A stretch of 64,000 nt of DNA from an uncultured Pseudobdellovibrionaceae bacterium (lineage in GTDB: Bacteria > Patescibacteriota > Minisyncoccia > Moranbacterales > GCA-2747515): contig CAYXCH010000006.1 of assembly GCA_964463705.1 (NCBI GenBank), positions 32,576-96,575 on the forward strand. The letters run 5' to 3'. Positions 1-64,000 of the stretch are shown one piece after another. The number at the start of each line of letters is the position of its first letter. Positions within the stretch are counted from its first letter, which is position 1. The translations under genes were made by a program, and so were the position numbers. The notes under the pieces are model-generated. The model was not told the origin of the DNA. It was given only the letters and a program-made list of their open reading frames with translations, and made no database searches.

Positions 1-1555
1 TATAAAAAAGCGCATCGCACAGCGATTGCCGTTTGTACGGGATGAGATGTCGTTGGAGGAGGCGCGAGTACTGTTTGCAGAGCGAAATGAGCCGTACAAG
101 TTGGAACTTATTGATAAAATCGCCGATCGTGGGGCGGAGAGCGTATCCGTCTATCGTACCGGTGATTCCTTTGTGGATCTCTGTGAGGGACCGCATGTGG
201 AGCATAGTGGGGAGATTAACGCAAAGGCATTAAAACTTACCACCCTCTCCGGTGCCTACTGGCAAGCAGATGAACATAATGATCAGATGACCCGTATCTA
301 TGGAGTGTTATTCTCCACACCGGAAGAACTTGCCGAATATGAAGCAATGCTCCGAGAAGCGGCGCGACGGGATCACCGCAAGCTGGGAAAAGCATTGGAT
401 CTGTTTACATTCTCCGATCTCGTAGGACCGGGATTGCCGCTATGGACACCGCGCGGAGCACTGTTGCGACAATTACTGGATGATTATGTCTGGGAACTTC
501 GCGCAAACCATTCTTATACGCGAGTGGCCATTCCGCACATCACCAAAAAAGCATTGTATGAAACCTCCGGGCACTGGCAAAAATTTGCCGATGAATTGTT
601 CCGCATCACCAGTCGTGAAGGAAAGGATTACGCAATGAAGCCGATGAATTGCCCGCATCATACGCAAATCTTCGCACGTAAACCTCATTCGTACCGGGAG
701 CTTCCCCAGCGCTACGCCGAAACAACCATGGTCTACCGTGATGAGCAATCCGGAGAATTGGGAGGATTGACACGTGTACTGTCCATTACTCAGGATGATG
801 CGCACATCTTCTGTCGGCACAATCAACTGCGGGAGGAATTCTTCGGTGTTTGGGATATTATTGATACATTCTATACAACATTCGGCTTTACATTTAAGAC
901 AGTTCGTCTTTCCTTCCATGATCCCGATCATCCGGAAAAATACCTTGGCACGCCGGACACCTGGGCAAAGGCGGAGCAGACGCTGCGTGACATCGCCGCC
1001 GCACGAGGTGTTGATGCCGAGGAAGCTCCCGGAGAGGCGGCATTATATGGTCCGAAAGTGGATTTCATCGCCACGGACTCACTGGGACGCACACATCAAG
1101 TCGCCACCATTCAGCTGGACATGAATCTTCCGGAGCGCTTTGATTTAACATGTATCAATGAGGCGGGAGAAAAGGAGCGAATTGTTATGATTCACTGCGC
1201 AATCATGGGATCGCTGGAACGCTTTATCGCCGTTCTCCTTGAACACACCGCGGGCAAACTTCCGGTTCGCTTTGCTCCCGTACAAGCGGTTGTGTTACCG
1301 ATTTCCGATGCACATCGTGAGTATGCAATGCATGTTCGTGACAATCTTACCGCCACCGGTGCTCGCGTAGATGTGCGAGCGGACGGAACAACATTGGGCA
1401 AGCGCATCCGTGACGCACAAACAGAACAAATTCCTTACATGTTGATTGTGGGAGATCAAGAAGTCTCCACCAATACCGTTGCCGTTCGCAGCCGTGATGA
1501 TGGTGATTTGGGAACGATGGATTATGAGGCGGTGCGAACATACTTGGAATCTTAG
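1..1555 (+). CDS. thrS: Threonyl-tRNA synthetase, 5' end truncated by window edge. The reading frame is open to position 1 and the first in-frame start in the window is a TTG at 26.
   Basis: Class II aaRS core with the MKPMNCPHHTQIF motif, catalytic domain and C-terminal anticodon-binding domain. About 509 aa are visible out of an expected ~640. Confidence 0.9.
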   Translation, partial: IKKRIAQRLPFVRDEMSLEEARVLFAERNEPYKLELIDKIADRGAESVSVYRTGDSFVDLCEGPHVEHSGEINAKALKLTTLSGAYWQADEHNDQMTRIYGVLFSTPEELAEYEAMLREAARRDHRKLGKALDLFTFSDLVGPGLPLWTPRGALLRQLLDDYVWELRANHSYTRVAIPHITKKALYETSGHWQKFADELFRITSREGKDYAMKPMNCPHHTQIFARKPHSYRELPQRYAETTMVYRDEQSGELGGLTRVLSITQDDAHIFCRHNQLREEFFGVWDIIDTFYTTFGFTFKTVRLSFHDPDHPEKYLGTPDTWAKAEQTLRDIAAARGVDAEEAPGEAALYGPKVDFIATDSLGRTHQVATIQLDMNLPERFDLTCINEAGEKERIVMIHCAIMGSLERFIAVLLEHTAGKLPVRFAPVQAVVLPISDAHREYAMHVRDNLTATGARVDVRADGTTLGKRIRDAQTEQIPYMLIVGDQEVSTNTVAVRSRDDGDLGTMDYEAVRTYLES

Positions 1556-1587
1556 TTGTTTCGATTTCCCGCATTGGTTACTCTTGA

Positions 1588-2631
1588 ATGTGTTTAGTGT
1601 ATACTAAACACATGACTAGCACGCAACACAAACGTATTGTCATTATTGGACCCACGGCATCGGGAAAATCTGCCATTGCCATTGCGCTTGCTCATACATA
1701 TACCGGCGTGGTTATTGGTGCAGACAGTCGCCAAGTCTATCGCCATATGGATTTGGGAAGCGGAAAAGAGCCGGGAGCACGCTGTAACCTGCGTGCCCGC
1801 ACGTGCCGTGCTCTCCCCCGCACACTGCGAACCATTCTAGCTCGTACACCACACTTATGGCACCCCTATATTAGCGATGGTATTGCACACTATATGATTG
1901 ATATTGTGTCTCCGCGAACACCGTATAGCGTTGCGCAATTTGTTGCTCGTGCACAGTCTGTACTTCATGCGTGTCACACTCATTCCATTCTTCCCATTAT
2001 CTGTGGCGGAACACATTTCTGGGTCCAGGCATTGGTAGAACAGCAAATATTTGCCGCCGTACCACCGAATACGGCGCTGCGGACACGGTTATCCACTCGT
2101 CCCGCCACGGAACTGCTGGCACACCTTGCGGCACTGGATCCTATCCGCGCCGAAGCAATTCGTAAGAATGGCGAACATTTCAACCGCGTTCGTCTTATTC
2201 GCGCCATTGAAATCGCCACCGCTCTCGGATCGGTTCCGTCACCACCTGCACCCAATCCGCCGGACCCGAACACCACACTTATATTGGCGGTGCTGCCGGA
2301 CCAAGCGACATTACACAAAAATATTGAACATCGTCTCCCGCCGCGTCTTGCCGCAGGTATGCTTGATGAAGTTGCGGCTCTTCATGAAAAATACCATGTT
2401 CCGTGGACGCAACTGGAACGATTCGGATTGGAGTATAAATGGTGTGCACGGTACTTGCAGGGTCATTGCGACATGGAAACACTGATGAAAAACATTATCA
2501 GTGAAAGCAAAAAATTCGCAAAACGCCAGCGGACATGGATTCGTCGTTGGGAACGCAGCGGAGCACGCATCCACCCCATTACCACCGCGGCGGAAGCTCA
2601 TACACTTACACACGCATTTCTTTCATCATAA
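1588..2631 (+). CDS. miaA: tRNA dimethylallyltransferase (MiaA) with an internal insertion
   Basis: N-terminal P-loop IVIIGPTASGKSAIAIALA followed by VIGADSRQVYRHMDLGSGK, as in the MiaA family. Similarity continues after a ~45 aa insert (HYMIDIV...YSV). Confidence 0.75.
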   Translation: MCLVYTKHMTSTQHKRIVIIGPTASGKSAIAIALAHTYTGVVIGADSRQVYRHMDLGSGKEPGARCNLRARTCRALPRTLRTILARTPHLWHPYISDGIAHYMIDIVSPRTPYSVAQFVARAQSVLHACHTHSILPIICGGTHFWVQALVEQQIFAAVPPNTALRTRLSTRPATELLAHLAALDPIRAEAIRKNGEHFNRVRLIRAIEIATALGSVPSPPAPNPPDPNTTLILAVLPDQATLHKNIEHRLPPRLAAGMLDEVAALHEKYHVPWTQLERFGLEYKWCARYLQGHCDMETLMKNIISESKKFAKRQRTWIRRWERSGARIHPITTAAEAHTLTHAFLSS

Positions 2632-2637
2632 TTTATT

Positions 2638-3432
2638 ATGGAAATACTTCCCTCCACTCCGGATACTCAATCGGAGAAACCGAAAGAATGGTCCATTGGC
2701 AAAGGAACACTTATCCAACATGGAACATCATTTGAAATACGCTATGGCGAAATGGTCGCCCCTGTTCCACCAATAGTGGGAAAACATTTGCGATTTTGTG
2801 CACGATTGCAACAACGAGCACACCGACACGATACACCGAAAACAACATCACTATACAGAGATATAAACTGCCATCGCACAGCAATTGGACCATTGATGGA
2901 TTATGTTCATGCCACTCATCAGAAACCGGAAACGCTGACATTTGCTAATCACGTTCGTGCGGTCGGTGGCGGGATGCGTCGGTATCATGAGCGATCAACT
3001 GTTACTTCGGCAGATTTTGACTGGTGGCTTCAAAATCGTACAAAAGCATTGCCTCTTTCACCGGACGAATGTTTATTTATCACAATGGATACCCGCGATA
3101 CCGCAGAACATCACCTCTCACGCAATCTCCGAGACACTTATGGTGAAGAAACGGCATTTGTCGGACAGTTCATCAGAGGACGACAGACATTCTCCACATT
3201 ACCCCGCCCATTCCATAGTTTCTTTTTCTTCCGCTCGGATTGTGATGTATTCCTATGCTTTGATAAAAAAGGTGTAGATGATGCACCATTTCGTATTATT
3301 CCGCTAGCGACACTGATCCGGGAAAATATCTCACAAAAATACCTTCACCATGATACGATGTTCTTCGCAGCCATGCCGGTAAATCGTGTTATTGCTCACT
3401 TACGTGACGAGTCCTACCGCCCACGATTATAG
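2638..3432 (+). CDS. Hypothetical protein, 264 aa
   Basis: Long ORF packed between miaA and gatB. No family motif recognised. Confidence 0.4.
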   Translation: MEILPSTPDTQSEKPKEWSIGKGTLIQHGTSFEIRYGEMVAPVPPIVGKHLRFCARLQQRAHRHDTPKTTSLYRDINCHRTAIGPLMDYVHATHQKPETLTFANHVRAVGGGMRRYHERSTVTSADFDWWLQNRTKALPLSPDECLFITMDTRDTAEHHLSRNLRDTYGEETAFVGQFIRGRQTFSTLPRPFHSFFFFRSDCDVFLCFDKKGVDDAPFRIIPLATLIRENISQKYLHHDTMFFAAMPVNRVIAHLRDESYRPRL

Positions 3433-3435
3433 AAA

Positions 3436-4908
3436 TCACTGCAAGCGCTCTTTCAACAGTCGTGTCGCCGTTTGCGGATTGGCTTTACCACGCGTTTCCT
3501 TCATCACTTGCCCCATCAGATATTTCAGCGCATTATCCTTACCGGAACGATAGTCTGCAACGGACTGCGGATTTGCGGCAATCACCGAATCCACTACCGA
3601 TGACAATGCGTCCTCATCGTCCATTTGCGCCAATCCTCGCTCCTCAATAATGTGACTGGGATCATCATCGTCACCGGTATACATCAACTCCAATACGGTC
3701 TGTGCGGCGGAGGAATTAATTTTTCCATCCGCAACAATTCCAATCAATTCCGCAAAATTTTCCGGTGTAATCCGCACATCACGAATTGTCTTCTGATCCC
3801 GCACCAAATACTTTTGCAACTCGCTGACCAAATAATTTGCCGCCAATTTCGTCGTCTTCTCTTTTGGTGCGGAAACTTCTCCGCTGTCTCGCTTTGCATC
3901 CAATTCACTCAATACGTTTTCACAATACTCCGCAAGGTGCTTATCCGCAATCAATACATCCAGCACTTCATCACGCAACCCATACTCCTCCTTAAATCGT
4001 TCCCGCTTCTGCGCCGGAAGCTCCGGAAGTGTGCGACGCAACTCTTCCACATACTCCTCTGTAAACACCATCGGCGGAATGTCCGGCTCCGGAAAATACC
4101 GATAATCATGTGCAGACTCCTTGGCACGCTGACTGAATGTCTCCCCACGCGCATCGTCCCACCCGCGCGTTTCTTGAACAATCTCCTCTCCATCATCCAA
4201 CGCCACCGTTTGTCGTGCAATCTCATACACGATTGCACGCTCTACGCTGCGAAACGAGTTTAGGTTTTTGATTTCCACTTTGGTGCCGCTCAGCCGATCT
4301 TCTCCTTCCTTATGTAAGGAGATATTTACCTCACACCGCATCTGCCCTTTTTCCATATCGGCATCGGAAATCTCCAAATAGCGGATTATCTGCTGCAAAT
4401 GCTGACAAAACGCTCGCGCCTGTGCACCACTGGTAATATCCGGCTCGGTTACCAACTCCATCAACGGTACTCCCGCACGATTAAGATCCACCAGCGTATA
4501 CTCCGCCCCGCGCGGGTGACGGGATTTTCCGGTATCCTCCTCCATATGAATACGCGTAATTCCAATTGTCGTTCCATCGATTGTCAATGCACCCCCTTCA
4601 CACAACGGCTGATCATACTGCGAAATCTGATATCCTTTGGGTAAATCCGGATAAAAATAGTTTTTTCGATCAAACTTTGTCTCTCGCAAAATACTACATC
4701 CCAGCGCCAATCCGGCCCGCTGAACGGCACGAATCGCTTCTTTATTGGGCAACGGGAGCGTCCCGGGCTGCGCCGTAGTAACCGGATCAATATGCACATT
4801 CGGTTCCTTCTCCAATCCCAATCCGTTCACTTCCGAACAAAACATCTTACTCGCTGTGGTAAGCTCACAATGAATTTCCATTCCGATTACCGGGTGGTAC
4901 GTTGCCAT
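3436..4908 (-). CDS. gatB: Asp/Glu-tRNA amidotransferase subunit B
   Basis: N-terminus YHPVIGMEIHCEL and length match GatB. The start is probably the Met at 4908, not the ORF-track start at 4917. Confidence 0.9.
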   Translation of the reverse strand: MATYHPVIGMEIHCELTTASKMFCSEVNGLGLEKEPNVHIDPVTTAQPGTLPLPNKEAIRAVQRAGLALGCSILRETKFDRKNYFYPDLPKGYQISQYDQPLCEGGALTIDGTTIGITRIHMEEDTGKSRHPRGAEYTLVDLNRAGVPLMELVTEPDITSGAQARAFCQHLQQIIRYLEISDADMEKGQMRCEVNISLHKEGEDRLSGTKVEIKNLNSFRSVERAIVYEIARQTVALDDGEEIVQETRGWDDARGETFSQRAKESAHDYRYFPEPDIPPMVFTEEYVEELRRTLPELPAQKRERFKEEYGLRDEVLDVLIADKHLAEYCENVLSELDAKRDSGEVSAPKEKTTKLAANYLVSELQKYLVRDQKTIRDVRITPENFAELIGIVADGKINSSAAQTVLELMYTGDDDDPSHIIEERGLAQMDDEDALSSVVDSVIAANPQSVADYRSGKDNALKYLMGQVMKETRGKANPQTATRLLKERLQ

Positions 4909-4949
4909 ACAATACACCTTAACTATTTTCCGTATTCTATCACATTTTT

Positions 4950-4994
4950 CCGCAAAATAAAACGCGGCACACCCCTATGAGTGTACCGCGTTTT
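4950..4994 (-). terminator. Intrinsic terminator downstream of the FKBP gene
   Basis: On the minus strand: AAAACGCGGUACAC, an 8-nt loop, GUGUGCCGCGUUUU, then UAUUUUG. Confidence 0.5.
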
Positions 4995-5006
4995 GGCGGA
5001 GAAATA

Positions 5007-5891
5007 CTACTTACCCAGCTCTACCGCCTCCACTTCAAAAATCAACACACTGTTGGGCTCAATTCCTGCCGGTGGCACACCCTGCTCTCCATAGGCCTGA
5101 TCCGCAGGAACAACAATTTCCCATTGATCTCCGATACGCATCGCTTTGAGTGCCGTGGCAAATCCGGGGATTGTCATCTTGGCACTCATAACCACCGGCT
5201 CCGTGTTGCCATCACGACGAGAGCTATCAAACTCCGTTCCATCAATTAATGTTCCGCGATAGTGAAGCTTAACATCCTGTGTACCGATAATTGGACCCGT
5301 ACCGGTGGCAAGTACTCGGTATAACACACCGTTCTCCAGTTCCTTTACGCCATCTTTTTTCTTGTATTCCGCCAGAAACTTCTCTCCCGCTTCCTTATTT
5401 TTCTGTGCACGCTCTTCCGCCTTCTTTTGCTCCACTTCCATGCGCTTCTCCAATACCGCGCGAACCATATCTTCAGACATTAGCGGTGATGATGTTTCCG
5501 TAATGGCATCACGAAAGCCGCGTACCACCATTCCCACATCAATCATTCCCTCCTGCACACCCGGCGCCGTTTTATATGCCGGCAAATTCTGCTGACCCAG
5601 TGCAGAGCCTACCGCATATCCCCACTGTTTTGGATTCATTCCGTTTACCTCATCAACAGTGGTCGGCAATCCGCTAAGTGCAACCTGTGCATTCTGCATT
5701 GCTTTGGACACGCCGCCATTCTTTTGCGCAACACGAACACCGTAAATCACCGCCGCAATAATGGCGACAACGATCAGCCAATTTCTTACCGTCGTCGGCA
5801 CCGGACACCGACGAGAAGATTTCCGTCGTGATGATGCATTAGTATGCGGAGTTACATCTCGCGCCTCTGTAGATTCTTCTTTCTGTGTCAT
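5007..5891 (-). CDS. Membrane-anchored FKBP-type peptidyl-prolyl cis-trans isomerase
   Basis: N-terminal TM helix (LIVVAIIAAVIYGV). C-terminal FKBP domain (YRGTLIDGTEFDSS ... IFEVEAVELGK). Confidence 0.8.
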   Translation of the reverse strand: MTQKEESTEARDVTPHTNASSRRKSSRRCPVPTTVRNWLIVVAIIAAVIYGVRVAQKNGGVSKAMQNAQVALSGLPTTVDEVNGMNPKQWGYAVGSALGQQNLPAYKTAPGVQEGMIDVGMVVRGFRDAITETSSPLMSEDMVRAVLEKRMEVEQKKAEERAQKNKEAGEKFLAEYKKKDGVKELENGVLYRVLATGTGPIIGTQDVKLHYRGTLIDGTEFDSSRRDGNTEPVVMSAKMTIPGFATALKAMRIGDQWEIVVPADQAYGEQGVPPAGIEPNSVLIFEVEAVELGK

Positions 5892-5937
5892 ATCTATAAT
5901 ATTAGAAAACTTATCCCCCCGTAGTATACCATACTTT

Positions 5938-5966
5938 TTGACAGTCCCAAAAGAGAATGATAGACT
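5938..5966 (+). promoter_or_regulatory. Sigma70-like promoter for the 5986 gene
   Basis: TTGACA, a 17-nt spacer, then TAGACT. The -10 element ends about 20 nt before the ATG. Confidence 0.45.
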
Positions 5967-5985
5967 TCCGTGATACCATACGTCA

Positions 5986-7029
5986 ATGAAGCTCTCGACA
6001 TTTCACACTCCTCTAATCCTGGCAGATGACACGGAAAGTGCCCATGCTACCGCCTATGCATTGGCACACTACTACACGGCACGGCAGGCAACGCCACGTG
6101 TTGTTTGTACTCCTCACCATCGTATATCTCTTGCATTTTTGCCGCAACCGAAGCACTGCCATACCACTGTTGGTGCAACAGAACACTTTACTCTGCGCTT
6201 TGATACATCTACGCATCCCATTGAAGATGTACACGTACAACGAGAAGAGTCGGCGGTAACCATTACCGTTACTCCCAAACATGGCATGATTGATCCAAGG
6301 GACTTCTCCTTTGCAACGGGGGCGTCACATTATGATGTTGTAATTATTGTCGGCGCGGAGGCACTGCGGCGTTATGCGGAAGATATTGCATCCCTTCACG
6401 GACATATTCCATTTATCACTTTACCGACAACATCAGGACACTCTCTCGGTATGAATGTATATACACATATTCATGACAGCAACAATCTTACACCCTCTGC
6501 CGCTCAATGTCTACTTGCCGCCATTGTTATGGAAACCGATGCTCTGCGCACTGCTGACACCGATGTATACCGTGCCGGTGCGGATCTTATGGCGCGAGGT
6601 GCGGATTTGCAGGCAATCATGTCTGCACGATATAAAAACATCACTCTTGATTTTGCCCGATTTTGGGGAGGATTTTTAGAATCACTAACACCACATTGTA
6701 ACGGGAGATGTGCCCTCTCCATTGTTAGCGCTCCCTACGGAAATGATGCAGAAACTCTTGCCACCGCTCTATACAAAACCGCTCCCTACCAACAAAACAC
6801 CGCTATTCTCGGCGCACTGTGGTATTCACGAAAAACACTAAACGGAATGTTTCTTTGCACATCATACACACTGCATACCATTCTTCGGGATACGGTAACG
6901 GAGATTGATTTTCACAATGGTGAATACGGGACCCTGCGTTGCCAAACACAGCAACCCGTCTCTGATATTGTCACTATTCTTACCGACGCCATTACTGCAA
7001 TGGACCAACGCGACAAGAGCAACAAATAA
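5986..7029 (+). CDS. DHH-superfamily (NrnA-like) phosphoesterase-like protein. Catalytic DHH motif not evident.
   Basis: N-terminal ILADDTESAHATAYALAHYY resembles NrnA motif I. The mid-protein segment LLAAIVMETDALRTADTD resembles the NrnA linker. The assignment is tentative. Confidence 0.4.
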   Translation: MKLSTFHTPLILADDTESAHATAYALAHYYTARQATPRVVCTPHHRISLAFLPQPKHCHTTVGATEHFTLRFDTSTHPIEDVHVQREESAVTITVTPKHGMIDPRDFSFATGASHYDVVIIVGAEALRRYAEDIASLHGHIPFITLPTTSGHSLGMNVYTHIHDSNNLTPSAAQCLLAAIVMETDALRTADTDVYRAGADLMARGADLQAIMSARYKNITLDFARFWGGFLESLTPHCNGRCALSIVSAPYGNDAETLATALYKTAPYQQNTAILGALWYSRKTLNGMFLCTSYTLHTILRDTVTEIDFHNGEYGTLRCQTQQPVSDIVTILTDAITAMDQRDKSNK

Positions 7030-7056
7030 TGGTACAATGGGGACAAAAGACTCCCT

Positions 7057-10000
7057 ATGCCAAAAAAAATTACCGGACACACAGAACTCCAGGACAGTGC
7101 CTATATTAGACGCCAAAAAAAACACGTCTCTCAGACACTGTATAAACTGCGACACCAATCGGAAGAGCGTCAAGCGGCAAAAATTGCAAGGGATGCAAAG
7201 CTTCCCTATATTGATCTCAACCTCATGCCGGTGGACGATGCGGTCGTACGAAGTATTGATGAAGCGCAATCTCGCCGATACAATATTGCCATCTTTCATA
7301 AAGCGGGCCGCAATGTGCGAATCGCCATCGCAGATCCATCCAATGATGATGCACTGACCTTTATTAAAGATATTGCGACACAACAGCGGTGGCGTATCGC
7401 GCTTTATGTCGCCTCTCGTTCTTCTTTGGAAAAGGCGTGGCGCGCATATAAAAAGCCACTACTCGCCCAGGTAGATGCGTTCAACCTTGCACTGGATGAC
7501 GAACTTCTCTCCGGTGCCACACGAGCACTGGAAAACCTTCGCGCTCTGGTAGACGGTGAAGATGATGTCAGTACAACACAAGTGCTGCAAATTATCTTTG
7601 CGGGAGCGGTAGCGCTAAACGCCAGCGATATTCATATTGAACCCCAAGAAAATCGGTTGCGTCTACGGTACAGAATTGACGGAATTTTGCACGATGTCGG
7701 CGATTTGCCACGAAGACTGTATACCGGGGTTGTCAATCGCATCAAAATCATGTCGCACATGAAAGTAAATGTGCGCACCATTGCGCAGGACGGGCGATTG
7801 AGCATCGCGTTGGATGGAGAGATGGGGGGTGAAGTGGACATACGTGTCAGCACCATTCCCGGAAATTATGGCGAGAGTATCGTCATGCGCCTATTGATTA
7901 AAACCGGGAAACTTCTTGATCTTTCCGACATGGGACTGCGTGGATTGGCGGATGAAATTGTACGAAAAGAGGCGGACAAACCCAATGGAATGATTGTTAC
8001 AACGGGACCGACGGGAAGCGGAAAAACAACAACGTTATATGCTCTTTTGCAACGAGCAAATAAGCCCGGAGTAAAAATCATTACCATTGAGGATCCGATT
8101 GAGTATGAGATTGACGGTATTTCTCAGACACAAGTATCCAAAGATGGAAAGTATACATTTGCAAAAGGATTGCGCGCCATTGTCCGTCAAGATCCGGATA
8201 TTATTCTTGTTGGAGAGATTCGTGATGATGAGACAGCGGATATTGCCGTTAATGCGGCATTAACGGGTCACCTCGTATTTACAACAATTCATGCCAATAA
8301 TGCTGCCGCTACCATTCCGCGATTCTTGGAATTGGGGGTAAAACCGTCCATCCTCCCACCGGCAATGAATGCCATCATGGCGCAGCGCTTAGTACGACGT
8401 CTGTGCTCACACTGTAAAGAGGCCTATGAGCCGGCGCAGGAAACGTTAGATATGATTAAACGATTGCTGGCAATTATCTCTCCCAAGGCAAAGGTGGAAA
8501 TCCCCAAAGAAATTACAACACTATATCGGCCCAAAGGATGCCAACGATGCGGTGGTGTCGGATACAAGGGACGGATTGGTATTTTTGAAGTGTTTACCAT
8601 TACGGAAAATATTGAAAAAATCATTTCCGATCTTGGAAGTGAAGAAGACATCATGCGCGCCGCAATGGAAGATGGCATGATGACGATGACACAGGATGGG
8701 GTTCTTAAAGCGGTAGAGGGCATTACATCTATGGAAGAGGTGTGGCGCGTAACCGCGGAAGGAGAATTTTTGGAAGATGTTTACAATCGCGTCATGGAAC
8801 AGTCACTGGCGCGAGCGATTGTTGTAGAGCGAGATATTATCACCACTCTCCGATCACTGGTTAATGACCATGAGGCGTTGGCAACCCATATCCACACAAC
8901 AAACCAAAAAACAGTTATTAAGAGCATCCTCGGTGCAGGATTGCTGATGAATGCCGGCGATATTCACATTGAGCCCGCCGCACATGGTGTAGACGTCCGA
9001 TTTCGTATTGATGGAGTATTGCAGAAAATTGGAACACTTCCCATGAATGAATACCCTTCACTCCTTTCCAATCTTAAGCTTGTCAGCGGATTGAAAACGG
9101 AAGAGCGACATGGAGTTGCCGACAGCCGTTTCTCCATTGTCTTAGATGAACCGTTATCGGAAGAACATGACACAACGCGCATTGATGTTCGTATTTCGTT
9201 TATTGTCAGTGGATTCGGAGAAACAATTGTGATGCGTTTGCTAAATCAGAGTGCCACATCACTGGATATTACACAATTGGGAATTCGTGAACAAAACCTT
9301 CACCGTATTATGGACGTGGTGAAAAAACCCTATGGCATCCTCCTTAACACCGGTCCGACGGGAAGCGGAAAAACAACAACGTTGTACAGTTTACTTCGAC
9401 AACTTAATCGCCCTGACGTTAAAATTATCACCGTGGAGGATCCGATTGAGTATCAAATGGACGGCGTATTGCAAACACAAGTAGATGAAGACTCCGGATA
9501 CACATTTGCTACCGCCCTGCGCGCACTGCTGCGACAAAATCCGGATATTATGATGATTGGAGAAATCCGTGATGAAGAGACGGCGCAAATTGCTGTACAG
9601 GCCGCTCTTACAGGCCACCTTATTCTCTCCACGCTACATACAAATTCCAGTGCCGTGGCAATTCAACGCCTAATGAATATGGGAATTAGCACTGAAGATC
9701 TTGCAACCAGTATTAATGCCATGATGGCCCAACGATTGGTTCGTGTCTTGTGTTCGCACTGCAAAAAGAAAGTACGACCATCAGCGGAACAACAATCCGT
9801 ACTCCACAATGTTCTTGATACAATTTCAGATAAGAGTGGCTTAAAAGCTCCGCAGACAACATATATATATCAACCCGTCGGGTGTGAGCAATGCACACAT
9901 GGATACCGAGGCCGAACAACCATCAGTGAAGTTCTCGTTGTCACACCGGAAATTCAAGAGATGATCGGGAATGGAGAACTCGCCACTCATATCATTGACC

Positions 10001-10104
10001 ATGCCGTTTCCAATGGCATGATTACCATGACACAAGATGGTGCGGTAAAAGTCTTTGAGGGTATCACCTCGTTGGAAGAATTGGAGCGCGTTACGGAACT
10101 GTAA
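7057..10104 (+). CDS. Tandem-fused double PilB/GspE-family secretion/pilus ATPase, 1015 aa
   Basis: Two complete ATPase modules. Each has a Walker A (GPTGSGKTTTLYALL / GPTGSGKTTTLYSLL), an Asp box/Walker B (DPDIILVGEIRDDETA / NPDIMMIGEIRDEETA) and a His box (LTGHLVFTTIHAN / LTGHLILSTLHTN). Each also has a tetracysteine motif (CSHCKE...CQRCGG and CSHCKK...CEQCTHGY). A GspE N-terminal domain is present only at the N-terminus. Confidence 0.85.
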   Translation: MPKKITGHTELQDSAYIRRQKKHVSQTLYKLRHQSEERQAAKIARDAKLPYIDLNLMPVDDAVVRSIDEAQSRRYNIAIFHKAGRNVRIAIADPSNDDALTFIKDIATQQRWRIALYVASRSSLEKAWRAYKKPLLAQVDAFNLALDDELLSGATRALENLRALVDGEDDVSTTQVLQIIFAGAVALNASDIHIEPQENRLRLRYRIDGILHDVGDLPRRLYTGVVNRIKIMSHMKVNVRTIAQDGRLSIALDGEMGGEVDIRVSTIPGNYGESIVMRLLIKTGKLLDLSDMGLRGLADEIVRKEADKPNGMIVTTGPTGSGKTTTLYALLQRANKPGVKIITIEDPIEYEIDGISQTQVSKDGKYTFAKGLRAIVRQDPDIILVGEIRDDETADIAVNAALTGHLVFTTIHANNAAATIPRFLELGVKPSILPPAMNAIMAQRLVRRLCSHCKEAYEPAQETLDMIKRLLAIISPKAKVEIPKEITTLYRPKGCQRCGGVGYKGRIGIFEVFTITENIEKIISDLGSEEDIMRAAMEDGMMTMTQDGVLKAVEGITSMEEVWRVTAEGEFLEDVYNRVMEQSLARAIVVERDIITTLRSLVNDHEALATHIHTTNQKTVIKSILGAGLLMNAGDIHIEPAAHGVDVRFRIDGVLQKIGTLPMNEYPSLLSNLKLVSGLKTEERHGVADSRFSIVLDEPLSEEHDTTRIDVRISFIVSGFGETIVMRLLNQSATSLDITQLGIREQNLHRIMDVVKKPYGILLNTGPTGSGKTTTLYSLLRQLNRPDVKIITVEDPIEYQMDGVLQTQVDEDSGYTFATALRALLRQNPDIMMIGEIRDEETAQIAVQAALTGHLILSTLHTNSSAVAIQRLMNMGISTEDLATSINAMMAQRLVRVLCSHCKKKVRPSAEQQSVLHNVLDTISDKSGLKAPQTTYIYQPVGCEQCTHGYRGRTTISEVLVVTPEIQEMIGNGELATHIIDHAVSNGMITMTQDGAVKVFEGITSLEELERVTEL

Positions 10105-10126
10105 GCTTTGTCAATAGAAAGGAATC

Positions 10127-10152
10127 GGTGCAAACAATAACTTTCTTGCACC
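10127..10152. terminator. Hairpin between the convergent pilB-like gene and the minus-strand operon. Possible bidirectional terminator.
   Basis: GGTGCAA, a 12-nt loop, then TTGCACC. No strong U-tract follows. Confidence 0.3.
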
Positions 10153-10155
10153 CAC

Positions 10156-11361
10156 TTATAACTGAATTCGGTAGAGTTTTTGATCCAGCATGTTAATAAA
10201 GAACAGTGCATCTTCATCCGGAGATAAAAACGGTTGACTAACTTTATATCGCACTGCTGAAGAAACAACATCATCAACTGGAACAACACGATCTTTTTTA
10301 TTTGTTGTAACATTGATTTTCCAAAATGTATCCCGATCCGCCGTCGGAAATGCACAATAAATTGTCACACTGTCTTTACTCCATGCACACTTGCTTACAT
10401 TTGTAGGAATACGAAGTGGACGGTATTCTCCTCCGTTTGCATTGGCAACACCGAGCATCCTCTCATTACTTCCCTTTACCACCGTAGAGCTGATTAAAAT
10501 AATCTGACCGTTCGGTGAAAACAGGTAGTCCGCATTATAATGCCCTTGAAAAAGTGTTTTTGGTGACGGTGACGCATCCAGCAAATTTACCACTTGTAAC
10601 CGGGTTTTCTCAAAAGGATTTGGCGCTCGCCAAAACGCAACACGAGAGGACTGGGGAATATTTACAAAACGTGAACCTCGTGGAATATCTCGTGCAATAA
10701 CTCGCCACTGTGATCCATCCGGCTGTGCCACATTCAATGTCGTTCTTCGTGTCACAGAATCAAAGTATGTGTAGAGAATTCGATCCCCAACTGTTGTCCA
10801 GTCCACGCGATCCACACCCGGCTTTAATGGCACTCCCTTCTGAGTGCGATGATCAAAGAAATAGATTCGTGTACCACCTGATGGATCTACAAATTTTGTT
10901 AATACACGCTGACCATCCGGCGCCCATGCCGCATAAACAAAGTTCTTTAATGGAACGTCGGAAAACGAACGCGGTGATCCTCCCAACAGCGGCACCTCCC
11001 ACACCGTTCCATCTTCTGCCGCATAGTACCGAATCACCTGCTTCTCCTCATCAACATAAGGAGAAACTACAGCATGACGTGAAACCGGAATGATACGACT
11101 TTTTGTTACTGATGGCGCACGATCTTCTGTGTAGGGAGAGGGTGTTGATGATGATGTTGACGATGAAGTTTCTCCTGATGACTCTTCCGTTTGTTCCTTC
11201 CGATCCGTTTTTGATGACTTCTTATCATTGTCTCGTGACGAATCAGAGGTAGTTGTACGCATCACTGTCTGTGTTGGTGGCGTAAACGCAAACCGATAAA
11301 TGCCCAAAAACATCAGAATAACCACCAGTAGAATCGTTGAAACAATAAATACTTTCTTCAT
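10156..11361 (-). CDS. Secreted or membrane-anchored beta-propeller (TolB/PD40-like) protein
   Basis: N-terminal TM/signal anchor, then a Ser/Thr-rich linker, then repeated W/SPDGQ-type motifs (WAPDGQRV, SPNGQII, LSPDEDALFF). Confidence 0.55.
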   Translation of the reverse strand: MKKVFIVSTILLVVILMFLGIYRFAFTPPTQTVMRTTTSDSSRDNDKKSSKTDRKEQTEESSGETSSSTSSSTPSPYTEDRAPSVTKSRIIPVSRHAVVSPYVDEEKQVIRYYAAEDGTVWEVPLLGGSPRSFSDVPLKNFVYAAWAPDGQRVLTKFVDPSGGTRIYFFDHRTQKGVPLKPGVDRVDWTTVGDRILYTYFDSVTRRTTLNVAQPDGSQWRVIARDIPRGSRFVNIPQSSRVAFWRAPNPFEKTRLQVVNLLDASPSPKTLFQGHYNADYLFSPNGQIILISSTVVKGSNERMLGVANANGGEYRPLRIPTNVSKCAWSKDSVTIYCAFPTADRDTFWKINVTTNKKDRVVPVDDVVSSAVRYKVSQPFLSPDEDALFFINMLDQKLYRIQL

Positions 11362-11373
11362 GGTGCCTGAATA

Positions 11374-14300
11374 TTAGATTCGTGGTGTCTTTCGTACCGG
11401 ATACATGCGCCACAGCAACATCATCAGAACAACAACCACTGCCACCGAAACAAATATTCGGAATAAGAATAGGGTCATTCCCGGCGCTGCCGCTCCAATA
11501 GCTGCCATAAACGCCCCCGGTGCATCCCGACGAACGATGGGATTCTCCGTGTACTCAATCTGCATATTTCCCTCAAAGCGAATCGGGGCAAGGTCTTGAT
11601 CTGTCATTTGCCATGTCGTCCGAAGAACATCGCGAACCTCCGGTGTCGGCTGATAGAGCGCTTTTACTTTAATATTTGTGCTCTCACCGGCATTACGCTT
11701 TGTTCCATCTACCGTAATAGTATCTCCTGTTTCCGGCCGATAGACACTTTCCATAAACCACGCCACTGTCGTATCGGGAGCAATCCACCGTGGATGAACG
11801 GACTCAACGATATTCATTGTGGATTTCGGATATGCCAAGAATACCTGATCACTGTATAAGACACGGCCGGCATCCGAATCTCCGGTATATGACTGCGTCT
11901 TCTTCCGATAAACGCCCGTACACGCTCCAACAGATTTATCCGGATCTGTTGGAGATAGCTTGTCACAGAATGATACATAGGGCGCAACAACCTGGAATGT
12001 TCGTGATACATCCACCGCCGCACCGGAGCCATATCCACCACCGGCTTGTTGACCGATACTGTTTGCCGAAACCGATACCGTAAACTTTGTTCCCACATCA
12101 CCCTGTACGGGCAACACCAGGCACGCCCCCGAGGAAATATTTGTGCTTCCGTCCGCACTACACCCGATACCGTACGGATTTTGCACCGGTCGTCCGTTTA
12201 ATTTCCATCGATAGTTCGTGTACCGTGCAATTCCTCCACCACTCGTGGTTTCATTCAATACAATCTTTAATAACTGATTCTTTACCACCGGACATCGCAC
12301 CAATTGCGCATCATTATCTTCACAAATCCTCTGATCATCAGGACTGGATTGCGCTGTTCCGCCGGAGGTAACCACTTCTGCCGCCGATCGCACCGTATAC
12401 ACAAGCATACGATTAGATGCTCGGGTCACTCGAAAAATTACTTCTCCCAATCCGCGACTTACATCATATTGATGCAACTCTGCCGACCCCAGATCAAATG
12501 CCTCCTCAATCTCCACTCGTGCCCGAAGGTATGTTACATCCTTTCCCGGTGGGAAGATTTTATCATTATGTAAGTTTAATTTGAACCGGAGTGTGGACAG
12601 TCCATTCCCCTCCATTGGCGACAATTCCGCTTCGGGAAAATCAAAGACTCCGCGCCCTGCCGCCCCACCGGCGATCAACCCATCTCGCCAGTTTCGTGGA
12701 TCAAAATCTGCCGTTCCATCGGCGCTCTTGTATAGCCGCCACCGATATCGTAAACGATCACTGGGGTACTTGGCATTGAGAATTGTTGCCGTAATTGTTA
12801 CCGTATCTCCCATGTTAAGATGGTTGCCGGTAAGAGAGTTTACCTCATCATTTACCGGGTTATTGGGCTCTACCGTTAATTCAATATCCAGTTTTCGGGC
12901 CGCTCCACCGCGGGTAGGTGATACCAGTGCATGCGGAGAACTTGACAAACACCGATTAAATGCCTCTTCCGGTGATGTATCAGCAAATGCGATTGCGGGA
13001 ATACTTACATCGTATCCTTTGATTTTCACCTTGTATGCACCCGTTGTTGTCGGTACGGAATTATTAACCATTCCGGAGTAGTCACACGCATTATTGACGG
13101 TGGCAAACATGATCATATTTGACGAGTCCCGGTGCTTTGTCGGCAAAATGGACTCTCCTTCCACAACAACACCCACCTGATCTCCCGGTGTATAAATCCA
13201 TGAGAATACCATTTGTCCAAGACCTACGACCGTCGCCTCGTCCTTCACACCATTTTCCGAGGTGTCATTATCAAACGGGTCTGTGTAGTAAAAATCCTCA
13301 TCAATTTTTGGAAAGGCGCCGTCAACTCCTCCTACCTGTGCCGCATCATCGGTATAATCGCCGGTTCTCCGTGGGAAAAGGTGAAATCGCTCAATATCAT
13401 CCTGTGTAATCGGTTGCGGGTTACATGTATCAATCAGATCACTTTCATCAAAGATATCCTTCCCCGTACTTTCTACACCAAACTGCTCTACACCATAAAG
13501 CTCTGCCTCACAAGAATAATACCGATCCAGTACGAATGTATCGGAGCTTGTCATAATGGCATTCTCCTCCAAATTATCTAACTCCTCCGCGGTAATCGGA
13601 GTGGGAACACCATCAACGACAACGGCGGCGGCAAAGCGCGGAGGCGGCCAGAAAGACTGTAATGCGTTAATGTCTTCATCATTACACTGAAACGGAATGA
13701 ACTGCTCATTTGGCTCTACAACATAATTCCCTCCCTCAAGATCTCCCGGCTCACCGATAGGATCATTGCCCGCCTTAGGATCACCGGCAAGATCAGCACC
13801 ACGAGCAATATACAACCATCGCAGCTCTGCCAGTGCATCTTGTCGCTCTTTCTGTTCATCAATTGTATACTCTAACGACTCTTCCGGAACACAGACAGGT
13901 ATTGCGCCCCCATCACATTCCGGCTTTGCTATACTATTAGCAACCTCTTCAAATAATGAGCCTAGTAAACCTCCACTGGAGCGCTCCTCTACGATTGCCG
14001 GACATTCCGGTATACCAACGACACTGCAGATATTAAACGTATTCTCATCAGAAGTAATATTAACGGAAACAATTGTCGTAGACTCTTGCTCTCCGCGTGC
14101 ACTTCCACCATCGCCACCATCGCCACCGCCAGCGGTACCGGAAGATCCGGTAGCACTTGCATCACCACCTTTACCTCCTTTACCGCCCTCTGCCTCTATC
14201 TCCATACGACGATCTCGATCGATGCCACGTGTAATCTGTTTTGCCGGACATGTCAGCGTCTTGTTCGCCACACATACCGGCACCTTTCCCTCCGGACAAT

Positions 14301-15027
14301 TGAAAACCTCATCCGCATTTACACTCCTAACAATTTCATAGTTTTTTCCGGAATTAAAGTCATGAAGATAGTAAAAATATGGCTTTAAGTCACCCACGGA
14401 ACTCCGCGAACGATCACCACCGGGATAGGCAACATACCCATCTTGATCCGTATCACTATCATCCGCTGCATCATCCGCATACTGGATATCAAACCCCCCA
14501 CCGGCAAGTACACGAGCCGCTTCAATTTTCCAGTCCTGCACATCATAGACACCATCATCATTGTAGTCGCAGTCCTCTCCTTCCACTTCTTCTACCACAC
14601 CATTAATCTCCCGAATTGGCGCCGCACCCAAACCATCGCCACACCGGGCACGCTTTAAATACCATGTATAATACAATGTCTCCGGTTCACCTTTAAAAAA
14701 CTTCGCAAATGCTCGGGCGGTAATTTTTTGTCCCGGTTGCGGATCATTGGGAGCAAACAAAATTTGCACTTCCGGCGCTAATGTTTTATTACCACCAACA
14801 TTCGCCACCTCTCCAATATCCCGTACTGATTCCTGACTTACATGATAGCGCTTCTCCGCCCCGCCAAGAATATCATCAATATCCGGAACTCCCAATGCTT
14901 TCCCGGCAGCACCAAAAAGACCACCTAAGGCTTTACCGAATAGTCCCGCATCTACCGGCACCGCTGTCAATAAAAAAATCTGTACAATCACCGTAACAGT
15001 CATTGCAAATTTTCGTATTGTTTTCAT
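11374..15027 (-). CDS. Large cell-surface protein (~1217 aa) with signal peptide, Gly-rich segment and C-terminal TM anchor
   Basis: The probable start is the Met at 15027 (MKTIRKFAMTVTVIVQIFLLTAVPVDA). The ORF-track start at 15123 overlaps the upstream gene. It has a GGKGGKGGDASATGSSGTAGGGDGGDGG tract and a C-terminal hydrophobic helix followed by basic residues. Confidence 0.6.
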   Translation of the reverse strand: MKTIRKFAMTVTVIVQIFLLTAVPVDAGLFGKALGGLFGAAGKALGVPDIDDILGGAEKRYHVSQESVRDIGEVANVGGNKTLAPEVQILFAPNDPQPGQKITARAFAKFFKGEPETLYYTWYLKRARCGDGLGAAPIREINGVVEEVEGEDCDYNDDGVYDVQDWKIEAARVLAGGGFDIQYADDAADDSDTDQDGYVAYPGGDRSRSSVGDLKPYFYYLHDFNSGKNYEIVRSVNADEVFNCPEGKVPVCVANKTLTCPAKQITRGIDRDRRMEIEAEGGKGGKGGDASATGSSGTAGGGDGGDGGSARGEQESTTIVSVNITSDENTFNICSVVGIPECPAIVEERSSGGLLGSLFEEVANSIAKPECDGGAIPVCVPEESLEYTIDEQKERQDALAELRWLYIARGADLAGDPKAGNDPIGEPGDLEGGNYVVEPNEQFIPFQCNDEDINALQSFWPPPRFAAAVVVDGVPTPITAEELDNLEENAIMTSSDTFVLDRYYSCEAELYGVEQFGVESTGKDIFDESDLIDTCNPQPITQDDIERFHLFPRRTGDYTDDAAQVGGVDGAFPKIDEDFYYTDPFDNDTSENGVKDEATVVGLGQMVFSWIYTPGDQVGVVVEGESILPTKHRDSSNMIMFATVNNACDYSGMVNNSVPTTTGAYKVKIKGYDVSIPAIAFADTSPEEAFNRCLSSSPHALVSPTRGGAARKLDIELTVEPNNPVNDEVNSLTGNHLNMGDTVTITATILNAKYPSDRLRYRWRLYKSADGTADFDPRNWRDGLIAGGAAGRGVFDFPEAELSPMEGNGLSTLRFKLNLHNDKIFPPGKDVTYLRARVEIEEAFDLGSAELHQYDVSRGLGEVIFRVTRASNRMLVYTVRSAAEVVTSGGTAQSSPDDQRICEDNDAQLVRCPVVKNQLLKIVLNETTSGGGIARYTNYRWKLNGRPVQNPYGIGCSADGSTNISSGACLVLPVQGDVGTKFTVSVSANSIGQQAGGGYGSGAAVDVSRTFQVVAPYVSFCDKLSPTDPDKSVGACTGVYRKKTQSYTGDSDAGRVLYSDQVFLAYPKSTMNIVESVHPRWIAPDTTVAWFMESVYRPETGDTITVDGTKRNAGESTNIKVKALYQPTPEVRDVLRTTWQMTDQDLAPIRFEGNMQIEYTENPIVRRDAPGAFMAAIGAAAPGMTLFLFRIFVSVAVVVVLMMLLWRMYPVRKTPRI

Positions 15028-15040
15028 AATATATGTCCTG

Positions 15041-15676
15041 TTATACCGCATAGATTCGCACCATAAGAATAACCCCGCTTGTGAGGAAAAAAAATAACAT
15101 CGGTGAAGATAGTGCGCGTGCAAAGTACCCGATGAGCGCCGCCATCACCATTGCCACCGTTCCTCCGATAACCCCGACACCTATCTCTCCCGATGTTACC
15201 AACACTGAACATAGGGTAACAGCAAGTACTGTCATTATTCCCTGTCGCCATAAACCGCATCCAATCACTCCACCATAGAAAAACGCATGGACAATAGCGG
15301 AATACATTAACAATGCACTATACATTATCATTGATAATCCCTCCTGTGCAATTCCCGGAATCCGAATAACTTGTTCCAGTTCACGATTCATCGTAATCGC
15401 TACAAAAAATACCAGAGAGAGTGCCGCTGATGACAACAACGCCAATATCACTCCTCGCATTCCACCCCGACGACGAATACCATACGTGGAGAGCGGAAGC
15501 CGCGCTCCAAAATGGAGTGTAAATACCGGCAATGCCACAAAAAACGCAGTCAATACAATAACGTCCTGAATAACCGTTTCTCGAGGGAACACGCGATACA
15601 GCACCGCCGCACTCAGTGCCGTCATAATAATAATCATATCCCGACGATCAGGAAGAAATTTGTGGATTGCTTGCAT
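15041..15676 (-). CDS. Polytopic membrane protein. Possibly a CPBP/Abi-like intramembrane protease, but weak.
   Basis: Five to six predicted TM helices with NRELEQ and SAIVHAFFYG segments. These are reminiscent of CPBP motifs but not convincingly so. Confidence 0.45.
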   Translation of the reverse strand: MQAIHKFLPDRRDMIIIMTALSAAVLYRVFPRETVIQDVIVLTAFFVALPVFTLHFGARLPLSTYGIRRRGGMRGVILALLSSAALSLVFFVAITMNRELEQVIRIPGIAQEGLSMIMYSALLMYSAIVHAFFYGGVIGCGLWRQGIMTVLAVTLCSVLVTSGEIGVGVIGGTVAMVMAALIGYFARALSSPMLFFFLTSGVILMVRIYAV

Positions 15677-15683
15677 ATGTCCA

Positions 15684-17513
15684 TTATATCACATCCTGCC
15701 GTTGTGCTGATGCATTCCGCTGCGACTGTTTAATTTCCAATAACTGCCGCGGATCCGTTGTAATAATCTGATCCTCGCTATATGAAGCAACAACCTTGAT
15801 CGCTACATGTTTGGTACCGGCAAATAGGATCCCCTCTCCAACATTGCTCTCCAACAAAAGGTATTTCTCCTCATCGGTAAGATAGAATGTTTCCTGCACT
15901 GTCTGCGCCGATGCTGTTGATTGTTTTAACAACAGCTGCAATGATGAGTTTGTTACGATTGGCTTTCCATACCGCGATCCCATAAAATCGGAAATATCCT
16001 GAGTGATTGTTGTCAATCCCGTATAGTACTTACGACACCGCTTGGCGATCCCAAACAAAAAGCTTGCCGCATCTTCTTTCTGCATCATAACCCATGCCTC
16101 ATCCACAATTACCAAGCGGCGCCGTAATTCCGCCCGCATCTTATCCCAAATAAACTGTAACGCGATGTACATGGCAATCGGCCGCAACTCCTCTTCAAGA
16201 TCACGAATATTAAAGACGATAAGATCTGCATTTGTTTTAATATTCGTATGATTATTGAGAAATCCGGAAAAAATTCCTCGTGTATACTTCTCCAATCGTG
16301 CGGAAAGAGATTCCGCTCCCTCCATATTTTCCAGTACTTGCGCAAGATCTGTCATCGTTGGGAATGCTTCCGGCGGAAGATTGCTGAAATCTTTGTCTTC
16401 CGTAATGTCACGAATGGCATACGTCTCCCGTAATGCCGTATCCAAAATAGAATCCTCTTCCGGCGTGGTAGATCCCAACATAATCCTCAATAACCCAATC
16501 AGCATTGCAATATTGGAGCGCAATACCTCTGCGGGACTTTCATCTTCTCCGACACGCGGCAGATCAAAAGGATTAATAAACGACCGTGATTTCAATGACA
16601 ACTGAATAAATGTCCCATTAACCGTATTACACAAATGCCGGTATTCATTTTCCGGATCAATCACAAATACTTGCGTCCCAAACATCATGGAACGAAGAAT
16701 TTCCAGCTTCACGGCATAACTTTTTCCCGCACCGGATTTGGCAAAGATTACCATATTGGCATTAGGCATCGTAAACCGATCCAGAATTACCAATGAGTTA
16801 TTGTGTCGATTGATTCCGTATAAGATGCCATCATCAGATGAAAGTGTTGAAGATACAAACGGGAACGTTGTTGATAATGGCTGAGTGTTCAAATTGTTTC
16901 CAACATCAATTTCATCATTCGCCAGGGGCAACGTAGAGGCAAATCCCTGCTCCATGCGCAACACTGCCGATTTAACAAATACCAACTGCGCTTCCAGGAT
17001 AGCCTGCACTTCTTTCTCCGCTTTCGTTAAGTTTTCCGTACTGTCGGCGTAAATGGTAATATATAATCCAAAGCGAAAAAAGTGCTCTGTTCCCTGCAAT
17101 AACTTGTCGCGCAGTGCCTCAATGTCCTGCAACGCCGTTTCCAACATTGGATTACGTACTTTCCCCTCTTCGCGCTCAATAGCAATTTGCGACTCTACTT
17201 GTGTTACGCTCCGACGCAATTTTTTCAGAATATCATTCGTTCGGATAGGGTGAATGAAGTACGCAATATCCATCGGTAAATCAAGGTTGATAATGGGAGA
17301 AAACCAGTTTGTTTGCAAATATCGCGGATAAGCCGTTACAAACAATGTTTTTGCATATACCTCTCCAATTGCCAAATGCATCGGTGAAACACGAACGGCG
17401 CTAGGCGCAATAAGACCGCGAACTGTTGCCACACCTCGCTGAAAAATTTTCTCCGCCTCTACAATCGATGTTTCTTCCGGTGAAGATGCATGTTGTTTCA
17501 ATATTTGTACCAT
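15684..17513 (-). CDS. VirB4/TrbE-family conjugation ATPase, C-terminal ATPase portion
   Basis: Walker A AKSGAGKSYAVK and Walker B RRLVIVDEAWVMM. The upstream segment EVYAKTLFVTAYPRY is typical of the VirB4 middle region. Confidence 0.8.
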   Translation of the reverse strand: MVQILKQHASSPEETSIVEAEKIFQRGVATVRGLIAPSAVRVSPMHLAIGEVYAKTLFVTAYPRYLQTNWFSPIINLDLPMDIAYFIHPIRTNDILKKLRRSVTQVESQIAIEREEGKVRNPMLETALQDIEALRDKLLQGTEHFFRFGLYITIYADSTENLTKAEKEVQAILEAQLVFVKSAVLRMEQGFASTLPLANDEIDVGNNLNTQPLSTTFPFVSSTLSSDDGILYGINRHNNSLVILDRFTMPNANMVIFAKSGAGKSYAVKLEILRSMMFGTQVFVIDPENEYRHLCNTVNGTFIQLSLKSRSFINPFDLPRVGEDESPAEVLRSNIAMLIGLLRIMLGSTTPEEDSILDTALRETYAIRDITEDKDFSNLPPEAFPTMTDLAQVLENMEGAESLSARLEKYTRGIFSGFLNNHTNIKTNADLIVFNIRDLEEELRPIAMYIALQFIWDKMRAELRRRLVIVDEAWVMMQKEDAASFLFGIAKRCRKYYTGLTTITQDISDFMGSRYGKPIVTNSSLQLLLKQSTASAQTVQETFYLTDEEKYLLLESNVGEGILFAGTKHVAIKVVASYSEDQIITTDPRQLLEIKQSQRNASAQRQDVI

Positions 17514-17530
17514 GGAATATGGTGTTAATT

Positions 17531-18226
17531 CTATAACCCCTTCAAGTCCAGCGTATCAATATTCTCTGACAGCGATGTGCTGGTAAATAAGGAGGGATTA
17601 TATGCATTATACAACAGCTCCAATACTTCCTCCGTATTCAACATTCGTCCGCGCACTCCGGTTCCCCCGAGTGCCGCCGCCACATGATCTACTCGTTGAA
17701 ACAACTGATTTTTATATGTTTCAAATCTCTCTCGCTTACGTGCAATTTTGTGTGCCGGGTGTAGTGCATGAAACAATCGGAGAAATATACTCTCTCCCTC
17801 ACTTTCCACGGGAGAAAACGGCACAACGACATAAAAATATTTTGTCATAATGTTCCGTACCTCCGTTAATTCACTAATGTATGCGCGGTACTCCATAATT
17901 TGCATACGAAGCGCCTCATTCTCCGTCATCCGCTCTCGTTTATCAATTTTCTTCAAGTATGGGGCAATATTAAGACGACGAGAATTAATAACGATTTGTA
18001 CGGGAAAATCCAATGAGTTTAAAAAACTCTGATACTGAATAATAATCGCATCTTGCTCTTTTTCCGATTTCAACTCAAAATTAATGGAAGACATCATTAC
18101 AATAGCACGCAATGAACCGTTCCGTAAGACGATAACACCATCGTGTACCGACTCTACGTCCACATATTTCAATGTGCTGGATCCCGATGGCCCCGTACTC
18201 AGTGATGTAGAATGTAATCGCTCCAT
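17531..18226 (-). CDS. VirB4 N-terminal domain protein. The VirB4 gene is split into two ORFs.
   Basis: HDGVIVLRNGSLRAIVMMSSINFELKSEKE matches the VirB4 N-terminal pattern. It ends 17 nt before the start of the ATPase ORF, in a different frame. Confidence 0.65.
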   Translation of the reverse strand: MERLHSTSLSTGPSGSSTLKYVDVESVHDGVIVLRNGSLRAIVMMSSINFELKSEKEQDAIIIQYQSFLNSLDFPVQIVINSRRLNIAPYLKKIDKRERMTENEALRMQIMEYRAYISELTEVRNIMTKYFYVVVPFSPVESEGESIFLRLFHALHPAHKIARKRERFETYKNQLFQRVDHVAAALGGTGVRGRMLNTEEVLELLYNAYNPSLFTSTSLSENIDTLDLKGL

Positions 18227-18231
18227 AACTA

Positions 18232-18699
18232 CTACTTCTTCTTTGTTACCGTGTTGGCAGAAATTTCATCAAATCGCTCAGGGTGAACTGCTCCCTCCGT
18301 ATCCAGCACAGTGGAAAGTGTTGACAAATCTTCTTCGCTCAGTTTTGCTTGTTCCCGATAGAACTGAGATTTATACTGGGTCTTTGGCGGTGGAGCGGTA
18401 GGTGTAGCCGATGATGATTTTGGCACACGCTTCCACACATAAATTTTTGGCTGGAAAAGATATGTCAGTGCATATCCAATGAATACAACCAGCGGAACAC
18501 CCTGCGGACGATAAAATGCCAGCGCAACAAATATCAATACGACGGGAATCCCGATAATGTAAAATGCTTCCTGGCTAAATACATTCCATAGTATCAACAG
18601 TATCGCCCCCATCGCAAGAAACCACAAAAACTGTCGTGCCGTCAACGGACCGGCAATTTTATCTTCAACATTGATAAACTGCGGTACGCTGAAAATCAT
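18232..18699 (-). CDS. PrgI/VirB3-like small membrane protein
   Basis: N-terminal VPQFINVEDKIAGPLTARQFLWFLAMG followed by two TM helices. It sits immediately upstream of VirB4, as prgI/virB3 normally does. Confidence 0.5.
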   Translation of the reverse strand: MIFSVPQFINVEDKIAGPLTARQFLWFLAMGAILLILWNVFSQEAFYIIGIPVVLIFVALAFYRPQGVPLVVFIGYALTYLFQPKIYVWKRVPKSSSATPTAPPPKTQYKSQFYREQAKLSEEDLSTLSTVLDTEGAVHPERFDEISANTVTKKK

Positions 18700-19679
18700 A
18701 CGGTTGTATTATGTTTTGCGTCCGATGATCGTTCTCGCGCAAATACTTGTGGTGATGAGAACCTTACATATCCCATCGGAGTGGATGGTGATGCTGATTT
18801 TATTGTACCACGATTTCCGGTACGTGTCGCCCCGGTGGCAGTGGTAGATAGTTTATCAGGTGATGTACGAGAAGAATTCGCTGCTTTTCTCTCTGATGTG
18901 GGAGCAGGTGTATGCGCTACAGATGATGAAATACCTTCACGATGTGGAATATCCTGTGGAGCCGGAAATATAATAGCCGGCTGAGCGGTATTGATTACCA
19001 ATGGAATCTTCTCATCATAAGACTTTAAAATCATTGCAACACGCTGTCGTTCCTGCGGCGAAAGTGATTTTGTATTGCGATTATGAAATAGATACTTCCC
19101 CCGATCAATTGCATTATGTGTACGAGATCCCATCACTGATCGATAATTCTGCAGCCAATTCTCCACCGTCCCCGGAACGTGTTCCGGCATAATAATATCC
19201 TGCTGTGTAATACGCTGAATGGCAATATCGGGAAACTGTTTTAGTGCCGCTGTTAATGGCATACGAACATTAGCATTGACGATCTCCTTCCGAATAACAC
19301 GCCGTACCAATACTTGTGCAATCTGTGCCGCCACCGATGCCTCCACACCGGTGTGTTCTTGAATATATGCCGCAAACCGTTCCAATGGCAGTTCTTCAAA
19401 GTAGAACAGCCGCACCGCCCGTGAAAGATATGCCGCCTGTTCAACAGATAGTGAGTATTGCTTACTGATTTCTTTAATTTTCTTGTCCGTTTCCTCTGAT
19501 GCAAGAATGTCTTTAGCGCTGTCACTTAATGCAAAAAACTTCCTCCATCGCTCGGCATTTTCCTCCTCTGTTTCCCGCGGACTTGTCGGTACCCACATTG
19601 GCGAATAGCTTTGCACTATATATACATCATTTGGTGATATGACAGAAGAGGCGGTATGATGATGAGACTGATTAGGCAT
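18696..19679 (-). CDS. Hypothetical protein within the T4SS-like operon
   Basis: 327-aa ORF with a 4-nt overlap (ATGA-type coupling) with the downstream gene. No family motif recognised. Confidence 0.5.
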   Translation of the reverse strand: MPNQSHHHTASSVISPNDVYIVQSYSPMWVPTSPRETEEENAERWRKFFALSDSAKDILASEETDKKIKEISKQYSLSVEQAAYLSRAVRLFYFEELPLERFAAYIQEHTGVEASVAAQIAQVLVRRVIRKEIVNANVRMPLTAALKQFPDIAIQRITQQDIIMPEHVPGTVENWLQNYRSVMGSRTHNAIDRGKYLFHNRNTKSLSPQERQRVAMILKSYDEKIPLVINTAQPAIIFPAPQDIPHREGISSSVAHTPAPTSERKAANSSRTSPDKLSTTATGATRTGNRGTIKSASPSTPMGYVRFSSPQVFARERSSDAKHNTTV

Positions 19680-19695
19680 ACGTCATATTATTAAA

Positions 19696-21540
19696 CTATT
19701 TGTTGCCCGGACGGGGTTGATTATTCGAGTATTGCCTATATACATCCGACAATCGCTCCAATTGGTTGTGATTATCTTGTTCGGTATTACGAAACACTTC
19801 TCGCAATGCATCTTGATTATCAAAGAATTGCTCATCTAAGTATCTCTGCATTACTTTTGCGGAATTGCGAACTTCTCCAAGGCCTTGCTGCTTTGCCATC
19901 TCTTGAGGTGAAATATCCATATGCAGTGCCGCCGCATCTTCCGGTGCGACAACAATGATGTTATTTTCATCATCAAGCTCAAGGTCTTGTCCGGTATTGT
20001 ATGAATACTCTACCAATGTTCCGCGACGCTTTTGGCGATTTATCTCTCCCTTCAACTGAAATCGATATGCCGCCGTCTCTGCGCCATTACCAATTGCTCG
20101 CGTTGTTGTCGCAATATCAGTGGCGGTAAGTCGACCCCGTTTTGCCAACTCCATTGCCGCCGCCGCCCGCTCATGGCGGCTTTTTTTAGAATTTAAAACT
20201 CTTCTCAATTGACTTGGCGAAAGATGCTCCATTGACTTGGAAAATGAAGCCACCGCATTGGCAAACGCCTCTGCTTTTGCACGCTCTCTCTCCACAATGG
20301 CAAACTGTGCCGACAGTACCTGTGCATGACGATTCGCCTTTCGCTCAAATCGTTCACGACGGCGCTGCGCACTTACTTTGAATGATCGGGCGGTGCCGAC
20401 AACAAGAGCTGCTCCCGGTATCTTTCTCGCCATATTTGCAATAAGCTTTCGGTCCTTCGCCGCCATACCGCGGAGACGACGAACAGTGTTCCGAGCAGCA
20501 CCGGTAACCATTCCACTGGCAGCATCGGACATTGCTGATGATGTAATAATACCGGACCATAGGATAATTACCGGAATTGCCAAAAATGCGATATTGGCAA
20601 TATTTGATGTTTGTGCGGCATTGGTGGCGGCGGTATCAGCGGGAATTGTGATGCGAATATCACTATCTTTACTAAATGCAATATCATGATTATATGCCAT
20701 GAATGTCATGGAGAAGAACAATGTAAACACGAGAATTGGCCCCGCCATCGCATATTTAAACAAGTTATTCCAATATCGACTGGCAATACCCTGTGTAGAC
20801 GGAAGTATGGATGCAACAAACCCTATTGGTGACAGTACCATAAGAATTGCCAATGCAACCAATCGAATAACAAATAATACCCCGATAACCACCATGGATA
20901 TACTGTAGAAGAAAGAGAAGATAACGGCAAAAAATGTATATGTTACTGAGGATGTCTTGGCATCAAAGTTGGGAACAAATACATCCATAATATTAATACT
21001 CCTTCCGAAAATCTCTACCGGCTCATACCCCGTACCGTTCTGTGGAAACAGTGAATGAAGAAAAAAGTACATGACAATATTGAAGACATCAATAATCGCC
21101 TTAGTGATTGGAAGGGAAAAGTTTACCAATAGCGCCATAATCACCAAGCGCAATAATATTGATCGTAAATGAAACCGTTCTATATGGAAAATTGTTGCAA
21201 ATGCGCTAAATAATAGAATAAGAATGAATGATAAGTTTAATAGATCCCTTACCAATACCCACGTTACATCAATAACTTGCGCATCCAGAATTGCTCGTGT
21301 CGTATCGGCATCCACAATGTAAACAAATAACAGTGTCCCCGCAACACCCAATAATCCAAAGCCGACACCGATATAGTATAACACCCAGTTAAGTCCCGAC
21401 ACGATCGCGGAAGCATCAGCAATATGGATACCCAGAAATACGCCGATAATCGCCAGTAATCCGGCGCGCCTGCGTGTTCCGGTTGTCACATTCAACAATC
21501 TTTTCAAATATTGCCTCATAAAAATAATCATTTCTATCAT
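19696..21540 (-). CDS. VirB6/TrbL-like polytopic membrane protein with C-terminal coiled-coil/charged tail
   Basis: About 8 hydrophobic helices followed by a long Arg/Ala/Glu-rich tail. The start is set at the Met at 21540, because the ORF-track start (21666) would overlap yraN. Confidence 0.6.
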   Translation of the reverse strand: MIEMIIFMRQYLKRLLNVTTGTRRRAGLLAIIGVFLGIHIADASAIVSGLNWVLYYIGVGFGLLGVAGTLLFVYIVDADTTRAILDAQVIDVTWVLVRDLLNLSFILILLFSAFATIFHIERFHLRSILLRLVIMALLVNFSLPITKAIIDVFNIVMYFFLHSLFPQNGTGYEPVEIFGRSINIMDVFVPNFDAKTSSVTYTFFAVIFSFFYSISMVVIGVLFVIRLVALAILMVLSPIGFVASILPSTQGIASRYWNNLFKYAMAGPILVFTLFFSMTFMAYNHDIAFSKDSDIRITIPADTAATNAAQTSNIANIAFLAIPVIILWSGIITSSAMSDAASGMVTGAARNTVRRLRGMAAKDRKLIANMARKIPGAALVVGTARSFKVSAQRRRERFERKANRHAQVLSAQFAIVERERAKAEAFANAVASFSKSMEHLSPSQLRRVLNSKKSRHERAAAAMELAKRGRLTATDIATTTRAIGNGAETAAYRFQLKGEINRQKRRGTLVEYSYNTGQDLELDDENNIIVVAPEDAAALHMDISPQEMAKQQGLGEVRNSAKVMQRYLDEQFFDNQDALREVFRNTEQDNHNQLERLSDVYRQYSNNQPRPGNK

Positions 21541-21553
21541 TATATCATATATT

Positions 21554-21937
21554 TTATAAAAAGATATCTTGTAAAAATTGTACCTGCGCTTTTCGTGTAT
21601 GCACATTAATACACACACTGATTGCGCAGTATCGTATCGCCCCCGTCCGCTGATATGCCCGGACATAGTATGCCATTACTCGCTCCATCGCGTGCAACTT
21701 TGCACGCGTAATACGCAGCTGTGGTGGATCCACATTCTCCGAGCTATGACGAAGACACGTTGTTTTTACTTCCACACAATACAAAACTCCCGAACGCTCC
21801 GCAATAATATCCACCTCTCCTCGCTTGATGGGAATCTTTGGCATATAATTGCGCGCAACAATATCATACCCCCGCCGTTGCAGATATCGCGCGGCAATTT
21901 CTTCCCCAAGCCGTCCGCATTCCCATGCTGTTGACAT
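21554..21937 (-). CDS. yraN: YraN-family (UPF0102) endonuclease
   Basis: GRLGEEIAARYLQRRGYDIVARNY...GEVDIIAE matches the YraN/UPF0102 signature. Confidence 0.8.
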   Translation of the reverse strand: MSTAWECGRLGEEIAARYLQRRGYDIVARNYMPKIPIKRGEVDIIAERSGVLYCVEVKTTCLRHSSENVDPPQLRITRAKLHAMERVMAYYVRAYQRTGAIRYCAISVCINVHTRKAQVQFLQDIFL

Positions 21938-21940
21938 ATA

Positions 21941-21965
21941 TACAAAAAGGCGGGAAATCCCGCCT
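21941..21965 (-). terminator. Intrinsic terminator ending the intergenic transcript, 8 nt upstream of the yraN ATG
   Basis: On the minus strand: AGGCGGG, AUUU, CCCGCCU, followed by UUUUUGUAUAU. Confidence 0.55.
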
Positions 21966-22495
21966 ACATTCCGTTAAGATACCGACAATCCACTGTCAGT
22001 CAATTCCCGGTGTCTTCCCGTATGAGGTGTTGTCACCGGGGGCACTGCGCCCCTAAACAGATTCCTTGGGCCGTGCCGCCCGGCTGATGCAGACAACATG
22101 CTGCGCGCTTCTCGTACTCGGGTGAATGGATACAAGAAGAAACAGTGCATGTAATATATCTGCCTCACACACGTGATTCTATCACGCGCTGACATGGTGC
22201 GAGCATTGCTCGCCTACGCCTCCCCGTCCGCGGGTTTGCTCCCCTTTTTTTCTTCAAGGTACTCGGTACACTTTTGTTTTTATTTTTGTGTTTTTGTATT
22301 TATGCTTGATAAATACGACCGTTTTGTTTTTGTTTTTTGTGTGTTGTGTTGTTTGCCGGCATCATATGATGCTCAGACTAACAAACATACGGACAGTGGA
22401 GACGTTCCGATTGTGAATAGGGGGGCTTCACAATCGGAACGTCGCCACCGTCGGCGTCCATGTCATTTCTTGTTAATGTGCGTTTCGTTACTGAC
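21941..22495 (-). ncRNA. Candidate ~555-nt non-coding transcript of unknown class
   Basis: Bounded by a near-consensus sigma70 promoter (22502..22530) and an intrinsic terminator (21941..21965). No ORF of meaningful length. Contains a perfect 17-bp hairpin (22398..22440) and an A/C-rich tract. Confidence 0.3.
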
Positions 22496-22501
22496 AAGCT
22501 C

Positions 22502-22530
22502 AGTATATCATCCTCTAAAGGCCACGTCAA
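22502..22530 (-). promoter_or_regulatory. Near-consensus sigma70 promoter
   Basis: On the minus strand: TTGACG, a 17-nt spacer, then TATACT. Confidence 0.5.
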
Positions 22531-22653
22531 CGCATTTATAAAAAAATGCCGTAAATAAAGGGATTTTTAATATGCTTACATAAAAACAATATAGTTGTTA
22601 TAAAATTATGCCAAAAAAATACCGCCATTTTTATTTAAAGTACAATAAAAAAC

Positions 22654-22679
22654 TGTGGAAAACTTGGTAGTTTTCCACA
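22654..22679. promoter_or_regulatory. Inverted pair of DnaA-box-like 9-mers
   Basis: TGTGGAAAA, an 8-nt spacer, then TTTTCCACA. The same 9-mer family occurs in the oriC clusters near dnaA. Confidence 0.4.
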
Positions 22680-22700
22680 GTTTCATATCATTTTCCCAAC

Positions 22701-23981
22701 TTATGGAAGAATTACCGTATCCTGATTGCCGCTAGGTCGGTCATCTTCTATATCACCCTCTCCGGATTCCTTCATAGTCTTTTCCGAAACAACTGAAACG
22801 CTATTTACATCTTCCGAAGAAGTGTTAACCCCCTCTGTCTCACCGGATTGACCGGATGAATCCTCTTTTTTAGACATTTCTTCAACACGACGTTGCGCCT
22901 CAGATGTGTAATCAAATACCCGATCCATCATGCGATACATGGTCGCACGACTTGTTCCGAAAAATACATGGTCATAATGTGTCGCATAATCAATAGATGC
23001 CGCAGCATCCGGTGTAAAATTGTAGAAACGAATCGGAACACCACGATGATCACTATCTTCAAACTCCGCATTGACAACCGGTGGAATATCAAAGTTATAT
23101 AATGGAGCAAATCCTTTGATAAGGGTTGTTTCCATCGTGCGTAAGTTATTACGCAATGCCTCCGACATCTCTGTGTATGTATGGATACCGAAACGAACTC
23201 CATAGTCACTCGGCAAGATATATAACTGAAATGGCTGATTCATTGCATCTACAATATCATCGGGGATAACTGTTAAAAATCGGTGCGCAAAGACAGAGAA
23301 TGGCATCGGTTCTCCATCTGCAATAACATCAACAACCATTTCCGATTCGGATGTATCCACAATAGAACGCAACGTGTTCACGACATCAATTGTCGTTGCC
23401 TGCTGCGAAATCATCAGTGAGCCGTGAGAAGGCTCGAACTGAAGAAACTGTTCTTGTGTGTACGTATATGGAGTGTTACTAAATGTAACGGGAGAATCAG
23501 ATGACTCAACGGGCTCTTTTATGGTAGGAGCAACCTCTTGAATCACCGGCTGTTCACCTATGGGTACCAGCGTGCGCAAAATCCGCCCTCCAAACACCAA
23601 TAAAAACAACAGAGCCAGTAAGGCAATCATTGCTCCGATAATGACTCCCACCCACAATCGTGAACGTGAAGCAGAGCGTGATGTATGAATGCGACCGTTC
23701 GGTTCTGTAACAGAAACCGTTCCTTGTTGTGGTGTTGGTGTTGGTGCTGGTGCTGGTGCTGGTGATGTGGTAGATGCTTGAGGGACAGATATATTTCCCT
23801 CCCCTCCGACAGATGTATTTGAAGATAAAAACGGGCCGGAATCTGTTGTTGAAGACGGTGACGAAGCAGCGGTTGCTGTTGTTTCAACCGCGGGAGATTG
23901 TGCGGCGTGTATATCATCTGCCATGGTGTGCACGCGAACCTCTGCTTTTGATTGGGTGTTTTTTGTTTTTTTTGCAAACAT
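22701..23981 (-). CDS. Single-pass membrane protein with Pro/Ala/Thr-rich segment and a large extracytoplasmic domain, hypothetical
   Basis: PAPAPAPTPTP tract, a TM helix (LWVGVIIGAMIALLALLFLLVF) and a ~280-aa C-terminal domain with an acidic tail. Confidence 0.55.
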   Translation of the reverse strand: MFAKKTKNTQSKAEVRVHTMADDIHAAQSPAVETTATAASSPSSTTDSGPFLSSNTSVGGEGNISVPQASTTSPAPAPAPTPTPQQGTVSVTEPNGRIHTSRSASRSRLWVGVIIGAMIALLALLFLLVFGGRILRTLVPIGEQPVIQEVAPTIKEPVESSDSPVTFSNTPYTYTQEQFLQFEPSHGSLMISQQATTIDVVNTLRSIVDTSESEMVVDVIADGEPMPFSVFAHRFLTVIPDDIVDAMNQPFQLYILPSDYGVRFGIHTYTEMSEALRNNLRTMETTLIKGFAPLYNFDIPPVVNAEFEDSDHRGVPIRFYNFTPDAAASIDYATHYDHVFFGTSRATMYRMMDRVFDYTSEAQRRVEEMSKKEDSSGQSGETEGVNTSSEDVNSVSVVSEKTMKESGEGDIEDDRPSGNQDTVILP

Positions 23982-24002
23982 TGGTGTGTGATTGAAATGT
24001 TT

Positions 24003-24947
24003 TTATATGTCAGTATAACACAAATTTGCCACATCGTCAGGAATGGCGGCGGTATACACATGTCCCTCATACATCATTCGTAGTGCAACGGCACGCAATG
24101 CCAATCCCGCGTTCGTAGGTGTACGCCGACGATATACCGTATCTCCCACAATCGCATGCCCCAGTGCGGCGGCATGAACACGAATTTGATGTGTTCGTCC
24201 CGTCTGCGGATACACTACAACCTGCGTAACATTTGGATATCGGCGATGAACAACAAATGTTGTCATCGCCTCTCGCGCCGTCCCCCGATACGGTGTTCGC
24301 GTAGAGCGAATCGCCACCATCCGTCCACCTCGTGTACTGCGCGCAATCGGCCATGTCACCGTCCGTGTTGTCCATGGCACTCTTCCATGCAACAACGCAT
24401 GGTATGTTTTATGAACGCGTCGGCACTGAAATGCCTCCTGTAGACGCACCAACGCCGACGCAGAGCGCGCCACCACCATTACTCCGGCGGTTTCTCGATC
24501 CAGTCGGTGAACAATTCCACCACGCCGCGGGCCCTCTCCGACAACGGCAAGGTCGGGGTCTCGCGCCAACAATGCAGAGACCAGTGTCTCCCGAGAATCT
24601 ACAGACGGCGCACCGTGAGTTACCACACCGGCCGGCTTATACACAAAGTAGAAATCCTGATGAGTAAAAAGAATACGGACACTTGGATTGTCTTGCACCT
24701 CTATAATCGCCTCCTCATCGGGCGGCACGGTTCCCGTAATCCGAGAGTGCGGGCGAACATGCCGATGCGGAGCGACTTGCTGACCATCTACACGCAACGC
24801 CCCCGAGCGTAATGCTTGTGTTATGCGATGACGAGATATTGCGCCCTTGTAGACATTCGCGGCAATGTATGCGTCCAGTCGTTGCGATGGAACATTTTCC
24901 GGTACACTATGCTCACATTCCATATCACTAGAAGTCCCAGCTTCCAT
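24003..24947 (-). CDS. rluD: RluA-family 23S rRNA pseudouridine synthase (RluD-like) with N-terminal S4 domain
   Basis: Catalytic motif HRLDRETAGVMVVARS. The start may be the Met at 24923, which avoids the overlap with nrdB. Confidence 0.8.
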   Translation of the reverse strand: MEAGTSSDMECEHSVPENVPSQRLDAYIAANVYKGAISRHRITQALRSGALRVDGQQVAPHRHVRPHSRITGTVPPDEEAIIEVQDNPSVRILFTHQDFYFVYKPAGVVTHGAPSVDSRETLVSALLARDPDLAVVGEGPRRGGIVHRLDRETAGVMVVARSASALVRLQEAFQCRRVHKTYHALLHGRVPWTTRTVTWPIARSTRGGRMVAIRSTRTPYRGTAREAMTTFVVHRRYPNVTQVVVYPQTGRTHQIRVHAAALGHAIVGDTVYRRRTPTNAGLALRAVALRMMYEGHVYTAAIPDDVANLCYTDI

Positions 24948-25968
24948 TCATACTGGAGGACTGTGTATAATTGATCACCGTTGTTTCAAAGAAGTTTCCT
25001 TTGTCACTGTTTACATCTTGTAATCGCTCCAAGTGCTTATACGGATTCTCAATGGCATCCGGGTATAGCGGTGACAATCCCAACATCTCCAATCGCTGAT
25101 TTGCCAACCATTGTGTATACGCTGTTGTTGTTTCTCCGTTGATGCCCGGAATACGATCACCCAAAATATGTACACTCCACTCAATTTCCTGCTTTACCGC
25201 CGTCCGCATCATCTCCCGAATCATACGCTCACTGTAAACATCGGGAAACTCTTTCTGAATCTCGCGAATAATATTGGCGAAAATCGTTACATGCGTTAAC
25301 TCATCCCGACGAATGTATGCGATCATGCGCCCGGTTGCCGGCATTTTTCCACGATCCGCCAGCGTATCAAAAAACGCAAATCCGTTATAGAAGTATAGCG
25401 ATTCCAACAAGAAATTCGCTACAACTCCACGGAAAAAGTTTTTATCTGTCGGTGAATCCAAAAAATCCTGATAAATTTGCCCAATATACGTATTCCGCTC
25501 TAATAAGATTTTATCGGTTCGCCAAAAATAATAAATTTCTTCTCGTTCCCGCGCATCCACTACCGCCTCCAAAATTGTAGCGTATGACTGTGAATGAATT
25601 GCTTCCTGATATGCCTGAATGGAAAGAATAAGATTAACCTCCGGACTGGTAATATAATCATTAAAATGTGGAAGATTGACCGTTTGAATGGAATCCAAAA
25701 ATGTCAAAAACGAGATGATTCCTTTATATGCGCGCTGTTCCGCCGATGATAAATCGGAATGAAACATGCGCGCATCATCTTTGAGACCGGACACTTTCTC
25801 CGGTACCCAAAAATTTCCAATCATCACCTGATACATGGATTTTGCCCAAGGGTACTTTACGGCATTAAGGTTAAACAAACCCGTCGTATTTCCCTTGATA
25901 ATTGTTCGTACCGAGGTGTCGTCATTTCCCTTTGGGTTGAAAATCTTGTTTGCATGCATTGCTGTCAT
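24928..25968 (-). CDS. nrdB: Ribonucleotide reductase class I small subunit
   Basis: Di-iron/tyrosyl radical R2 signatures (FLTFLDSIQTVNL, EAIHSQSYATILEAV, FYFYNGFAFF). Confidence 0.85.
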   Translation of the reverse strand: MTAMHANKIFNPKGNDDTSVRTIIKGNTTGLFNLNAVKYPWAKSMYQVMIGNFWVPEKVSGLKDDARMFHSDLSSAEQRAYKGIISFLTFLDSIQTVNLPHFNDYITSPEVNLILSIQAYQEAIHSQSYATILEAVVDAREREEIYYFWRTDKILLERNTYIGQIYQDFLDSPTDKNFFRGVVANFLLESLYFYNGFAFFDTLADRGKMPATGRMIAYIRRDELTHVTIFANIIREIQKEFPDVYSERMIREMMRTAVKQEIEWSVHILGDRIPGINGETTTAYTQWLANQRLEMLGLSPLYPDAIENPYKHLERLQDVNSDKGNFFETTVINYTQSSSMNGSWDF

Positions 25969-26001
25969 AGGTGTATCGTTAATGATATTTTATTGATCAT
26001 C

Positions 26002-28629
26002 CTACCCGCTGCAACTGGTGCAGACATTTTGATCCACTTCACCGGACAGCGAGCGTACGTAGTAGACTGTTTTAATCCCCTTCTCCCATGCATACAGATA
26101 ATATCCATACAACTGAGATGGCGATGTGCGCGCGGGATCAATCATCCACTCAAAGCTGATAGACTGATCCACCCATGGATAAATTGTTGCAATCATATCA
26201 ATCACATCCTTCATATCCATGCTGATATACTCTTTGTAGTACCAGAAATTATCCTTGCCAAGCTTTGGTGCCACTCGGACAGTCGGCGAGGAAAGATTTG
26301 TCTCTACAAAGTAGCGCTTATAAATGGGCAGTAGTGCCGCTGTCGTACCAACAACCCCCGAAGTGGATGTATTTGGTGCCGGTGCGGTATGATAAGCAAA
26401 TCGCGTACCGTACAAACGCATATCATCAAAAAGCTTCTCCCATGCCTTTGCGCGGCGGGGATTTTTCTCCGTAAACCATGAAACATCTTTTCCTAAAAGA
26501 ATTCCCTTCTTATAATCACTGCCTTCGCATAGCTGATATGCTCCTCGCTCCTTTGCCAAATCCACACTGGCACGATATGTGTGGTATGTATATCGCTCAA
26601 ATAATGCATCCACTTTTGCCCGCGCTTCTTCGCTTTCATAAGAAAGCTTACGTGTCGCCAAATACTCCGCCAGTCCCAGATAACCCAATCCGACACTACG
26701 GTATCGCATGGCGGTGCGATGCGCCTCCTCAATCGGATAGTAATTTAACGTAATCACATTGTCCAGAACACGCATCACCACCGGAAAGACTGCCGCAATT
26801 GTCTTTTCATTGCAGACTTTTGCCACATTGATCGATGCGAGATTGCACACTACCAGATCTCCCGGCGCGTAGCGAATAACAATCTCTCCATCCTCCAGTG
26901 TCTCTCGCACAAACGTTGTGGGAGAAGTATTCTGACAAATCTCCGTACATAATTGTGTAGAGTAAATCGCACCGGCATGGGCATTGGGATTAAGACGATT
27001 GACCGTATCACGGAAAAAGACATATGGCATTCCGGTCTCCACTGTTGTACGCAGAAACTTCTTAAATAATTCCTTGGCAGCAACGGTCTTTCGCATCTTC
27101 AGTGAACGACTGCGCTCCAACTTCTCATAAAACGCCGTAAATTCCTCACCGAAGTGATCCTCCAATCGCTTACCGTATACCGTGTATACTTCATGTGGAT
27201 CAAACAATGTCCATTGTTCATCATTTTTTAATCGTTGCATAAAGAGATCCGGTATTGTTACCGCCGGAAAGACATCAAACGCCTTGGAGCGAATATCTCC
27301 CGTCTCCGTCTGCAAGTCCAAAAAGTCATGAATATCGTAGTGCCAAATATCCAGAGTTACACTGATCGCTCCCATGCGTGCACCAAGCTGATTAACAGCA
27401 ATCGCCGTATCGTTGATAACTTTAATCCATGGATTTACGCCGCCGGATGCACCGCTGACACCGCGAATCGCCGCACCACGGGCGCGAATATGACCCAAAT
27501 ACACCCCAACACCGCCGCCAAACTTTGAAATTTGCGCCATATTCTCCACACCGTGATAGATCGCGCGCAAATCATCATCAATACTCATTTTAAAGCAGCT
27601 GGACAACTGATGATAATTGGTCCGAGCATTTAACAACGTCGGTGTTGGCAATGAGATGTGTTGCTGAGAGCAGTGCTCATAAATCTTCAAGGCAAAATCC
27701 AACCGCGTCTCTTCCGGCTCCGGAATCGCCAAAAATAATGCCACTGCCATATACATTTCCTGCGGCAACTCCTTGAATTCCTCTCCATCCTTCAACAAGT
27801 ACCGCTTGGTTAGTGACAAAATGGTCGTATACTCGTAAGAATGATCCGTTGCGCGAGAAAGATGCCGCGCCGCCGTCATAATCTGCTCTTTTGTGTAGTA
27901 CTTATAAAAGTCTTTATAATACAGGCCTTTTTCAATATACTCATCAAACAACGCAACGAAGCTGCGCGGGGTATAAATCTCTCGCATAGATAATCCGCGA
28001 GCTCGCCGCGCTTTCTTGTAAATATCCCCCAACGCAATCCGTGCCGCGACATGTTGCCATGCCGTATTATTGACACTGACAAGATCAATGCACGTCTTGA
28101 CCATCAATTTGTTAATATCTTCGGTTTTGATTCCCTCAACAAGATTTTTCTTAAATGCGGCAATAAATTCCTTAAATGTACACTCCTCTTTATACTCGTC
28201 CGCACTGCGATCAAATACGCGCTTAATTTTCCGAATGTCAAAAACCTCTCGCTTTCCATCGGATTTTTGCACCGTCAATTCTTTATTTTCAAACTGTTGA
28301 ACCAACTCTTCATGACGCTCCTTTCGTTCTTGCTGTCGTTCACGACGATAAAGAATGTACGCTTTTGCCACATCATATTGATTGATGCGCACCAGATGAC
28401 GCTCCACACAATCTTGAATCTGTTCCACCGTCGGAATATGATGGTGGTCTGCCACCGGCTGCGTATCAAATGACTCCGCAAGATCCGCAATAATGTCATC
28501 GGTAAGTTGTGATGCAAAATCACACTGAACACCGGTAGCGGAACATGCCTTGCGAATCGCATGTTCAATTCGCGCCCGATTAAATGCCACAATATCCCCA
28601 TTTCGTTTTTTGATTTGCGAGAGTGTCAT
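26002..28629 (-). CDS. nrdA: Ribonucleotide reductase class I large subunit with N-terminal ATP-cone
   Basis: ATP-cone (KRNGDIVAFNRARIEHAIRKA), catalytic core, and C-terminal CTSCSG redox cysteines. Confidence 0.9.
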   Translation of the reverse strand: MTLSQIKKRNGDIVAFNRARIEHAIRKACSATGVQCDFASQLTDDIIADLAESFDTQPVADHHHIPTVEQIQDCVERHLVRINQYDVAKAYILYRRERQQERKERHEELVQQFENKELTVQKSDGKREVFDIRKIKRVFDRSADEYKEECTFKEFIAAFKKNLVEGIKTEDINKLMVKTCIDLVSVNNTAWQHVAARIALGDIYKKARRARGLSMREIYTPRSFVALFDEYIEKGLYYKDFYKYYTKEQIMTAARHLSRATDHSYEYTTILSLTKRYLLKDGEEFKELPQEMYMAVALFLAIPEPEETRLDFALKIYEHCSQQHISLPTPTLLNARTNYHQLSSCFKMSIDDDLRAIYHGVENMAQISKFGGGVGVYLGHIRARGAAIRGVSGASGGVNPWIKVINDTAIAVNQLGARMGAISVTLDIWHYDIHDFLDLQTETGDIRSKAFDVFPAVTIPDLFMQRLKNDEQWTLFDPHEVYTVYGKRLEDHFGEEFTAFYEKLERSRSLKMRKTVAAKELFKKFLRTTVETGMPYVFFRDTVNRLNPNAHAGAIYSTQLCTEICQNTSPTTFVRETLEDGEIVIRYAPGDLVVCNLASINVAKVCNEKTIAAVFPVVMRVLDNVITLNYYPIEEAHRTAMRYRSVGLGYLGLAEYLATRKLSYESEEARAKVDALFERYTYHTYRASVDLAKERGAYQLCEGSDYKKGILLGKDVSWFTEKNPRRAKAWEKLFDDMRLYGTRFAYHTAPAPNTSTSGVVGTTAALLPIYKRYFVETNLSSPTVRVAPKLGKDNFWYYKEYISMDMKDVIDMIATIYPWVDQSISFEWMIDPARTSPSQLYGYYLYAWEKGIKTVYYVRSLSGEVDQNVCTSCSG

Positions 28630-28719
28630 AGGTGTTGATTTAAGAGCAACAGAAAAGGGTGTCGGCGCCGTTATTCGTCACCGTATCACCCCTTTTGTGC
28701 AGAAAATTACCGTCCCCCA

Positions 28720-29304
28720 TTAGTGTGTTCCCCCGGCATGACGAGCAGCAACCACTCGCCAATCTATCGCCGCCATAAATCGCTCAATATAGGCGGCGCG
28801 ATCCAATCCGTATGCCGTAATATATGCATGCTCAAACACATCCATTACCAACAATGGTGTGCACTGCGAAAGATGTCCGAGGTCATGCTCATTGATCCAT
28901 GTGTTGTACACGGTATTTGCCATCGGATCATAGGCGAGAACCACCCATCCGATGCCGCGTATCGTACCGGTGGCACGAAAATCCTTCTCCCAATTCTCCA
29001 TGCTTCCATAGGATTCCGTGATCAACTCAACAACATTCGGCGCATCCTGCTCACCGGTCGTTGTATCCGCGGTCATATTCTCAAAGTACAACTCATGAAG
29101 CCGCATCCCTCCAAACTCCCATCCCAATCGTCGCTTCATTTCCGCATATTCCGGCGTACCGTGGCGAGCATTGCGCAACTGTTCAATCAGTGTATTCACC
29201 GCTGAAACATATCCCGCATACAACGTCAAATGCATATCCAACAACGCATCATCAAAGCCCGGAATATCGCGGAGGTGGGAAAATGTTTTTGTTTCGTAGC
29301 GCAT
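28720..29304 (-). CDS. sodA: Fe/Mn superoxide dismutase
   Basis: C-terminal DVFEHAYI (the DVWEHAYY motif) with a conserved upstream region. The start is set at MRYETKTF. Confidence 0.8.
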   Translation of the reverse strand: MRYETKTFSHLRDIPGFDDALLDMHLTLYAGYVSAVNTLIEQLRNARHGTPEYAEMKRRLGWEFGGMRLHELYFENMTADTTTGEQDAPNVVELITESYGSMENWEKDFRATGTIRGIGWVVLAYDPMANTVYNTWINEHDLGHLSQCTPLLVMDVFEHAYITAYGLDRAAYIERFMAAIDWRVVAARHAGGTH

Positions 29305-29315
29305 TATGAAATACT

Positions 29316-29939
29316 TTAAATCTTTCCAACCAAATCCACACCGGGTGTTAATGTTTCCGATCCCGGAGTCCAGCTTGCCGGACATACTTGCCCGGGATGC
29401 TCACGAACAAACTGCGCCGCTTCAATCTTTCGCAACAATTCCGCCGCACTGCGCCCAATATCATTGTTATTTACCTCATAAGCCGCCAACACTCCATCCG
29501 GATCAATGATAAATGTTCCGCGCAACGCCAATCCCTCTTCCTCAATATAAACACCGAAATACTTTGCCATACGCCCTGTCGGATCCGCCGCCATCGGATA
29601 GGTAATTTTCTGAATTGATGGCGATGCATCATGCCACGCCTTGTGCGTAAACGCCGTATCGGTGCTGACACTGATAATCTCCACATTCCGCTCCGTAAAC
29701 TTTTCGTAATTCTTGGCCAATTCCTCCAATTCCGTCGGACAAACAAATGTAAAATCTGCCGGATAGAAAAACACAACGGTCCATTTTCCGCGAAAATCAG
29801 AGAGCTTAACACCATCGGTAATGTTACCCTCATGATAAACGGAAAACGTCATATCTTCCACTTCCTCACCGATAACAACTCGGCGATTGCTGTGTTCACC
29901 GCACTCAAAACATGCATTAACTTCTCCGTATTTAGACAT
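29316..29939 (-). CDS. Peroxiredoxin (AhpC/TSA family)
   Basis: WTVVFFYPADFTFVCPTE peroxidatic-cysteine motif. The N-terminus may start at an internal Met. Confidence 0.85.
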   Translation of the reverse strand: MSKYGEVNACFECGEHSNRRVVIGEEVEDMTFSVYHEGNITDGVKLSDFRGKWTVVFFYPADFTFVCPTELEELAKNYEKFTERNVEIISVSTDTAFTHKAWHDASPSIQKITYPMAADPTGRMAKYFGVYIEEEGLALRGTFIIDPDGVLAAYEVNNNDIGRSAAELLRKIEAAQFVREHPGQVCPASWTPGSETLTPGVDLVGKI

Positions 29940-30035
29940 ATGTATATTATTATCAACTTAATCCTCTCTCATCATACCACCGCAAAAATTGCTCCGCAAG
30001 TAGACAAGTATTGGGAACTGTTGCGTTCCATATCT

Positions 30036-32345
30036 TTAATCAAAATCTGATGATTTGCACTTACGATCCGGCACCGGCGCAACAATAATCTTACGGTCCA
30101 TTTCCTCGTAATATTTTCGAACACCACGCTCCCACGCCGTATACTGCGGATCTCTTTCCGGATGTTTTGGCGGCGGACCGAGCGGATTTTCTCTATCAAC
30201 ATAGTGCAAAATGCTGTGCGCGTTAATAAACTTACGCCGCTTGACATCCCGATCCGCATCCTCGCACGCATCGGATTTAAGGCACCAAGTATTCTTTTTC
30301 TTAGAAATGCGACATACTTTTTCCTCCACCATTTCCGGTACAAATCCATCCCGCAGCGGGCGACGCTCCGTATCATCATCTGTCGTCTTCGCATCAGACC
30401 CTTCCGCCTCATCATCACCATAATCCGGAAAATGCTCAATGCGCGTCCCGTCCAACGATTGTTCCAAAAACGCTCGCCAAATCGGTGCCGCTACGACGCT
30501 TCCCGACGCACCATCTCGCATTGGCCGGTTATCATTATTCCCCACCCATACACCAACCGCCAATGAGGGTGTATATCCCATTGTCCACGCATCACGAAAA
30601 CTGTTTGTCGTTCCCGTCTTTGCTGCAACAGGACGATCATCAAACCGCAACGGATTATTTGCGGAAAACGCCGGAACGCGGTACTTGTTGGTGGATAGTG
30701 CCTCATCAAGCATTGCAACATATTCCTCCTCCACTACACGCACCCCCTCCGTATCATGCCACTGTTCCACCACTTCTCCCTCTTTATCCTCAATACGCAA
30801 AATCATTGTCAGCGGCTTACGCACTCCGCCGTTTGCAAGGGTTGCATAGGCATGAGTATGATTTAACAGTGTTACTTCTCCACCACCCAACACCAGTGAC
30901 AACCCGTATCGCCGCGGATGCTCCAATCCCGTCACCCCCAGCTCTCGCGCAAGACGTGCCGCCTCCGACACACCAACCAAATACAACGCCTTTACCGCCG
31001 GGATATTCAAGGACATCGCCAACGCGCGCTTTACCTTTACCGGACCGCGAAATGTCCCATCATAGTTTCGCGGCTCATACGGATCTTCCCCGTCATCAAA
31101 TCGTGTTCGCACATCATACAGAATTGTATCCGGTGAGTACCCCTTACGAAACAACCCCAAATATACATAGGGTTTAAACGAGCTTCCCGGCTGTCGAAAG
31201 CGCATGGCAACATTAACATTTCCATCAATCTCGCGACTAAAATAGTCTACACTTCCCACCATCGCCAATACCTGTGCCGTCCGAGGATCAATCGCTACCA
31301 ATGCGGCATTTTCGGCATTATACCGAGCATTACGCTCTACCCCTTCACGAACGACCGTCTCGGCCCGGCGCTGTGCCTCCATATCAATCGTCGTAATCAC
31401 TCGCATCCCCGCCTCCTCCAACTCTTGTTTTCCGTAGCGCTTCTCCAAATACTCACGGATCGCCATCACAAAATGTGGCGCCCGAATCTGTGTTCGTTGC
31501 GGTGTTATCTTTTCTAACGTATCAATCGCCTTTGCCTCATCGGCACGTTGACGAGTAATGTATCCCAACTCCGCCATCTGATCCAGCGCATAGTGCTGAC
31601 GTCGTACAAGACGCTCCAAACGAGCCGGAGATGTGTTATACGGAGAATAGCGGGACGGTTGTTGCGGAAGCGCCGCCAGCAATGCCGCCTCATCCAGCGT
31701 CAGCTCTCGTGCATGTTTACCGAAAAATGTCTGCGCCGCCGCTTCAATTCCATATGCGTTGGACCCATACGGAATTTCGTTAAGGTACATTGCCAAAATT
31801 TCATCTTTGGTAAACTTACGCTCCAACTCCATTGAAAGAATAACCTCCTTCAGTTTGCGCTCATATGTACGCTCACTGGTCAATAACGTATTCTTAATCA
31901 ACTGCTGTGTAATCGTTGACCCTCCACTGCTGCGACCACCAACCAACTGCGGAAACACTTGGGAAATTGCCGCACGAAGAATTGCGGTAATCTTAACACC
32001 GTGATGTTTGTAAAAATCTTGATCCTCCAATGCAAGTGTCGCATAGCGCACAACTGTTGGAATTTCTTCAAATGGAATAATTGTTCGCTTCTCCTCTCCG
32101 TGAATATCATACAATAGTACCGTCCCCGTCCGATCATAAATTTTCGTAGACTCCACCACCTTCAATGCGGTAATCTCATCAGCGGGCGGCAAGTCTTTTG
32201 CGTAATACCAAAACACTCCCGCCGCTCCCACAAGCGCAATCACGCCGAGTGTCAATATACCGTATGTCGCAATTCGCCCTATCGTTCGCCACATTGTCCG
32301 CCGCGATGCCCGCCGTCGCTTTCGCATATGATATCGTGCACCCAT
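30036..32345 (-). CDS. mrcA: Class A penicillin-binding protein (bifunctional glycosyltransferase/transpeptidase, PBP1A-like)
   Basis: N-terminal TM, GT51 motifs (LEDQDFYKHHGV, GGSTITQQLIKN), and transpeptidase motifs (PGSSFKP, SLN, KTGTT). Confidence 0.9.
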   Translation of the reverse strand: MGARYHMRKRRRASRRTMWRTIGRIATYGILTLGVIALVGAAGVFWYYAKDLPPADEITALKVVESTKIYDRTGTVLLYDIHGEEKRTIIPFEEIPTVVRYATLALEDQDFYKHHGVKITAILRAAISQVFPQLVGGRSSGGSTITQQLIKNTLLTSERTYERKLKEVILSMELERKFTKDEILAMYLNEIPYGSNAYGIEAAAQTFFGKHARELTLDEAALLAALPQQPSRYSPYNTSPARLERLVRRQHYALDQMAELGYITRQRADEAKAIDTLEKITPQRTQIRAPHFVMAIREYLEKRYGKQELEEAGMRVITTIDMEAQRRAETVVREGVERNARYNAENAALVAIDPRTAQVLAMVGSVDYFSREIDGNVNVAMRFRQPGSSFKPYVYLGLFRKGYSPDTILYDVRTRFDDGEDPYEPRNYDGTFRGPVKVKRALAMSLNIPAVKALYLVGVSEAARLARELGVTGLEHPRRYGLSLVLGGGEVTLLNHTHAYATLANGGVRKPLTMILRIEDKEGEVVEQWHDTEGVRVVEEEYVAMLDEALSTNKYRVPAFSANNPLRFDDRPVAAKTGTTNSFRDAWTMGYTPSLAVGVWVGNNDNRPMRDGASGSVVAAPIWRAFLEQSLDGTRIEHFPDYGDDEAEGSDAKTTDDDTERRPLRDGFVPEMVEEKVCRISKKKNTWCLKSDACEDADRDVKRRKFINAHSILHYVDRENPLGPPPKHPERDPQYTAWERGVRKYYEEMDRKIIVAPVPDRKCKSSDFD

Positions 32346-32504
32346 AAAAACACCTCGTTAACTTACACCCGTATTTTACCGCACTTAAAGTAATTGCGCC
32401 AATTATTCTCTTTCCGAAAAATTGTTATTTGCAAAGAGCAGAGTTCGGAAAATAAAACGCATTCTATTTATTGGCAATGTGCCACGACAAACAAAAATCC
32501 ATCG

Positions 32505-33338
32505 TTATTTCAAAACACTGTCAATGGCCTGCATATACTTTTCCGGCTGACCAATAAAATCAAAATGTCCGCCTTTTACTGAACAAAATCCATCCAAATA
32601 TCCATCTTCATACGCTTTCCCTAATTTCTTTTGAATTTTATCCATAAAAAAAGTAAGATCATCTGCGCCGGCAATGACTGAAATTTTAATTCCTTTTTCT
32701 TTAAGTTCTTTCATAATTTCCATAATGTCAAATTCGGCCAATTCGCTTACTTCATCATATGATCGGCGTGGATTTTTTTGAATATATTTAGCCGATTCTT
32801 TTATCATTCTATAGCCGTCAGCTGGATAATTAACAATAAATTTTAATAAATCCATCACAAATAAACCGAATAATTTAAATTTATTTTCCCATCCGGTTAA
32901 GCCGGCCGGATTTAATAAAACTATATTATTAAATTTTTCCGGATATTGTCTGGCTACCAGCAACAAATTTATAGCCCCTTCCGAATAACCGATTGCATCC
33001 GTCTTCTCAATCTGTTTTCTCTCCAATATTGAAAGTAAAGAAACCGCCTTACGGAGTTCCTCTGTTTCTTCCTTGCTTCCATCAATTCTAGCATGACTCA
33101 ACGATACCACTCGACGTTTTTGTTTAGCCAATTCTTTTAACGGTTTTTCTATAGAATCGATTGTTATTGACCAGCCGGGAGCAAAAAACACCGGAATATC
33201 CGTTTTCATTTCGTCGGGAACAATATCAATGGTGTCAATTGTTCCCCAGGTAAATTCTTCTTGTCCTTTAAATACCTTTAATTCAATTTCTTTTCGGCCC
33301 TTTTCCGAAAAATCAATATTATCCCTTGGTGAAAACAT
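32505..33338 (-). CDS. Alpha/beta-fold hydrolase
   Basis: GYSEGA nucleophile elbow (GxSxG) with downstream Asp/His candidates. The local GC is markedly lower than in neighbouring genes. Confidence 0.6.
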   Translation of the reverse strand: MFSPRDNIDFSEKGRKEIELKVFKGQEEFTWGTIDTIDIVPDEMKTDIPVFFAPGWSITIDSIEKPLKELAKQKRRVVSLSHARIDGSKEETEELRKAVSLLSILERKQIEKTDAIGYSEGAINLLLVARQYPEKFNNIVLLNPAGLTGWENKFKLFGLFVMDLLKFIVNYPADGYRMIKESAKYIQKNPRRSYDEVSELAEFDIMEIMKELKEKGIKISVIAGADDLTFFMDKIQKKLGKAYEDGYLDGFCSVKGGHFDFIGQPEKYMQAIDSVLK

Positions 33339-33774
33339 AATTAATAAAGTTATCTACAACTGTTTTAGAAATCTCTCTGCCTATTCTGTTACAGAATTTT
33401 TCATTTTAATGGTTAAGTCAATACTATCTTAAAAGCTGTTTATTCCCCCGCTTACAATAAGGGATTGGCATTTGAATTTGAGTGCAAGAGCACATCCGTT
33501 TACGAAATAAGTTTTCATAGCAAACTCAATCACAAAGCGATGACTGCTTTACAAAGTAAAATACTTATTTAGAGCTTGTCAACTATTTGTATTTTTGATG
33601 TGTCGCTTCTATCACAAAATACACTTTGGATAAAAACAAGTTGTACAGAATTCCACTACACTTTTGCTTCACTCTGTTGCCATCTTAGCGCATCATTAAA
33701 AACATATTATATTAAGCATTACAACCCCGTACGCATTTCGAAATCTGAACGAGTACTTTATTTGTTGCACTATA

Positions 33775-34260
33775 TTACCTTACATCAACAATCTCAATTT
33801 CTATAACATTAGAGGTCTCAATCTCTCCAGTTTGTGCATTTCTGGCGGTAATGAATACTTTGTGCGGTGATGATTTTTTCGGGAATTTACTGGCGTGTAT
33901 TTTTATATAGTTGCTTTCATTTTTTTGTATCAAGCGACCACTAATCGGTATTTTATTTCCATTATCATCAATAATGTACACGATAAAATCACTACCGCTC
34001 GGAAAAGATTTACTTGTTCTAAAGTAAACTGTTTCGGAGTTTGTATACTTGCTGCCGGCACGAATAAAAAACGTGCCTTCATTTTCTACTTCATGACTTG
34101 CGGAAACGTTATATTGTCGCTTAGGCTGCGCACTTTTCTCTGTTTGCTCTTCTATCCATTCTATTGCTACAGGAATAAGATTTAATACTCCGACAATAAC
34201 CATAGATAATATGATGAGTACTATAATTCCAACAATGTCGCCTTTATTGTTCGTAGTCAT
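33775..34260 (-). CDS. TM-anchored small protein with beta-rich extracytoplasmic domain, hypothetical
   Basis: N-terminal TM (IVGIIVLIILSMVIVGVL). AT-rich codon usage. The neighbouring gene is 13 nt downstream on the same strand. Confidence 0.4.
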   Translation of the reverse strand: MTTNNKGDIVGIIVLIILSMVIVGVLNLIPVAIEWIEEQTEKSAQPKRQYNVSASHEVENEGTFFIRAGSKYTNSETVYFRTSKSFPSGSDFIVYIIDDNGNKIPISGRLIQKNESNYIKIHASKFPKKSSPHKVFITARNAQTGEIETSNVIEIEIVDVR

Positions 34261-34272
34261 GGATGTTTGAAG

Positions 34273-35049
34273 TTAAGAAGAAATGATTGCGTAGGTAAAA
34301 TATGATATTGTAATACCTATGGCGAGCATTGAGACTATATAAAACCATGTAAGCCACTTCCTTTCAAGGAAAAATAATAATGTGTTTATTAGTCCGGACA
34401 CAATGGCAACAATAATTGCATATATGCCTATATATTCATCAGGAGTTCCAAATAAAAATATCAAGCCTATGCCAATACAAACAATTGGAAACAATGACAT
34501 GAGAATCAAAAAAGTGACACCCTCTTCGCCGATAAGTCCCTTAATGGTTTTATCTTTGGAAAGTAGAACAATAAGAAATTCTCTTAGAGAATACCGTATT
34601 GACGGCAATTGCCTTACCGGGTTGTTGTAGAATGGATGATATAGCAAATAAATAGAGAGAATTGTACTTATTATCATAGCAAGCTGTTCCAATATAAGTA
34701 CCGCCATGAAAATATCTTGCCCACCATTAAGTGAGTATTCCTCCTTAATCACAAAAAAGAACGGTATCATTAAAAAATTAAGCACTACCATTAAGATTAA
34801 TGCCAGCCTTTGTCCATAAAGAATGCCGTATATGGCATAAGTGTCCAAATACAACCAAACAGCTGAAAACGGAATATACAGTAAAAGTGCTATGAGGCAA
34901 CCAAAGTCTGTACACCCGTTATAAAACTTGAGTATTGACGGTACCACCTGCATAAAAACAACCAGACCCACACATGCTATCACCAACGCCTGCCAAGGAC
35001 GTCCCGACAGAAATTCTTGTCGTATAATATTGTTTACACCCATACCCAC
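34273..35049 (-). CDS. Polytopic membrane protein, hypothetical
   Basis: Seven to eight hydrophobic helices. No recognisable motif. Confidence 0.45.
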   Translation of the reverse strand: MGMGVNNIIRQEFLSGRPWQALVIACVGLVVFMQVVPSILKFYNGCTDFGCLIALLLYIPFSAVWLYLDTYAIYGILYGQRLALILMVVLNFLMIPFFFVIKEEYSLNGGQDIFMAVLILEQLAMIISTILSIYLLYHPFYNNPVRQLPSIRYSLREFLIVLLSKDKTIKGLIGEEGVTFLILMSLFPIVCIGIGLIFLFGTPDEYIGIYAIIVAIVSGLINTLLFFLERKWLTWFYIVSMLAIGITISYFTYAIISS

Positions 35050-35426
35050 AATACTATTTTAGTTATTCAATATTTTGGCTAACAAAATAACACAAGTCAT
35101 ATATCGTCTTTCACGCAATCCATTATACCATACTATTAAAGTATTCAGTTGGTGTGTTTGAGGTAAACATATTTTTTATTTTTTGTAAAAAATACGATTT
35201 ACATTGTATACGGCATGCTCTTTTAGAGAGCTTTACTGTGCAACGTTTAAAAAATTTTACATAACTTAAATCACCTAAAATCTTTATTCTATGATCTTCA
35301 TATACTGCCATTTTAAACATTTACGAAAGCCTTGGCATTTAATCTAAAACCAACATTAAAAACTATTTAAGTGCTCCTGTCGCCGCACTCATATTTTGCC
35401 ACACTTGCAGTAACGCGCCATTGTGT

Positions 35427-37145
35427 CTACAGTATGAAGCGAGATTTTACTTGCTCCCACACTTCCCGTGAGTAAAATTCTGGTCGCATAATTTTATCCT
35501 CATCCAACAATCCCCATTTTTTCAAAATCCGCGCGGAATCAATATTGACTCCTGATACATAAGCATACTTATCTGCCCCAAATTTTTCCAATTCCTTCAT
35601 CACACGCAATTGCTCCAAATACACCAAATCCTTGGAACTCGTAGGTTCTCCACCGGATAGTGAACGAGCTCCACGGAACAGTCGCAATGTACGATTAACC
35701 GCCAGGCGCATCAATCGATCTCGCTCTGCGCGTGCAGACGTTGCCGAAACCGCATTGGTGGACTCCTGTTTATCTATTGACTGAACAGCATTTTTATAGA
35801 ATGTCTCCACGCACTGCGCAAAATCTCCACCGGTACTGCGCACGGCAAGCGCTCGCACATAATTTGACGCCGGCAATTGACGATAACCAAACAACTCCCG
35901 AGAAATTTTATCCTGGTTGTACATTGCGCCCGCTTCGGCATACAGCTCCGATCTATCCCCGCGAATATCGCCAAATAACTTAAGAGGTAAATGCTTTCTA
36001 TTTTCACTTTGCAATACATGCCCCTCCACTTCATGCGCACACGCCACGGAAACCGCCTTGGCAATGGAAATTTTTCTGCACGGAATTTTAATAACTTTTT
36101 GCACACCATCTACAAACATTCCTCCACCATCGGTTACCACCACTTGCCACTTGTTATCCGATGCCGGCCCCGGACGATTTACGGTATAATACTTGGAATC
36201 CTCCATGCTCTTGACACCGTACTGTTCCAACACAAATTCCACCATACGCACCACCTCCTCACTATCAACAGTTTCCGCAAATAATTTTTCCGGATCAATA
36301 CCTCGCTGACGGATACGCTCTTCTCGCATGCTATCGTTTTGATACCGTTCGGCATCAATATAATCGGCAAAATCAAGAAGTTCTTTGGTTAAAGCCGAAT
36401 ATATGCCTGACACATCCGGAGAATCACTCGCCCCGAACACAAACCGATCGTATCGTGCGGTATTGCGATCTGATTGCTTGGGTGGTGATTGAGTAAAGCG
36501 CTTATCTGCAGCTATTGCCATTTGCGTCCGTGCAATCAATTCATTGACACGCTGTAGATACAGTATTAAAAAATCCTTCTTAATTGAATCGTTCTCTCCG
36601 GGCAATTGTGTCAATTCGTTTTTTATACGCTGCTTAAACGCCCGCAAGTCCCGCAATTTTTTCTCGGTTTCATCCGGATTAAGCACATAGTGCACCCGCT
36701 CTGTTACACCGGCATCCAGAGAAAACGTCTCTCCACGTTGCAACTGCTGCTGAAACCGCTCTACACTATCATTACAAAAGTATTGCATGGAACGATTTCC
36801 CAACTCCTTTATTTCCGTGATATCAGTCGTTGACATCTTCCCAATGCTGCGCGTGATTTCTTCCGTCACTGATTGCGGAGAATTGCCCAACAACTTCACT
36901 CCGGTTACCTCCGTGAAATCCTTCCGTCCGTGATCAGTTAAAAAGTACCCGGTATAAAAATCCGTCGTTACTACCGGGACTTTGTATATTTCATACAACT
37001 CATCGCCAAGTCTGTTTTCATACGCTATAAACTCTACGCGCTCAGACTCAGATAACCGATACACCTCTTGATTTTCCAATTTTTGAACCGACCCAGCAAT
37101 TGTTTCCGGTGGACGCCGCGGGTAGAGTGATTCTTTTTCGTACAT
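35427..37145 (-). CDS. Putative zinc metallopeptidase (HExxH) of a family often linked to ATP-grasp ligases
   Basis: CAHEVEGHV contains an HExxH motif with a downstream Glu (ELYAEAG). It lies head-to-tail with RimK-like genes on the same strand. Confidence 0.5.
   Translation of the reverse strand: MYEKESLYPRRPPETIAGSVQKLENQEVYRLSESERVEFIAYENRLGDELYEIYKVPVVTTDFYTGYFLTDHGRKDFTEVTGVKLLGNSPQSVTEEITRSIGKMSTTDITEIKELGNRSMQYFCNDSVERFQQQLQRGETFSLDAGVTERVHYVLNPDETEKKLRDLRAFKQRIKNELTQLPGENDSIKKDFLILYLQRVNELIARTQMAIAADKRFTQSPPKQSDRNTARYDRFVFGASDSPDVSGIYSALTKELLDFADYIDAERYQNDSMREERIRQRGIDPEKLFAETVDSEEVVRMVEFVLEQYGVKSMEDSKYYTVNRPGPASDNKWQVVVTDGGGMFVDGVQKVIKIPCRKISIAKAVSVACAHEVEGHVLQSENRKHLPLKLFGDIRGDRSELYAEAGAMYNQDKISRELFGYRQLPASNYVRALAVRSTGGDFAQCVETFYKNAVQSIDKQESTNAVSATSARAERDRLMRLAVNRTLRLFRGARSLSGGEPTSSKDLVYLEQLRVMKELEKFGADKYAYVSGVNIDSARILKKWGLLDEDKIMRPEFYSREVWEQVKSRFIL
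35631..35738. repeat. 108-nt direct repeat, copy A, inside the metallopeptidase-like gene
   Basis: About 96% identical to 38110..38217 (4 mismatches). Confidence 0.8.
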
Positions 37146-37158
37146 ACAACTTTAGTTA

Positions 37159-38049
37159 TCAACTGGAGAAGCTTTTATGAAAACCGGCAAGAATTTCTTG
37201 AACTATGTTTTTATTGCTATGTGCAATTTGAAATCCCTTGAAATTGGCTGATAGGTTAATTTCTATCACCCTGAACCGCTTATTGCTGTCAACGATAATA
37301 TCAACCCCCACATAATCACACAACAATTTTTGCGCAACGTTTTCGGCAAATTTAAACATTTTCACGTCATAATATGATTCAATTGAAGCGCCTTGCGAGA
37401 AGTTATGCTTCCAATCACTGGTTGTGCCCGACCTTTTAATGGCCCCAATGGTCTTTCCGGCACACACTATGACACGGTAATCACAAGTAGTTGGTATAAA
37501 CTCTTGTAAAATAATGCTCTTATCTGGATTTTTGGCAACATAGTCAACTAAATCTTGCTCGGTACTCATTTTATGTACGCTAAGACCGAAGCTTCCCTCA
37601 ACATCCTTTAAAATAATTGGAAACGACCAAGGAATAACCTTCAACAAGTATTTTGAATTTTGGCTTACAGGATGCAAGGTGTCAATTGTCGGTATATTAT
37701 ATTTCAAAAAAAGTTCATATTGTGAAAATTTATCAAAAAATGGATTTTTTGCAAAAAAATCACCATTTACCACCGGAACAGAATTTTCTCGTAAAAATAA
37801 TATCAAACGATATGTTGAAATTCTTTTTTTGATAAGTGTATTATCAACCACCTTGTCATGACAACGCACAATAGCGCCGTTAAATTGTGAAATATCCAGT
37901 AACCGCTGACGATAAATCAGTTTATTTTCATAAAAAAACAGGTTATCAACATTTATAAAAACAAACTCCCAATTCAACCTCAACGCCTCTTCTTTTATGG
38001 TTTTTACTGAGTGAAATTTTTCATTAAAACCAAAATATATAACTTTCAT
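37159..38049 (-). CDS. RimK-like ATP-grasp ligase
   Basis: DYRVIVCAGKTIGAIKRSGTTSDWKHNFSQGA matches the RimK DIR..VG...A..R....DFRSN...GG signature. Confidence 0.65.
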   Translation of the reverse strand: MKVIYFGFNEKFHSVKTIKEEALRLNWEFVFINVDNLFFYENKLIYRQRLLDISQFNGAIVRCHDKVVDNTLIKKRISTYRLILFLRENSVPVVNGDFFAKNPFFDKFSQYELFLKYNIPTIDTLHPVSQNSKYLLKVIPWSFPIILKDVEGSFGLSVHKMSTEQDLVDYVAKNPDKSIILQEFIPTTCDYRVIVCAGKTIGAIKRSGTTSDWKHNFSQGASIESYYDVKMFKFAENVAQKLLCDYVGVDIIVDSNKRFRVIEINLSANFKGFQIAHSNKNIVQEILAGFHKSFSS

Positions 38050-38058
38050 ATATTTTAC

Positions 38059-38316
38059 TTAATCCTCAAATCTAACCGAACACCTACCTATACTCACCAT
38101 TTTACAGTACTTGGAACTTGTAAGTTCTCCACCGGATAGTGAACGAGCTCCACGAAACAGTCGCAATGTACGATTAACCGCCAGGCGCATCAATCGATCT
38201 CGCTCCGCGCGTGCAGATTCTGAAAGTTCGCAAACGTCCTGATTTTTTAATTGTTCTACCGACTCCTTCACCATATCTGGCTGTCTTTGCGGATACAGTA
38301 ATAAGTTCTCTAGCAT
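38059..38316 (-). pseudogene. Internally deleted remnant of a paralog of the 35427..37145 gene
   Basis: The N-terminal ~37 aa are homologous to the N-terminus of the 572-aa protein (LYPqRqP...SVeqLkNQ...LSES). The sequence then jumps directly to a near-identical copy of its residues ~455-490 (ARAERDRLMRLAVNRTLRLFRGARSLSGGE). Confidence 0.5.
38110..38217. repeat. 108-nt direct repeat, copy B
   Basis: About 96% identical to 35631..35738. Confidence 0.8.
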
Positions 38317-38331
38317 AAATATTTCAACAGA

Positions 38332-39261
38332 TTATTTCAACTTGCTCTTGATAAGCTCTACAATTTCATCACTCATATCAACTCCAACAGCGTCAAGGCA
38401 ATGTTTGTACAATCCCGGACGTCCATTTTCATCAATAATCTTATATCCTTCATCGGTAGCGATAAAATCAAACCCTATAATATCTTTTCCGATCGCTTGT
38501 TGTGCTTTTACAGCAATATGTGCCAACTCTTCACTAACAGGTGCCGGTACCGTCTTTTGCCCGCGACCGTCCTGTTTAAGCGGATCATAAATTTTCCAAT
38601 CTACTTCATCTGATAATAACGGTTTGCGATACCCGAATAATGCCCGTCCGTTACACACCACCACCGAAATCCATCGTGACAAATCATTTTGATAGTACTT
38701 TTCTACCAAAAACTGCTGTTTAGCACCACTGAATCCCTGTACATATTCTATGCAACTTTGTAATTCATCAAATTTATCAAAACGCATAATACCAATTCCC
38801 CATCCACCGAAACGTGGCTTAAGCAACACATCACCGCCAAACGTATCAAAAACTTTGTGCAATCCGTCAATGTCACCACTGCGAATCAATGCAAAATCAC
38901 CTACCGGTAGACCTGCCTTTTTGAGCCTCGTATGTGCGAGAAACTTATCATTTGTTATACGCACACTCTCTCCTGTATTGATTACCGCTACATCAGCACC
39001 CATCACATCCAACATATGACAAAAGTAATTATCCGCTCTCCAATCAGACGGTCGTACCGTATCATGCCAAAAATAAACATCCAAATCATTTAAACACACA
39101 TCACCAACATACACTTTATTGTTGATAATGACTCCGTTGCGAAAGTCTGCCTCCACCAAATCACAATTCGTAGCGGCAACAATATCACGCTTTATGTGCT
39201 CAATATATTCGGGGGTAAAAATTCCCTGAACTGATTTATGAAATCCTATACGCTTTTTCAT
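38332..39261 (-). CDS. ATP-grasp superfamily ligase (RimK/GshB-like)
   Basis: LKPRFGGWGIGIMRFDKFDEL ... ISVVVCNGRALFGYRK pattern of the ATP-grasp fold. The start is probably MKKRIGF. Confidence 0.6.
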   Translation of the reverse strand: MKKRIGFHKSVQGIFTPEYIEHIKRDIVAATNCDLVEADFRNGVIINNKVYVGDVCLNDLDVYFWHDTVRPSDWRADNYFCHMLDVMGADVAVINTGESVRITNDKFLAHTRLKKAGLPVGDFALIRSGDIDGLHKVFDTFGGDVLLKPRFGGWGIGIMRFDKFDELQSCIEYVQGFSGAKQQFLVEKYYQNDLSRWISVVVCNGRALFGYRKPLLSDEVDWKIYDPLKQDGRGQKTVPAPVSEELAHIAVKAQQAIGKDIIGFDFIATDEGYKIIDENGRPGLYKHCLDAVGVDMSDEIVELIKSKLK

Positions 39262-40087
39262 ATCGTTTGAGTATATGATTAATAATATGGTTTGCAACAT
39301 TAATTCCGGTCGCCGACTGAAATGCTTCCCATTGCGGGGGAATATTTACTTCCAATACCAATGAATCACTACCACGTTTGATTAAGTCAACACCCGAAAT
39401 ATCATATCCAAACAACTTATGTGCTCGTAATGCCAGCGCCTTTTCCTCTTGTGATAAGTCATACTCCTCAACCTTTCCGCCGAGGGACGCATTGGTGCGA
39501 AAATCTCCTTCATTAGCATACCGCTTAATCGCCCCGAGTACCATATCACCAACCACAAACACACGGATATCGTAGCGAAGCGGAACATATTCCTGAGCCA
39601 AATACCCTATCGGATGTTCTCGCAAAAACTCTAAGGCCTGTTCTTTCGTTTCGTATTTGTTAACACCCTGTCCTTTCTGTGCTTGTTCTGGCTTCAAAAT
39701 AATTGGTGTATCTAACTTAGACAAAACTCGCTTCCACTGTTTCCAGCTTCTGGCATAAACAGTTTTCGGATGCGGAATATTATTTAACTTAAACTGTAAT
39801 GCTTCATAAACCTTCGTAGGAATATACGAACTGGCAAGCACCGTATCAATAACCAATTTATTCTTTATATGTAAATTATAAGCAAGTAACTGTGCAAAAA
39901 CAACAGATTGATTAAATCCCCTGAATATATAGATATCGTGTTGAAAAAATTCCTCCTCGTCCATCGTATCAACGGAAAATGCGATATCCGATATATTATA
40001 TACCACAACCGCAAACCCTCGGCGTGATATTTCTCGCACCAACGATTTTGTGTTAAATGTGTCCGGACCGATAATTGCGAATTTCAT
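39236..40087 (-). CDS. RimK-like ATP-grasp ligase
   Basis: ILKPEQAQKGQGV and YDIRVFVVGDMVLGAIKRYANEGDFRTNASLGG, the classic RimK signature. Confidence 0.75.
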   Translation of the reverse strand: MKFAIIGPDTFNTKSLVREISRRGFAVVVYNISDIAFSVDTMDEEEFFQHDIYIFRGFNQSVVFAQLLAYNLHIKNKLVIDTVLASSYIPTKVYEALQFKLNNIPHPKTVYARSWKQWKRVLSKLDTPIILKPEQAQKGQGVNKYETKEQALEFLREHPIGYLAQEYVPLRYDIRVFVVGDMVLGAIKRYANEGDFRTNASLGGKVEEYDLSQEEKALALRAHKLFGYDISGVDLIKRGSDSLVLEVNIPPQWEAFQSATGINVANHIINHILKRYEKAYRIS

Positions 40088-40096
40088 AAAATATTT

Positions 40097-41512
40097 TTAC
40101 TTACTCACATCAACCAAAAACTTGTAAAGGTTGCGTTTTCCGATAATCATCGGATATTTGAGCTTACTGCGGTCTACAATATTAACTTTTGCCACAATGC
40201 GTACTCCATCCATAATGAACGCCAGTTTTACAACCGGGCGAATCGTTGCGCCACTGGAAGAAAACACAACGGCAACATCTTCCAACTCCGGAATACACTG
40301 CCCGTATCGCTGCATAATACGCGACTTAATTTCACCCTCTCGTTCCGGCGATAACACACTATCGCCGTAATCAATACGATCAAATGCATCCAGTGTTTCA
40401 CCAAATCCCAACTCCCGTGCCAGCGCACGATCAATGGAGGTGGAGTATGCACCGGTGTCAATTTTTGCACTAACGGTGCGTTCGGTACCGTTTCGTCCAA
40501 TCAATGTTACCGTTTCTATGGATCCGATTACACGCTTTCCGGTTGTCTGCTCCACCGATTCCTCAACTTCTCCGCCAAAGAGGTCTTTACCGACACGAAC
40601 ACCGTGCGCAACACTCTTGATTGTTACACCGCTTACTCGTTCCAATCGCTCTTTTAACGGTGCCATATTGGCAATCTGAATAGACAACCCGGGTCGTGCA
40701 TTTAACTCCAAAAATACCGGTCCGCGCTCACGATCAATTACCACATCCGCTCCCAAAAATCCCAACCCGCTCGCCTCCTGCGCCTTCACCGCCAATGTCA
40801 AAATCTCATCCCATTGCGGAATTTTAATACCGGAAAGTAACATACGTGTCCCCGGCGCATATTCCACAATCCGCCCCTTTCCTTGAATTGCCGTAGTTGT
40901 TACTCCCGTTGCCATATCAATTCCGACACCAACACCTCCAAGCTGTAAATTCGCCTTCCCTCCACTCTCACGTGTAGGAAGCCGCAACATTGCCATTACC
41001 GGAACACGATTGTACACGATAATGCGCAGATCCGGAATTCCCCGATATGCATAGGGACGGAACAATTTCAACAGCGTTAACCGCTCTTCAATCAATACCG
41101 TGTCGGATACTCCGGATAACGCAAACGCTCCTTCCACAATATTGTAGCAGTGTGCGGCAATATCTTGTGCGGTAACAATACTCCCATCCGCCTTCACCCA
41201 AGCGTCATGCATTCCCTTCTTTCGCCCGAATACCACCACAATACCGCCACCGCCAAACCCGCGATTTGGCTTGATAACAAATGATTCCGGAAGACTGGAG
41301 TAATCAAATGTACGGACATCGTCATAAGTGCGCAGCGTGGCGATGCGTGTCGGCGTCGGCACACCGGCGCGCGATAATACGTCCTTGCTGAGAATTTTAT
41401 CATCGGCAATACTGCGTGCGGCGGATAAATTCAACGGTCGCACATACGTTAAGTTGCGCGCATTCATTCCCAGGATCCGGTGCGCGTTTCGCACCATCCG
41501 TAATATGTTCAT
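40097..41512 (-). CDS. RimK-related ATP-grasp ligase fused to a C-terminal retropepsin-like (DTG) domain
   Basis: ATP-grasp part: FVIKPNRGFGGGGIVVV ... DLRIIVYNRVPVMAMLRL...GGKANLQLGG. C-terminal part: TVSAKIDTGAYSTSIDRALARELG, with an aspartyl-protease D-T-G-A motif. Confidence 0.7.
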   Translation of the reverse strand: MNILRMVRNAHRILGMNARNLTYVRPLNLSAARSIADDKILSKDVLSRAGVPTPTRIATLRTYDDVRTFDYSSLPESFVIKPNRGFGGGGIVVVFGRKKGMHDAWVKADGSIVTAQDIAAHCYNIVEGAFALSGVSDTVLIEERLTLLKLFRPYAYRGIPDLRIIVYNRVPVMAMLRLPTRESGGKANLQLGGVGVGIDMATGVTTTAIQGKGRIVEYAPGTRMLLSGIKIPQWDEILTLAVKAQEASGLGFLGADVVIDRERGPVFLELNARPGLSIQIANMAPLKERLERVSGVTIKSVAHGVRVGKDLFGGEVEESVEQTTGKRVIGSIETVTLIGRNGTERTVSAKIDTGAYSTSIDRALARELGFGETLDAFDRIDYGDSVLSPEREGEIKSRIMQRYGQCIPELEDVAVVFSSSGATIRPVVKLAFIMDGVRIVAKVNIVDRSKLKYPMIIGKRNLYKFLVDVSK

Positions 41513-41516
41513 ACAC

Positions 41517-42209
41517 TTACTTCATGCGCATCAGTACATCGCGGAAGCGAATGTACTCGGAAAATCGCAATCCCGTCCATTTACCTACGATAATATTCAG
41601 CGGAATTACCAATAATACACTGTACGGGTGCGCAAATACAAACATTTGGATAGCGCGAGATGACAGCAATGCATGTCCCAACAGTGCCACCACCAACGTC
41701 TCCACCGCCAATAATATCGCCGTCTTTGTTCCTTTTTCAATTTGTACCGCCACAAACTTCTCCGCAATCATCACCAACACAATCAACGGAAACACGTAAA
41801 TGGTGGCAAACCCGGTTCGCTGAAAGTATGCTCCGATTACCAACACCGCCAAGGTTGTAAATGACAATAACGTCATGGTAATCGCTACGCGCGGAAGGTA
41901 CAAAATTCGCACATGGCGCAGAACGGCACGGGAGGCAATGCCCACAACAATCACCGCAATATAAATGGTAATCCCGTACCGCAAATCATATAACATGTCT
42001 CCCAACGCAAACCCGTCATAGCGTGCGTCACTGATCATATAAAACACCAGAGCAATAATGGAAGGGGTGTAAATTCCAAATGCCTTAATTCCAATCACCT
42101 GACGCAGAACAGCCACCAGTGTCGCCACCAGCGGAAACAATAACAAAAGCAGCACCGTTTGGTCCGGAATTCCCAAATAAACAATGATATTATTGATCAT
42201 CGGATGCAT
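41517..42209 (-). CDS. Polytopic membrane protein co-transcribed with the RimK-retropepsin gene
   Basis: Six to seven hydrophobic helices. Only 4 nt separate it from the downstream ATP-grasp gene. Confidence 0.5.
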   Translation of the reverse strand: MHPMINNIIVYLGIPDQTVLLLLLFPLVATLVAVLRQVIGIKAFGIYTPSIIALVFYMISDARYDGFALGDMLYDLRYGITIYIAVIVVGIASRAVLRHVRILYLPRVAITMTLLSFTTLAVLVIGAYFQRTGFATIYVFPLIVLVMIAEKFVAVQIEKGTKTAILLAVETLVVALLGHALLSSRAIQMFVFAHPYSVLLVIPLNIIVGKWTGLRFSEYIRFRDVLMRMK

Positions 42210-42230
42210 AATTGCAGTATACCAAAGAAA

Positions 42231-42716
42231 CTACATTTGCACACTGTTACGCATGGCTGCATGGCAAATAGCTACCGCCAATGCATCCGCCGCATCGTCC
42301 GGAGTCGGTAAATCGGAAAGGGTGCAAATTTTTTGCACCATCAGTTGCACTTGGTGTTTTTGCGCCCGCCCATGTCCCGTCACCGACTGCTTTACCTGCG
42401 AAGGAGTGTATGCGTCAATGGAAAGATTAGCATTGGCACACGCCGCCAGTAACACCCCGCGCGCCTGTGCAACGGGAATTACCGTTGTATGATTTTTCGC
42501 AAAAAACAACCGTTCCACCGCCGCTTCCTGCGGAGTGTACCGTGTAATAATCTGAGCAATATCTCGGGCGATTTCCGCCAACCGCTGCGCGTCGGATAAT
42601 ACGCTGTCCGTGGTAATACAACCATGCGCAACATGATGAATACGGGAACCATCCGCATCAATCACTCCCCAGCCGACAATCGCCGTCCCGGGATCAATAC
42701 CTAAAATTCTTGTCAT
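42231..42716 (-). CDS. ruvC: Holliday junction resolvase
   Basis: MTRILGIDPGTAIVGWGVID N-terminus with catalytic acidic residues. Confidence 0.9.
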   Translation of the reverse strand: MTRILGIDPGTAIVGWGVIDADGSRIHHVAHGCITTDSVLSDAQRLAEIARDIAQIITRYTPQEAAVERLFFAKNHTTVIPVAQARGVLLAACANANLSIDAYTPSQVKQSVTGHGRAQKHQVQLMVQKICTLSDLPTPDDAADALAVAICHAAMRNSVQM

Positions 42717-43426
42717 GATACTGTCGTAAACACCTCTTGCACATCATCACAATCTTCTATTGCCGCGCGCAATTTTTCATACGCCGCCGCATCAGCATCA
42801 TTTAACACAGTCTCTTGTGTCGGAACATACGCAATGCGTGCGTCCACCACCGTTGCTCCCTCCGCTTCCAACGCCTCTCGCACCCGATGCAAATCTGACA
42901 CCGCCGTTGTAACAATCATCGTCTCTCCTTCCATCTCAATATCCTGTGCCCCACTTTCAATCGCCGCCAATTCTATACGTTCCGTATCATCCGCCGTTAC
43001 CGCCAACTGTCCAACATGAGAAAATTGAAACAATACACCGCCACCGGACACAAATTTTCCACCATTTTTCTTCAATGCCGTTTTTACATCCGTCAGCGTA
43101 CGATTTGTATTATCCGTGGCACAGACGATAACAAACGCACTTCCTCCCGGTCCCATTGCCTCATACACAACCTCCTCAATCCGCGCACCATCACCACCCT
43201 CACCGGTTCCGCGCGCAATCGCCCGCGCAATATTATCCTTGGGCATATTAATTGCTCGCGCCTTCTCAATCGCCATTTTCAATGATGCGTTCATTTCCGG
43301 ATCTCCGCCGCCATGTTGAGCCGCCAGCGTAATCGCTTTTGCTGCAACAGTAAACAACTTCGCGCGCTTTGCGTCTTGCGCTCCTTTACGATGCTTAATA
43401 TTCGCCCATTTACTGTGTCCCGCCAT
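42713..43426 (-). CDS. yebC: YebC/PmpR-family transcriptional regulator
   Basis: MAGHSKWANIKHRKGAQDAKR N-terminus. Confidence 0.9.
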   Translation of the reverse strand: MAGHSKWANIKHRKGAQDAKRAKLFTVAAKAITLAAQHGGGDPEMNASLKMAIEKARAINMPKDNIARAIARGTGEGGDGARIEEVVYEAMGPGGSAFVIVCATDNTNRTLTDVKTALKKNGGKFVSGGGVLFQFSHVGQLAVTADDTERIELAAIESGAQDIEMEGETMIVTTAVSDLHRVREALEAEGATVVDARIAYVPTQETVLNDADAAAYEKLRAAIEDCDDVQEVFTTVS

Positions 43427-46079
43427 ACAATTCTTTCTTACGTTGATTCTGTGTATTCATCATACCATGATTTCTTAATATCGCTGCCGCATAAAGTGCT
43501 GCGGGGTCCGGCATTTGTGCGGGAAGTACCGCCGCTCTCCCCGTTCGCGGAATTAGCTCTGTTGTTGGGTATGATATCGGGCGGGGTGATAGGGTGGGTA
43601 CAATTCGCGTCATTATCACTCGTATGTTCTCCCATACCGTGGGAACAACAACACCCGCATCATGCACTGTTACCACCTTCGCTCCCGCCACACGCGGCGC
43701 GTTGGGAACACCAAACTCATTATCCCATGCACGGGCAATTATCGCTGATACATCGGGGGTGGCTATGGCACGTGCGAATTTCCGAGATGCAGATGATTGT
43801 ACGGTGTTTACTGCAGAAATATCCCAATACCACCCGCTGTCATGAGCTCGCCGGCGATACACCGCTCCCGACGGAATTGTTGTGGTATTAGCGGGCGGCA
43901 TGTACCGCACCGTATACGCCACACTGTCATCCGGACGACGCAATTGAACAATTCCACCGGCATTGGGAAGTGTAAATGCACTGTGACGCGAAACGATGTG
44001 CTTCTCTTCCCCATCATGAAGAACGATACGGCGACGAAACGGGTGGCGTGTCAATTGTTTCATTGTTGTGCCGGTTGCGATACTCCATCCGCGTAAATCC
44101 ACACGCGCATCAGAAGTATTTTTAATGACAATATATTCCGTTCCCGTATCGGCACCCGGTGGATTTGGCGCTACAGCGCGAATCTTTACAGCATGACGCG
44201 GATAGGTACGTACACGCACCACCTCCGTTTGTACCGTCTCCTCACTACCGTCTTGAATGCGAAGATGTACCGTATACGTACCGGTGCGTTTATAGAGATG
44301 AGACGTTTTTGCGCGATAGCTACGATGACCATCTCCAAAGTCCCAGCGATATCGCAATGCATCTCCATCATCATCTGTCGCCCGAACGGAAAATGATGCA
44401 CGAACATTGCGATAGATCGTGTCCGGAATATTCACCGACACGATCTGCGGGCGCGCATTAAACATGTTTGCCGCACCCGGTGTGCGCTTCTTGCTCCACC
44501 GATACGCTCCCTCTGTTGTACGGTTAAGCGATGCACCTTCGGGGGCACTGCGGGAAAACTCCACCGTATCCACTATCGTTTCCCCGCCGTCTTCCGTTGG
44601 AGCGGATAGTGTCACACGCTCTGCAGAGTTATTTAACGCAAAGCCGAATGTACGGCGTGAAACAACCATCAATGACTGTGGCATAAGCGTTGTGTGATCA
44701 TCAAACACATAACGTGCGCCGGACACATCACTCAATACCCAGGCATGCAACGATACGGCACGGTTCTCCATATTGTACAACTCAATATATTCTTCCGCCT
44801 GCTCATCACCGGACGGATTGGGATACAATTCATTGATAACAACGCGCGCTCCATCATAAGATGGTGGGCATTGCACTGTTCGTAAGATTGGATGTGTACA
44901 TCGCCGAGCTATTGTTGTAGTACCGTTTTCATGCGCAACGTATTCCTCGTTCCCGGGGTTTCGCACCGGTGTCGCACCAAACGGATCACGCAATGCATCG
45001 CCCCATGCCACTGCATCCACTACCACTCGTTTATCATCCAGTAGTGCAATACTGTTGTTGGGAGAAAGTCGAGCGGACACACTTGTATTAACACCGTCGG
45101 CACGGGAAGCATAGCGGCTGTCAGCGGGAGCATAGATAAATTGTTCCCCGGAATGTAACACCGTATCTCCGAATGTATACACTTTCGTACTGGTGCTCAA
45201 ACGAGTTACTTCACCGTGTTGCGATCGGGTACGCTTACGCAAATACCAGCCATGTAATGACACATCACACTCCGTAATATTTCTTATTATTACCGAATCA
45301 TTTTTTGTGCTATCCGCATCTCCGATTGTCACTGCGACAATGCGAACAGCGTGATCATCACAAGATGATTCCTCACTCTTCACGTTATCAGGTGAACTAT
45401 TATCCCCTACATTATTGGGTAAATTATTATCCTTTGTATTGGTATTTATTTCATCAGACGTTGTGGATGATGACTCCACAGTATTCATTGGTGATGAGTC
45501 TGATGGTGTATTCTGTTTTGGCTGATTTGATGGTGCGGTATCAGGTGGTGACACATCATTACTGAGTGATGCATCATCAGTGGATGACGTGGCAGAAGAT
45601 TGTGTAGACACAGTGTTATCTTCCGCTAAATTATTTTCTACATCAGAAACAACAGCAGTATCGGATACCGTTTCCGAACTTACCGCATTAGATGAGGTGT
45701 CGGATGAGGAGGATGGTGATTGTTCAAGAGGTGCAGATATTGCCGCTCGATCGTCGGAGTGCTCCGTGGTGGAAGAAGTGGTGCCGGATGTATTGGAAAT
45801 ATTCGTTTCGTGATATGAGGAAGGATTATCCGGTGATATATCAAGTTCCTTTTCCGTAGATGATGATTGTATGGATTGATTAGTGGGTATTTCCTCCGAT
45901 GCAACATCATCAGAAGGTGATACCTCACCGTCGGAAGATAACTCTGATGGAACAGGAGTATCTTCGGACAACTCCTGCGCTTTTACATACAGGGTACTAC
46001 CGCCAAATATTACCACCCCATATAACACACCAAGCCATAACAATCGCCCATACCCTCTCTCACTGTCGCGTCGTTTCAT
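43410..46079 (-). CDS. Large secreted/anchored protein with Ser/Thr-rich region, three lamin-tail-like (LTD) domains and a PKD-like domain
   Basis: Signal anchor (LLWLGVLYGVVIFGG). LTD-like motifs (NELYPNPSGDEQAEEYIELYNMENRAVSLHAW; VAPNPPGADTGTEYIVIKNTSDARVDLRGW; TIGDADSTKNDSVIIRNITECDVSLHGW). PKD-like motif (RYRWDFGDGH). The start is probably MKRRDSERG at 46079. Confidence 0.6.
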   Translation of the reverse strand: MKRRDSERGYGRLLWLGVLYGVVIFGGSTLYVKAQELSEDTPVPSELSSDGEVSPSDDVASEEIPTNQSIQSSSTEKELDISPDNPSSYHETNISNTSGTTSSTTEHSDDRAAISAPLEQSPSSSSDTSSNAVSSETVSDTAVVSDVENNLAEDNTVSTQSSATSSTDDASLSNDVSPPDTAPSNQPKQNTPSDSSPMNTVESSSTTSDEINTNTKDNNLPNNVGDNSSPDNVKSEESSCDDHAVRIVAVTIGDADSTKNDSVIIRNITECDVSLHGWYLRKRTRSQHGEVTRLSTSTKVYTFGDTVLHSGEQFIYAPADSRYASRADGVNTSVSARLSPNNSIALLDDKRVVVDAVAWGDALRDPFGATPVRNPGNEEYVAHENGTTTIARRCTHPILRTVQCPPSYDGARVVINELYPNPSGDEQAEEYIELYNMENRAVSLHAWVLSDVSGARYVFDDHTTLMPQSLMVVSRRTFGFALNNSAERVTLSAPTEDGGETIVDTVEFSRSAPEGASLNRTTEGAYRWSKKRTPGAANMFNARPQIVSVNIPDTIYRNVRASFSVRATDDDGDALRYRWDFGDGHRSYRAKTSHLYKRTGTYTVHLRIQDGSEETVQTEVVRVRTYPRHAVKIRAVAPNPPGADTGTEYIVIKNTSDARVDLRGWSIATGTTMKQLTRHPFRRRIVLHDGEEKHIVSRHSAFTLPNAGGIVQLRRPDDSVAYTVRYMPPANTTTIPSGAVYRRRAHDSGWYWDISAVNTVQSSASRKFARAIATPDVSAIIARAWDNEFGVPNAPRVAGAKVVTVHDAGVVVPTVWENIRVIMTRIVPTLSPRPISYPTTELIPRTGRAAVLPAQMPDPAALYAAAILRNHGMMNTQNQRKKELYGGTQ

Positions 46080-46680
46080 CACTCTTTTGTCCCACCTCTT
46101 TGCCGATTGATTCCTGATACGCCTCTCGCTGGCGCTGTACAAGCATTGCCTTAATTGCGTACGGATCGGGAACACGACGAAATAAAAATCGGGAGTGTTC
46201 CGCTGCCGTTTGTACTTCCACATCTCCAAAATTCAATAATGTCGGAATAAATCCGCGTACTTTTGTTGTTACATCCTGTACCGTATGAAAATGCAATTCA
46301 CTGACATGACGAGAAAATAATCCTTTTTGTTCAATATTAATCACTCGCTGATCCGTTACCACCCATACGTCCAGCCAGTAATCAATCCAGATAATAAATC
46401 CATAAAACCATAGCCATATCAGTATGACACTGTTAACAAACAATACTGTCCACAATGACAGTCCATTTAACTCAAATACGCGAATGATTTCTTCCGCCAT
46501 TATAATGCTGATTAATTGCAATATCACAACCACCGCAATCAGCGCATAGTGCATCGTAATATCAAACCAGTGCCGATGAATCACCCAAAGAATCTTCTCA
46601 TCATCTCGCTGACCCGAAAAATGATAATGAGAAAAGTCCTCAAAGTCATGTGTTACAATACCGCGAAATTTATGTGTCAT
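46060..46680 (-). CDS. Membrane protein with bacterial PH (bPH_2/YdbT-like) domain
   Basis: Two TM helices followed by WVVTDQRVINIEQKGLFSRHVSELHFHTVQDV, typical of membrane-flanked bPH domains. Confidence 0.55.
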   Translation of the reverse strand: MTHKFRGIVTHDFEDFSHYHFSGQRDDEKILWVIHRHWFDITMHYALIAVVVILQLISIIMAEEIIRVFELNGLSLWTVLFVNSVILIWLWFYGFIIWIDYWLDVWVVTDQRVINIEQKGLFSRHVSELHFHTVQDVTTKVRGFIPTLLNFGDVEVQTAAEHSRFLFRRVPDPYAIKAMLVQRQREAYQESIGKEVGQKSDETTRQ

Positions 46681-46685
46681 AGGAT

Positions 46686-46946
46686 TTAAAATTTCGTATC
46701 AAATACACCGGGCGCGCGATTATACTCTTCTCGCAACATTTGCACACCCTCTCGTGCCGATGATATCGCAAATACAAACAATACAATTTGAATCACCACC
46801 AACACTACCGTTATCATCGAAAAAAAACGAATCGCTGTCCGTGCCAAGTCTTTATTGATTGTGTATGTTTTCAAGTGGTAAATAATTACCCATACAATCA
46901 CCCCATACACAACAAGAAGAAATGGAAATGCCAAAAATATCATCAT
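46686..46946 (-). CDS. Small two-TM membrane protein
   Basis: 86 aa with two hydrophobic helices. It overlaps the ruvB stop by 4 nt. Confidence 0.35.
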   Translation of the reverse strand: MMIFLAFPFLLVVYGVIVWVIIYHLKTYTINKDLARTAIRFFSMITVVLVVIQIVLFVFAISSAREGVQMLREEYNRAPGVFDTKF

Positions 46947-48001
46947 AGACGTAATCGTGTTCGCATTTCATGATACCGTGGAGGAATCGATTTGTCCAAA
47001 TGTGAAAATGCTCGTTCCAATACAACGCGCCCGCGCGGTGTTCGCATTAAAAATCCACATTGGATCAGATACGGTTCATATACTTCCTCCAACGTGTACA
47101 CTTCCTCTCCCAATGCCGCCGCCAATGTTTTTACTCCCACCGGCCCCCCACCAAAATCATCAATGATTTTTGACAATAACGCCCGATCCATCGCTTCCAA
47201 ACCACTGTGATCAATTTCCATTAACTCCAATGCAGCATCCACCACATCCTCTGTTACCGATGTTGCATTGTGCGCTTGCGCAAAATCCCGCACTCGCCGC
47301 ATTAGCCGATTAGCAACACGTGGCGTCCGACGAACACGCTGTGATAGCGCCCGTATCGCCGCCGCCTCCATCTTCACTTCCAATAATCGCGCACTTCTGG
47401 CAATAATCTGTTCCATTTCCTCCTCCTCATAAAATGCCAGCCGGTACACACTCCCGAACCGATTGCGTAACGGATTGGATAATGCGCCCATCTGTGTTGT
47501 CGCACCAATTAACGTAAACCGTGGCAACTCCAACTGCACACTGCGCGCTCCCGGACCCTTACCGACAATCAAATCAATCACTCCATCCTCCATTGCCGGA
47601 TACAACACCTCCTCCACTGTCTTACGAAGACGGTGAATTTCATCAATAAACAACACATCACCATCGGAGAGATTGGTTAATAATGCTCCCAAATCTCCCA
47701 CACGCTCAATCGCCGGACCACTTGTTACCGTAATTCCCACATTCATCTCCCGAGCGATAATATGCGACAGTGTTGTTTTTCCCAGCCCGGCACTTCCGTA
47801 AAACAACATATGATCAATAACATCTCCACGGGACTTTGCGGCGTCAATAACAATCTTAATATTGCGCTTAATGGATTGCTGCCCGATATAATCTCGCAAG
47901 TACTGCGGGCGCAGTGCGCGATCAATATCATCGCGCTTTGTCGCATCCACCGCTCTCGTTCCTGTATTATGTGATGTTTGATGTCCGATATCAATGGCCA
48001 T
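46943..48001 (-). CDS. ruvB: Holliday junction branch-migration ATPase
   Basis: AAA+ Walker A GSAGLGKTTLS, Walker B VLFIDEIHRL, sensor and winged-helix regions. Confidence 0.9.
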   Translation of the reverse strand: MAIDIGHQTSHNTGTRAVDATKRDDIDRALRPQYLRDYIGQQSIKRNIKIVIDAAKSRGDVIDHMLFYGSAGLGKTTLSHIIAREMNVGITVTSGPAIERVGDLGALLTNLSDGDVLFIDEIHRLRKTVEEVLYPAMEDGVIDLIVGKGPGARSVQLELPRFTLIGATTQMGALSNPLRNRFGSVYRLAFYEEEEMEQIIARSARLLEVKMEAAAIRALSQRVRRTPRVANRLMRRVRDFAQAHNATSVTEDVVDAALELMEIDHSGLEAMDRALLSKIIDDFGGGPVGVKTLAAALGEEVYTLEEVYEPYLIQCGFLMRTPRGRVVLERAFSHLDKSIPPRYHEMRTRLRL

Positions 48002-48059
48002 AAACTTGACAAAAAATCATTGATGTGTTATTTTACTACGTTGTACCTTGAGGTTGGAA

Positions 48060-48240
48060 GCGATGGGAATTCTGCAGAGGCGTTGACTGCCCTATCTTTT
48101 CAGTCAACGTCGCGGTCACTTGACTGTCCAGATCGGGTGGGGTGGGCAACACAATCGTGTTGTGCTGCGCCATACCTCGACTCAGTGACCCCGTGTTCGG
48201 TAACGCGACACATTCATCTGCAGAATTCTCATCGCTTTTT
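48060..48240 (+). ncRNA. Candidate ~180-nt structured RNA (6S-like architecture?) antisense to the dciA-ruvB intergenic spacer
   Basis: A 21-nt closing stem (GCGATGGGAATTCTGCAGAGG pairs with CATCTGCAGAATTCTCATCGC, 2 mismatches) encloses internal hairpins (CGTTGACTG/CAGTCAACG and CAACAC/GTGTTG). TTTTT follows. An upstream TTGACA, 17 nt, TATTTT promoter-like site lies at 48006..48034. Confidence 0.3.
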
Positions 48241-48241
48241 A

Positions 48242-48550
48242 TTATACACCAGTTTGCGCGACAACGCGGCGCACAACGGTTGCGTGACATGTCGTATTGA
48301 CATGCTCACACAACGCCGCCCGCGCCATCCATAATTCTTGCGCCCATAGCGCATCCGATACCGATACAATCAATACACCCGTTCGCAACGCTGTTACTCG
48401 CATCGCCGCCGCACCGCGACGACCATACTCTCGCTCAATATACCGTTGCGCAATATATATAACCGTCTTTTCATCCGGTACGCTACCGGACTCCGACGCA
48501 GTGGAGCGCCGTGACGCAAAGCGATCGGAAGAAATCGTTAGCTTTTTCAT
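48242..48550 (-). CDS. DUF721/DciA-like protein (putative replicative helicase loader)
   Basis: GVLIVSVSDALWAQELWMARAALCEHVN matches the DUF721 pattern (L.V.V.SS.WAQEL......L...N). It lies immediately downstream of dnaN. Confidence 0.55.
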   Translation of the reverse strand: MKKLTISSDRFASRRSTASESGSVPDEKTVIYIAQRYIEREYGRRGAAAMRVTALRTGVLIVSVSDALWAQELWMARAALCEHVNTTCHATVVRRVVAQTGV

Positions 48551-49653
48551 GTGCGAATCGGCATCACGACATAACGATACGCCGTTGCGCCATCATGTGG
48601 CACAATCAGCACCGGAGCGGCGGGCTGCGTAATATGGATTTCCACCGAATCACTGCCACATCGCGATACACCATCCAACACATACCGAGGATTAAGACGC
48701 AATGTTTGCGATCCTCCTTCCACCGTTGCCGAAAGCGTTGTTGTGTGTGTACCGCTTTCCTGTGACGCCGCGGACAGCGTTAGTGTATCTTTTTCCACCG
48801 CCATTTCCATATCACTGTTAATGCGATGAGCGAATGTTTGCGCCACTCGTAAGGCCTTCTCCATATCTCCACGAGATACTACCGCCACTGTTTCACCACG
48901 AGAAGGAATGATTTGCGCATAATCCGGATATGTCGCCGCAATCAATCGTGACACAATCGTAACATCACCGCAACGAACAAACATCTGCCCATCACCTACC
49001 ATCATCCGCACCCCATCATCCGGTACATCCGTCAACACGGAAAGAAGTTCCGCAACAGCGGATGCCGGAACGATAACACTATCGGTAAACCCTCCTTCGG
49101 TACGAGTACACCGCACCTCCGCCAAACGAAATCCATCCGTTGCGGCAAGAACAATATCTTCTCCGTCCGATGCAATAAATACCCCACCCAATTCCGGACG
49201 CGCTTCCGTCTTTGCAACACAGGGAATCACGCGAGACAGTGCATCACGAAATGACGCCACCGGCACTACAACCGCCGTCTCCGCCGACTCCGCAGATGGC
49301 AATGGGGGGAAATCCGCCGCATCCAACATTGGAAGCGTCGCCTGACTCCTCTTTGCACGAATCAATACCGAGCGATCTTGTGTTTCAATTGTTACCACAT
49401 CATCATCTTGCAGTGGCGCGATAAAGCTCCCTAATAAATGCGGCGCACATACCACCTGCCCATCGCGTTCCGCTTTCGCCGACAACTGCACCCGCACACC
49501 GACATCCAAATTTGTCGCTACACAAGATGCAATACCATCACCGACGGATAATAAAACATTTCGCACAATGGGCAATGTACCATCTCGTGCCACCGCCTTT
49601 GCGCTCAACCGAAGCGCGCGATCCAAATGTTGTTTTGTAATGGTAATCTTCAT
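48547..49653 (-). CDS. dnaN: DNA polymerase III beta sliding clamp
   Basis: MKITITKQHLDRALRLSAKAV N-terminus and a three-domain length, directly downstream of dnaA. Confidence 0.85.
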   Translation of the reverse strand: MKITITKQHLDRALRLSAKAVARDGTLPIVRNVLLSVGDGIASCVATNLDVGVRVQLSAKAERDGQVVCAPHLLGSFIAPLQDDDVVTIETQDRSVLIRAKRSQATLPMLDAADFPPLPSAESAETAVVVPVASFRDALSRVIPCVAKTEARPELGGVFIASDGEDIVLAATDGFRLAEVRCTRTEGGFTDSVIVPASAVAELLSVLTDVPDDGVRMMVGDGQMFVRCGDVTIVSRLIAATYPDYAQIIPSRGETVAVVSRGDMEKALRVAQTFAHRINSDMEMAVEKDTLTLSAASQESGTHTTTLSATVEGGSQTLRLNPRYVLDGVSRCGSDSVEIHITQPAAPVLIVPHDGATAYRYVVMPIRT

Positions 49654-49863
49654 AAGAATATAAATCTTATTATTATTAGCGATGTGGAAAGTGTGGAAAA
49701 GACGGGAAATCCGCAGAAGAATAGCATATGTTCAGAGGATAATCTTGTGCGGAATTGTACAAACAGTGTGGATGATTCTGTTATGTGGAGTTTTCCAGAG
49801 GGTTGTCCCATCCACATCCACAACGGTTATACACAGTGTCTCGGGAGGTGTTCACAGTAGTTT
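49654..49863. promoter_or_regulatory. dnaA-dnaN intergenic DnaA-box cluster
   Basis: GTGGAAAGTGTGGAAAAG, TGTGGATGA, TTATGTGGAG, TTTTCCAGA and ATCCACATCCACAAC variants of the TTATCCACA / TTTTCCACA box. Confidence 0.5.
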
Positions 49864-51276
49864 CTACAGGTTACGCAACTTCTTTCTCAATGTGTCAAGA
49901 TCCGAACGCAATGTCGCATCTTGAGTACTGTTTTTTCTTACCTTACGATACCCATGCATAACGGTGGAATGATCTCGTCCGCCCAATTGCGATCCAATTT
50001 CCGGAAACGAGAGATTGAGCTCTTCTCTTAGCAGGTACATGGCGGCATGACGCGCTCCGGCAATTGCTTTTTTTCGTGATGTGCCGCGTAAATCGTCCGG
50101 GGATACACCAAAGTGCTCCGCTACAAGTTCAAGTACCGAGGAGGCGGTATTTGCCGGTGTGTTTCGCGTCACGTGCGGAGCAAGGATTTCCTCTACAACG
50201 GCACGAGACGGAATACGATTATGGAATGTACACAGAGCGGCGATTTTATTTAATGCTCCCTCTAACTCACGGACATTTTGCGCCACATGTTTGGCGATAA
50301 ACTGTGCGGCATCTTCCGGGAGAATAAGATCTTTTTCATCCGCTTTTTTTTGCAGAATCGCTACCCGAGTTTCAAAGTCCGGTGGGCTAATGTCCGCAAT
50401 CATACCACCTTCAAAGCGAGAGCGCAGGCGATCTTCCAGTGTGGCGATTTCGTGAGGTGGACGATCGGAGGAAATGATAATTTGCTTGTTTTGTTGGTAC
50501 AGATGGTTAAAGATATGGAAAAATTCATCTTGTGTTTTCTCTTTTCCCGCCAAAAATTGTACATCATCAATAATCAGTAGATCAATTTCTCTATAGAGGC
50601 GCTTAAAATCGGAGATGGTGTTATTGTGAATGGCATCAATCAATTCACTGGTAAATCGCTCCGAAGAGGTGTAAAGTACGCGTTTAGTGGGATCATTTTT
50701 GACAATAGCATTTCCAATCGCTTGCAGGAGGTGCGTTTTTCCCAGTCCGACATCGCCATAAATAAATAAAGGGTTGTAGGCGCTTCCCGGAGTGGCGGCA
50801 ACTGTTCGTCCCGCAGCATGTGCCAATTCGTTATGAGAGCCGACGATAAAATTGTCAAAAGTATATCGTGTGTTGAGATAGGTATTTGTTTGCGGTGTCG
50901 GTTTCGTGCGAGGAGTGGTAATCGGAGGTGTGGTTGGTGTGGATGATGTTGGACGAAGTGTTGGGCGCTTTGGTTTTGAGGGTAGGGTGGATGGTGCTCC
51001 AACACGGACGGCATCTACACTTCGTGGAGGTGCGGCAACAAGATTGCACCGGATTCGTGTAACATTCGGTGCATGTTTTTTTAGTGCGCGAACTACAATA
51101 TCGGCACACTTGGTTTCAATCCAACTTTTAGCAAACCCGTTTGGTGTACGGATGACCGCACAATCTCCTTCAATGGACTCCAGGGCGGTATTTTTGAACC
51201 ATGTAATAAAATTTGCGCGAGAAATGGATAACTCAATTTCCCCCAGCGCCGCTGTGTACAATTTTTGTAGATCCAT
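49864..51276 (-). CDS. dnaA: Chromosomal replication initiator protein
   Basis: AAA+ Walker A GDVGLGKTHLLQAIGN, Walker B LLIIDDVQFL, and C-terminal DnaA-box-binding helix-turn-helix. Confidence 0.9.
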   Translation of the reverse strand: MDLQKLYTAALGEIELSISRANFITWFKNTALESIEGDCAVIRTPNGFAKSWIETKCADIVVRALKKHAPNVTRIRCNLVAAPPRSVDAVRVGAPSTLPSKPKRPTLRPTSSTPTTPPITTPRTKPTPQTNTYLNTRYTFDNFIVGSHNELAHAAGRTVAATPGSAYNPLFIYGDVGLGKTHLLQAIGNAIVKNDPTKRVLYTSSERFTSELIDAIHNNTISDFKRLYREIDLLIIDDVQFLAGKEKTQDEFFHIFNHLYQQNKQIIISSDRPPHEIATLEDRLRSRFEGGMIADISPPDFETRVAILQKKADEKDLILPEDAAQFIAKHVAQNVRELEGALNKIAALCTFHNRIPSRAVVEEILAPHVTRNTPANTASSVLELVAEHFGVSPDDLRGTSRKKAIAGARHAAMYLLREELNLSFPEIGSQLGGRDHSTVMHGYRKVRKNSTQDATLRSDLDTLRKKLRNL

Positions 51277-51515
51277 AGGAAAAATGTATTGCGTTTGGTT
51301 TTAGTTTACCACATGACAATAGTTGTTGTGGAAAACTGTGGAAAAAATAGTGGAAAACATGATACTTTTTCACAGTGTTATAAAAAAACGTTGGAAATAA
51401 AAGAAAACTTCTGTACATATAGTACAAAAGTTTTCCACAGTTTGATAATAATTAAGATGAAAAAACTGTAGGAGAATTAATATAATTTCCCATTATGAAA
51501 GTGATTTTTCCACAG
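51277..51515. promoter_or_regulatory. Probable oriC. A DnaA-box array flanks AT-rich unwinding segments.
   Basis: Three TGTGGAAAA-type boxes at 51327..51357 and three TTTTyCACA boxes at 51366..51374, 51431..51439 and 51506..51514. AT-rich stretches lie at 51380..51430 and 51442..51505. Confidence 0.55.
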
Positions 51516-53244
51516 TTTCTTGTGTATAAACATGTAAAACATCACCTTTTTTAATTCGCACCGGTGTTGTGATTTGTATTCCACACTCTTTTCCGCTCGT
51601 AATCACATCCGTATCCATTGCACCCTCTTTAATTCCCGTAATTTCTCCCACTGCCAACTCTGTTCCGTCTCGCATGATACGAGCAAAGGTGTTGGGCCGC
51701 AATTCTCCCGTATCCACAATACCCCCGATAATCATGCGCTGTTGTTCTTTGTGGAAAATTGCCAGCACATCAACGGTCCCAATATCGGTGCGGATAACTT
51801 CATCGGGAAGGTTGTCCAACAATGTTGCTGTAATGGCGTCCACCACTTCATAGATAATGGAATATGTTTCAATCGTAACACCACGATCCTCTGCCATTCG
51901 TCGCGCAACAGAGGTGGCGTGAATATTAAACCCGTAAATGCGTGCTCCGGCACTTTGTGCAAGTTTAACATCGGACTCCGTAATATTTCCCACTCCGGTG
52001 GATACAATATCCAATGCGATTTTTTTCTTCGGAATAGTGTCCAAAATTTGTATGATTGCTTCAATAGATCCTTGAACATCCGCTTTAATGAGAATGGGAA
52101 GATGTGGAATATCATCCTCGGTTTTCTTTGTAGTGACTTCTCCCTCTGCGCGGCGCGCTTTGGCACGGGCGATTTGTTTTCCACTCACGACTTGTACAAC
52201 ATCATTGACATCCGGAGCATCGTTGAGTCCGTAAATTGTAACAGCGCTACTGGGTGGTGCACTGGAAACACTGCGTCCCGTATGATCTTCCATGCGACGA
52301 ATGCGCCCATGAGTGGATCCAACAGTAACATCATGTCCCACTTTTAGTGTTCCCGTTTTTACAACAACAGTTGCGGTCGCTCCCTTTTTTGGATCTCTGT
52401 GGGATTCCAATACCACCGCCAACCCATCACGTTCCTCATCGGCACGGTAATCTTCCACTTCCGCCAGCAATAGAATATTTTCCAATAAATCACCGATTCC
52501 GATATTGTTTTTCGCACTGATTTCATTGCAAATGATATCACCGCCCCACTCTTCAATCATCAATCCATGCTCCGCAAGCTCTTGTTTTACTTTTGCAACA
52601 TTGGCGGTGGGTTTATCAATTTTATTGATGGCAACAATTGTTTTGATATTGCGCTCTTTAATATATGCAATCACTTCCTCTGTTTGCGGACGAATACCAT
52701 CATCGGCGGCGACGATAAGAATTGCAATATCGGCAAGTGACGCTCCGCGCTCACGCATGGCGGCAAATGCCGCGTGTCCCGGAGTATCAATAAAAGTAAT
52801 GAATTTCCCTCGTTTTTTGACTTGATACGCACTGATATGTTGCGTAATGCCCCCCGCTTCACTTGCTGCAACACTGGCGGCGCGAATTGTGTCCAATAGT
52901 GTTGTTTTTCCATGATCAACATGTCCGAGAATTGTGACAACCGGCGGACGGCTGCGGAGATTTTTTCCACTTTCTCGCTCTTTTTCGCAAATTGTCAAGA
53001 CATCTTCCAGCGTCAGTGTATCATCATCGCCAACGGTAACATCAGGATGTGGAGAAAATCCCAAATCTTCCGCGATAATCACCGCCGTTTCATAATCAAT
53101 ATCTTCATTGATGGTTGCCATGATGCCGTTTTTCATCAACTCACCGATAACGGTGGTAACCGGCAATTCCATAATTTCCGCCAATCGTTTAACGGTTACG
53201 CGATCGGGAATGGCGATTTCGCGAAGTGAAGAAGATGTTGTCAT
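51493..53244 (-). CDS. infB: Translation initiation factor IF-2 (short form, 583 aa)
   Basis: G-domain ILGHVDHGKTTLLDTIR, DTPGHAAF and NKID motifs. C-terminal beta-barrel domains. Confidence 0.9.
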   Translation of the reverse strand: MTTSSSLREIAIPDRVTVKRLAEIMELPVTTVIGELMKNGIMATINEDIDYETAVIIAEDLGFSPHPDVTVGDDDTLTLEDVLTICEKERESGKNLRSRPPVVTILGHVDHGKTTLLDTIRAASVAASEAGGITQHISAYQVKKRGKFITFIDTPGHAAFAAMRERGASLADIAILIVAADDGIRPQTEEVIAYIKERNIKTIVAINKIDKPTANVAKVKQELAEHGLMIEEWGGDIICNEISAKNNIGIGDLLENILLLAEVEDYRADEERDGLAVVLESHRDPKKGATATVVVKTGTLKVGHDVTVGSTHGRIRRMEDHTGRSVSSAPPSSAVTIYGLNDAPDVNDVVQVVSGKQIARAKARRAEGEVTTKKTEDDIPHLPILIKADVQGSIEAIIQILDTIPKKKIALDIVSTGVGNITESDVKLAQSAGARIYGFNIHATSVARRMAEDRGVTIETYSIIYEVVDAITATLLDNLPDEVIRTDIGTVDVLAIFHKEQQRMIIGGIVDTGELRPNTFARIMRDGTELAVGEITGIKEGAMDTDVITSGKECGIQITTPVRIKKGDVLHVYTQETVEKSLS

Positions 53245-53254
53245 AGGTGTCAGT

Positions 53255-53749
53255 TTAATTCTGTTCAGTAGTGGCGCGTGTTAGCGCCTCCCGCTCTTCA
53301 TCGGAAAGAGTGTAGGGAGAAGTATGATTGGTTAATGGTTTCGCATAAATTCGCGTTCCATCTCTTGTATGCAGAGAAGAAACGATAACACCGTCCCCGT
53401 GAGCATTAAGGAGTGCAAGAGCGAAACTTTGATCTCCACCCAAATCTTTGAACGGATTATACCGCACAACATGAACATGATGAATACTGCGATGGGCAAT
53501 GGCGCGTGTAGCGTCATGCTCCTCTCGTAAAGCGGAAATCTCCGCACGGAGCGCATCCAATTCTTTGTTATGGGCGTGAATTGTGTCTTCCAGAGTGGCG
53601 CCACGCTTTCCTCGTGTCAAATGCGCCACCGTTTGTGTCAGTTGTCGATAACGAAACCAAAGGAATACCAGTGCGCCAATAACAATACACAGCGCACAGG
53701 CAAGTGCGACCACAGCCCAAATGAGTTCATGTGGTGAAAGCGGTATCAT
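53255..53749 (-). CDS. DUF4446-like protein (N-terminal TM, coiled coil, conserved C-terminal domain)
   Basis: VVRYNPFKDLGGDQSFALALLNAHGDGVIVSSLHTRDGTRIYAKPL matches the DUF4446 core. Confidence 0.5.
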   Translation of the reverse strand: MIPLSPHELIWAVVALACALCIVIGALVFLWFRYRQLTQTVAHLTRGKRGATLEDTIHAHNKELDALRAEISALREEHDATRAIAHRSIHHVHVVRYNPFKDLGGDQSFALALLNAHGDGVIVSSLHTRDGTRIYAKPLTNHTSPYTLSDEEREALTRATTEQN

Positions 53750-53768
53750 GTCTTTACGCTATCACTTC

Positions 53769-53797
53769 TTTGCGATATTGTAAATGTTCGGTATACT
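53769..53797 (+). promoter_or_regulatory. Sigma70-like promoter for the FNR-like gene
   Basis: TTGCGA, a 17-nt spacer, then TATACT. Confidence 0.45.
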
Positions 53798-53823
53798 AAA
53801 ATCATGGAATTAACAGCACACGG

Positions 53824-54522
53824 ATGACCCCGCGTTCGTATACGATTACACTTCGGGAGAAGCGAGAAATTGCGGAACAGACGATTGCCGCATCCTTTGT
53901 TGCTGATCAAGAAGTTGTGTTTCGTCCCGGACAGTTTGCCACATTGCGTAATCCCTCATTAAGCCCGCAAGAGGCAACACGAGTGTTTTCTTTTGCGTCC
54001 GCCCCATCAGATACGGAGCTATTGTTTGTATGGCGACACAGTGACAGTGTGTGGAAACGTGCCGCCGCCGAAATGGCACCGGGAGAAACGCTCACAATGA
54101 TTGCTCCCGCCGGACACGCAACGATTCCGGAGGGGTTACCGGTGGTATTTTTGGTGGCGGGTATTGGAATTACACCGGTACGTAGCATCGTGCGTGATGC
54201 CCGATACACCGGGGTGAAAACGGATTTTGTTTTACTATACTCCAATCGGTCTCGTGCATCAACTGCATTTTTTGACGAATTTTCCCGTTATAATTCGGAG
54301 GGGGTGTGCCGAACGGTATTTACGATGACAGACGATAATCAATGGAATGGAGAGCGTTCCATGATCGATGTGGAATGTGTCCGCCGCCATGTTCCCGATA
54401 TTGCAAGGCGGCATATATACATTGTCGGCGCCGGCGGGTTTGTTCGTGCAATGGAAGGAGTGGTGGCGCAGCTGGGTATTGCCAAAGATCGCATTATTTG
54501 CGATAATTTTGGCGGTGCGTAA
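53824..54522 (+). CDS. Ferredoxin-NADP reductase-like FAD/NAD(P)-binding oxidoreductase
   Basis: FAD-binding RPGQFATL...RVFSFAS (the R-x-Y-S motif) and NAD-binding VAGIGITP, with LLYSNRS. Confidence 0.65.
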   Translation: MTPRSYTITLREKREIAEQTIAASFVADQEVVFRPGQFATLRNPSLSPQEATRVFSFASAPSDTELLFVWRHSDSVWKRAAAEMAPGETLTMIAPAGHATIPEGLPVVFLVAGIGITPVRSIVRDARYTGVKTDFVLLYSNRSRASTAFFDEFSRYNSEGVCRTVFTMTDDNQWNGERSMIDVECVRRHVPDIARRHIYIVGAGGFVRAMEGVVAQLGIAKDRIICDNFGGA

Positions 54523-54564
54523 AAGAGTTGCATAGTTTAAGGTTTTCTGTTACCATAGCGGTAT

Positions 54565-54636
<72 letters not shown>

Positions 54637-54650
54637 CAAAGAATTGCAAC

Positions 54651-54932
54651 ATGAATATTACAGTGGCGGTACAAGAGAATGACGCGGTAGTGGCGTTATG
54701 TGACGGCGCGCGCGTTATTGCGGTTGGTGATGTTGTGCCGGTACGGGATGTGTCGGCACAGTTGTTCGGGGTGATTGATTCACTGTGTGAGGGTGCGGGA
54801 GTGTCTCGGGATGATATTGAGCGAATCACCGTAACATCGCCACTGTCAAACAGTGCGATTACGCAACGAGCGTTGCGGACGGTGGAGCGTGTTGTGGAGC
54901 ATGAGCGAAATCGGACACGACGCTCTTCCTAA
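54651..54932 (+). CDS. Short TsaB/YeaZ-like N-terminal domain protein (~93 aa)
   Basis: MNITVAVQENDAVVALCDG...VSAQLFGVIDSLCEGAGVSRDDIERITVTSP resembles the TsaB N-terminal half. The ORF-track N-terminus (54528 onward) overlaps tRNA-Gly and was trimmed. Confidence 0.35.
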   Translation: MNITVAVQENDAVVALCDGARVIAVGDVVPVRDVSAQLFGVIDSLCEGAGVSRDDIERITVTSPLSNSAITQRALRTVERVVEHERNRTRRSS

Positions 54933-55025
54933 TGCACCCGTTGACGATTTCAATATTTTGCGGTAAGATAAAGCAAGTTTGGCGTTGGTAACGCGTTTTT
55001 GTTATTGTTTGATGCAGATACTGTT

Positions 55026-55727
55026 ATGCACACAACACTGATAGAATTTAATCGTACTCAGCGGGATGCGGATGCTACAACATTTCGTGCCGGAGATGTT
55101 GTCCGTGTTCATCGGAAAATCGTTGAGGGAAACAAGGAGCGTATACAGGTTTTTGAGGGTATGGTGATTGTTATGCGCGGTGGACAGAGTTCGTCACCGA
55201 TGATGACGGTGCGAAAGGTTTCCAATGGTGTCGGAGTGGAAATTGTTGTTCCGATATATTCTCCAAATATTGTAAAGATTGAGCGTGTAAAGCGTGCAAA
55301 GGTTCGTCGAGCAAATATTCGCTTTATCCGCACCAAGCCGGTGAAAAAATTGCGATTTTCCTTTACCGACGCAAAGACGGTGGAAGAGAAAGAGGCGGCA
55401 TATCGTGCGCGAACAGCGAATGATAATACGGATGATGCCGCTGCGGCTGATACCACCACCTCCGCATCAACAGACACTCCCACCGATGATTTGACAAAGA
55501 TTGAAGGAATCGGTCCCAAAATCGCCCAAACACTTGCCGATGCCGGAATCACCACCTTTGCCGCATTGGCGGATGCAGACACGGACACAATTGAACAAAT
55601 CATCTCTTCTGTTCGCGGCTCTCACTCTCCCGCAACATGGAGCAAGCAAGCCGCCCTTGCCCGAGACGGAAAGTGGGAAGAGCTCTCCGCATGGCAAGAG
55701 GAGTTGGTTGGCGGAAAAGAAGCGTAG
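55026..55727 (+). CDS. rplS: Ribosomal protein L19 with ~130-aa C-terminal extension containing a helix-hairpin-helix motif
   Basis: The L19 core is RAGDVVRVHRKIVEGNKERIQVFEGMVI...VRKVSNGVGVEIVVPIYSPNIVKIERV. The extension has an acidic/Thr-rich linker, then IEGIGPKIAQTLADAGITTFAALA (HhH). Confidence 0.8.
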   Translation: MHTTLIEFNRTQRDADATTFRAGDVVRVHRKIVEGNKERIQVFEGMVIVMRGGQSSSPMMTVRKVSNGVGVEIVVPIYSPNIVKIERVKRAKVRRANIRFIRTKPVKKLRFSFTDAKTVEEKEAAYRARTANDNTDDAAAADTTTSASTDTPTDDLTKIEGIGPKIAQTLADAGITTFAALADADTDTIEQIISSVRGSHSPATWSKQAALARDGKWEELSAWQEELVGGKEA

Positions 55728-55748
55728 TACGACATTTATACGTGATAT

Positions 55749-55780
55749 AAAAAGACAAGCGAACTCGCTTGTCTTTTTAT
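55749..55780 (+). terminator. Intrinsic terminator after rplS
   Basis: AAAAAGACAAGCGA, ACT, CGCTTGTCTTTTT, then ATTAT. Confidence 0.55.
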
Positions 55781-55808
55781 TATACTTCCTGTATGATTGC
55801 AGATGTAT

Positions 55809-55893
55809 GCCGTGGTGCTGGAATTGGTAGACAGGCCAGGTTGAGGGCCTGGTGTCCATTGCGGGCGTGCGGGTTCAAGTCCCGCCCACGGCA
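55809..55893 (+). tRNA. tRNA-Leu (anticodon GAG), class II with long variable arm
   Basis: Anticodon loop UUGAGGG, a long variable arm, and T-arm CGGGUUCAAGUCCCG. Confidence 0.85.
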
Positions 55894-55899
55894 CAAAAA

Positions 55900-55923
55900 C
55901 ACCTCTATTGCGAGGTGTTTTTT
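55900..55923 (+). terminator. Intrinsic terminator after tRNA-Leu
   Basis: CACCTC, TATTGC, GAGGTG, then TTTTTT. Confidence 0.5.
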
Positions 55924-56077
55924 AGTGTGATTAATTATCGGAGCAATAAGAGTGAGAAGTTTTAAGAAGGATATGAGAGCATATGTCATATCGCGTACTT
56001 ACGGTCGGTTGTATTAAATTGAATTCGGATCAATAAATACGGCACATTCAGAAGGACGTTTTATGTTATCATGAAGT

Positions 56078-58675
56078 ATGACACAGAAACTCTTACGCCT
56101 AATTGCGAGAATTTACGGATTTTTCTTGCATCGCCGATATACGGTGACGGTACGCGGTGCTGATGTGATACGTCCCGATACCGCATCGCTAATTCTTCCC
56201 AATCACCAGGCAATGGTAGATCCGCAATTATTACTGTGTGATCTTGCATCGCGTGGTGTCATGCCGGCGCCGGTAGTGGCACGGTATATTTATGAAATTC
56301 CCGGTTTGCATACACTGTTGCGATGGATATCCGCACTCCCCATTGGAATGGAAGACGGGGAACAAAGTGTTTCGGAAACACATGCGGCAATCATATCTCA
56401 TATACGAAATGGTGGTCATGTAGTGGTGTACCCATCCGGGCAAACGCAGTCCCAAGGATATGAAATCATTGGAGCAAAGCGAACGGCGTATGAGGTGGCA
56501 AGCGCATTGCCGAATACTCGGCTAATCGGTGTACGAATTTCCGGATTATGGGGGAGTGTGTGGAGTCGGGCATATACCGGTCGTGTACCAAAATTGGAAC
56601 GCGTACTCCCCTACTCCGTTCTGATGATGATATTGAACGGTATTATATTTACACCGCGACGAACGGTTTGTATAGAATATGAGGATCTTACGGAAACATT
56701 GAGGTCCTGTACAACACGTGCGGAATTCAATGCCGCATTGGAACATTTTTACAATATAAATGGAGAAGAGACAGCACGATTTATTCCACATCATTGGTTG
56801 TTTCGCAAAACGTCCCGTTCGCTTCCGCAACACATTGAAGGAGCGAGAAATCGGCGGCTGTTTACATCGGCACAAGTTTCCGATGAGGTTCGTGCAATAG
56901 TGGATGAGGCGATTGCAACGGTGACGGACGGAGCAATTCAGTCTCCGAACGCATCCTGGCGATTGGATAAGGAGTGTGATTTGGATTCATTACAGCGTGC
57001 CGAAGTGGTAACGATGGTATGTCAGCGCTTCGAGCGACCGGTTGTGTCAGATATTTCTCGTATTCAAGTGGTGGAAGATCTTTATGCGCTGGCACGAGAA
57101 CACGAAGAAGAATCACCACTGCCACCATACGATGCAATACATACGGGAGAGTCGTCACGTCGGAAGATATCACGGAGCGCAACGATTCTGGATGCATTTT
57201 TTTCCGCCATTCAATCCTCTCCCGCATCACCATGGGTCTTTGACATCATTCGCGGCGGCGCAAGCGCGCGAAATGTGTTAATGCGAGCAATGATTGTATC
57301 AGACATTATTCGTCGGGCAACATCGCGAGAGCGAGTAGGGATTTTATTACCGGCATCACAAGGGGCGGCGATCGCTATTTTGGCATGCTATTTGTGTGGG
57401 AAGATTCCGGTGATGATAAACTGGACGGCCGGGCATCGAGCGTTGCGCCATATGGTTCGTTGCGGAATGATTGATACGATTATTACGGCGCGATCATTTT
57501 TTTCACGCATAGAGCAAGACATGCCGAAATCATTGGTGTCGCGTTATGTTTATTTGGATGTGGAGGCGTCTCGTTTGTCCCGGTGGCGAATATTGCGAGG
57601 AGTAGTGATGAGTATGATGCCGACGATACTTCATCGTCGCAATATTCCAGAAACGGCGGTTGTATTATTTACCAGTGGGAGTGAATCTCTTCCCAAGGCC
57701 GTTCCCCTGACACATCAAAATATTTTACATAATATTCAGGCGGCGTTACGTGTAGTGGACGTACGCAGTGATGATATTTTATTGGGAATCCTTCCCCCGT
57801 TTCACAGCTTTGGATTTACGGTAACGACGATTTTGCCGCTAGTGGCTGCGGTGCGTGTCGTCTATGTTCCGGATCCGACGGATGCGCGGAGTATTGTGCG
57901 AGCAATCGCACATACGAATGCCACGCTGTTCCCCACTGCCCCGACGTTTTTGCGTTCCGTGGTATCTGCATCGGCGGACGGTGCGTTATCATCGTTGAGA
58001 ATTATTTTGACCGGTGCGGAAGCTTGTGATACGGCACTGCGCCATGCTTGTCAGCGAGTTGCTCCCGGAGCGCAAATTTATGAAGGATATGGAGTAACGG
58101 AGTGTTCGCCGGTAGTAACTCTTGCCACTACTCCACATACCGGTGTCGGTGCGCCGTTACCGGGAGTGCACGTCAGCGTGCGAGATATTCAAACTCATGA
58201 AGAATGTCCACCGTCACAGTTGGGAATGATTTGGGTCCATGGCCCCAACGTATTTAACGGTTATGAGTGCGTGAAGAATACGGATACCTTTCGGATGTTT
58301 GATCATCGGCGATACTATAAAACGGGAGATCTTGGAGTGTTAGATAAGGAAGGAAATCTTTTCCTGCGCGGTCGTCTTAAGCGGTTTGTTAAGGTGGGAG
58401 GAGAAATGGTTAGCTTACCGATGATTGAGGAGATGATTTCAGACATATTTCCCGACAACGAAGATGGTCCACAGTATGCAGTGGTATCCGATGCCTCGGA
58501 TCACATACTATGTGTAACCGTTTGTCGTGATATTACGCGGGAGCATATCAATGATGCATTAGTGCGGCACGGTGCTCCGCGTGTTGCACGCGTGGCGGCG
58601 ATCCGGTATGTGGAACGTATTCCACTATTAGGGAGTGGAAAAGTGGATTATCGCACTCTGCAAAAAAATGTATGA
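56078..58675 (+). CDS. aas: Aas-like tri-domain protein: lysophospholipid acyltransferase, acyl-carrier-like domain, and acyl-ACP/acyl-CoA synthetase (AMP-binding)
   Basis: N-terminal HQAMVDP (HxxxxD acyltransferase motif). Mid-region LDSLQRAEVVTMV with a DSL carrier-protein serine context. C-terminal AMP-binding motifs (LFTSGSESLPKAV, GYGVTE, YKTGDLG, RLKRFVKVGGEMV). Confidence 0.8.
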   Translation: MTQKLLRLIARIYGFFLHRRYTVTVRGADVIRPDTASLILPNHQAMVDPQLLLCDLASRGVMPAPVVARYIYEIPGLHTLLRWISALPIGMEDGEQSVSETHAAIISHIRNGGHVVVYPSGQTQSQGYEIIGAKRTAYEVASALPNTRLIGVRISGLWGSVWSRAYTGRVPKLERVLPYSVLMMILNGIIFTPRRTVCIEYEDLTETLRSCTTRAEFNAALEHFYNINGEETARFIPHHWLFRKTSRSLPQHIEGARNRRLFTSAQVSDEVRAIVDEAIATVTDGAIQSPNASWRLDKECDLDSLQRAEVVTMVCQRFERPVVSDISRIQVVEDLYALAREHEEESPLPPYDAIHTGESSRRKISRSATILDAFFSAIQSSPASPWVFDIIRGGASARNVLMRAMIVSDIIRRATSRERVGILLPASQGAAIAILACYLCGKIPVMINWTAGHRALRHMVRCGMIDTIITARSFFSRIEQDMPKSLVSRYVYLDVEASRLSRWRILRGVVMSMMPTILHRRNIPETAVVLFTSGSESLPKAVPLTHQNILHNIQAALRVVDVRSDDILLGILPPFHSFGFTVTTILPLVAAVRVVYVPDPTDARSIVRAIAHTNATLFPTAPTFLRSVVSASADGALSSLRIILTGAEACDTALRHACQRVAPGAQIYEGYGVTECSPVVTLATTPHTGVGAPLPGVHVSVRDIQTHEECPPSQLGMIWVHGPNVFNGYECVKNTDTFRMFDHRRYYKTGDLGVLDKEGNLFLRGRLKRFVKVGGEMVSLPMIEEMISDIFPDNEDGPQYAVVSDASDHILCVTVCRDITREHINDALVRHGAPRVARVAAIRYVERIPLLGSGKVDYRTLQKNV

Positions 58676-59229
58676 TTGCCGTAGAAGTGATGTATGCTCG
58701 CGGATCGTGTCGGTGGAATATGATGCAACAACGAGTACGAGCACGACAGTGTTGTCGTCGTGTGGCGAAGCGATGCGGCACAGTTATTAATTGTACATCT
58801 CGGGAGTATCGTTGCGGCAATTTATGGTGGAGCACATCTCATGTATGTCGTAAAACCGATGCTGCCGTAGCGGCGGCAATTTCATCACTTGCACCGGTCG
58901 GTGTTGATGTGGAAGTCATTACTCCTCGCGACCCATCATTGCAATTACTGTTTTCTTTAGAGGAATATAATCGTGTCGGCGGACGGTCATGGGAAGCGTT
59001 TTTCCGTCTTTGGTGCGCGCGCGAGGCGGTAATAAAAGCGAGATCGCTAACATTATCCGCATTAACAACACTATGCTGTACAGACTATCGTCACAGTACA
59101 CTATGGATATCCGGTATGGGAGTAAGTATGAAAGTGTTTATGGATGTGCGGGAAGGAGTATGTATGGCGGTAACGGTTCCGCCCTCTTGTCAAAATGTGC
59201 AAGTTTGGTATACTTGTGATTGTACATAG
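58672..59229 (+). CDS. 4'-phosphopantetheinyl transferase (AcpS/Sfp-like)
   Basis: PVGVDVEVI and WCAREAVIKA motifs. It overlaps the stop of the aas-like gene by 4 nt. The true start may be an internal Met. Confidence 0.6.
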   Translation: MIAVEVMYARGSCRWNMMQQRVRARQCCRRVAKRCGTVINCTSREYRCGNLWWSTSHVCRKTDAAVAAAISSLAPVGVDVEVITPRDPSLQLLFSLEEYNRVGGRSWEAFFRLWCAREAVIKARSLTLSALTTLCCTDYRHSTLWISGMGVSMKVFMDVREGVCMAVTVPPSCQNVQVWYTCDCT

Positions 59230-59235
59230 ATGTCG

Positions 59236-59309
59236 GGGCGATTAGCTCAGTTGGTTAGAGCACTTCTCTTACAAAGAAGGGGTCAGTGGTTCGAGTCCAC
59301 TATCGCCCA
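59236..59309 (+). tRNA. tRNA-Val (anticodon UAC)
   Basis: Acceptor GGGCGAU/AUCGCCC, anticodon loop CUUACAA, T-loop UUCGAGU. Confidence 0.85.
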
Positions 59310-59327
59310 CTGGGTAGGCATGGAGAT

Positions 59328-59399
59328 GCCGGGGTAGCTCAGTGGTAGAGCAAAGGACTGAAAATCCTTGTGTCGGCAGTTCGATTCTGCCTCCCGGCA
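59328..59399 (+). tRNA. tRNA-Phe (anticodon GAA)
   Basis: GCCGGGGUAGCUCAGUGGUAGAGC 5' half, anticodon loop CUGAAAA, T-loop UUCGAUU. Confidence 0.85.
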
Positions 59400-59416
59400 C
59401 CTACTCGTTGCAAGCG

Positions 59417-59489
59417 GGGACCGTAGCTCAGGGGTGAGAGCAGGCGGCTCATAACCGCTTGGTCGCGGGTTCAAATCCTGCCGGTCCCA
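59417..59489 (+). tRNA. tRNA with CAU anticodon (Met, or Ile if lysidine-modified)
   Basis: Acceptor GGGACCG/CGGUCCC, anticodon loop CUCAUAA, T-loop UUCAAAU. Confidence 0.8.
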
Positions 59490-59494
59490 CAATC

Positions 59495-59566
59495 GCGAGT
59501 GTCGTATAATGGTTATTATATCACCTTGCCAAGGTGGGGATGGCGGTTCGATTCCGCTCACTCGCT
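59495..59566 (+). tRNA. tRNA-Gly (anticodon GCC)
   Basis: Its 5' half is near-identical to the tRNA-Gly(UCC) at 54565. Anticodon loop UUGCCAA. Confidence 0.85.
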
Positions 59567-59573
59567 CAGAGAA

Positions 59574-59597
59574 GCACCGTATTGTCGGTGTTTTTTT
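59574..59597 (+). terminator. Intrinsic terminator after the tRNA cluster
   Basis: GCACCG, TATTGT, CGGTG, then TTTTTTT. Confidence 0.55.
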
Positions 59598-59613
59598 ATG
59601 TTAGGATAAGGAT

Positions 59614-60846
59614 ATGAAACGGATGAGGATAACACGATGGCAACGCAATCATACCATGGTATTTTTAGCATGTGTTATGAGTGTGTCAATCATCGCCATT
59701 GTCTTCATCCGCTTATCTATGAATCAATTTAATGATACTGTTGCGGATTTTGAGGAGGAGATGTTCCGGCGGCAACTTTCACAACTTGCTCATATACAGC
59801 AATCTCGCTACCGTGATGTTCGCGATGAGTCACCACCCGTGCTACGCGCAATTCATGTTGCCGCGCTGGATCGGGAGCGCATGAAAACACAAGGATGTGT
59901 AGCAGATGGCTTACTTTCCGGATATGGAAATGAAGAGCGGAATATTGCGTTAATTAACCGTTTGGGGTGTTATTATTTGCACAGAGCGGTGGAGACATGG
60001 TTACGTGTTCCGGATTGGGAGATGGTGGAATTGTTAATGGCAAAGATTACACGCCCCAATATGGTATACGGAATGTTTATTGCAGAAGCGATTGATACAA
60101 CATCTCGGTATAAAAATACATTAACCGGAAAGAGGTTTTCTTTTAAGCGTATGTGTAAACCGGGGACGCGGAATCGTTGGGGAAAGCGAACCTGCGTTCC
60201 GGATTTTGACCGATCGGAATATCGGGCGTATGTAACACAAATTATGCGTGAAGCCATTGATCATGGAATTCAAGTATTTTTAATCGGACAGGTAGCGGTG
60301 CAAGATGCTCGTCGTGTAGAGCGTTCCGATATTGAGTCGGTATTGACTGCGGTTCGCAAGTATGCCGATGCGCGCGGTGTGGAGATTATGATCGGGGCTC
60401 AAACTAATGATATTACGGATAAAGATTATCTTCGCCTGTTTGATTTTATTGAGGGTGGCGTGGGACTTCATCCCGATGGAAGTATTGAGGATGGACCGTG
60501 TTTTTCCCGATATTTGGCACAAAATTGGTGTTGGGCGTTGGTATGGCATGAGCGCTATGCACGAAAAGCGCCGGCGGTATTCGTGCATTTGGACTGGAGC
60601 GGAATTCGTGATGATGATATGGCAACATTTGTTCAAATGTCACCCGACAAGAGATCACAAACCTTGCGATATCTGCATTCATTTTTTACCGAGCGGGGAG
60701 TCGGATTTTTATTGCCGGTATTTGCGGCACTTCCCCAAGAACACCCCGGGTGTTATGGAAATAAAAAACGTTACTATAGTGCGGATAAGCGATATGGATG
60801 TGCCGATGAGGACACGATCCGCAGTATATTATTGACAAATCAATGA
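59614..60846 (+). CDS. Membrane-anchored hypothetical protein, 410 aa
   Basis: N-terminal TM (MVFLACVMSVSIIAIVFI). No family motif recognised. Confidence 0.45.
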   Translation: MKRMRITRWQRNHTMVFLACVMSVSIIAIVFIRLSMNQFNDTVADFEEEMFRRQLSQLAHIQQSRYRDVRDESPPVLRAIHVAALDRERMKTQGCVADGLLSGYGNEERNIALINRLGCYYLHRAVETWLRVPDWEMVELLMAKITRPNMVYGMFIAEAIDTTSRYKNTLTGKRFSFKRMCKPGTRNRWGKRTCVPDFDRSEYRAYVTQIMREAIDHGIQVFLIGQVAVQDARRVERSDIESVLTAVRKYADARGVEIMIGAQTNDITDKDYLRLFDFIEGGVGLHPDGSIEDGPCFSRYLAQNWCWALVWHERYARKAPAVFVHLDWSGIRDDDMATFVQMSPDKRSQTLRYLHSFFTERGVGFLLPVFAALPQEHPGCYGNKKRYYSADKRYGCADEDTIRSILLTNQ

Positions 60847-60872
60847 TTATATTGTATTATACTATGTCACTT

Positions 60873-60945
60873 TGTGGATATGGATGTTGTGAAAAAGTGA
60901 CCGCGGTAAGTGTCTCTGGAGCAGTTATCCACAGTGTTTCCACAG
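60873..60945. promoter_or_regulatory. DnaA-box cluster upstream of the 3D-domain gene
   Basis: TGTGGATA at 60873..60880, a perfect consensus TTATCCACA at 60925..60933, and TTTCCACAG at 60937..60945. Confidence 0.5.
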
Positions 60946-60975
60946 CACTTTCGTGGTAATCATTGACAATATTTT

Positions 60976-61452
60976 ATGAGTATTATCACAGCGCTCCTGG
61001 GTATATGGAGTGTTTCCGATACGGCATCGCCCTCACCGGAAGCGGTGCGGCAGCCCGTATCGGCGGAGGTGCGCACACAGGATGATGTGTTGCGCGACAC
61101 TGCTCGGGATCGCATATTGGCGCGATGGAAGTCACGCCAACGTGATAAATGGCATGCATTGCGTTCCAAATCATTTGTCGCAAATGTTTCTGCGTATACG
61201 GCGGCGGCGGATGAGTGTGGAAAAAGTGATGGAATTACCGCCAGTGGTGTAACGGTGATGGAGCGGCGTACGCTCGCCTGTCCCCCGGAGTATCCCTTCG
61301 GCGCACAGATTGAGATTGAAGGTGTCGGAACATTTGTCTGTGAAGATCGTGGAGGTGCCATTAAGGGAAATCGTTTTGATATCTATGTCAAAACAAAAGC
61401 AGAGGCATTTGCATTTGGTCGCCGGTATCTTGCAGTGCGTGTTATTCCATAA
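60976..61452 (+). CDS. 3D-domain protein (MltA/YuiC-like cell-wall-binding or lytic domain)
   Basis: GITASGVTVMERRTLACPPEYPFGAQIEIEGVGTFVCEDRGGAIKGNRFDIYV matches the 3D domain with its conserved Asp residues. Confidence 0.65.
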   Translation: MSIITALLGIWSVSDTASPSPEAVRQPVSAEVRTQDDVLRDTARDRILARWKSRQRDKWHALRSKSFVANVSAYTAAADECGKSDGITASGVTVMERRTLACPPEYPFGAQIEIEGVGTFVCEDRGGAIKGNRFDIYVKTKAEAFAFGRRYLAVRVIP

Positions 61453-61455
61453 TAA

Positions 61456-61479
61456 AACTCCCCTATTGGGGAGTTTTTT
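61456..61479 (+). terminator. Intrinsic terminator after the 3D-domain gene, abutting the tRNA-Pro 3' end
   Basis: ACTCCCC, TATT, GGGGAGT, then TTTTTTG. Confidence 0.55.
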
Positions 61480-61480
61480 G

Positions 61481-61551
61481 TCGGGCCGCCGAGAATTGAA
61501 CTCGGGCCACACGCACCCGAAGCGTGCGTACTACCGTTATACTACGGCCCG
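61481..61551 (-). tRNA. tRNA-Pro (anticodon CGG)
   Basis: On the minus strand: CGGGCCG acceptor, anticodon loop UUCGGGU, T-arm CCGAGUUCAAUUCUCGG. No encoded CCA. Confidence 0.8.
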
Positions 61552-61859
61552 TACAGCATTACGGTACCACACTATCTATAACTTGTCTATATTTTACCTA
61601 AACTTACCTGTTCCTGACTTAATATCAATCAAACATCACAAAAATTCACTGAGACAGTATCGGAGTCAAAAGGGTATGTTGGGTTGTTTTAGTACTCTAT
61701 TCTGGTGCGTTTATTTTACCAAGCTCGGACTTGATTTCAAAACAATTAAGTAGCGGTGCGGGTAAAGCCCGCGCTTTTATCTCGCGCGTCCTAACGGTAT
61801 GCGCGAAACAACTCAGCCACACCCATCGCCTCCACTATCGCTCCGGCGAGCCACAAAAA

Positions 61860-62066
61860 TTACAACGGACTTTTAATATTCTTCAACTTCGGATTTGTCA
61901 CTTGTGTATAGATTTGTGTTGTCCATATATTGCTGTGTCCCAGCAATTCTTGTACATATCGCACACCTGTTCCATTTTCTAATAAATGAGTAGCAAATGA
62001 ATGTCTCAAAGAGTGAAAAGTTGCAGGTTTGATCACCTTCGCTTTTGCTAAACTTTTCCGAAACAT
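61860..62066 (-). pseudogene. C-terminal fragment of a tyrosine recombinase/integrase (XerC/D/integron-integrase-like)
   Basis: Only 68 aa, carrying the catalytic box [39 protein letters not shown] (HxxR...H...Y). The N-terminal ~250 aa are missing. Confidence 0.65.
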
Positions 62067-62453
62067 TTTTTGGAGTGATGTTGTTGTGAGATTTCCTCCA
62101 TGATTGGAAGCAAAAATTTAATCGCATTTAATGCAAGATTAATTGTTTGGGAAGACTGCTTTCGTCTGTGTTTATCAAGCAAAAAATCTTCAATTGCTTT
62201 TTGTTTATTTTTGATTCCAGCTTTTTAGAAAATCTGATATACTCTTTTATGTAAAGTAAATATGCTTTGCGAGTTTTTGGAGAATAGTTGCAAAGTCGCA
62301 ACAGTCGGTTGGTTTTCTTTAAAATTTTATCCGTATTAAAATGGTATTAAGAGTTTGTATAACATACAAATTTTTGTTATAACTACAGTATAAAGTTCGG
62401 ATAGAAACTAGTTATATGCCATATTACTCGGGCAAAATTAATCAATTCAAATT

Positions 62454-62954
62454 ATGTCAGTAGAAAATTCATCAGGTTCATTTGAACAAGAACCACAACA
62501 AGATCCTATAATTCAAGAAATCTTGGGTGATTTATACAAGCCAGAAAAAATTCTCGCTAAAAAAGTTGAGCAAGTCAGTGAAGGTGAATTTAAAATTACT
62601 TTTGAGTTTCCTCCCTACGATCGCACTATTGAACCATTAGATCACGTTTCAATGTCTCAAATGCACGAGGCGGTTTTGGATGGTGCCCTATGTGCTATTG
62701 GACAAGTACTAAAAAATCAATCTATTAAGACAAATCTCGATTACCAAGAGTTCATGGATAGGCGACAAGATATAATCTACTATCGTGAGAATTTTTCCTT
62801 TCGTAAAATGTTAAAAGCAAATGAGTCTACTGAATTGATATTTCAAATAGTAAATGTAGAAGAAAAGAAATTACGTCGCACTTTTTACTCAGCTACAATC
62901 AAAATTGACGGGTTTATGCGTGGTGAAATAGAAGCATTACTCGAAAAAGTCTAA
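62454..62954 (+). CDS. Hypothetical protein (166 aa) in low-GC island
   Basis: Isolated ORF with AT-rich codon usage. No motif recognised. Confidence 0.4.
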   Translation: MSVENSSGSFEQEPQQDPIIQEILGDLYKPEKILAKKVEQVSEGEFKITFEFPPYDRTIEPLDHVSMSQMHEAVLDGALCAIGQVLKNQSIKTNLDYQEFMDRRQDIIYYRENFSFRKMLKANESTELIFQIVNVEEKKLRRTFYSATIKIDGFMRGEIEALLEKV

Positions 62955-63178
62955 TAAATTTTCCTAAATAAAACGCTAAAGGCACATTGCACTCTCACTC
63001 CGCTATCGCTCTGTTCGGCTCGCCTAACAAGCATATGCGGTTCACTCGTTGCACTTCACTTTCCTATATTCTTCTTCACTAAAACTACGAAGAACATCGC
63101 CCATACTGAAACATTATGTGGGGAGACTGCAAGTCAACTGACCGAAGGGGCAGTTTTAAAACAATCTTTCATGTCTAT

Positions 63179-63738
63179 TTAGGACAGGATTTCGTCTAAC
63201 AATTCAGGAATTTCTTGCTTAGGCAATTGACTTCCAAAGTGACCTCTATCTTCAAATATTAAGAATTTAGCATTTAATCCTTTTGCATTTTCTTCACCAG
63301 ATGCAAACGGAACCCAATTATCATCTTTGGAATGTAGAACGACAAATTTATCACAATGATTTTTAATTTTCTGAAAATCATATGGTCCTTCTTCATAAAA
63401 ACCATTCGTATTGGCTTTCCTGTTTTTTTCAGAAACAGATGGATTATTTGCAGCAATGAGAATTACCTTTTTACTTTTTTGTCTTGTGGTTGTTTTTGTA
63501 GCCAACGTAAAATAGCAACTCCTCCTCTGGAATGACCGATAAGAATACTATCTTTATCTGGATTAAGTTTATCAATTTCATTAATCCATTCACTCAATAC
63601 GGGATCACTAGGTTTTGGTAATTCGGGTGCAAGACATTTTATCCCTCTGTTTTTCATTTCACTAATAAGCCAAGGATACCATTTTTGTGATGGGTTTGTG
63701 TCTTTGCCGTGTATCAAAATTACATTTAATTCGTTCAT
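63179..63738 (-). pseudogene. Frameshifted alpha/beta serine hydrolase (YdeN/RBBP9-like)
   Basis: Two overlapping ORFs, 63463..63738 and 63179..63505. The first has the LIGHSRGG nucleophile elbow. The second carries the Asp and His of the triad (HSKDDNWVP, RGHF). Confidence 0.55.
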
Positions 63739-63919
63739 AAGATATGATAAATTGGTTTATGTAAAGTTAATTTAAGAAATTCTATCCTCCTATTTTTTAG
63801 GAGGATCGTTTTAACATTGCGTGTGTATAGTATAACATCAGGATTGTGAGAAATTTTCGACTGAAAGGAGAAAATTTGGGAGAGTGCCTCGGTCCGGCGT
63901 CCGCATCGCCAAAAGAAAA

Positions 63920-63937
63920 GTCGGCAAAATACCGACA
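63920..63937 (-). terminator. Hairpin plus U-tract downstream of the edge tRNA
   Basis: On the minus strand: GUCGG, UAUUUUG, CCGAC, then UUUUCUUUUGG. Confidence 0.4.
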
Positions 63938-63947
63938 AGTCAAATTC

Positions 63948-64000
63948 TGGTGCCGCGGGCGGGACTTGAACCCGCACAGCGCGTGGGCGCCAGAGGATTT
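63948..64000 (-). tRNA. 3' portion of a class II tRNA (Leu or Ser) with encoded CCA. Continues beyond the window.
   Basis: On the minus strand: ...CUCUGGCGCCCACGCGCUGUGCGGGUUCAAGUCCCGCCCGCGGCACCA. It shows a long variable arm, the T-arm and an acceptor 3' strand. The anticodon lies outside the window. Confidence 0.6.

Follow-up and report, generated by a model that had tools for sequence, protein, structure and literature searches.

An apparent multi-ligase relative of the Rlo and RimK/RimB systems in a Moranbacteria-like CPR bacterium

Genes and proteins of the locus

The locus described here lies at positions 35427-42209 on the minus strand of the window, that is, the whole stretch of 64,000 nucleotides that was analysed, and it consists of six tightly packed intact genes and one pseudogene remnant of 85 codons. 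The initial annotation had counted seven consecutive minus-strand genes. Six of them are indeed intact, but the seventh (38059-38316) is a mosaic remnant. The host is an uncultured, Moranbacteria-like bacterium (CPR). All open reading frames were found on the minus strand at the following coordinates:

41517..42209, minus strand: 7TM membrane protein, 230 aa; PF14402 (7TM_transglut) 88 bits, E 8e-25
40097..41512, minus strand: RloC-type ATP-grasp ligase with a C-terminally fused retropepsin-like aspartic peptidase of the RloA/RimB type, 471 aa
nt 40631-41458 (~aa 19-294), minus strand: ATP-grasp ligase domain of the fusion; PF14397 (ATPgrasp_ST) 223 bits, E 5e-66
nt 40106-40531 (~aa 328-469), minus strand: retropepsin-like domain of the fusion; PF05618 36.8 bits (cut-off 27)
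40448-40459, minus strand: predicted catalytic D352-T-G-A of the fusion; KIDTGA verified at 40448-40465
39236..40087, minus strand: RimK-A, 283 aa; PF08443 125 bits, TIGR00768 146 bits (cut-off 143.4)
38332..39261, minus strand: RimK-B, LysX/ArgX-like type, 309 aa; PF08443 54 bits
38059..38316, minus strand: MATCAP-like pseudogene remnant, 85 codons; recognized by protein alignment, direct repeat, blastn and local alignment
37159..38049, minus strand: RimK-C, 296 aa, very low G+C (0.34); PF08443 80 bits
35427..37145, minus strand: divergent long-form MATCAP/DUF1704-fold putative zinc metallopeptidase, 572 aa
36018-36035, minus strand: H371-E-V-E-G-H376 (HExxxH) of the 572-aa protein, verified in the sequence
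35928-35942, minus strand: predicted third ligand E404 of the 572-aa protein, within YAEAG

With distances between neighbouring genes of only -26 to +15 nt, the set is consistent with a single operon. The gene ruvC, 21 nt upstream of the set, is probably the earlier part of this operon, and the 572-aa gene is followed by an AT-rich gap of 377 nt. Promoter and terminator scans stayed at chance level, an Rfam search of positions 30000-44000 found no RNA family, and a look-up of the exact window protein in the contig index gave no match. None of the operon proteins matched a PADLOC defence-system model; the sole PADLOC match, weak and Cas5d-like (E 1.6e-4), was to an unrelated 161-aa neighbour. 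The low-GC genes at 32505-35049 were considered as members of the system and rejected, no homologue of them being present in 106 related loci. The open reading frames at 33339-33774 and 35050-35426, to which the initial annotation had pointed as places for precursor peptides, have neither acidic nor repeat character and are not conserved. The family assignments of the operon proteins are far beyond chance, and on these assignments the predicted products of the operon are four ligases that join amino acids with the use of ATP, two proteases that trim peptides, and one membrane protein. HMM searches placed all four proposed RimK-like ligases in the ATP-grasp/RimK superfamily, but the fused one is of the RloC/ATPgrasp_ST type and not RimK proper.

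The ATP-grasp domain of the fusion scores far over the PF14397 cut-off of 31.4 bits, and its 278 bits against TIGR02291 remain under the equivalog cut-off of 314, which assigns it to the same family without calling it an equivalog. The RloA1-3 models match the fusion protein at ~1e-9, and its retropepsin domain aligns with the solved retropepsin-like chains 9g59/9g58, whose deposited name is 'putative ATP-dependent zinc protease domain' protein. Across 19 homologues, K81, E143, D256, E269, N271, D352-T-G-A355, R425, R448 and G458 are invariant, and K350 is nearly so; the DTG motif noticed earlier does occupy the catalytic position of the retropepsin-like domain. K350, D352, R425 and R448 align with K46, D48, R114 and R137 of RloA if a 20-residue offset between the 9g58 and the RloA precursor numbering, which we deduced, is applied. 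The conservation of L14 and G15 supports the long start at 41512. As the 471-aa protein has no hydrophobic segment, we read it as cytoplasmic. At least 5,793 homologues of the fused ligase were found in a search limited to 8,000 word-sharing candidates; all of the best 120 among them have the fused architecture with both domains, and nearly all of these are ~470 aa long.

That the gene upstream encodes a 7-TM-like membrane protein, as first supposed, is borne out by the PF14402 match, which spans profile positions 40-247 of 248, and by a hydropathy scan with ~7 hydrophobic segments. The RloB model NF052267 (NCBIfam) aligns only through its positions 311-506 of 508 (72 bits, cut-off 900). By this profile coverage, the protein is a homologue of RloB in its C-terminal membrane half only, and the inactive transglutaminase domain is absent.

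RimK-A, RimK-B and RimK-C share pairwise identities of 30% or less, and all exceed the PF08443 domain cut-off of 21 bits. The equivalog models (PRK10446 RimK, MptN, LysX, CofF) score far under their cut-offs with each of them. Only RimK-A passes the curated RimK-family cut-off; RimK-B and RimK-C reach 89 and 97 bits with TIGR00768 (rimK_fam), both under 143.4. RimK-A is the nearest of the three to true RimK, and among solved structures it is best matched by the E. coli enzyme RimK (5zct/4iwx, E 1e-21). Since RimK-B, RimK-C, and the fused ligase (TIGR02291) stay below the cut-offs, glutamate specificity is not transferable to them. RimK-B overlaps RimK-A by 26 nt and matches the MptN, rimK_fam and LysX models at ~1e-22 to 1e-25, every one below cut-off; its nearest solved relatives are the RimK-family chains 3vpd and 1uc8 (E 7e-15). 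The deposited names are S6 modification protein for 3vpd and lysine biosynthesis enzyme for 1uc8. An upstream ATG at 39300 is an alternative start of RimK-B. Orthologues in three related loci (L001, L107, L109) have 55-73% identity to it, and there too the gene overlaps the one before it in the same way. RimK-C is closest to 3vpb and E. coli RimK among solved structures (~5e-9), and beyond its own cluster only 8 homologue clusters were found among 5.8 billion sequences. The search for RimK-C homologues led to the window ligase orthologues of L107 and L109, in which the trio of A, B and C is kept at 40-58% identity. There, the RimK-C orthologues are located directly 3' of the fusion gene, and the gene order in the window is therefore rearranged. 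Clustering of 102 ligases revealed only partial positional conservation, with A, B and C of the window apart from the ligases of the sampled loci.

The 572-aa protein has no hydrophobic segment and found no match in Pfam or NCBIfam (PF08014 and TIGR02421 included), even at E up to 10, nor among PDB sequences; a profile of seven homologues run against PDB sequences gave spurious matches only. Its relationship emerged from relatives. Three of the seven homologues match PF08014 (best E 3.9e-7), hhalign with a canonical MATCAP-family neighbour gene gave 86% probability, and blastp against the canonical MATCAP of L107 gave 6.8e-8. In the fold test, the protein grouped with MATCAP. It contains the HExxxH motif together with a downstream glutamate as third ligand of the EEG/QEGLA type, and H371, E372, H376, E404 and G406 are invariant in a seven-member alignment of the family. 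The early guess of DUF1704/QEGLA was correct, though the protein itself is too diverged for a direct match, whereas the motif reported as HExxH had to be corrected: HEVEGH is HExxxH, with MATCAP-type spacing. The family is a small one and accounts for 545 of 1.84 billion 50%-identity clusters. The remnant at 38059-38316, which has no Pfam match, is composed of 36 diverged N-terminal codons and a 108-nt direct repeat of 35631-35738 (96% identical), and it is what is left, in mosaic form, of a second 572-aa gene.

Distribution and variation of the cassette

We compared 80 metagenome loci that were found through the fusion protein. In 62 of 66 loci, a 7TM gene immediately precedes the fusion gene. 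In 45 loci with enough downstream sequence, 37 have at least one RimK-like ligase downstream of the fusion: none, one, two, and three such ligases were counted in 8, 12, 15, and 10 loci, respectively, and five ligases occur in one relative. In 6 of these 45 unbiased loci (~13%), a MATCAP-family gene is also present downstream, and the carboxypeptidase is therefore optional. The MATCAP-family gene recurs beside ATP-grasp ligases, some of which have faint TTL (PF03133) matches. The full cassette including the MATCAP-family gene was found again, between different flanking regions, in Moraniibacteriota and Microgenomates MAGs and in MAGs whose label goes no further than Patescibacteria. The whole cassette is common in CPR genomes, and the locus in the window is therefore not a one-off. 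Its conserved core consists of the 7TM gene and the fusion gene, and the downstream block of ligases and MATCAP-family gene is a variable, exchangeable accessory slot. A survey of amidoligases by Iyer et al. in 2009 reportedly predicted ATP-grasp/retropepsin/DUF1704 contexts; our literature searches on DUF1704/QEGLA, and on MATCAP with ATP-grasp, found nothing relevant.

Proposed function and alternative explanations

We give about an even chance to the reading that the locus is a CPR version of a peptide-tail system of the Rlo or RimK-RimB type, extended by accessory ligases and a MATCAP-type carboxypeptidase. Its function would most likely be the ATP-dependent building of acidic (Glu-rich) peptide tails and their trimming by endo- and exopeptidases, at the membrane. 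What the analysis established is to which families and folds the proteins belong and which motifs they carry, and from this we infer each step of a possible mechanism. The cytoplasmic RloC-type ATP-grasp domain would activate a carboxylate as acyl-phosphate and add amino acids, most likely alpha-linked glutamate, so that an acidic chain would grow on an acceptor or as a free peptide. The RimK-family ligases (A RimK-like, B LysX/ArgX-like, C distinct) may add further residues, each with a different specificity. The fused retropepsin domain would work as a dimer and cut within the acidic chain, the MATCAP-like HExxxH enzyme would take off C-terminal residues singly, and the balance of ligation and trimming would set length and composition of the tail. 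The 7TM protein, whether as anchor, acceptor, or exporter, may link these steps to the membrane. The outcomes that the initial annotation had named as refuting it, namely ligases outside the ATP-grasp fold or motifs at non-conserved positions of unrelated folds, did not occur, and the multistep ligation and trimming pathway that was initially proposed for the locus seems plausible. A functional link between the genes is supported by their close packing, by the steady pairing of 7TM and fusion gene, by the frequent presence of ligases downstream, by the recurrence of the full cassette, and by the conservation of the ligase trio; against the reading speaks that the window yielded neither an ORF with an acidic C-terminal tail nor a small ORF resembling a precursor.

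Studied relatives provide precedents for these activities. RimK produces poly-alpha-Glu tails that RimB takes off, and poly-Glu is cut by RloA from a length of 8 residues upwards, with the use of K46, R114 and R137 (PMC12239564). MATCAP/TMCP enzymes are HExxxH carboxypeptidases that strip acidic tubulin tails residue by residue (PMC10499314). Furthermore, a triple rloA protease mutant is rescued by deletion of rloB or rloC (PMC12239564), which fits a ligase product that needs trimming. No ligase or peptidase of the operon contains a hydrophobic segment, which agrees with the cytoplasmic location proposed for them. However, as the peptidase is cytoplasmic, unlike RloA, the Pseudomonas topology with its proposed periplasmic handling of the product is not directly transferable.

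We regard each of two alternatives as possible yet unlikely. According to the first, the ligases would tag the C-terminus of one protein encoded elsewhere (ribosomal, cell-division, or envelope), and the retropepsin and the MATCAP-like enzyme would reverse the tag, analogous to tubulin tyrosination and glutamylation. C-termini of proteins are the site of action of RimK (on S6) and of LysX/ArgX (on LysW), tubulin tails are the MATCAP target, and the recurrence of the MATCAP-family gene next to partly TTL-like ligases agrees with such a code. However, a scan of the window ORFs for acidic C-terminal tails yielded no credible acceptor, accessory ligases vary greatly in number (0-4) and type, which would be unusual for a single conserved target protein, and in Pseudomonas, the authors of the Rlo study did not find a poly-Glu substrate encoded in the genome (PMC12239564). 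In the second, which we rate no higher, the enzymes would assemble a free product without the ribosome, either a short peptide or a poly-amino-acid polymer, with the 7TM protein exporting or anchoring the product (envelope or osmoprotection) and the peptidases serving turnover or self-protection. A row of distinct ligases suits ordered addition, and the accessory block, being highly diverse and low in GC3, recalls surface-structure loci. Free poly-alpha-Glu is within the ability of RimK, and both free poly-Glu and phenotypes related to peptidoglycan are discussed in the work on Rlo (PMC12239564). The accessory slot sometimes holds a glycosyltransferase and adjoins PBP1A in 19 of 45 loci, but PBP1A is absent in the other 26 and in four Microgenomates/Patescibacteria cassette loci (L019, L020, L022, L023), and we treated this adjacency as weak functional evidence that may reflect lineage synteny only. 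PF14402 proteins are not known to act as transporters, and both peptidases, being cytoplasmic, would meet the product ahead of export.

Glutamylation of a small-molecule cofactor or metabolite by the ligases, like that by MptN and CofF, next to unrelated peptidase genes is quite improbable: RimK-A, B and C do have MptN and CofF among their top matches in NCBIfam, but the scores are far under the equivalog cut-offs (e.g. 131 versus 350 bits), cofactor-pathway genes are absent nearby, and the ligases are consistently linked to peptidases, one even by fusion. Least probable of all is a graspetide-like RiPP cluster, in which ATP-grasp enzymes would modify a ribosomal precursor peptide and the peptidases would cut its leader, as all that speaks for it is that RimK-A weakly matches TIGR04187, a model of ATP-grasp peptide maturases (E 8e-5, 22 bits, cut-off 350), while no plausible precursor ORF was found in or beside the operon, the ligases belong to RimK/RloC clades outside the graspetide macrocyclase clade, and no Rfam or other signal was found.

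A more far-reaching version of the peptide-tail reading is speculative, and we consider it rather doubtful. The CPR cassette could be a prokaryotic 'tail code', in which three to five ATP-grasp ligases would write, in order, a defined hetero-peptide on a membrane-associated acceptor or a peptidoglycan-related substrate, the retropepsin and the MATCAP-type carboxypeptidase would erase it, and horizontal swapping of the ligase block would vary the product. If this were true, the pairing of MATCAP with TTL-like ligases would be an ancient bacterial invention, older than the tubulin code.

Significance and comparison with known systems

The idea of an uncharacterised system has to be restricted, as the core of 7TM protein, ATP-grasp ligase and retropepsin corresponds to the Rlo system, which was studied genetically in P. 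aeruginosa (PMC12239564). Rlo has been reported as essentially proteobacterial, with RloB 96% proteobacterial (PMC12239564). New is a fused, cytoplasmic, transglutaminase-less Rlo core that is widespread in CPR bacteria and repeatedly expanded by one to four extra RimK-family ligases and, in a minority of loci, the MATCAP-family carboxypeptidase. Natural fusions and co-occurrences place ligase and peptidases in one pathway, the tubulin-tail eraser MATCAP of eukaryotes becomes linked to a bacterial ligase/eraser context, and the cassettes of small CPR genomes offer simple models for finding the Rlo product. On the grounds of its protein families, the locus can be described as a multi-ligase relative of Pseudomonas Rlo and of RimK/RimB, one member of a common cassette with a chemistry that we deduce from these relatives.

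The Rlo operon of P. aeruginosa comprises the retropepsin RloA, the 7TM-inactive transglutaminase protein RloB, and the ATP-grasp enzyme RloC, and it has a role in hypo-osmotic tolerance and cell shape (PMC12239564). Both systems combine, in one operon, a PF14402 7TM protein, a PF14397/TIGR02291-type ATP-grasp and a PF05618 retropepsin, and the catalytic DTGA as well as, by way of the deduced offset, the poly-Glu-binding K/R/R residues are conserved in the fusion of the window. In contrast to the separate, secreted, periplasmic RloA, the peptidase of the window is fused to the ligase C-terminus, has no signal peptide, and is cytoplasmic. The membrane protein lacks the transglutaminase-like domain that is present in inactive form in RloB, up to four RimK-family ligases and a MATCAP-family peptidase are added, and the host is a CPR bacterium instead of a proteobacterium. 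With S6 glutamylation by RimK-RimB (with RimA), the locus shares the pairing of a cytoplasmic ATP-grasp enzyme, here a putative alpha-L-glutamate ligase whose closest counterpart is RimK-A with its score over the TIGR00768 cut-off, and a cytoplasmic retropepsin-like peptidase that would remove tails; its additions are further ligases, a partner in the membrane, and peptidases of a second type. Among MATCAP/TMCP (KIAA0895L, KIAA0895) and bacterial DUF1704/QEGLA proteins (PF08014, TIGR02421), the window protein represents a ~600-aa long form, and tubulin is ruled out as its substrate. Finally, LysX/ArgX, which ligate an amino acid to the Glu carboxylate at the C-terminus of the protein LysW, are the nearest solved structures for RimK-B; however, RimK-B scores under the equivalog cut-offs, and the genes nearby include neither a LysW-like carrier nor a lysine or arginine pathway.

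Layout of the operon and its remnant gene

The operon lies on the minus strand between ruvC (42231-42716) on one side and a class A penicillin-binding protein (PBP1A) gene (30036-32345) on the other, and consists of the following open reading frames, listed from the ruvC side:

41517-42209, minus: 230-aa membrane protein (7TM protein)
40097-41512, minus: 471-aa fusion protein (ATP-grasp and retropepsin-like domains)
39236-40087, minus: RimK-A, 283 aa
38332-39261 (alternative start 39300), minus: RimK-B, 309 aa
38059-38316, minus: 85-codon ORF
37159-38049, minus: RimK-C, 296 aa
35427-37145, minus: MATCAP-like protein, 572 aa

The genes are separated by only -26 to +15 nt, ruvC is 21 nt away from the start of the 7TM gene, and a 377-nt AT-rich gap follows the terminal 572-aa gene. 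The coordinates proposed for the operon genes in the initial annotation were borne out by the ORFs on the minus strand, and six of the seven genes claimed at 35427-42209 are intact, but the seventh (38059-38316) has to be regarded as a pseudogene. It is what remains, in mosaic form, of a second MATCAP-like gene: codons 1-36 match the N-terminus of the intact 572-aa gene at 50% identity, and this diverged part is joined to a 108-nt piece that is 96% identical to 35631-35738, inside the intact gene. In the related loci L107 and L109, the order beyond the fusion gene is C-type, A-type and B-type ligase, followed by a MATCAP-family gene, whereas the order in the window is A, B, remnant, C, MATCAP-like. 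The comparison thus indicates that RimK-C came to lie after RimK-B in a rearrangement by which one copy of the peptidase gene was destroyed.

Protein families and conserved residues

The 230-aa membrane protein matches PF14402 with 88 bits, and it matches the NCBIfam RloB model only in the C-terminal 7TM half, so that it has no transglutaminase-like domain. In the fusion protein, the ATP-grasp part matches PF14397 (223 bits) and TIGR02291 (278 bits, slightly below the 314-bit cut-off), which marks it as RloC-type by sequence. C-terminal to it follows a retropepsin-like domain that matches PF05618 (36.8 bits) and the RloA1-3 models (about 1e-9), and that can be aligned with 9g59 and 9g58, two solved retropepsin-like chains that carry the deposited name 'putative ATP-dependent zinc protease domain'. 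Across 19 homologues, no variation occurs at K81, E143, D256, E269, and N271 of the ATP-grasp part or at D352-T-G-A355, R425, R448, and G458 of the peptidase. RloA cleaves poly-Glu of at least eight residues and uses K46, R114, and R137 (PMC12239564). As K350, R425, and R448 of the fusion align with these three residues, given an inferred 20-residue offset between 9g58 and the RloA precursor, the basic, acid-binding substrate channel of RloA appears to be retained. The public record gives the fusion as 456 aa (P0009, 97% coverage); the conserved residues L14 and G15, which precede that start, argue for the 471-aa form with its start codon at 41512.

RimK-A, RimK-B, and RimK-C all pass the PF08443 RimK domain cut-off, and RimK-A passes the TIGR00768 family cut-off as well. 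The closest solved relative of RimK-A is E. coli RimK, those of RimK-B are the RimK-family chains 3vpd and 1uc8, which we take to be LysX-type, and those of RimK-C are 3vpb and RimK. At no more than 30% identity among each other and to the fused ligase, these enzymes are not recent duplicates.

The 572-aa protein had no direct match in Pfam, NCBIfam, or PDB sequence searches, and a 5.8-billion-sequence index returned only eight proteins, the window protein among them. PF08014, a family now named MATCAP, is carried by two of the remaining ones, and three of the seven members of the 572-aa family match it (best E 3.9e-7). A profile comparison linked the family to a canonical MATCAP-family neighbor gene with 86% probability, covering the metal motifs, and blastp connected the 572-aa protein directly with the canonical MATCAP of L107 (E 6.8e-8). 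MATCAP/TMCP enzymes are defined by an unusual HExxxH spacing and a downstream Glu ligand (PMC10499314). The HEVEGH motif that had been recognized as HExxH is indeed present, but its spacing is HExxxH, as in MATCAP/TMCP, and H371, E372, H376, E404, and G406 are invariant in the family alignment. This long-form family is small, with 545 clusters at 50% identity (E ≤0.001) among 1.84 billion representatives, and the current PF08014 and TIGR02421 models do not take in the 572-aa protein.

Distribution of the cassette and probable exchange of its accessory block

The fused ligase-peptidase is abundant, with at least 5,793 matches at E ≤1e-10 in a search limited to 8,000 word-sharing candidates. Among the best 120 of these, lengths fall almost always within 450-491 aa and mostly within 465-475 aa, 115 combine PF14397 with PF05618, and the few with a named source come largely from Moranbacteria and other Patescibacteria. 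We recovered 80 metagenome loci through the fusion protein alone and annotated them with local HMMs; the 7TM gene was directly upstream of the fusion in 62 of 66 loci of this sample. In the 45 loci whose sequence extends 4.5 kb or more beyond the fusion, RimK-like ligases numbered zero in 8, one in 12, two in 15, and three in 10, and within 7 kb downstream a MATCAP-family gene was found in 6 (four canonical, two long form) and PBP1A in 19. The full cassette was present in 7 of the 18 species-level genome loci found from the long MATCAP-like protein, and three more had an adjacent ATP-grasp gene. L027 has the architecture of the window with a canonical MATCAP, and the largest version seen, L107 (GCA_054028275.1, 4881-12050), has five consecutive ATP-grasp genes, the fusion and four others, followed by a canonical MATCAP. 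The window locus thus does not stand alone; it is a richly equipped example of a cassette that is widespread. A Paceibacterota MAG (L003, 6040-10597) offers a second, simpler ligase/eraser context, in which a long-form MATCAP-like gene adjoins a canonical MATCAP and a divergent Ddl-like ATP-grasp gene; 7TM and fusion genes are absent there.

The window shares 61-75% identity with L001, its closest relative, in the proteins of the flanks and the core (flanking proteins about 72%), whereas the MATCAP-like proteins of the two share only 38%. The same slot holds a canonical MATCAP in the related genome L024 and a GT4 glycosyltransferase in L025 (10381-11442), the accessory ligases of the cassette loci are highly diverse, and GC3 of the ligase/peptidase block is below that of the 7TM, fusion, and PBP1A genes (window 35427-40087; L024 9508-11878; L008 8060-11803). 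Together, these data point to a conserved core of 7TM protein and fusion and a variable ligase/MATCAP block that has probably been exchanged horizontally between genomes. A DUF3541 protein (L022 6874-7887) and a GNAT acetyltransferase (L023 9082-9564) were also seen in the accessory slot.

Between the operon and PBP1A, GC drops to 0.30-0.39 in 400-nt windows at 32400-35400, with flanks at about 0.50. This stretch contains three genes:

32505-33338: alpha/beta hydrolase
33775-34260: 161-aa protein, single TM segment at the N-terminus
34273-35049: 258-aa multi-TM protein

L001 and L024 do not have the stretch at this position. It was probably inserted recently; neither an integrase nor a flanking repeat was seen. 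Its three genes (32505-35049) had no homologue in 106 related loci and are not counted among the members of the system. On the other side, just upstream of yebC, a 939-aa protein (43410-46229) has a long Ser/Thr/Asp-rich low-complexity N-terminal region, and lamin-tail (LTD) and PKD domain proteins occupy the syntenic position in L024, L025, L107, and L109. The window also has a 330-nt cluster of four tRNAs (59236-59567; Val-TAC, Phe-GAA, Met-CAT, Gly-GCC) and three more tRNAs at 54565, 55809, and 61480. Three MAGs with the long MATCAP-like gene (L006, L008, L011) are labelled 'uncultured Bdellovibrionales'; the YebC-RuvC-7TM-fusion-PBP1A synteny of L008 is that of Moraniibacteriota genomes, and the label may be wrong.

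Proposed mechanism and relation to known systems

The evidence shows the families and folds, the conservation of the catalytic residues, the close packing of the operon, and the repeated co-occurrence and fusion of its parts; the mechanism as a whole, with ligation, trimming, and a membrane role, we infer. The ATP-grasp ligases would add amino acids to a carboxylate, probably Glu at least in the case of the RloC-like and RimK-A enzymes, and thereby generate peptide tails or peptides of acidic character. These would be cut internally by the fused retropepsin, the MATCAP-like enzyme would trim them from the C-terminus, and the 7TM protein would localize or receive the product. This matches RimK/RimB biochemistry and is in line with Rlo genetics, in which loss of rloB or rloC suppresses the loss of proteases (PMC12239564).

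What mainly separates the rival readings is the kind of acceptor or product that they assume. No acidic-tailed ORF was found among the window ORFs, and no RNA element near the operon (Rfam, 30000-44000). A protein-specific tail code is possible and rather unlikely, and a free exported peptide or polymer has a similarly modest chance. Glutamylation of a cofactor is poorly supported and highly improbable. A RiPP is hardly credible and likewise poorly supported, as no precursor ORF was found locally, at the intergenic stretches 33339-33774 and 35050-35426.

The cassette is common. The window locus extends the clinically studied, biochemically unsolved Rlo system into CPR bacteria, and the natural fusions and ligase/eraser pairings of the CPR cassette could help to identify the product. 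In Pseudomonas, the Rlo peptidase is a secreted stand-alone protein and the membrane protein has a transglutaminase-like domain, whereas the window operon has neither feature. By analogy, the locus would work in the manner of Rlo and RimK/RimB, to which it adds an eraser of the MATCAP type.

Follow-up and report, generated by a model that had tools for sequence, protein, structure and literature searches.

A lineage-specific, probably non-functional chimeric remnant of a peptidase gene in a plastic ATP-grasp/MATCAP-like operon of Patescibacteria

How does a short open reading frame (ORF) come to combine two separate parts of a peptidase gene that lies intact a short distance downstream on the same strand? 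The question is raised by an 85-aa ORF in the window (the whole 64,000-nt stretch of DNA that was analysed). The features that bear on it include:

35427..37145, minus strand: intact gene of a putative MATCAP-like zinc peptidase (572 aa, AHEVEGH motif), termed pepA
35631..35738, minus strand: repeat copy A, codons 470-505 of pepA
37037..37046, minus strand: TCTGAGCGCG, the counterpart in the intact gene (codons 34-37, from a three-way alignment) of the joint in the remnant
37159..38049, minus strand: RimK-type ATP-grasp ligase of 296 aa, located between the repeats (PF08443; GC 0.339 vs a window mean of 0.457)
38059..38316, minus strand: 85-aa ORF (from the ORF list), apparent chimeric peptidase-gene remnant, with matches to two non-adjacent parts of the 572-aa protein
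38059..38109, minus strand: orphan tail of the ORF (16 codons and the stop, GC 0.35), with no similarity found
38110..38217, minus strand: repeat copy B, which makes up codons 34-69 of the ORF and forms the young patch of 108 nt
38218..38316, minus strand: codons 1-33 of the ORF, the old 5' segment, with homology to the equally numbered codons of the peptidase gene
38332..39261, minus strand: RimK-type ligase of 309 aa (PF08443; ORF extendable to 39300), directly upstream of the remnant

The two copies of the direct repeat (35631-35738 and 38110-38217) align without gaps at 104 of 108 nt (blastn E about 1e-45), in agreement with the ~96% counted in the first-pass annotation. Identity runs over stretches of 11, 50, 31, 3 and 9 nt and is lost sharply at either end, and the four differences comprise three synonymous changes and one Pro/Leu exchange. 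Copy A does not correspond to a domain, as residues 470-505 are modelled by AlphaFold as one helix (468-490) and a loop. Across the peptidase family these residues are just 25-56% identical at the protein level; thus, the 96% nucleotide identity of the repeat is not due to conservation.

The 85-aa ORF is composed of pieces of two ages. Over residues 1-38, the ORF and the 572-aa protein agree at 19/38 positions (pairwise E 2e-9), which upholds the earlier claim of homology to the first ~37 peptidase residues, and 33-37 codons at the ORF start are homologous to the peptidase N-terminus. Residues 34-69 are identical to residues 470-505 at 35/36 positions, a source that had been misnumbered as residues ~455-490. 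Within the 5' segment, 56/99 nt agree with the peptidase gene, and by codon position the identity is 23/33, 23/33 and 10/33 (positions 1, 2 and 3, respectively). The low value at third positions relative to positions 1 and 2 indicates synonymous saturation under purifying selection, and the 5' piece thus appears to derive from an anciently diverged gene that was long functional. By contrast to this piece (57% nucleotide identity to the intact gene), the 108-nt patch (96%) is far younger.

Much of the peptidase is missing from the ORF. Codons 34-469, which include the HExxH site at residues 371-376, and codons 506-572 are absent, and what is retained corresponds in the model to an N-terminus without ordered structure, an incomplete helix, and one helix with its loop from a large helical fold. 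The remaining window from 30 to 44 kb yields no further peptidase fragments, such as could indicate where a replaced gene had ended. The 51-nt tail has no match by blastn-short against the window and all fetched loci or by translated comparison with peptidase C-termini. The ORF itself has no Pfam or NCBIfam match and finds only itself among 5.8 billion proteins. With significant homology, essential parts missing and no conservation elsewhere, the 85-aa ORF is, as judged from its sequence, a remnant or pseudogene of the neighbouring peptidase family, and in annotation it is better flagged as a pseudogene fragment than as a hypothetical protein.

The old and young pieces meet at TCTGCACGCG, which is read in the remnant and at peptidase codon 470 and which aligns three-way with TCTGAGCGCG at peptidase codons 34-37. 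TCTG is common to all three sequences and CGCG follows 2 nt further on, so that the microhomology reported at the junction is found where it was described and amounts to 4+4 nt. The reading frame is kept across the joint (codon position 1 to codon position 1). These short shared bases at the 5' breakpoint point to a microhomology-mediated illegitimate joint. Classical ectopic gene conversion tracts have colinear homologous flanks of lower identity, whereas the patch has none: the 5' flank of copy B is codons 1-33 rather than 437-469, and the 3' flank lacks homology to the peptidase gene, with identity stopping at codon 505 and giving way to 51 nt of orphan sequence. One JGI contig (L025) starts at 37039, within the TCTGAGCGCG motif of pepA.

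The position of the remnant is explained by comparison to related loci, for which the remaining genes of the operon and three further genes downstream of pepA are needed:

39236-40087, minus strand: RimK283, by Pfam and NCBIfam, part of the operon stretch 39236..42209
40097-41512, minus strand: ATPgrasp_ST fused to a retropepsin-like domain, by Pfam and NCBIfam
41517-42209, minus strand: 7TM_transglut membrane protein, by Pfam and NCBIfam
32505..35049, minus strand: three low-GC genes (GC 0.35-0.36) encoding a 258-aa membrane protein, a 161-aa protein and a 277-aa alpha/beta hydrolase

In the nearest relative (L003) the order is YebC-RuvC-7TM-ATPgrasp_ST-RimK285-RimK307-peptidase-PBP1A. The 7TM, ATPgrasp_ST and RimK283 genes have syntenic orthologues in L003 at 61-75% identity, and RimK309 is 73% identical to the 307-aa ligase that directly precedes the L003 peptidase gene. 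The peptidase ATG of L003 lies 8 nt past RimK307 and that of the remnant 15 nt past the RimK309 stop; thus, the remnant starts in the exact slot of the L003 peptidase. Its spacing is as tight as that of the real genes of the operon, while start-site context is uninformative since the genes of the locus generally have no Shine-Dalgarno motifs.

The surrounding genes vary widely. The L003 peptidase gene adjoins the PBP1A gene; in the window the three low-GC genes, which have no counterparts in related loci and are thus lineage-specific, stand between the two. The 296-aa ligase is absent from L003, is at most 30% identical to RimK283 and duplicates no gene in the locus; its homologues in the more distant relatives L026, L027 and L030 (45-51%) occupy a different slot, between the ATPgrasp_ST and RimK285-like genes. 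RimK-type ligases number 1 to 4 per locus across the relatives, L026 and L027 have the peptidase gene in inverted orientation, and in L030 a canonical MATCAP-type gene stands in its place. No tRNA genes are found within about 12 kb of the island in a search for tRNA or mobile-element landmarks. An intact second copy, suggested earlier as something to seek in related genomes, is not found among 27 related loci, nor is a remnant; the L005 and L006 genomes encode a family member of 618 aa with a canonical PF08014 gene behind it, but the latter belongs to a different subfamily and is not a second copy. An ancestral two-copy state is inferred rather than seen, because relatives between 99.9% and about 72% protein identity are missing from the sample.

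The reading preferred here, with a probability of about 0.68, is that a second MATCAP-like peptidase gene (pepB) once existed and that the 85-aa ORF is its chimeric, non-functional remainder, patched from pepA after most of pepB was lost. The pepB gene would have started directly behind the 309-aa ligase gene, in the ancestral peptidase slot, and the first 33 codons of the ORF would be its leftover, long diverged from the 572-aa pepA under coding constraint. Most of pepB may then have been lost in a later step, and 108 nt identical to pepA codons 470-505 would have been joined in frame to the broken end at the TCTG..CGCG microhomology. By one possible route, repair or replication switched template at the microhomology to pepA, 2.4 kb downstream, which would leave a deletion with a templated patch. 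By the other, gene conversion had produced a tract at an earlier time, and two deletions then cut it back. The 16-codon tail would be orphan sequence ahead of the 296-aa ligase gene. The present order of pepB and the 296-aa ligase may have been reached by old duplication or by import from a related species, with import favoured because the ligase has a GC content of 0.34 compared to 0.46 for pepA and the window. The result is best described as a lineage-specific chimeric pseudogene that required no fewer than two events and two breakpoints.

Similarly to other truncated or chimeric pseudogene remnants of bacterial operons, the 85-aa ORF is short, homologous to parts of a full-length neighbour, devoid of the catalytic core, confined to one lineage and located in the ancestral slot of the gene. 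It is distinguished from such remnants as a two-age mosaic, in which an ancient 5' end is linked by an in-frame microhomology joint to a young 108-nt patch from the surviving paralogue. The sharp joint at 4+4 nt is shared with microhomology-mediated deletions that carry templated insertions (template switching, MMBIR-like), and the copying of a short tract from a same-strand homologue at a distance of 2.4 kb is shared with templated insertion and with ectopic conversion between paralogues. By comparison to MMBIR-like insertions, the mechanism proposed here is deduced from the product alone, and no partner sequence can be recognised for the second joint. Eukaryotes offer better documentation of templated patches at deletion joints than bacteria do.

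A possible, though doubtful, alternative is that the resident peptidase copy was broken by DNA of a related species, imported by homology-facilitated illegitimate recombination with a homology anchor on one side and the TCTG..CGCG joint on the other. The cargo would consist of the 296-aa ligase together with neighbouring sequence or, alternatively, of the RimK309 3' end attached to a foreign peptidase 5' end, and the old 5' piece and the young patch would stem from different genomes. The aberrant GC of the ligase (0.339 vs 0.457) and its slot, which is unseen in relatives, are consistent with import, as are the low GC and lineage restriction of the three genes downstream of pepA. Non-orthologous replacement of the peptidase gene has a precedent in L030, and the N-terminal divergence of about 50% at the amino acid level equals that of the orthologues in the two sister species L026 and L027. 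Import is nonetheless not simpler, as a pre-existing upstream copy of pepA codons 470-505 is still required, and no donor is identified, the best ligase homologue being 51% identical. The intact gene also argues against import: its GC is native (0.46, as in the window), no mosaic structure is apparent along its length, and its 38-41% identity to the L003 peptidase fits vertical descent because the gene evolves at a roughly threefold faster rate. This rate is calibrated by L026 vs L027, in which the peptidase and ligases evolve about threefold faster than the flanking genes. With this calibration and the uniform structure of pepA, its interpretation as a xenologue (38% to L003) was dropped. Campbell-type integration at the 108-nt region was likewise rejected, as it predicts a native pepA 3' end about 70% identical to L003, whereas 47-48% is observed, the same as in neighbouring regions.

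It is unlikely that the present peptidase gene was recently duplicated in tandem and that one copy then lost codons 38-469 through a single internal deletion at a microhomology. This was in essence the history proposed in the first-pass annotation, of which the remnant of a peptidase-type gene stands while the single duplication and single deletion do not. Both pieces are indeed homologous to one gene in the same order and frame, and the 4+4 nt at the joint would suit such a deletion. Equal divergence of the pieces is expected, however, and they are 57% and 96% identical, with saturated third positions in the old piece. The 3' 67 codons (506-572) are missing too, the intervening ligase duplicates nothing in the locus (at most 30% to RimK283), and none of the 27 related loci has two copies.

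Function of the 85-aa ORF as a small protein is improbable. Conceivable roles are that of a regulator or decoy, with the ligases or the partner of the peptidase as binding targets, or that of a substrate with its C-terminus (..RFED) modified by RimK-type ligases. The reading frame continues uninterrupted through the joint, gene calls exist for the ORF in three assemblies, it is closely spaced within the operon, and the patch has persisted over about 3.7% divergence with three of its four substitutions synonymous. The intact frame and the synonymous bias are weakly compatible with coding constraint and temper the remnant reading; however, the bias rests on four sites at which the changes may lie in the intact gene, a random joint is in frame with a chance of 1 in 3, and 258 nt is short enough for an open frame to arise by chance. 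Against function are also the lack of homologues among 5.8 billion proteins and of counterparts in the 27 related loci, and a composition of what are modelled as a disordered N-terminus, part of a helix, and a helix with loop from a large helical fold, followed by an orphan tail.

Quite improbable is a domesticated mini-protein, consisting of the N-terminal segment and the conserved helix-loop (..NRTLRLFRG..SLSGG..SSK) and serving as a decoy, regulator or ligase substrate, or else a role of the 108-nt repeats as a switch that removes the ligase and peptidase in part of the population. If the repeats were such a switch, the start of a JGI contig exactly at the pepA microhomology would hint at variant joints. 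Recombination between the repeats is predicted to leave a 136-aa ORF and would take not only the intervening ligase, for whose deletion the repeats had been proposed as substrates, but also peptidase codons 1-469 with the HExxH site.

A collapsed or chimeric repeat made by the assembler is highly improbable and was rejected: although contigs of metagenome-assembled genomes can be chimeric and one JGI contig begins exactly at the pepA microhomology site, the copies differ and so are not collapsed, and copy B in its context (contigs of ENA ERZ27262694, L001, and JGI 3300028908, L002, from different projects) and copy A (on the separate JGI contig L025) keep the same four differences, which excludes an artefact as far as is possible from assemblies alone.

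These two further metagenomes contain the same strain (99.8-99.9% identical to the window), and they date the event. The patch has diverged by 3.7% compared to about 0.1% among the three sampled strains, which share an identical arrangement; thus, the event long predates the spread of the strain. For an island that had been described as recently rearranged and still in flux, the rearrangement is thus upheld, but its recency and ongoing flux are not supported. Plasticity of the operon is evident from the comparison of species; within the sampled population it is not seen.

The intact 572-aa protein is a putative MATCAP-like zinc peptidase that lies below Pfam detection. It has a MATCAP-like fold with an HExxH zinc site, yet does not match PF08014 even at E<=1. 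Of seven aligned homologues, three match PF08014 (best E 3.9e-7), and the proteins P0004 and P0005 carry a precomputed PF08014 annotation. By contrast to MATCAP/DUF1704 (PF08014) metallocarboxypeptidases, the 572-aa protein falls below Pfam detection and is extended at the N-terminus by a long helical region (about 300 residues). The word-indexed search detects only about 8 proteins, a PDB search by family profile returns noise only, and an exact-sequence look-up of the 572-aa protein finds no record, while the protein itself is present in the protein database.

The remnant is of little importance in itself, and its value is that of a dated footprint. It suggests that a second paralogue, functional for a long time, formerly occupied the peptidase slot and was subsequently destroyed. 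It also suggests turnover and relocation of the ligase and peptidase genes against a fixed set of flanking genes (ruvC, 7TM, ATPgrasp_ST and PBP1A). For studies of C-terminal peptide tagging in reduced genomes, the whole operon is the more interesting object, as it combines several RimK-type ligases with a predicted MATCAP-like carboxypeptidase and Rlo-like components.

The systems suited for comparison are the Rlo (RloA-RloB-RloC) and Rim (RimB-RimK) operons of Pseudomonas (PMC12239564), with which the operon shares a 7TM_transglut-type membrane protein, an alpha-L-glutamate-ligase-like ATP-grasp ligase and a retropepsin-like domain. Unlike in the Rlo and Rim operons, the ATP-grasp protein and the retropepsin-like domain form a fusion rather than being encoded by separate genes, three RimK-type ligases and the MATCAP-like peptidase are added, and the host genome is of the Patescibacteria type. 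The ATP-grasp ligase and retropepsin-like peptidase of the Rlo type are thus both present, as a 471-aa fusion that matches PF14397 and TIGR02291 at the N-terminus and, weakly, PF05618 and RloA-type models at the C-terminus. An RloB-type membrane protein is not: the 230-aa protein comprises just the 7TM part (PF14402), equivalent to profile positions 311-506 of RloB, and scores 72 bits over these positions of NF052267 compared to a cutoff of 900.

The two copies of the direct repeat align without gaps over 108 nt (104/108 identical), and identity breaks off abruptly at both ends. As the first-pass annotation had described, copy B lies within a chimeric ORF that joins the start of a peptidase gene to an internal segment of the same gene, although this segment is residues 470-505 and not 455-490.

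35631-35738, minus-strand operon: repeat copy A, residues 470-505 of the 572-aa peptidase (pepA, 35427-37145)
38110-38217, minus-strand operon: repeat copy B (the patch), codons 34-69 of the 85-aa ORF (the remnant, 38059-38316)

The repeat and the chimeric ORF are real. Residues 1-38 of the 85-aa ORF match residues 1-38 of the 572-aa protein at 19/38 positions (pairwise E 2e-9), and this homology gives way to the patch at a microhomology, TCTG, with CGCG 2 bases beyond. The counterparts of the joint in the intact gene are TCTGAGCGCG (codons 34-37) and TCTGCACGCG (codon 470); both fall at codon position 1 and, thus, the joint is in frame. The last 16 codons, after codon 69, have no detectable relative anywhere, and for the ORF no homologue was found except itself.

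Over codons 1-33, the remnant is identical to the intact gene at 56/99 bases, comprising 23/33 first, 23/33 second and 10/33 third codon positions. Random-level third positions combined with conserved first and second positions indicate that the two sequences diverged over a long time while under coding constraint. By contrast, the patch differs at 4/108 bases, three of them synonymous and the fourth a Pro/Leu exchange. Residues 470-505 are just 25-56% identical across the peptidase family; thus, protein conservation cannot explain the near-identity of the patch. As the two parts of the remnant should have decayed jointly since its formation, the 5' part must have accumulated ~40% divergence before the patch was added. 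The single recent duplication and internal deletion originally proposed do not fit this difference (56/99 versus 104/108), and the missing 3' end of the peptidase gene likewise argues against them. The earlier observation is confirmed and its interpretation is partly right.

The identical 85-aa product is encoded in two other metagenomes, ENA ERZ27262694 and JGI 3300028908, on contigs 99.89% identical to the window over 12.1 kb and 99.94% over 3.5 kb, respectively. Another JGI contig (L025) holds copy A with the four differences from copy B unchanged; thus, the copies are distinct and reproducible, and with both the 85-aa product and copy A on contigs of other metagenomes, an assembly artefact is very unlikely. 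JGI contig Ga0256914_1040578 (L025) begins at window position 37039, within the TCTGAGCGCG motif (37037-37046; pepA codons 34-37) that is the counterpart of the joint, while its sister contig L002 stops at 37299, with the 260-nt gap unassembled. With four contig ends in the region, the chance that one would land within these 10 nt is low (~1%); the L025 start could mark a variant joint in the population from which the contig derives, or be coincidental.

The nearest available relative is L003 (GCA_054013435.1), whose flanking proteins share 61-75% identity with their window counterparts and whose gene order is YebC-RuvC-7TM-ATPgrasp_ST-RimK285-RimK307-peptidase-PBP1A. The L003 peptidase starts 8 nt after RimK307, and the remnant 15 nt after the orthologous RimK309; thus, the remnant sits where the peptidase gene ancestrally began. 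The 296-aa ligase is missing from L003, where the peptidase and PBP1A genes are adjacent. Homologues of this ligase (45-51% identity) occur in the more distant loci L026, L027 and L030, where they lie between the ATPgrasp_ST gene and a RimK285-like gene; other relatives have one or two ligases. The peptidase slot of the operon is a replacement hot spot: a 619-aa family peptidase lies inverted with respect to the ligase genes in two loci (L026:10682-12541 and L027:10699-12558), and in L030 (10653-12050) the slot is filled by a barely related 465-aa canonical PF08014 MATCAP gene, with a fourth ATP-grasp gene (332 aa) and a reverse-strand 391-aa gene before the PBP1A gene. The relatives were checked for an intact second peptidase copy, and none of the 27 related loci has a second copy or fragment of this family.

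Most likely, the remnant is a chimeric pseudogene fragment, familiar in kind and confined to this lineage. The ancestral slot would once have been taken by a second peptidase gene (pepB), followed by the 296-aa ligase gene and pepA, a state that may stem from an old duplication or from import of a ligase-bearing segment. pepB would then have been lost, with 108 nt copied from pepA codons 470-505 joined to its codon 33 at the microhomology, either by a single template-switching repair event or as a conversion tract trimmed later by deletions. The protein pieces retained amount to a disordered N-terminus, a partial helix, and a further helix with a loop, and they are unlikely to form a folded functional product, though the frame is open. 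The remnant is mainly of interest because it marks the turnover of genes in an operon of Patescibacteria that has been little studied and pairs ATP-grasp ligases with a MATCAP-like peptidase.

The repeats, earlier viewed as substrates for deletion of the intervening ligase gene, match perfectly over stretches of 50 and 31 nt and, thus, could recombine. The predicted recombinant would, however, lose 2479 nt, comprising not only the ligase gene but also peptidase codons 1-469 with the catalytic site, and leave a 136-aa ORF. The island was also described as probably still in flux; plasticity is evident between species but not within the sampled population: three strains ~0.1% apart share an identical arrangement, and set against this distance the 3.7% patch divergence indicates a structure long stable relative to strain divergence.

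A foreign origin of the 572-aa gene, first suggested by the 38% identity of its product to the L003 peptidase, was withdrawn after rate calibration. Between L026 and L027, flanking proteins are 80-92% identical, the peptidase 62% and the R295 ligase 59%; on this sequence comparison, peptidase and ligase genes change at about three times the rate of their neighbours. The gene has native GC (0.456 versus the window mean of 0.457), no mosaic structure was found along it, and vertical inheritance is quite plausible. The GC outliers are the 296-aa ligase (0.339) and three genes downstream of pepA (0.35-0.36); these three genes have no counterparts in any related locus and are probably a separate insertion.

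32505-35049, between the peptidase and PBP1A genes: three low-GC genes, encoding a 277-aa alpha/beta hydrolase, a 161-aa protein and a 258-aa multi-pass membrane protein

The minus-strand operon is bounded by ruvC (42231-42716) and the PBP1A gene (30036-32345), and its five recognisable proteins are a 7TM_transglut membrane protein, an ATPgrasp_ST-retropepsin-like fusion and three RimK-type ATP-grasp ligases of 283, 309 and 296 aa.

40097-41512: ATPgrasp_ST ligase, TIGR02291-like, with a C-terminus fused to a retropepsin-like (RimB/RloA-type, PF05618) domain

In its 7TM, ATP-grasp and retropepsin components, the operon is similar to the Pseudomonas Rlo and Rim operons (PMC12239564), but the domain fusions differ: the protease of both Pseudomonas systems is a separate protein, and RloB carries a transglutaminase-like domain that is absent from the 7TM partner of the window (41517-42209). 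For the second RimK-type ligase, the mechanical ORF (38332-39300, 322 aa, start 39300) runs 65 nt into the end of the RimK283 gene, and gene callers in other assemblies start it at ATG 39261 (309 aa); the L003 orthologue has 307 aa, and the shorter start is probably correct.

Further observations concern the relatives. L029 is 99.86% identical to L027, and its RimK285-like ligase (L029:2695-3549) has two in-frame stops (..GIL*L*IYY..), which are either ligase pseudogenisation in a near-identical strain or Logan assembly errors. For several MAGs that carry this operon and are labelled 'uncultured Bdellovibrionales' (L007, L009 and L012), the label looks doubtful: their loci are syntenic with those assigned to Moranbacteria or Paceibacterota, at 48-57% protein identity. 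A Paceibacterota genome (L005:6040-9305, L006:253-3518) has a canonical MATCAP (PF08014) gene of 421-437 aa immediately after the gene of a 618-aa family peptidase, along with a convergent ATP-grasp_4/D-Ala-D-Ala-ligase-like gene; this smaller ligase-peptidase module is a different one and lies beyond the ruvC-PBP1A context.

Follow-up and report, generated by a model that had tools for sequence, protein, structure and literature searches.

6S RNA is a rod of about 200 nt. Two helical arms, both interrupted, flank a central bubble that has relatively little structure; the apical arm contains a '-35-like' region, and a '-10-like' region is found on the bubble's 3' side (PMC8876501). The 6S-related RNA Ms1 is longer (about 300 nt), carries extra hairpins at its ends and binds the RNA polymerase core (PMC9130861, PMC4191392). 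RNAs of the 6S type are divergent in sequence and are found via structure, and models of 6S missed Ms1 (PMC9130861, PMC8876501). The locus analyzed here lies in a 64,000-nt stretch of a Moranbacterales contig (hereafter the window), in the spacer between ruvB and a dciA-family gene, where a preliminary description had recognized a structured element with its own promoter and had speculatively compared it with 6S-like small RNAs. Moranbacteria belong to the candidate phyla radiation (CPR), bacteria that have tiny genomes (~1 Mb) and are almost entirely uncultured, and their non-coding RNAs are barely charted. A literature search for 6S, non-coding RNA or lineage-specific structured RNA in Patescibacteria or Moranbacteria found nothing relevant.

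The ruvB-dciA spacer and the RNA gene within it

The spacer between ruvB and dciA occupies positions 48002-48241 (240 nt), and the element lies inside it on the plus strand, antisense to both neighbours. The features of the locus are listed below.

46943-48001, minus strand: ruvB, the conserved divergent neighbour; its ATG is 5 nt from the -35 hexamer of the RNA gene
48006-48034, plus strand: promoter found by consensus scan, with -35 TTGACA (48006-11), 17-nt spacer ending in TGT, with TG at 48026-27, and -10 TATTTT (48029-34)
48040-48243, plus strand: predicted transcript of about 205 nt, from the conserved GUUG after the -10 to the U-tract, as inferred from promoter geometry and U-tract
48045-48054, plus strand: H0, a vestigial 5' hairpin (ACC/GGU) in a single-sequence fold of the leader
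48056-48078 / 48217-48239, plus strand: P1, the closing stem, 23 bp in the window fold (repeat search and RNA fold)
48079-48111, plus strand: H1 hairpin, 11 bp in the window (48079-89 / 48101-11), consensus 9 bp (fold and alignment)
48114-48190, plus strand: H2, a long arm made of a basal stem (48114-20 / 48184-90), an irregular core and a tip hairpin (alignment and fold)
48192-48207, plus strand: H3, a short hairpin CGUGUU/AACGCG (single-sequence fold)
48236-48240, plus strand: U-tract, TTTTT in the sequence directly 3' of P1, the presumed 3' end or terminator
48242-48550, minus strand: DciA-family gene, 102 aa (Pfam PF05258, DciA, E = 1.9e-8)
48547-49653, minus strand: dnaN, beyond dciA
49864-51276, minus strand: dnaA, beyond dnaN

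The sign of the GC skew switches at about 50-54 kb, beside dnaA and within 49864-54000, which places the RNA locus 2-3 kb from the presumed replication origin. The RNA gene is head-on to the replication fork, an uncommon orientation for a strongly promoted gene. The IF-2 gene (51493-53244, minus strand) is directly upstream of dnaA, and an exact-protein look-up of the DciA protein of the window gave no match.

Several other features of the window were recorded. An ORF of 242 aa (54999-55727, plus strand) encodes ribosomal protein L19 with a helix-hairpin-helix (HHH_5) domain joined to its C-terminus, and the same fusion is found in a relative (L090 5195-5968, 257 aa; L numbers denote the homologous loci described below). 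An acyltransferase/AMP-binding enzyme fusion (865 aa) overlaps a 4'-phosphopantetheinyl transferase gene at 56078-59229 (plus strand), and the latter is followed by a Val-Phe-Met-Gly tRNA cluster (59236-59567). Two stretches, 32000-40000 and 62000-64000, are low in GC (0.35-0.41 vs about 0.47 elsewhere in the window) and may be acquired regions; the first of them contains several RimK-like ATP-grasp paralogues (37159-41512) and two ORFs that have no Pfam match (34273-35049 and 35427-37145).

The plus-strand promoter read previously as TTGACA, 17 nt and TATTTT is present, and it is additionally extended by the TG. A pattern scan found TTGACA, exactly 17 nt ending in TGn, and TAnnnT in all 13 copies of the element. 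In the window, the perfect form TTGACA-N14-TGnTAnnnT occurs at just two sites, one of which is the promoter of the RNA; when one mismatch was allowed, 7 sites were found vs 1.5 expected. The other perfect site (5938-5966, plus strand) is upstream of the ORF at 5986-7029. The pattern shows a predicted sigma-70-type promoter with an extended -10, close to consensus and present in every copy.

The plus strand of the element folds at -93.3 kcal/mol, as against -61.5 +/- 4.5 kcal/mol for 200 dinucleotide shuffles (z = -7.1, 0/200 as good), and the minus strand at -83.7 kcal/mol (z = -6.4). The domain is closed by an inverted repeat at 48058-48078 / 48217-48237. Its 21-nt arms are as originally reported, but they hold one mismatch and not two, this mismatch is a G·U on the plus strand, and the stem formed in the RNA is 23 bp. 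The two internal hairpins proposed at the outset were found at 48079-89 / 48101-11 and at 48146-52 / 48157-63, and the TTTTT following the closed domain is likewise in place.

The two arms of P1 in the window (48066-48076 and 48219-48229) contain adjacent EcoRI and PstI sites (GAATTCTGCAG / CTGCAGAATTC). Relatives carry CTGTAGAC at the PstI position, and PstI itself is restricted to the nearest clade of the window, where L083 also has it and L084 has it on a single arm. GAATTC is present in several relatives. The two sites side by side in P1 look like a coincidence and not like vector sequence.

Homologous loci, covariation and architecture

Homologues were sampled at ruvB-linked loci. Among 185,579 species genomes, the closest relatives of the RuvB protein of the window belong to two Candidatus Moraniibacteriota MAGs (74% and 73% identity). 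Both have the order dnaA-dnaN-dciA-spacer-ruvB, and both spacers carry a homologous element on the strand opposite to ruvB. A RuvB protein search together with exact-protein look-ups supplied seven more syntenic loci (RuvB 65-75% identical), all with the element. A three-motif DNA pattern scan of metagenome contigs yielded two contigs, both duplicates of loci already obtained. Ten syntenic spacers were aligned as the training set of a covariance model (CM), which matches the window at 48058-48245 with 148.7 bits. This model found three copies beyond its training set, L091 (92.7 bits), L093 (88.9 bits) and L096 (86.7 bits), with E values of about 1e-20 each, in genomes whose RuvB is merely 60-64% identical to that of the window; L093 is the complete genome CP064994.1. 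In total, 13 distinct Moranbacteria loci carry the element, with RuvB 60-75% identical, and the inverted repeats, whose absence from homologous spacers had been named beforehand as an observation that would refute the proposal, are present in all 13. The CM gave no match on 78 ruvB loci of other phyla (604 kb) or near ruvB in five other CPR genomes. A CM match of 18 bits at 22651-22690 of the window was rejected as just a terminator hairpin; it is a perfect 15-bp hairpin between an A-run and a T-run, and is probably a bidirectional terminator.

At every one of the 13 loci, the RNA and ruvB are divergent and the promoter of the RNA lies at its ruvB-proximal end; the neighbour on the far side varies. 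It is a convergent dciA in 10 loci, which make up the clade of the window. In L091 it is a 141-aa ORF on the RNA's strand (3045-3470, minus) that has no Pfam family, and in L096 a convergent gene for a pilB-like ATPase whose 3' end points toward the RNA; in L093 a 10-codon ORF with a strong Shine-Dalgarno sequence is right 3' of the RNA. Same-strand ORFs outside any Pfam family follow the RNA at L091 3045-3470, L091 1793-2368 and L093 8054-8275 (all minus strand), and a homologue of the second L091 ORF is common to the L091 and L093 genomes. L093 is also the sole locus in which the RNA and ruvB are not adjacent: IS30-type transposase-like fragments lie between them (8854-9846), with an N-terminal HTH_38 match and a C-terminal motif judged IS30-like by eye. 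A cis-regulatory leader or riboswitch was rejected, since dciA is convergent in 10 loci and the other three have unrelated or spurious downstream ORFs, so that there is no conserved downstream gene.

Judging from these loci, the RNA gene is apparently inherited vertically at one chromosomal position in Moranbacteria and is not mobile. The closing repeats could in principle belong to the DNA, as the 21-nt terminal inverted repeats of a MITE, as a recombination site or as an origin-associated structure, and the distance of 2-3 kb to the skew switch at dnaA would suit the last of these. We nevertheless all but discount a DNA-level element. It is single-copy in the window, where its repeat arms occur nowhere else (0 chance matches expected), and it is always at the same chromosomal position; no match was obtained in viral contigs, phage records or plasmids; its arms covary rather than being conserved as sites for a transposase; and the strand-specific excess of G·U pairs described next makes no sense for duplex DNA. 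A MITE or other mobile element was rejected on the same grounds.

Covariation in the homologous spacers, one of the checks proposed initially, proved extensive. Among 12 sequences, 93.6% of the pair cells are standard pairs, as compared with 37.6-50.8% after shifting the partners by 1-3 columns; both-side changes occur in 41 of 61 pairs, and 0 of 500 shuffles reach any of the observed measures. Part of this alignment was fitted to the CM and is biased toward the structure, which somewhat inflates the pair numbers. RNAalifold on a MAFFT alignment that predates any model reported compensatory changes in 36 of the 61 pairs. In addition, G·U or U·G cells number 88 and A·C or C·A cells 11, and this excess indicates that the fold is selected on RNA of the window's plus strand. 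We regard it as nearly certain that the element is a genuine structured RNA gene on the plus strand. The initial reading of a stand-alone small-RNA gene antisense to its neighbours is thus borne out by promoter, U-tract and 13 homologous loci.

When folded alone, all 13 sequences form a closing stem around H1, with its conserved loop, and the long H2 arm. A hairpin at the H3 position forms in each of the 13 when the segment is folded separately; the whole-sequence folds of L085, L087 and L093 deviate in details. The alignment fold agrees with these single-sequence folds, and together they show a predicted four-way junction of P1, H1, H2 and H3 after a 5' hairpin. The parts of this fold differ greatly in how they are conserved.

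P1 is a continuous helix of 20-24 bp across the copies. As helix 1 of the alignment it comprises 22 pairs, 14 of them changed on both sides, with 94.7% of cells paired. The 8 bp at its top hardly vary (CUGUAGAC/GUCUACAG; the window has CUGCAGAG). H1 (helix 2) is built on an exact repeat core (48081-89 / 48101-09), is 99.1% paired and has both-side changes in 7 of 9 pairs; its 11-nt loop (48090-48100, CCCUAUCUUUU) has a 9-nt core, CUAUCUUUU, that is the same in 11 of 13 copies. H2 (helices 3 and 4) has both-side changes in 7/8 and 13/22 pairs. Its base covaries over 7-8 bp and its tip is variable in length (48146-52 / 48157-63 in the window). The core between them is irregular and sequence-invariant, with a consensus of 5' GUCCAGAUCGGG.RGGRUGG opposite 3' CUGYGC...CCUCGAC, which in the window reads 5' GUCCAGAUCGGG.GGGGUGG (48126-46) and 3' CUGCGC...CCUCGAC (48164-81); its bulges (CA, UC and A) are conserved, and an invariant G·U lies beside a near-invariant U·G. 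H3 lies outside the consensus of the CM and is predicted from single-sequence folds; at its position every copy has a 5-7 bp hairpin whose sequence is wholly different between species (UCCGGG/CCCGGA in L089, GUAAAG/CUUUAC in L083, GUGAAA/UUUCAC in L088, UGAGAA/UUCUCA in L090 and CCUCG/CGAGG in both L091 and L093). H0 shows the same kind of variation: in 10 relatives it has 5-10 bp, with GUUG at its start, CAAC at its close and stem sequences that are species-specific, while the leaders of L091 and L093 have no clean hairpin and that of L096 has a weak one of 4 bp. The linker between H0 and P1 is short and often A-rich.

The core is 165-192 nt long across the copies, and inclusion of the 5' hairpin brings the length to 205-258 nt. 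Of the 13 copies, 10 have a T-run after P1. Among the remaining three, L088 lacks one, and L091 and L096 instead carry a terminator hairpin of its own some way downstream. From promoter and 3' end we infer that the RNA is probably transcribed abundantly and ends after P1. In several relatives an A-run is also present just 5' of P1 (e.g. L001 603-612 and L087 2886-2895), and it is weak or missing in the window, L083 and L089. With such an A-run the opposite strand reads a stem followed by a U-run, and in these A-tract relatives P1 could also terminate the dnaA-dnaN-dciA transcript ahead of ruvB.

Candidate identities and proposed mode of action

Rfam 15, which covers 6S, Ms1, SRP, RNase P, tmRNA, Y RNA, riboswitches, ribozymes and orphan classes, was searched with the whole 64-kb window at the gathering threshold. 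Nothing was found at the element, and no canonical 6S anywhere in the window. The scan with 6S and other Rfam models that had been proposed as a check was extended to E <= 10 for the elements of the window, L091 and L085, and again no family matched consistently; the weak matches obtained are noise, inconsistent between members (ToxI, psaA, Afu_190, Sphinx_2 and bxd_2).

Individual candidates were rejected as follows. ARAGORN reported no tRNA or tmRNA at the locus. A P4-type pairing of RNase P was considered from GUCC..GGGCAGG and ACAGAUCCCGG strings; no RNase P model matched, and the pairing was rejected because the 3' string is not conserved: CCCGG is the 3' arm of H3 in one subclade, and the sequence at this place is unrelated in the window, L083, L088 and L090. 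For SRP RNA there was no model match and, in a by-eye comparison with the helix 8 motif of E. coli 4.5S RNA, no resemblance. A tRNA-like cloverleaf or Y RNA was rejected since none of the loops of H3 is a T-loop and the proteins scanned include neither Rsr/TROVE nor RtcB. The neighbours, ruvB and dciA, and the lack of an RT domain in the 26 window proteins scanned argue against a retron ncRNA; genes for reverse transcriptase, Ro/TROVE or Cas proteins were found neither nearby nor among these 26 proteins.

Invariance in the RNA is concentrated in three patches, namely the top of P1, the loop of H1 and the middle of H2, while the junction strands, the stems and the tip of H2 vary freely. Together they might make up a surface that is recognized by a conserved partner in the cell, most probably a protein. 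The length of H1 is constant, and invariance in H2 begins at a corresponding distance from the junction. Contact between the loop of H1 and the core of H2 is conceivable via an AUCU:AGAU pairing. Of 12 sequences, 11 can form the 4 bp between AUCU of the loop and AGAU in the bulge region of H2, and L083 can add a fifth; the pairing shows no covariation and suggests a possible loop-to-bulge contact. The pattern of conservation would fit a compact particle with a fixed surface, not a rod, a simple antisense RNA or a seed-pairing RNA. Our favoured reading, held with moderate confidence, is that of a previously undescribed stand-alone RNA which acts in trans via a conserved folded surface that binds a partner. 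The near-perfect promoter and strong covariation, kept across loci whose RuvB is only about 60% identical, indicate that the RNA likely does something important.

As to the partner, RNA polymerase, engaged in a 6S- or Ms1-type role, may be the most concrete candidate. In its full form this would make the RNA the functional 6S or Ms1-type RNA of the lineage, which binds RNA polymerase by mimicry of promoter DNA. P1 would then stand in for the downstream duplex, the irregular core of H2 for the '-35-like' region and the junction region for the opened bubble; such an RNA may template short product RNAs. Several observations are consistent with it. The 5' and 3' parts of the 165-192-nt core pair with each other as a long closing stem; the irregular apical arm has conserved bulges at a distance of 10-25 bp from the centre; the predicted promoter is very strong; all members of the lineage that were sampled possess the RNA; the window lacks a canonical 6S match; and divergent 6S RNAs are found by structure, while the end hairpins of Ms1 resemble H0 (PMC9130861, PMC8876501). 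We nevertheless consider this identity unlikely. Apart from the failure of any model to match at E <= 10 in three family members, the centre of the RNA is a four-way junction with H1 (9-11 bp, 99% paired) on its 5' side and H3 (5-7 bp) on its 3' side, which fill the place of an unstructured bubble and leave no single-stranded template segment except the H1 loop. H2 is irregular, but P1 is uninterrupted over 20-24 bp, and the arms of 6S are interrupted by loops (PMC8876501). Since the centre consists of two covarying hairpins and not of an open bubble, membership is unsupported, and none of the tests placed the RNA, as modelled, in the 6S family. The 6S-like assignment of the preliminary description is accordingly unsupported, there being no Rfam 15 6S match, no central bubble and an uninterrupted closing stem.

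The position of the gene raises the alternative that its main role is in cis, whereby the antisense gene collides or pairs with a dnaA-dnaN-dciA-ruvB transcript and sets the expression of ruvB, and P1 may in addition serve as a bidirectional terminator. The divergent linkage of the RNA and ruvB is retained in 13/13 loci, and in 10 of them the whole RNA is antisense to the transcript of the dciA-ruvB spacer. In the clade of the window the -35 is 2-127 nt from the ruvB start codon (<=56 nt in 6 of 10 loci), leaving little or no room for a separate ruvB promoter, and the A-tract before P1 in several relatives is a U-tract on the other strand. As the main role this seems quite improbable. The gap between the RNA promoter and ruvB is about 220-250 nt in L091 and L096 and about 1.2 kb in L093, where the IS remnant lies, and dciA is not upstream in these loci; as the overlap is lost in the three most distant loci and the core of the RNA is kept, interference is not the conserved function. 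Moreover, antisense action requires no conserved loops, bulges or G·U pairs, and the 88:11 asymmetry reflects selection on the fold of the plus-strand RNA itself. In the clade of the window, full complementarity to the intergenic transcript and a -35 immediately beside the start codon of ruvB make it likely that ruvB expression suffers some interference in cis as a side effect, and for these 10 loci out of 13 an antisense or transcription-interference role is indistinguishable from action in trans.

Action in trans could also proceed by base pairing, with the pyrimidine-rich H1 loop (CUAUCUUUU) as the seed of an sRNA for purine-rich mRNA sites. In its favour, the 11-nt loop sits exposed at the end of a stable stem that covaries, and 11/13 copies share the same 9-nt core. 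However, the window shows no excess of the complement, AAAAGAUAG (19 sites at <=1 mismatch vs 14 +/- 3.5 expected); its only exact site there is the element itself, and seed-type sRNAs seldom have two more invariant structured patches and a closing stem of 22 bp. We give this explanation a slim chance. A ligand-binding or catalytic RNA with a compact tertiary fold, acting in trans, would agree with the four-way junction and its constant arm lengths, and an invariant loop that could dock with an irregular helix (AUCU:AGAU, 11/12) is typical of globular RNAs. It seems very improbable, as no riboswitch or ribozyme model of Rfam 15 matched, no regulated downstream gene is conserved, the junction strands are variable and the tertiary contact shows no covariation.

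A broader proposal may be made tentatively and with somewhat more doubt than belief, namely that the element represents a new core, lineage-wide class of CPR structured RNA, unrelated to 6S and the described families, whose compact four-way-junction fold binds a partner (protein or small molecule) or is catalytic.

Comparison with described RNAs

The element is a new RNA family, absent from Rfam 15 and from the searchable literature. At the least it adds a variant to the structured housekeeping or regulatory RNAs that stand alone in bacterial genomes; it may even be a class of its own. Either way, the CM built from the present loci allows a phylum-wide survey.

Like the msr-msd RNA of retrons, it has terminal inverted repeats that close a domain with a short and then a long hairpin. 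Unlike them, it has no adjacent reverse transcriptase and is apparently inherited vertically at one site, not in a mobile defence island.

With 6S RNA (SsrS, RF00013) it shares a length of about 180-200 nt, core ends paired in a long stem, an irregular apical arm, a strong promoter and lineage-wide occurrence. It differs in the missing CM match, in a junction filled by hairpins, in the continuity of P1 and in the extra 5' hairpin outside P1. The likeness to Ms1 is of another kind: both are lineage-specific, both were missed by the 6S model, synteny and structure led to them, and both have additional hairpins at the ends. Ms1, in contrast, is about 300 nt long with a central bubble, and the present RNA is shorter, has no bubble and shows no similarity to it in sequence or model. 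If it is nevertheless a counterpart of 6S or Ms1, it would represent a new structural way of engaging RNA polymerase; if it is not, it would be a new RNA class whose partner can be sought.

The orphan structured RNAs of bacteria, such as raiA, OLE and ROOL, are known through comparative genomics and have no known biochemical function. The present RNA resembles them in its strong covariation, its several stems, its invariant loops and bulges and its restriction to a lineage. All three are in Rfam, where none of them matched, and the present RNA is smaller than OLE and ROOL and, as far as sampled, confined to Moranbacteria. As a new class it would join OLE or raiA, in genomes of about 1 Mb where each retained gene likely matters.

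Follow-up and report, generated by a model that had tools for sequence, protein, structure and literature searches.

A probable remnant of an integron-like gene-capture platform beside a tRNA gene in a Moranbacteria-like genome

Integrons are a main route of bacterial gene capture. Xer enzymes resolve chromosome dimers at one double-stranded site, dif. Modules can also be flanked by inverted pdif sites, which are double-stranded, 28 bp long and recombined by the XerC/XerD of the host. The integron integrase is considered to have arisen from Xer recombinases by gain of one extra domain (PMC4792948), and the IntI-specific additional domain is placed around patch III (PMC9668308, citing Messier & Roy 2001). 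In the pdif modules of Acinetobacter plasmids, genes are bracketed by Xer-type sites and occur in varied contexts (PMC7399989). The Xer-related recombinases of candidate phyla have been placed in a subgroup called 'Cand' (PMC8138268). A survey from 2026 revealed that 97% of contigs with integron-type recombinases were not called complete integrons, and suggested a 'novel attC' as a possible explanation (PMC13323075). Our literature search on integrons in Patescibacteria/CPR found no relevant paper, which is not proof that there is none; the integron-like type of platform that we describe here appears to be undescribed in Patescibacteria.

The window is the whole stretch of DNA that was analysed, 64,000 nucleotides long. 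The original prediction placed a low-GC block between tRNA-Pro(CGG) and the 3' end of a class II tRNA, and this was confirmed, with every feature it named found where it had been placed; the class II tRNA is tRNA-Leu(UAA). The block extends over about 2 kb (approximately 61860-63890). GC is 0.34 at 61950-63899, and the other 1950-nt windows have a mean of 0.46 (sd 0.036), which gives z = -3.3; overall, the window has 46% GC. The interval contains the following features.

61480-61551, minus strand: tRNA-Pro(CGG), native left flank (ARAGORN; Rfam tRNA, 61.9 bits)
61552-61859, no strand: spacer of about 300 nt with near-native GC, outside the low-GC block
61860-62301, minus strand: tyrosine-recombinase pseudogene, Xer/IntI-like, of 'Cand'/XerA type (Pfam and tblastn)
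62302-62411, plus strand: attI-like region, AT-rich, with motifs GTATAAC / GTTATAAC, between the recombinase start and the first cassette
62412-63021, plus strand: cassette 1, own attC missing, with a 166-aa ORF inside at 62454-62954
63022-63119, plus strand: degenerate attC-like site between cassettes 1 and 2
63114-63836, minus strand: cassette 2, inverted, an RBBP9/YdeN-type serine hydrolase pseudogene (PF06821)
63830-63882, minus strand: putative 3' arm of an attC-like site upstream of the hydrolase (read from the letters)
63883-63919, no strand: GC-rich stretch, a candidate degenerate 5' arm or native DNA
63920-63936, minus strand: predicted intrinsic terminator of the tRNA-Cys/tRNA-Leu unit, GTCGGTATTTTGCCGAC + TTTTCTTTT (terminator scan)
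63948-64000, minus strand: 3' part of tRNA-Leu(UAA), class II, native right flank, CCA end at 63948

The window was extended with the ENA contig L001, which differs from it at 4 of 11,547 bases. On the extended contig, the whole tRNA-Leu gene corresponds to 63948-64036 (ARAGORN; 11495-11583 in L001), and beyond it are tRNA-Cys, UDG, DHH and RbfA, all with native GC. The window has one further low-GC region, at about 31.7-40 kb. In the relative L038, tRNA-Pro directly follows the 3D-domain gene. The synteny comparison proposed in the original prediction showed that four relatives keep the flanking genes, namely the 407-aa gene/3D gene on one side and UDG-DHH-RbfA-tRNA-Arg on the other, and that the block is absent from this interval in all four. 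The interval is occupied by DUF2202 in L038, a Fur/ZnuABC set in L036 and an HD-domain gene in L017, and it is empty in L040 (158 nt). Traces of DUF2202, of the HD-domain gene and of the relatives' small ORFs were sought in 61400-64100, and none was found. Named homologues of the host 407-aa protein are mostly from Moranbacteria, with one from Minisyncoccota. The gene content of the host (a 583-aa IF2 and an L19-HHH fusion) is suggestive of Patescibacteria. Judging from sequence comparison, the tRNA-Pro/tRNA-Leu spacer is a hypervariable spot of a Moranbacteria-like genome. A foreign origin of the block is supported: it is low in GC, has its closest homologues (84-89% aa identity) on low-GC Patescibacteria contigs, and is absent from the four relatives.

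The spacer to the left of the block has a terminator-like hairpin on the plus strand (61755-61775), and GC is 0.415 for 61552-61949. We searched the spacer for DNA matches to all fetched loci and for protein matches to the relatives' cargo, and found neither. Its first ~50 nt are loosely similar, as judged by eye, to the region upstream of tRNA-Pro in L038. An abrupt change of GC, such as that seen at the block, could also come from an assembly or binning artefact that joined a low-GC contaminant to a Moranbacteria contig; cassette arrays are repeat-rich and often break assemblies, and many homologue-bearing contigs are short. However, both junctions are spanned by other contigs. The JGI contig L004 crosses the left one (3D gene, tRNA-Pro, recombinase remnant and the start of the 166-aa gene), and the Logan contig L002 crosses the right one, running from the recombinase remnant through the hydrolase to tRNA-Leu. 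L001 covers the whole and none of its four differences falls inside the block, where it is identical to the window. An artefact is thus extremely unlikely.

The left part of the block is derived from a tyrosine recombinase. A 68-aa C-terminal piece had been recognised in the original prediction, and this ORF (61860-62066, minus strand) indeed matches Phage_integrase (PF00589) at positions 114-169 of 172 with E = 3e-18. However, the remnant is larger than this piece, covering 61860-62301 in three frames (62128-62301, 62048-62182 and 61863-62123). The N-terminal SAM-like piece lies at 62128-62301 (PF13495, E = 9e-6), and the C-terminal catalytic piece at 61863-62123 has 87 residues and an in-frame stop. 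About 100 central residues, the first catalytic Arg among them, are deleted. In tblastn with the intact 268-aa recombinase of L012, residues 180-266 matched at 57% identity and residues 8-45 also aligned, and residues ~81-179 had no match. NCBIfam gave XerC, integron integrase, XerD and XerA as the best matches. The IntI-specific domain was looked for in intact relatives, this part being deleted from the window copy. In L022 and L012, 15 residues stand in place of the 58 in VchIntIA (2a3v, IntI4), and the match is split in two. The match of the intact relatives to TIGR02249 reached 225 against a cut-off of 265, and model positions ~182-236 were skipped. Since the IntI-specific domain is absent and the score is under the TIGR02249 cut-off, the enzyme is not an integron integrase by the standard definition. 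The intact relatives exceed the cut-off of the XerA model NF040815, and the best solved-structure match to the recombinase is XerA 5hxy, in a single stretch that is collinear across the whole protein. Besides the window copy, the copy in L026 is also a pseudogene, which argues against an essential role for those copies. In L012, L022/L024, L026 and the window, the recombinase gene lies next to cassette arrays and points away from them; the arrays were located via one cassette gene, encoding the 166-aa protein, and the link between recombinase and arrays is drawn from those loci.

The attI-like region matches L022, L012 and L026 in position and layout. All four recombinase-proximal junctions read A-G|TTA (CTAGTTATATGCC in the window), and the attC-like sites read AAC-G|TTA. 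By analogy, we infer that 62302-62411 would act as attI. Cassette 1 begins with G|TTATATGCC (G|TTATAT), exactly as this cassette does in L021, and the 45 nt upstream are conserved in L021, L027 and L028. At its tail, ~45 nt derived from the end of a different cassette are joined on, and the tail motif CACTCCGCTATCGCTC is also found ahead of an attC-like site in L023. The 166-aa ORF is intact. It was described as an orphan in the original prediction, a label that does not hold because it has 29 homologues with 50-84% identity. Pfam and NCBIfam profiles were searched with the 166-aa protein and none matched. Its AF2 model has a pLDDT of 89.5, and Foldseek with this model found SAV606, Rv0098/FcoT and FabZ (probability 1.0, TM 0.6-0.7). 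The protein is thus predicted to have the hot-dog fold of the thioesterase / dehydratase superfamily, a sheet of five or six strands around a long central helix. Elsewhere in Patescibacteria, the hot-dog gene occurs in arrays of single-ORF cassettes with an attC-like palindrome after each. The cassette is found in many different neighbourhoods, and four of the arrays with this gene adjoin a recombinase of this type.

A strict structural scan (R''-L''...L'-R', at most one mismatch) detected sites only in Patescibacteria loci with the 166-aa gene. Every ORF is followed by one, always on the coding strand. L026 has six such sites, L014 has four, and L041 has three, with the hydrolase between the first two. 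A site follows the stop codon by 16-129 nt and precedes the next start by 25-174 nt. The consensus is RYYYAAC...GTTRRRY, and the sites are 84-208 nt long, with a single site per ORF in direct orientation. Pairing in the L helix reaches 95%, and 6 of its 10 pairs show compensatory changes, in sites that were partly selected for L complementarity. A spacer of 5 nt was built into the first structural scan and into covariance model R1, and long sites received low scores. A relaxed scan and reading by eye added sites in L041 and L031 that have a 4-nt spacer. We also searched Rfam at a permissive threshold with the window end and four array loci. The palindromes match no family there, so they are not a known RNA family. 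Furthermore, in 13 cassettes with both ends known, we compared R'' with R' boxes at 7 variable positions. On average, R'' agreed at 5.46 positions with the R' that opens its own cassette (the 5' start), at 3.44 with the R' belonging to the same site and at 3.29 with unrelated boxes. R'' was closer to its own 5' start in 12 of the 13 paired comparisons and tied in the remaining one. Such complementarity is characteristic of cassettes that are exchanged as circles at G|TT.

The site at 63022-63119 in the window is a degenerate member of this class. Its R'' is GCCTAAC (63022-63028), L'' is at 63030-63039, L' at 63098-63107, the spacer is GAAAC, and R' is ATTATGT (63113-63119, with G>A). It is 78% identical over 97 nt to an intact site in L012-L014 (E = 4e-15). 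Model R1 matches nothing else in the window (15.4 bits, E = 1.5), and this site is also the unique best match of a 3'-arm weight matrix (14.6 vs 1.3 for the runner-up). Its L' is mismatched and it has lost its fold: z values for single-stranded folding were +0.4 and -0.5, compared with -5 to -5.8 for intact sites.

The hydrolase of cassette 2 is split over two ORF pieces, 63463-63738 and 63179-63505, which match PF06821 at profile positions 2-83 and 74-163, respectively. This verifies the frameshifted alpha/beta hydrolase of the original prediction. The break is one A missing in an A-run (T5 on the plus strand, 63468-63472), where intact homologues with 87-89% DNA identity have A6 or A7. The repaired protein of 186 aa has intact 186-aa homologues at 89, 85, 82 and 78% identity over 100% of the length, one of them named RBBP9/YdeN. 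It retains the motifs GHSRGG, DD and GH, which would form a Ser-Asp-His triad. In L041 the hydrolase lies between attC-like sites, and in L031 one such site follows it. The 3' UTR of the window hydrolase aligns to both loci until R'' CACATAA and diverges exactly at AA|C. As aligned, the junction of cassette 2 is at the canonical crossover position, G|TT / AA|C. Upstream of the hydrolase, the arm at 63830-63882 has a central CCCAAATTT motif, L' CTCACAATCC, a TGAT spacer and R' GTTATAC, and it is 89% identical over 28 nt to the 3' arm of the site at 1476-1571 in L025. A 5' arm matching this 3' arm was sought and is not recognisable, and the right end of cassette 2 is not reconstructable. The adjacent stretch 63883-63919 yielded no convincing L'' or R'' box, and a 5' arm is not reconstructable there. 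A fixed module of recombinase, hot-dog gene and hydrolase was also considered. The closest hydrolase homologues lie in unrelated neighbourhoods, and we therefore rejected this module; only the pairing of recombinase and hot-dog gene recurs.

The original prediction explained the block as an old integrative element inserted at a tRNA 3' end. An eroded prophage or genomic island that entered at the tRNA-Leu 3' end by its own tRNA-targeting integrase would agree with a block that starts ~60 nt past this end and holds a tyrosine-recombinase remnant. A direct repeat of the tRNA end was predicted near 61560-61860, and an exact 10-nt repeat, ATTCTGGTGC, is present across the tRNA end (63944-63953) and again within this range (61699-61708). 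With a probe limited to +/-10 nt of the tRNA end, a match of at least 10 nt arose in 3.5% of shuffles; with the whole tRNA as probe, however, such a match arose in 16% of shuffles, and gapped local alignment gave p = 0.40. The 10-mer is thus not significant, and it is all that came out of exact and gapped repeat searches with both tRNA ends, Leu and Pro, run with shuffle controls. In addition, the distal copy of ATTCTGGTGC is in near-native-GC DNA outside the low-GC block. L038, whose cargo differs, shares the ~17 nt that follow tRNA-Leu, and after them the window has a terminator hairpin of its own at 63920-63936. This indicates that no element DNA abuts the tRNA and that the tRNA end was not rebuilt by an element. 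Beside the terminator, the stretch CCGACAAGTCA[A/G]ATTC is kept in L038 despite the different cargo. The recombinase sits at the end of the block far from tRNA-Leu and is Xer/IntI-like, and the cargo genes are integron-type cassettes elsewhere. The block shares with tRNA-integrating islands and prophage remnants its place beside a tRNA 3' end, its foreign GC and the tyrosine-recombinase remnant, but its recombinase belongs to a different clade, its cargo is made up of cassettes, and it has no significant repeat. The lack of a significant tRNA-derived repeat and the intact native terminator argue that the block is not a tRNA-integrating element, an origin that we judge very unlikely. The foreign and eroding character of the block is upheld, with a recombinase pseudogene, a frameshifted hydrolase and a degenerate recombination site, whereas insertion targeted to the tRNA is not supported.

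The block was probably acquired by horizontal transfer and is probably what is left of an integron-like gene-capture platform that no longer functions. Its layout is a recombinase gene pointing left, the attI-like region, the hot-dog cassette, the degenerate attC-like site and the inverted hydrolase cassette. By analogy with integrons, the recombinase of the intact relatives would excise single-ORF cassettes as circles, and these may be inserted at attI or at other attC-like sites; strands would be exchanged at the G|TT of imperfect palindromes in folded form. In the window, the recombinase has lost ~100 residues and has a frameshift and a stop, the attC-like site has lost its fold, the hydrolase has a 1-nt deletion, and the hot-dog gene alone is intact. 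A foreign patch that entered a variable spacer by illegitimate or homologous recombination, carrying an ordinary Xer-type ('Cand') recombinase for chromosome resolution and palindromes that are terminators or REP/MITE-like repeats and play no part in gene capture, is unlikely. The type of the recombinase, without the IntI domain and collinear with XerA, would suit such a patch, as would the treatment of 'Cand' recombinases as Xer-related in a published classification (PMC8138268), the lack of an Rfam family for the palindromes, and the presence of the hot-dog gene in ordinary chromosomal contexts without palindromes in L010 and L042. However, terminators or MITEs would not give an R'' that complements the 5' start of its own cassette and not the neighbouring R', nor would they put the hydrolase breakpoint exactly at AA|C. 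They also would not yield strict arrays of one ORF and one site on one strand beside a recombinase in four loci, or spread the same cassette over many neighbourhoods.

The integron-like platform shares many features with classical integrons. In both, compact single-ORF cassettes form an array on one strand and the recombinase gene points away from it, each cassette ends in an imperfect palindrome whose boxes read RYYYAAC / GTTRRRY and whose inner L helix covaries, and one cassette is found in different arrays. The recombinase has the N-terminal domain PF13495 and a C-terminal SPL tail in both, and a G|TT crossover is also probably common to them, judging from the complementarity of R'' to the cassette's own start. 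Unlike classical integrons, however, the recombinase of the intact relatives has no IntI-specific domain and is under the TIGR02249 cut-off. The sites also differ in their asymmetric 2-nt / 4-5-nt spacer, in the inner motifs GGTTC, CACCCAAATTT and AAC[AT]T, and in an often three-way terminal structure; the hosts here are Patescibacteria, and the window copy is dead. The proposed site class can be described as 84-208 nt long, with RYYYAAC / GTTRRRY boxes, the 2/4-5-nt asymmetric spacer, and GGTTC and CACCCAAATTT motifs. The window, with its recombinase pseudogene and one or two degraded attC-like sites, also recalls the In0 and CALIN classes of degenerate integrons in IntegronFinder, but these are defined by the canonical IntI profile and attC model, and the recombinase here would fail the IntI test. 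The decay state of the window resembles remnants of sedentary integrons (PMC9024848). With archaeal XerA, XerC/D and 'Cand' enzymes the recombinase shares a collinear architecture without insertions, 5hxy as the best structure match, and a score that passes NF040815; it differs from Xer in that its gene is beside arrays of long palindromic sites and is pseudogenised in the window and in L026, which would be unexpected for an essential housekeeping enzyme. As in pdif modules, genes are bracketed by recombinase sites in varied contexts, but here the sites are imperfect palindromes of 84-208 nt in direct orientation, one per ORF, with a dedicated recombinase gene adjacent. The loci may represent an undescribed family of Patescibacteria platforms that combines an Xer/'Cand'-type recombinase without the IntI domain with its own class of attC-like sites, although we put the chances of this slightly below even.

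For this genome, the meaning is modest: one decaying horizontal acquisition at a tRNA-side hotspot, from which one hot-dog gene is apparently retained. If the platform family is real, it would be a concrete example of the 'novel attC' suggested in PMC13323075 and would form a natural step from Xer recombination to integrons. It could account for part of the metagenomic 'integron-type' recombinases without recognisable attC sites, and with it the origin of hairpin-site recombination could be tested in living systems. It would also extend cassette-based gene exchange to ultra-small, host-dependent bacteria.

The right end of the window carries a block of low-GC DNA between two tRNA genes (~61860-63890), as the original prediction had described. 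The GC content of 61950-63899 is 0.34 against a mean of 0.46 (sd 0.036) for other windows of equal size (z = -3.3), and both tRNAs could be placed. The tRNAs and the recombinase remains are as follows.

61480-61551, minus strand: tRNA-Pro(CGG), at the end of the window
61860-62066: 68-aa ORF, C-terminal piece of a tyrosine recombinase (PF00589, E = 3e-18)
62128-62301: 57-aa ORF, N-terminal SAM-like domain (PF13495)
63948-64036, minus strand: tRNA-Leu(UAA), a class II tRNA whose 3' part is the last 53 bases of the window

The second tRNA was identified on L001, a 30-kb ENA contig of the same locus, which shows 4 differences from the window over 11,547 shared bases, all outside the block. Past tRNA-Leu(UAA), L001 carries tRNA-Cys, UDG, DHH phosphoesterase, RbfA and tRNA-Arg in this order, with normal GC. 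An assembly chimera is unlikely as the origin of the block because its left junction is also present on a JGI contig (L004) and its right junction on a Logan contig (L002). The observation was confirmed with two corrections: the recombinase pseudogene is larger, and the 166-aa ORF has homologues. Outside the block, a plus-strand terminator-like hairpin at 61755-61775 (GGTGCGGGTAAAGCCCGCGCT followed by TTTAT) has no same-strand gene upstream and may be the leftover of a lost gene. The window has a second low-GC region at 31700-40200 (minimum 0.339, in the 1950-nt window starting at 32553), where the minus strand encodes an alpha/beta hydrolase, four RimK-like ATP-grasp proteins and three ORFs without a Pfam match; neither a recombinase nor an attC-like site was found in this region.

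Named homologues of the 407-aa host protein encoded beside the block are mostly from 'Candidatus Moranbacteria', with one from Minisyncoccota. Genomes found through this protein are titled 'Bdellovibrionales' or Pseudobdellovibrionaceae (CAZGWO010000099.1, CAZUWR010000002.1, CAZCNN010000004.1 and CAZKWX010000003.1; L016-L019), which is probably a taxonomic mislabel. Four relatives, at 53-70% identity, keep the flanks, namely the 407-aa gene and a 3D-domain gene on one side, then UDG, DHH, RbfA and tRNA-Arg. The interval between the flanks is different in each of them.

L038, 3D gene to UDG: tRNA-Pro, a DUF2202 gene, tRNA-Leu(UAA), tRNA-Cys
L036, 3D gene to UDG: ~5 kb with Fur and ZnuABC, then tRNA-Leu(CAA)
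L017, 3D gene to UDG: both tRNAs inverted, and an HD-domain gene
L040, 3D gene to tRNA-Leu: 158 nt

None of the four has the three genes of the window or a low-GC block at this interval. Content at this hotspot is hypervariable, and of the genomes compared only this one carries the block. The tRNA-Cys/tRNA-Leu(UAA) pair of L017 (11953-12116) is inverted relative to the extended window (63948-64148), L036, L038 and L040, and L036 carries tRNA-Leu(CAA) in place of UAA there.

It had been proposed that the block is an old, eroding integrative element inserted at a tRNA 3' end. That it is foreign and eroding was borne out; integration at the tRNA was not. A search for a direct repeat of the tRNA 3' end gave, at longest, the 10-mer ATTCTGGTGC (61699-61708 and 63944-63953). 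Matches of at least 10 nt occurred in 16% of dinucleotide shuffles when the probe was the whole tRNA plus 18 nt, and in 3.5% with a +/-10 nt probe. Gapped local alignment of the tRNA-Leu end was not better than shuffles (p = 0.40). Moreover, ~17 nt just downstream of tRNA-Leu (CCGACAAGTCA[A/G]ATTC) are conserved in L038 despite its different cargo, and in the window they run into a terminator hairpin (63920-63936), which indicates that native DNA extends past the tRNA end. The distal copy of the 10-mer lies outside the block, in DNA of near-native GC. A tRNA-integrating element was therefore rejected.

The intact 268-aa recombinase of L012, a locus with a homologue of the 166-aa gene, was aligned to the window DNA as a reference. 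The window keeps counterparts of its residues 180-266 (57% identity, interrupted by one in-frame stop) and, in another frame, of residues 8-45, but lacks residues ~81-179, among them the first catalytic arginine. Because N- and C-terminal residues of one recombinase both align there, 61860-62301 is a single pseudogene, oriented leftward. The 68-aa C-terminal piece noticed earlier is thus real, but it is not the sole piece.

Intact relatives of this recombinase (273 aa in L022, 268 aa in L012) resemble XerA; they pass the NCBI XerA model, named 'site-specific tyrosine recombinase/integron integrase', with 249 and 239 bits (cut-off 220), and are collinear with the XerA structure 5hxy among solved structures. 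With the integron-integrase model they reach 225, short of its 265 cut-off, and the match is broken in two, leaving out model positions ~182-236. Alignment to Vibrio IntI4 (2a3v) breaks in two as well, a 58-residue segment of IntI4 being matched by 15 residues in the relatives. This indicates that, in contrast to IntI4, they lack the IntI-specific domain, which is counted among the features that define integron integrases (PMC9668308). Xer-related recombinases of candidate phyla form the 'Cand' subgroup in a published classification, where cassettes are unmentioned (PMC8138268). The recombinase gene beside a six-cassette array in L026 (126-939) is split into two overlapping ORFs of 185 and 95 aa, so decay of this recombinase type is not unique to the window.

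The 166-aa ORF, previously called an orphan, belongs to a family: 29 homologues from Magasanikbacteria, Paceibacterota and unnamed metagenome contigs are 50-84% identical to it, and the motif HVSM.QMHEA is invariant among them. No Pfam or NCBIfam match was found for this ORF. Its AlphaFold model (pLDDT 89.5) predicts a hot-dog fold, and its nearest matches among solved structures are SAV606, the Rv0098/FcoT thioesterase and FabZ.

The two hydrolase ORFs cover profile positions 2-83 and 74-163 of PF06821. Adding one A to an A-run restores a 186-aa protein that can be aligned over its full length with intact 186-aa proteins (89, 85, 82 and 78% identity). Those with a named source belong to Parcubacteria or Patescibacteria; one bears the label RBBP9/YdeN. 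Two intact genes share 89% and 87% DNA identity with the window gene, and the frame is broken solely by the length of the A-run, which is A5 in the window but A7 and A6 in the intact genes (T5 on the plus strand, 63468-63472). This comparison places the predicted frameshift at a 1-nt deletion in the A-run.

Non-coding DNA of the block was compared with loci carrying 166-aa gene homologues, and 63020-63115 (97 nt) was 78% identical (E = 4e-15) to an intergenic element of L012, L013 and L014. The flanks of the 166-aa gene, read in 17 loci, have a recurring design: ...AAC-G|TTATAC... upstream, and ...GTATAAC-AA-(10 nt)-GGTTC ... CACCCAAATTT ... AACTT-(same 10 nt reverse-complemented)-TGAAC-GTTA... 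downstream. The downstream repeats resemble integron attC sites in their R''-L''...L'-R' plan with RYYYAAC and GTTRRRY boxes; no Rfam family was found for them. In a strict structural scan, sites with at most one mismatch were found only in 166-aa gene loci, all on the coding strand, and none in host sequences or in L031 to L035, the loci of the closest hydrolase homologues. Arrays with one ORF per unit have four sites in L014, six in L026, with the recombinase gene at its left end, and three in L041. When the arms of 14 distinct sites and the window copy are aligned, pairing in the L helix reaches 95%, six of its ten pairs vary on both sides, and the inner four R-helix pairs are invariant; this L pairing is supporting, not independent, evidence because the sites were picked partly for L complementarity. 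Folded as single-stranded DNA, intact sites have an R stem and an L stem separated by a 3-nt bulge, and the terminal structure is forked. Of four sites compared with shuffles, two folds are strong (z -5.0, -5.8) and two weak (z -1.3, -1.7).

The cassette reading was also tested independently of site selection. If cassettes, that is, mobile single-ORF units with their site, are circles cut at G|TT, R'' should complement the R' at the cassette's own 5' start; the R' within the same site is part of the next cassette and should not be complementary to it. In 13 cassettes, R'' matches its own start at a mean of 5.46 of seven variable positions, compared with 3.44 for the same-site R' and 3.29 for unrelated R' boxes. 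Compared pair by pair with the same-site R', the own start came out ahead for 12 of the 13 cassettes and level for one. Four recombinase-proximal junctions read A-G|TTA while attC-like sites read AAC-G|TTA, as would be expected if first-cassette junctions are attI x attC hybrids.

Two distant members of the 166-aa family (L010, 6001-6504, 66% identity; L042, 10001-10510, 56%) are in ordinary chromosomal contexts, and no attC-like sites were found around them. One follows a methionine aminopeptidase gene at the end of a ribosomal protein cluster and the other a triose-phosphate isomerase gene and a 283-aa ORF; these settings are possible sources of the hot-dog cassette. The 166-aa gene is near genes for glycyl-tRNA synthetase and peptidase M16 in L022 (3239-5848), with a recombinase gene, and in L042 (3886-10510), without one. 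This neighbourhood may be conserved in that lineage. On the short contigs L027 (1-1614) and L028 (1-1767), tRNA-Leu(TAG) lies ~110 nt after the 166-aa gene, and the same ~60 nt (TCCCCCTCTTCACCTTCTCTAAAACCCTGCATTCAAGC...) precede the gene and follow the tRNA, which suggests a tandem duplication or a circular molecule.

In the window, 110 nt of AT-rich DNA with GTATAAC and GTTATAAC motifs separate the recombinase pseudogene from the first cassette, which begins at G|TTATATGCC (62411|62412), a start identical to that of the same cassette in L021. This hot-dog cassette has lost its own long attC-like site and has instead ~45 nt from another cassette's tail (motif CACTCCGCTATCGCTC, also in L023), followed by that cassette's site.

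63022-63119: short attC-like site of the other cassette, decayed

Its R' is ATTATGT, L' has several mismatches, it no longer folds and it scores 15.4 bits with a covariance model, yet it is the sole match in the 64-kb window. Immediately beyond the 3' end of the recombinase pseudogene (61830-61843) is a 14-nt motif, CTCC[A/G]CTATCGCTC, that recurs just upstream of the R'' box of this site (62998-63011) and before an attC-like site in L023 (~1383-1400); with E = 0.08 in a pairwise search, it may be a cassette tail or chance. From 63114 rightward, the plus strand is the reverse complement of the hydrolase cassette. As far as the R'' box CACATAA, the hydrolase 3' UTR can be aligned to L031 and L041; it parts from them precisely at AA|C, where crossover canonically takes place. 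The other end of the cassette has GTATAAC (63830-63836), which together with the 46 nt that follow reads as an attC-like 3' arm in reverse complement. The circle of the hydrolase cassette may have been opened in R'' and integrated in reverse orientation; an exchange between inverted sites would lead to this arrangement equally well, and the far right end (63883-63919) is too degenerate to bear out either route.

We found no paper on integrons or attC sites in Patescibacteria in a literature search, which does not prove absence. In a 2026 study, IntegronFinder did not call a complete integron for 97% of the contigs with integron-type recombinase genes, and novel attC sequences were offered as one possible explanation (PMC13323075). 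The block is not an integron in the strict sense because its recombinase type fails the test for the IntI-specific domain; it resembles one in its way of working. Its layout, its homologies, the cassette signature, the exact breakpoint and the decay are established from the sequences. We consider it probable that the block is a decayed integron-like platform, whose recombinase would act on these attC-like sites, presumably as folded single strands.
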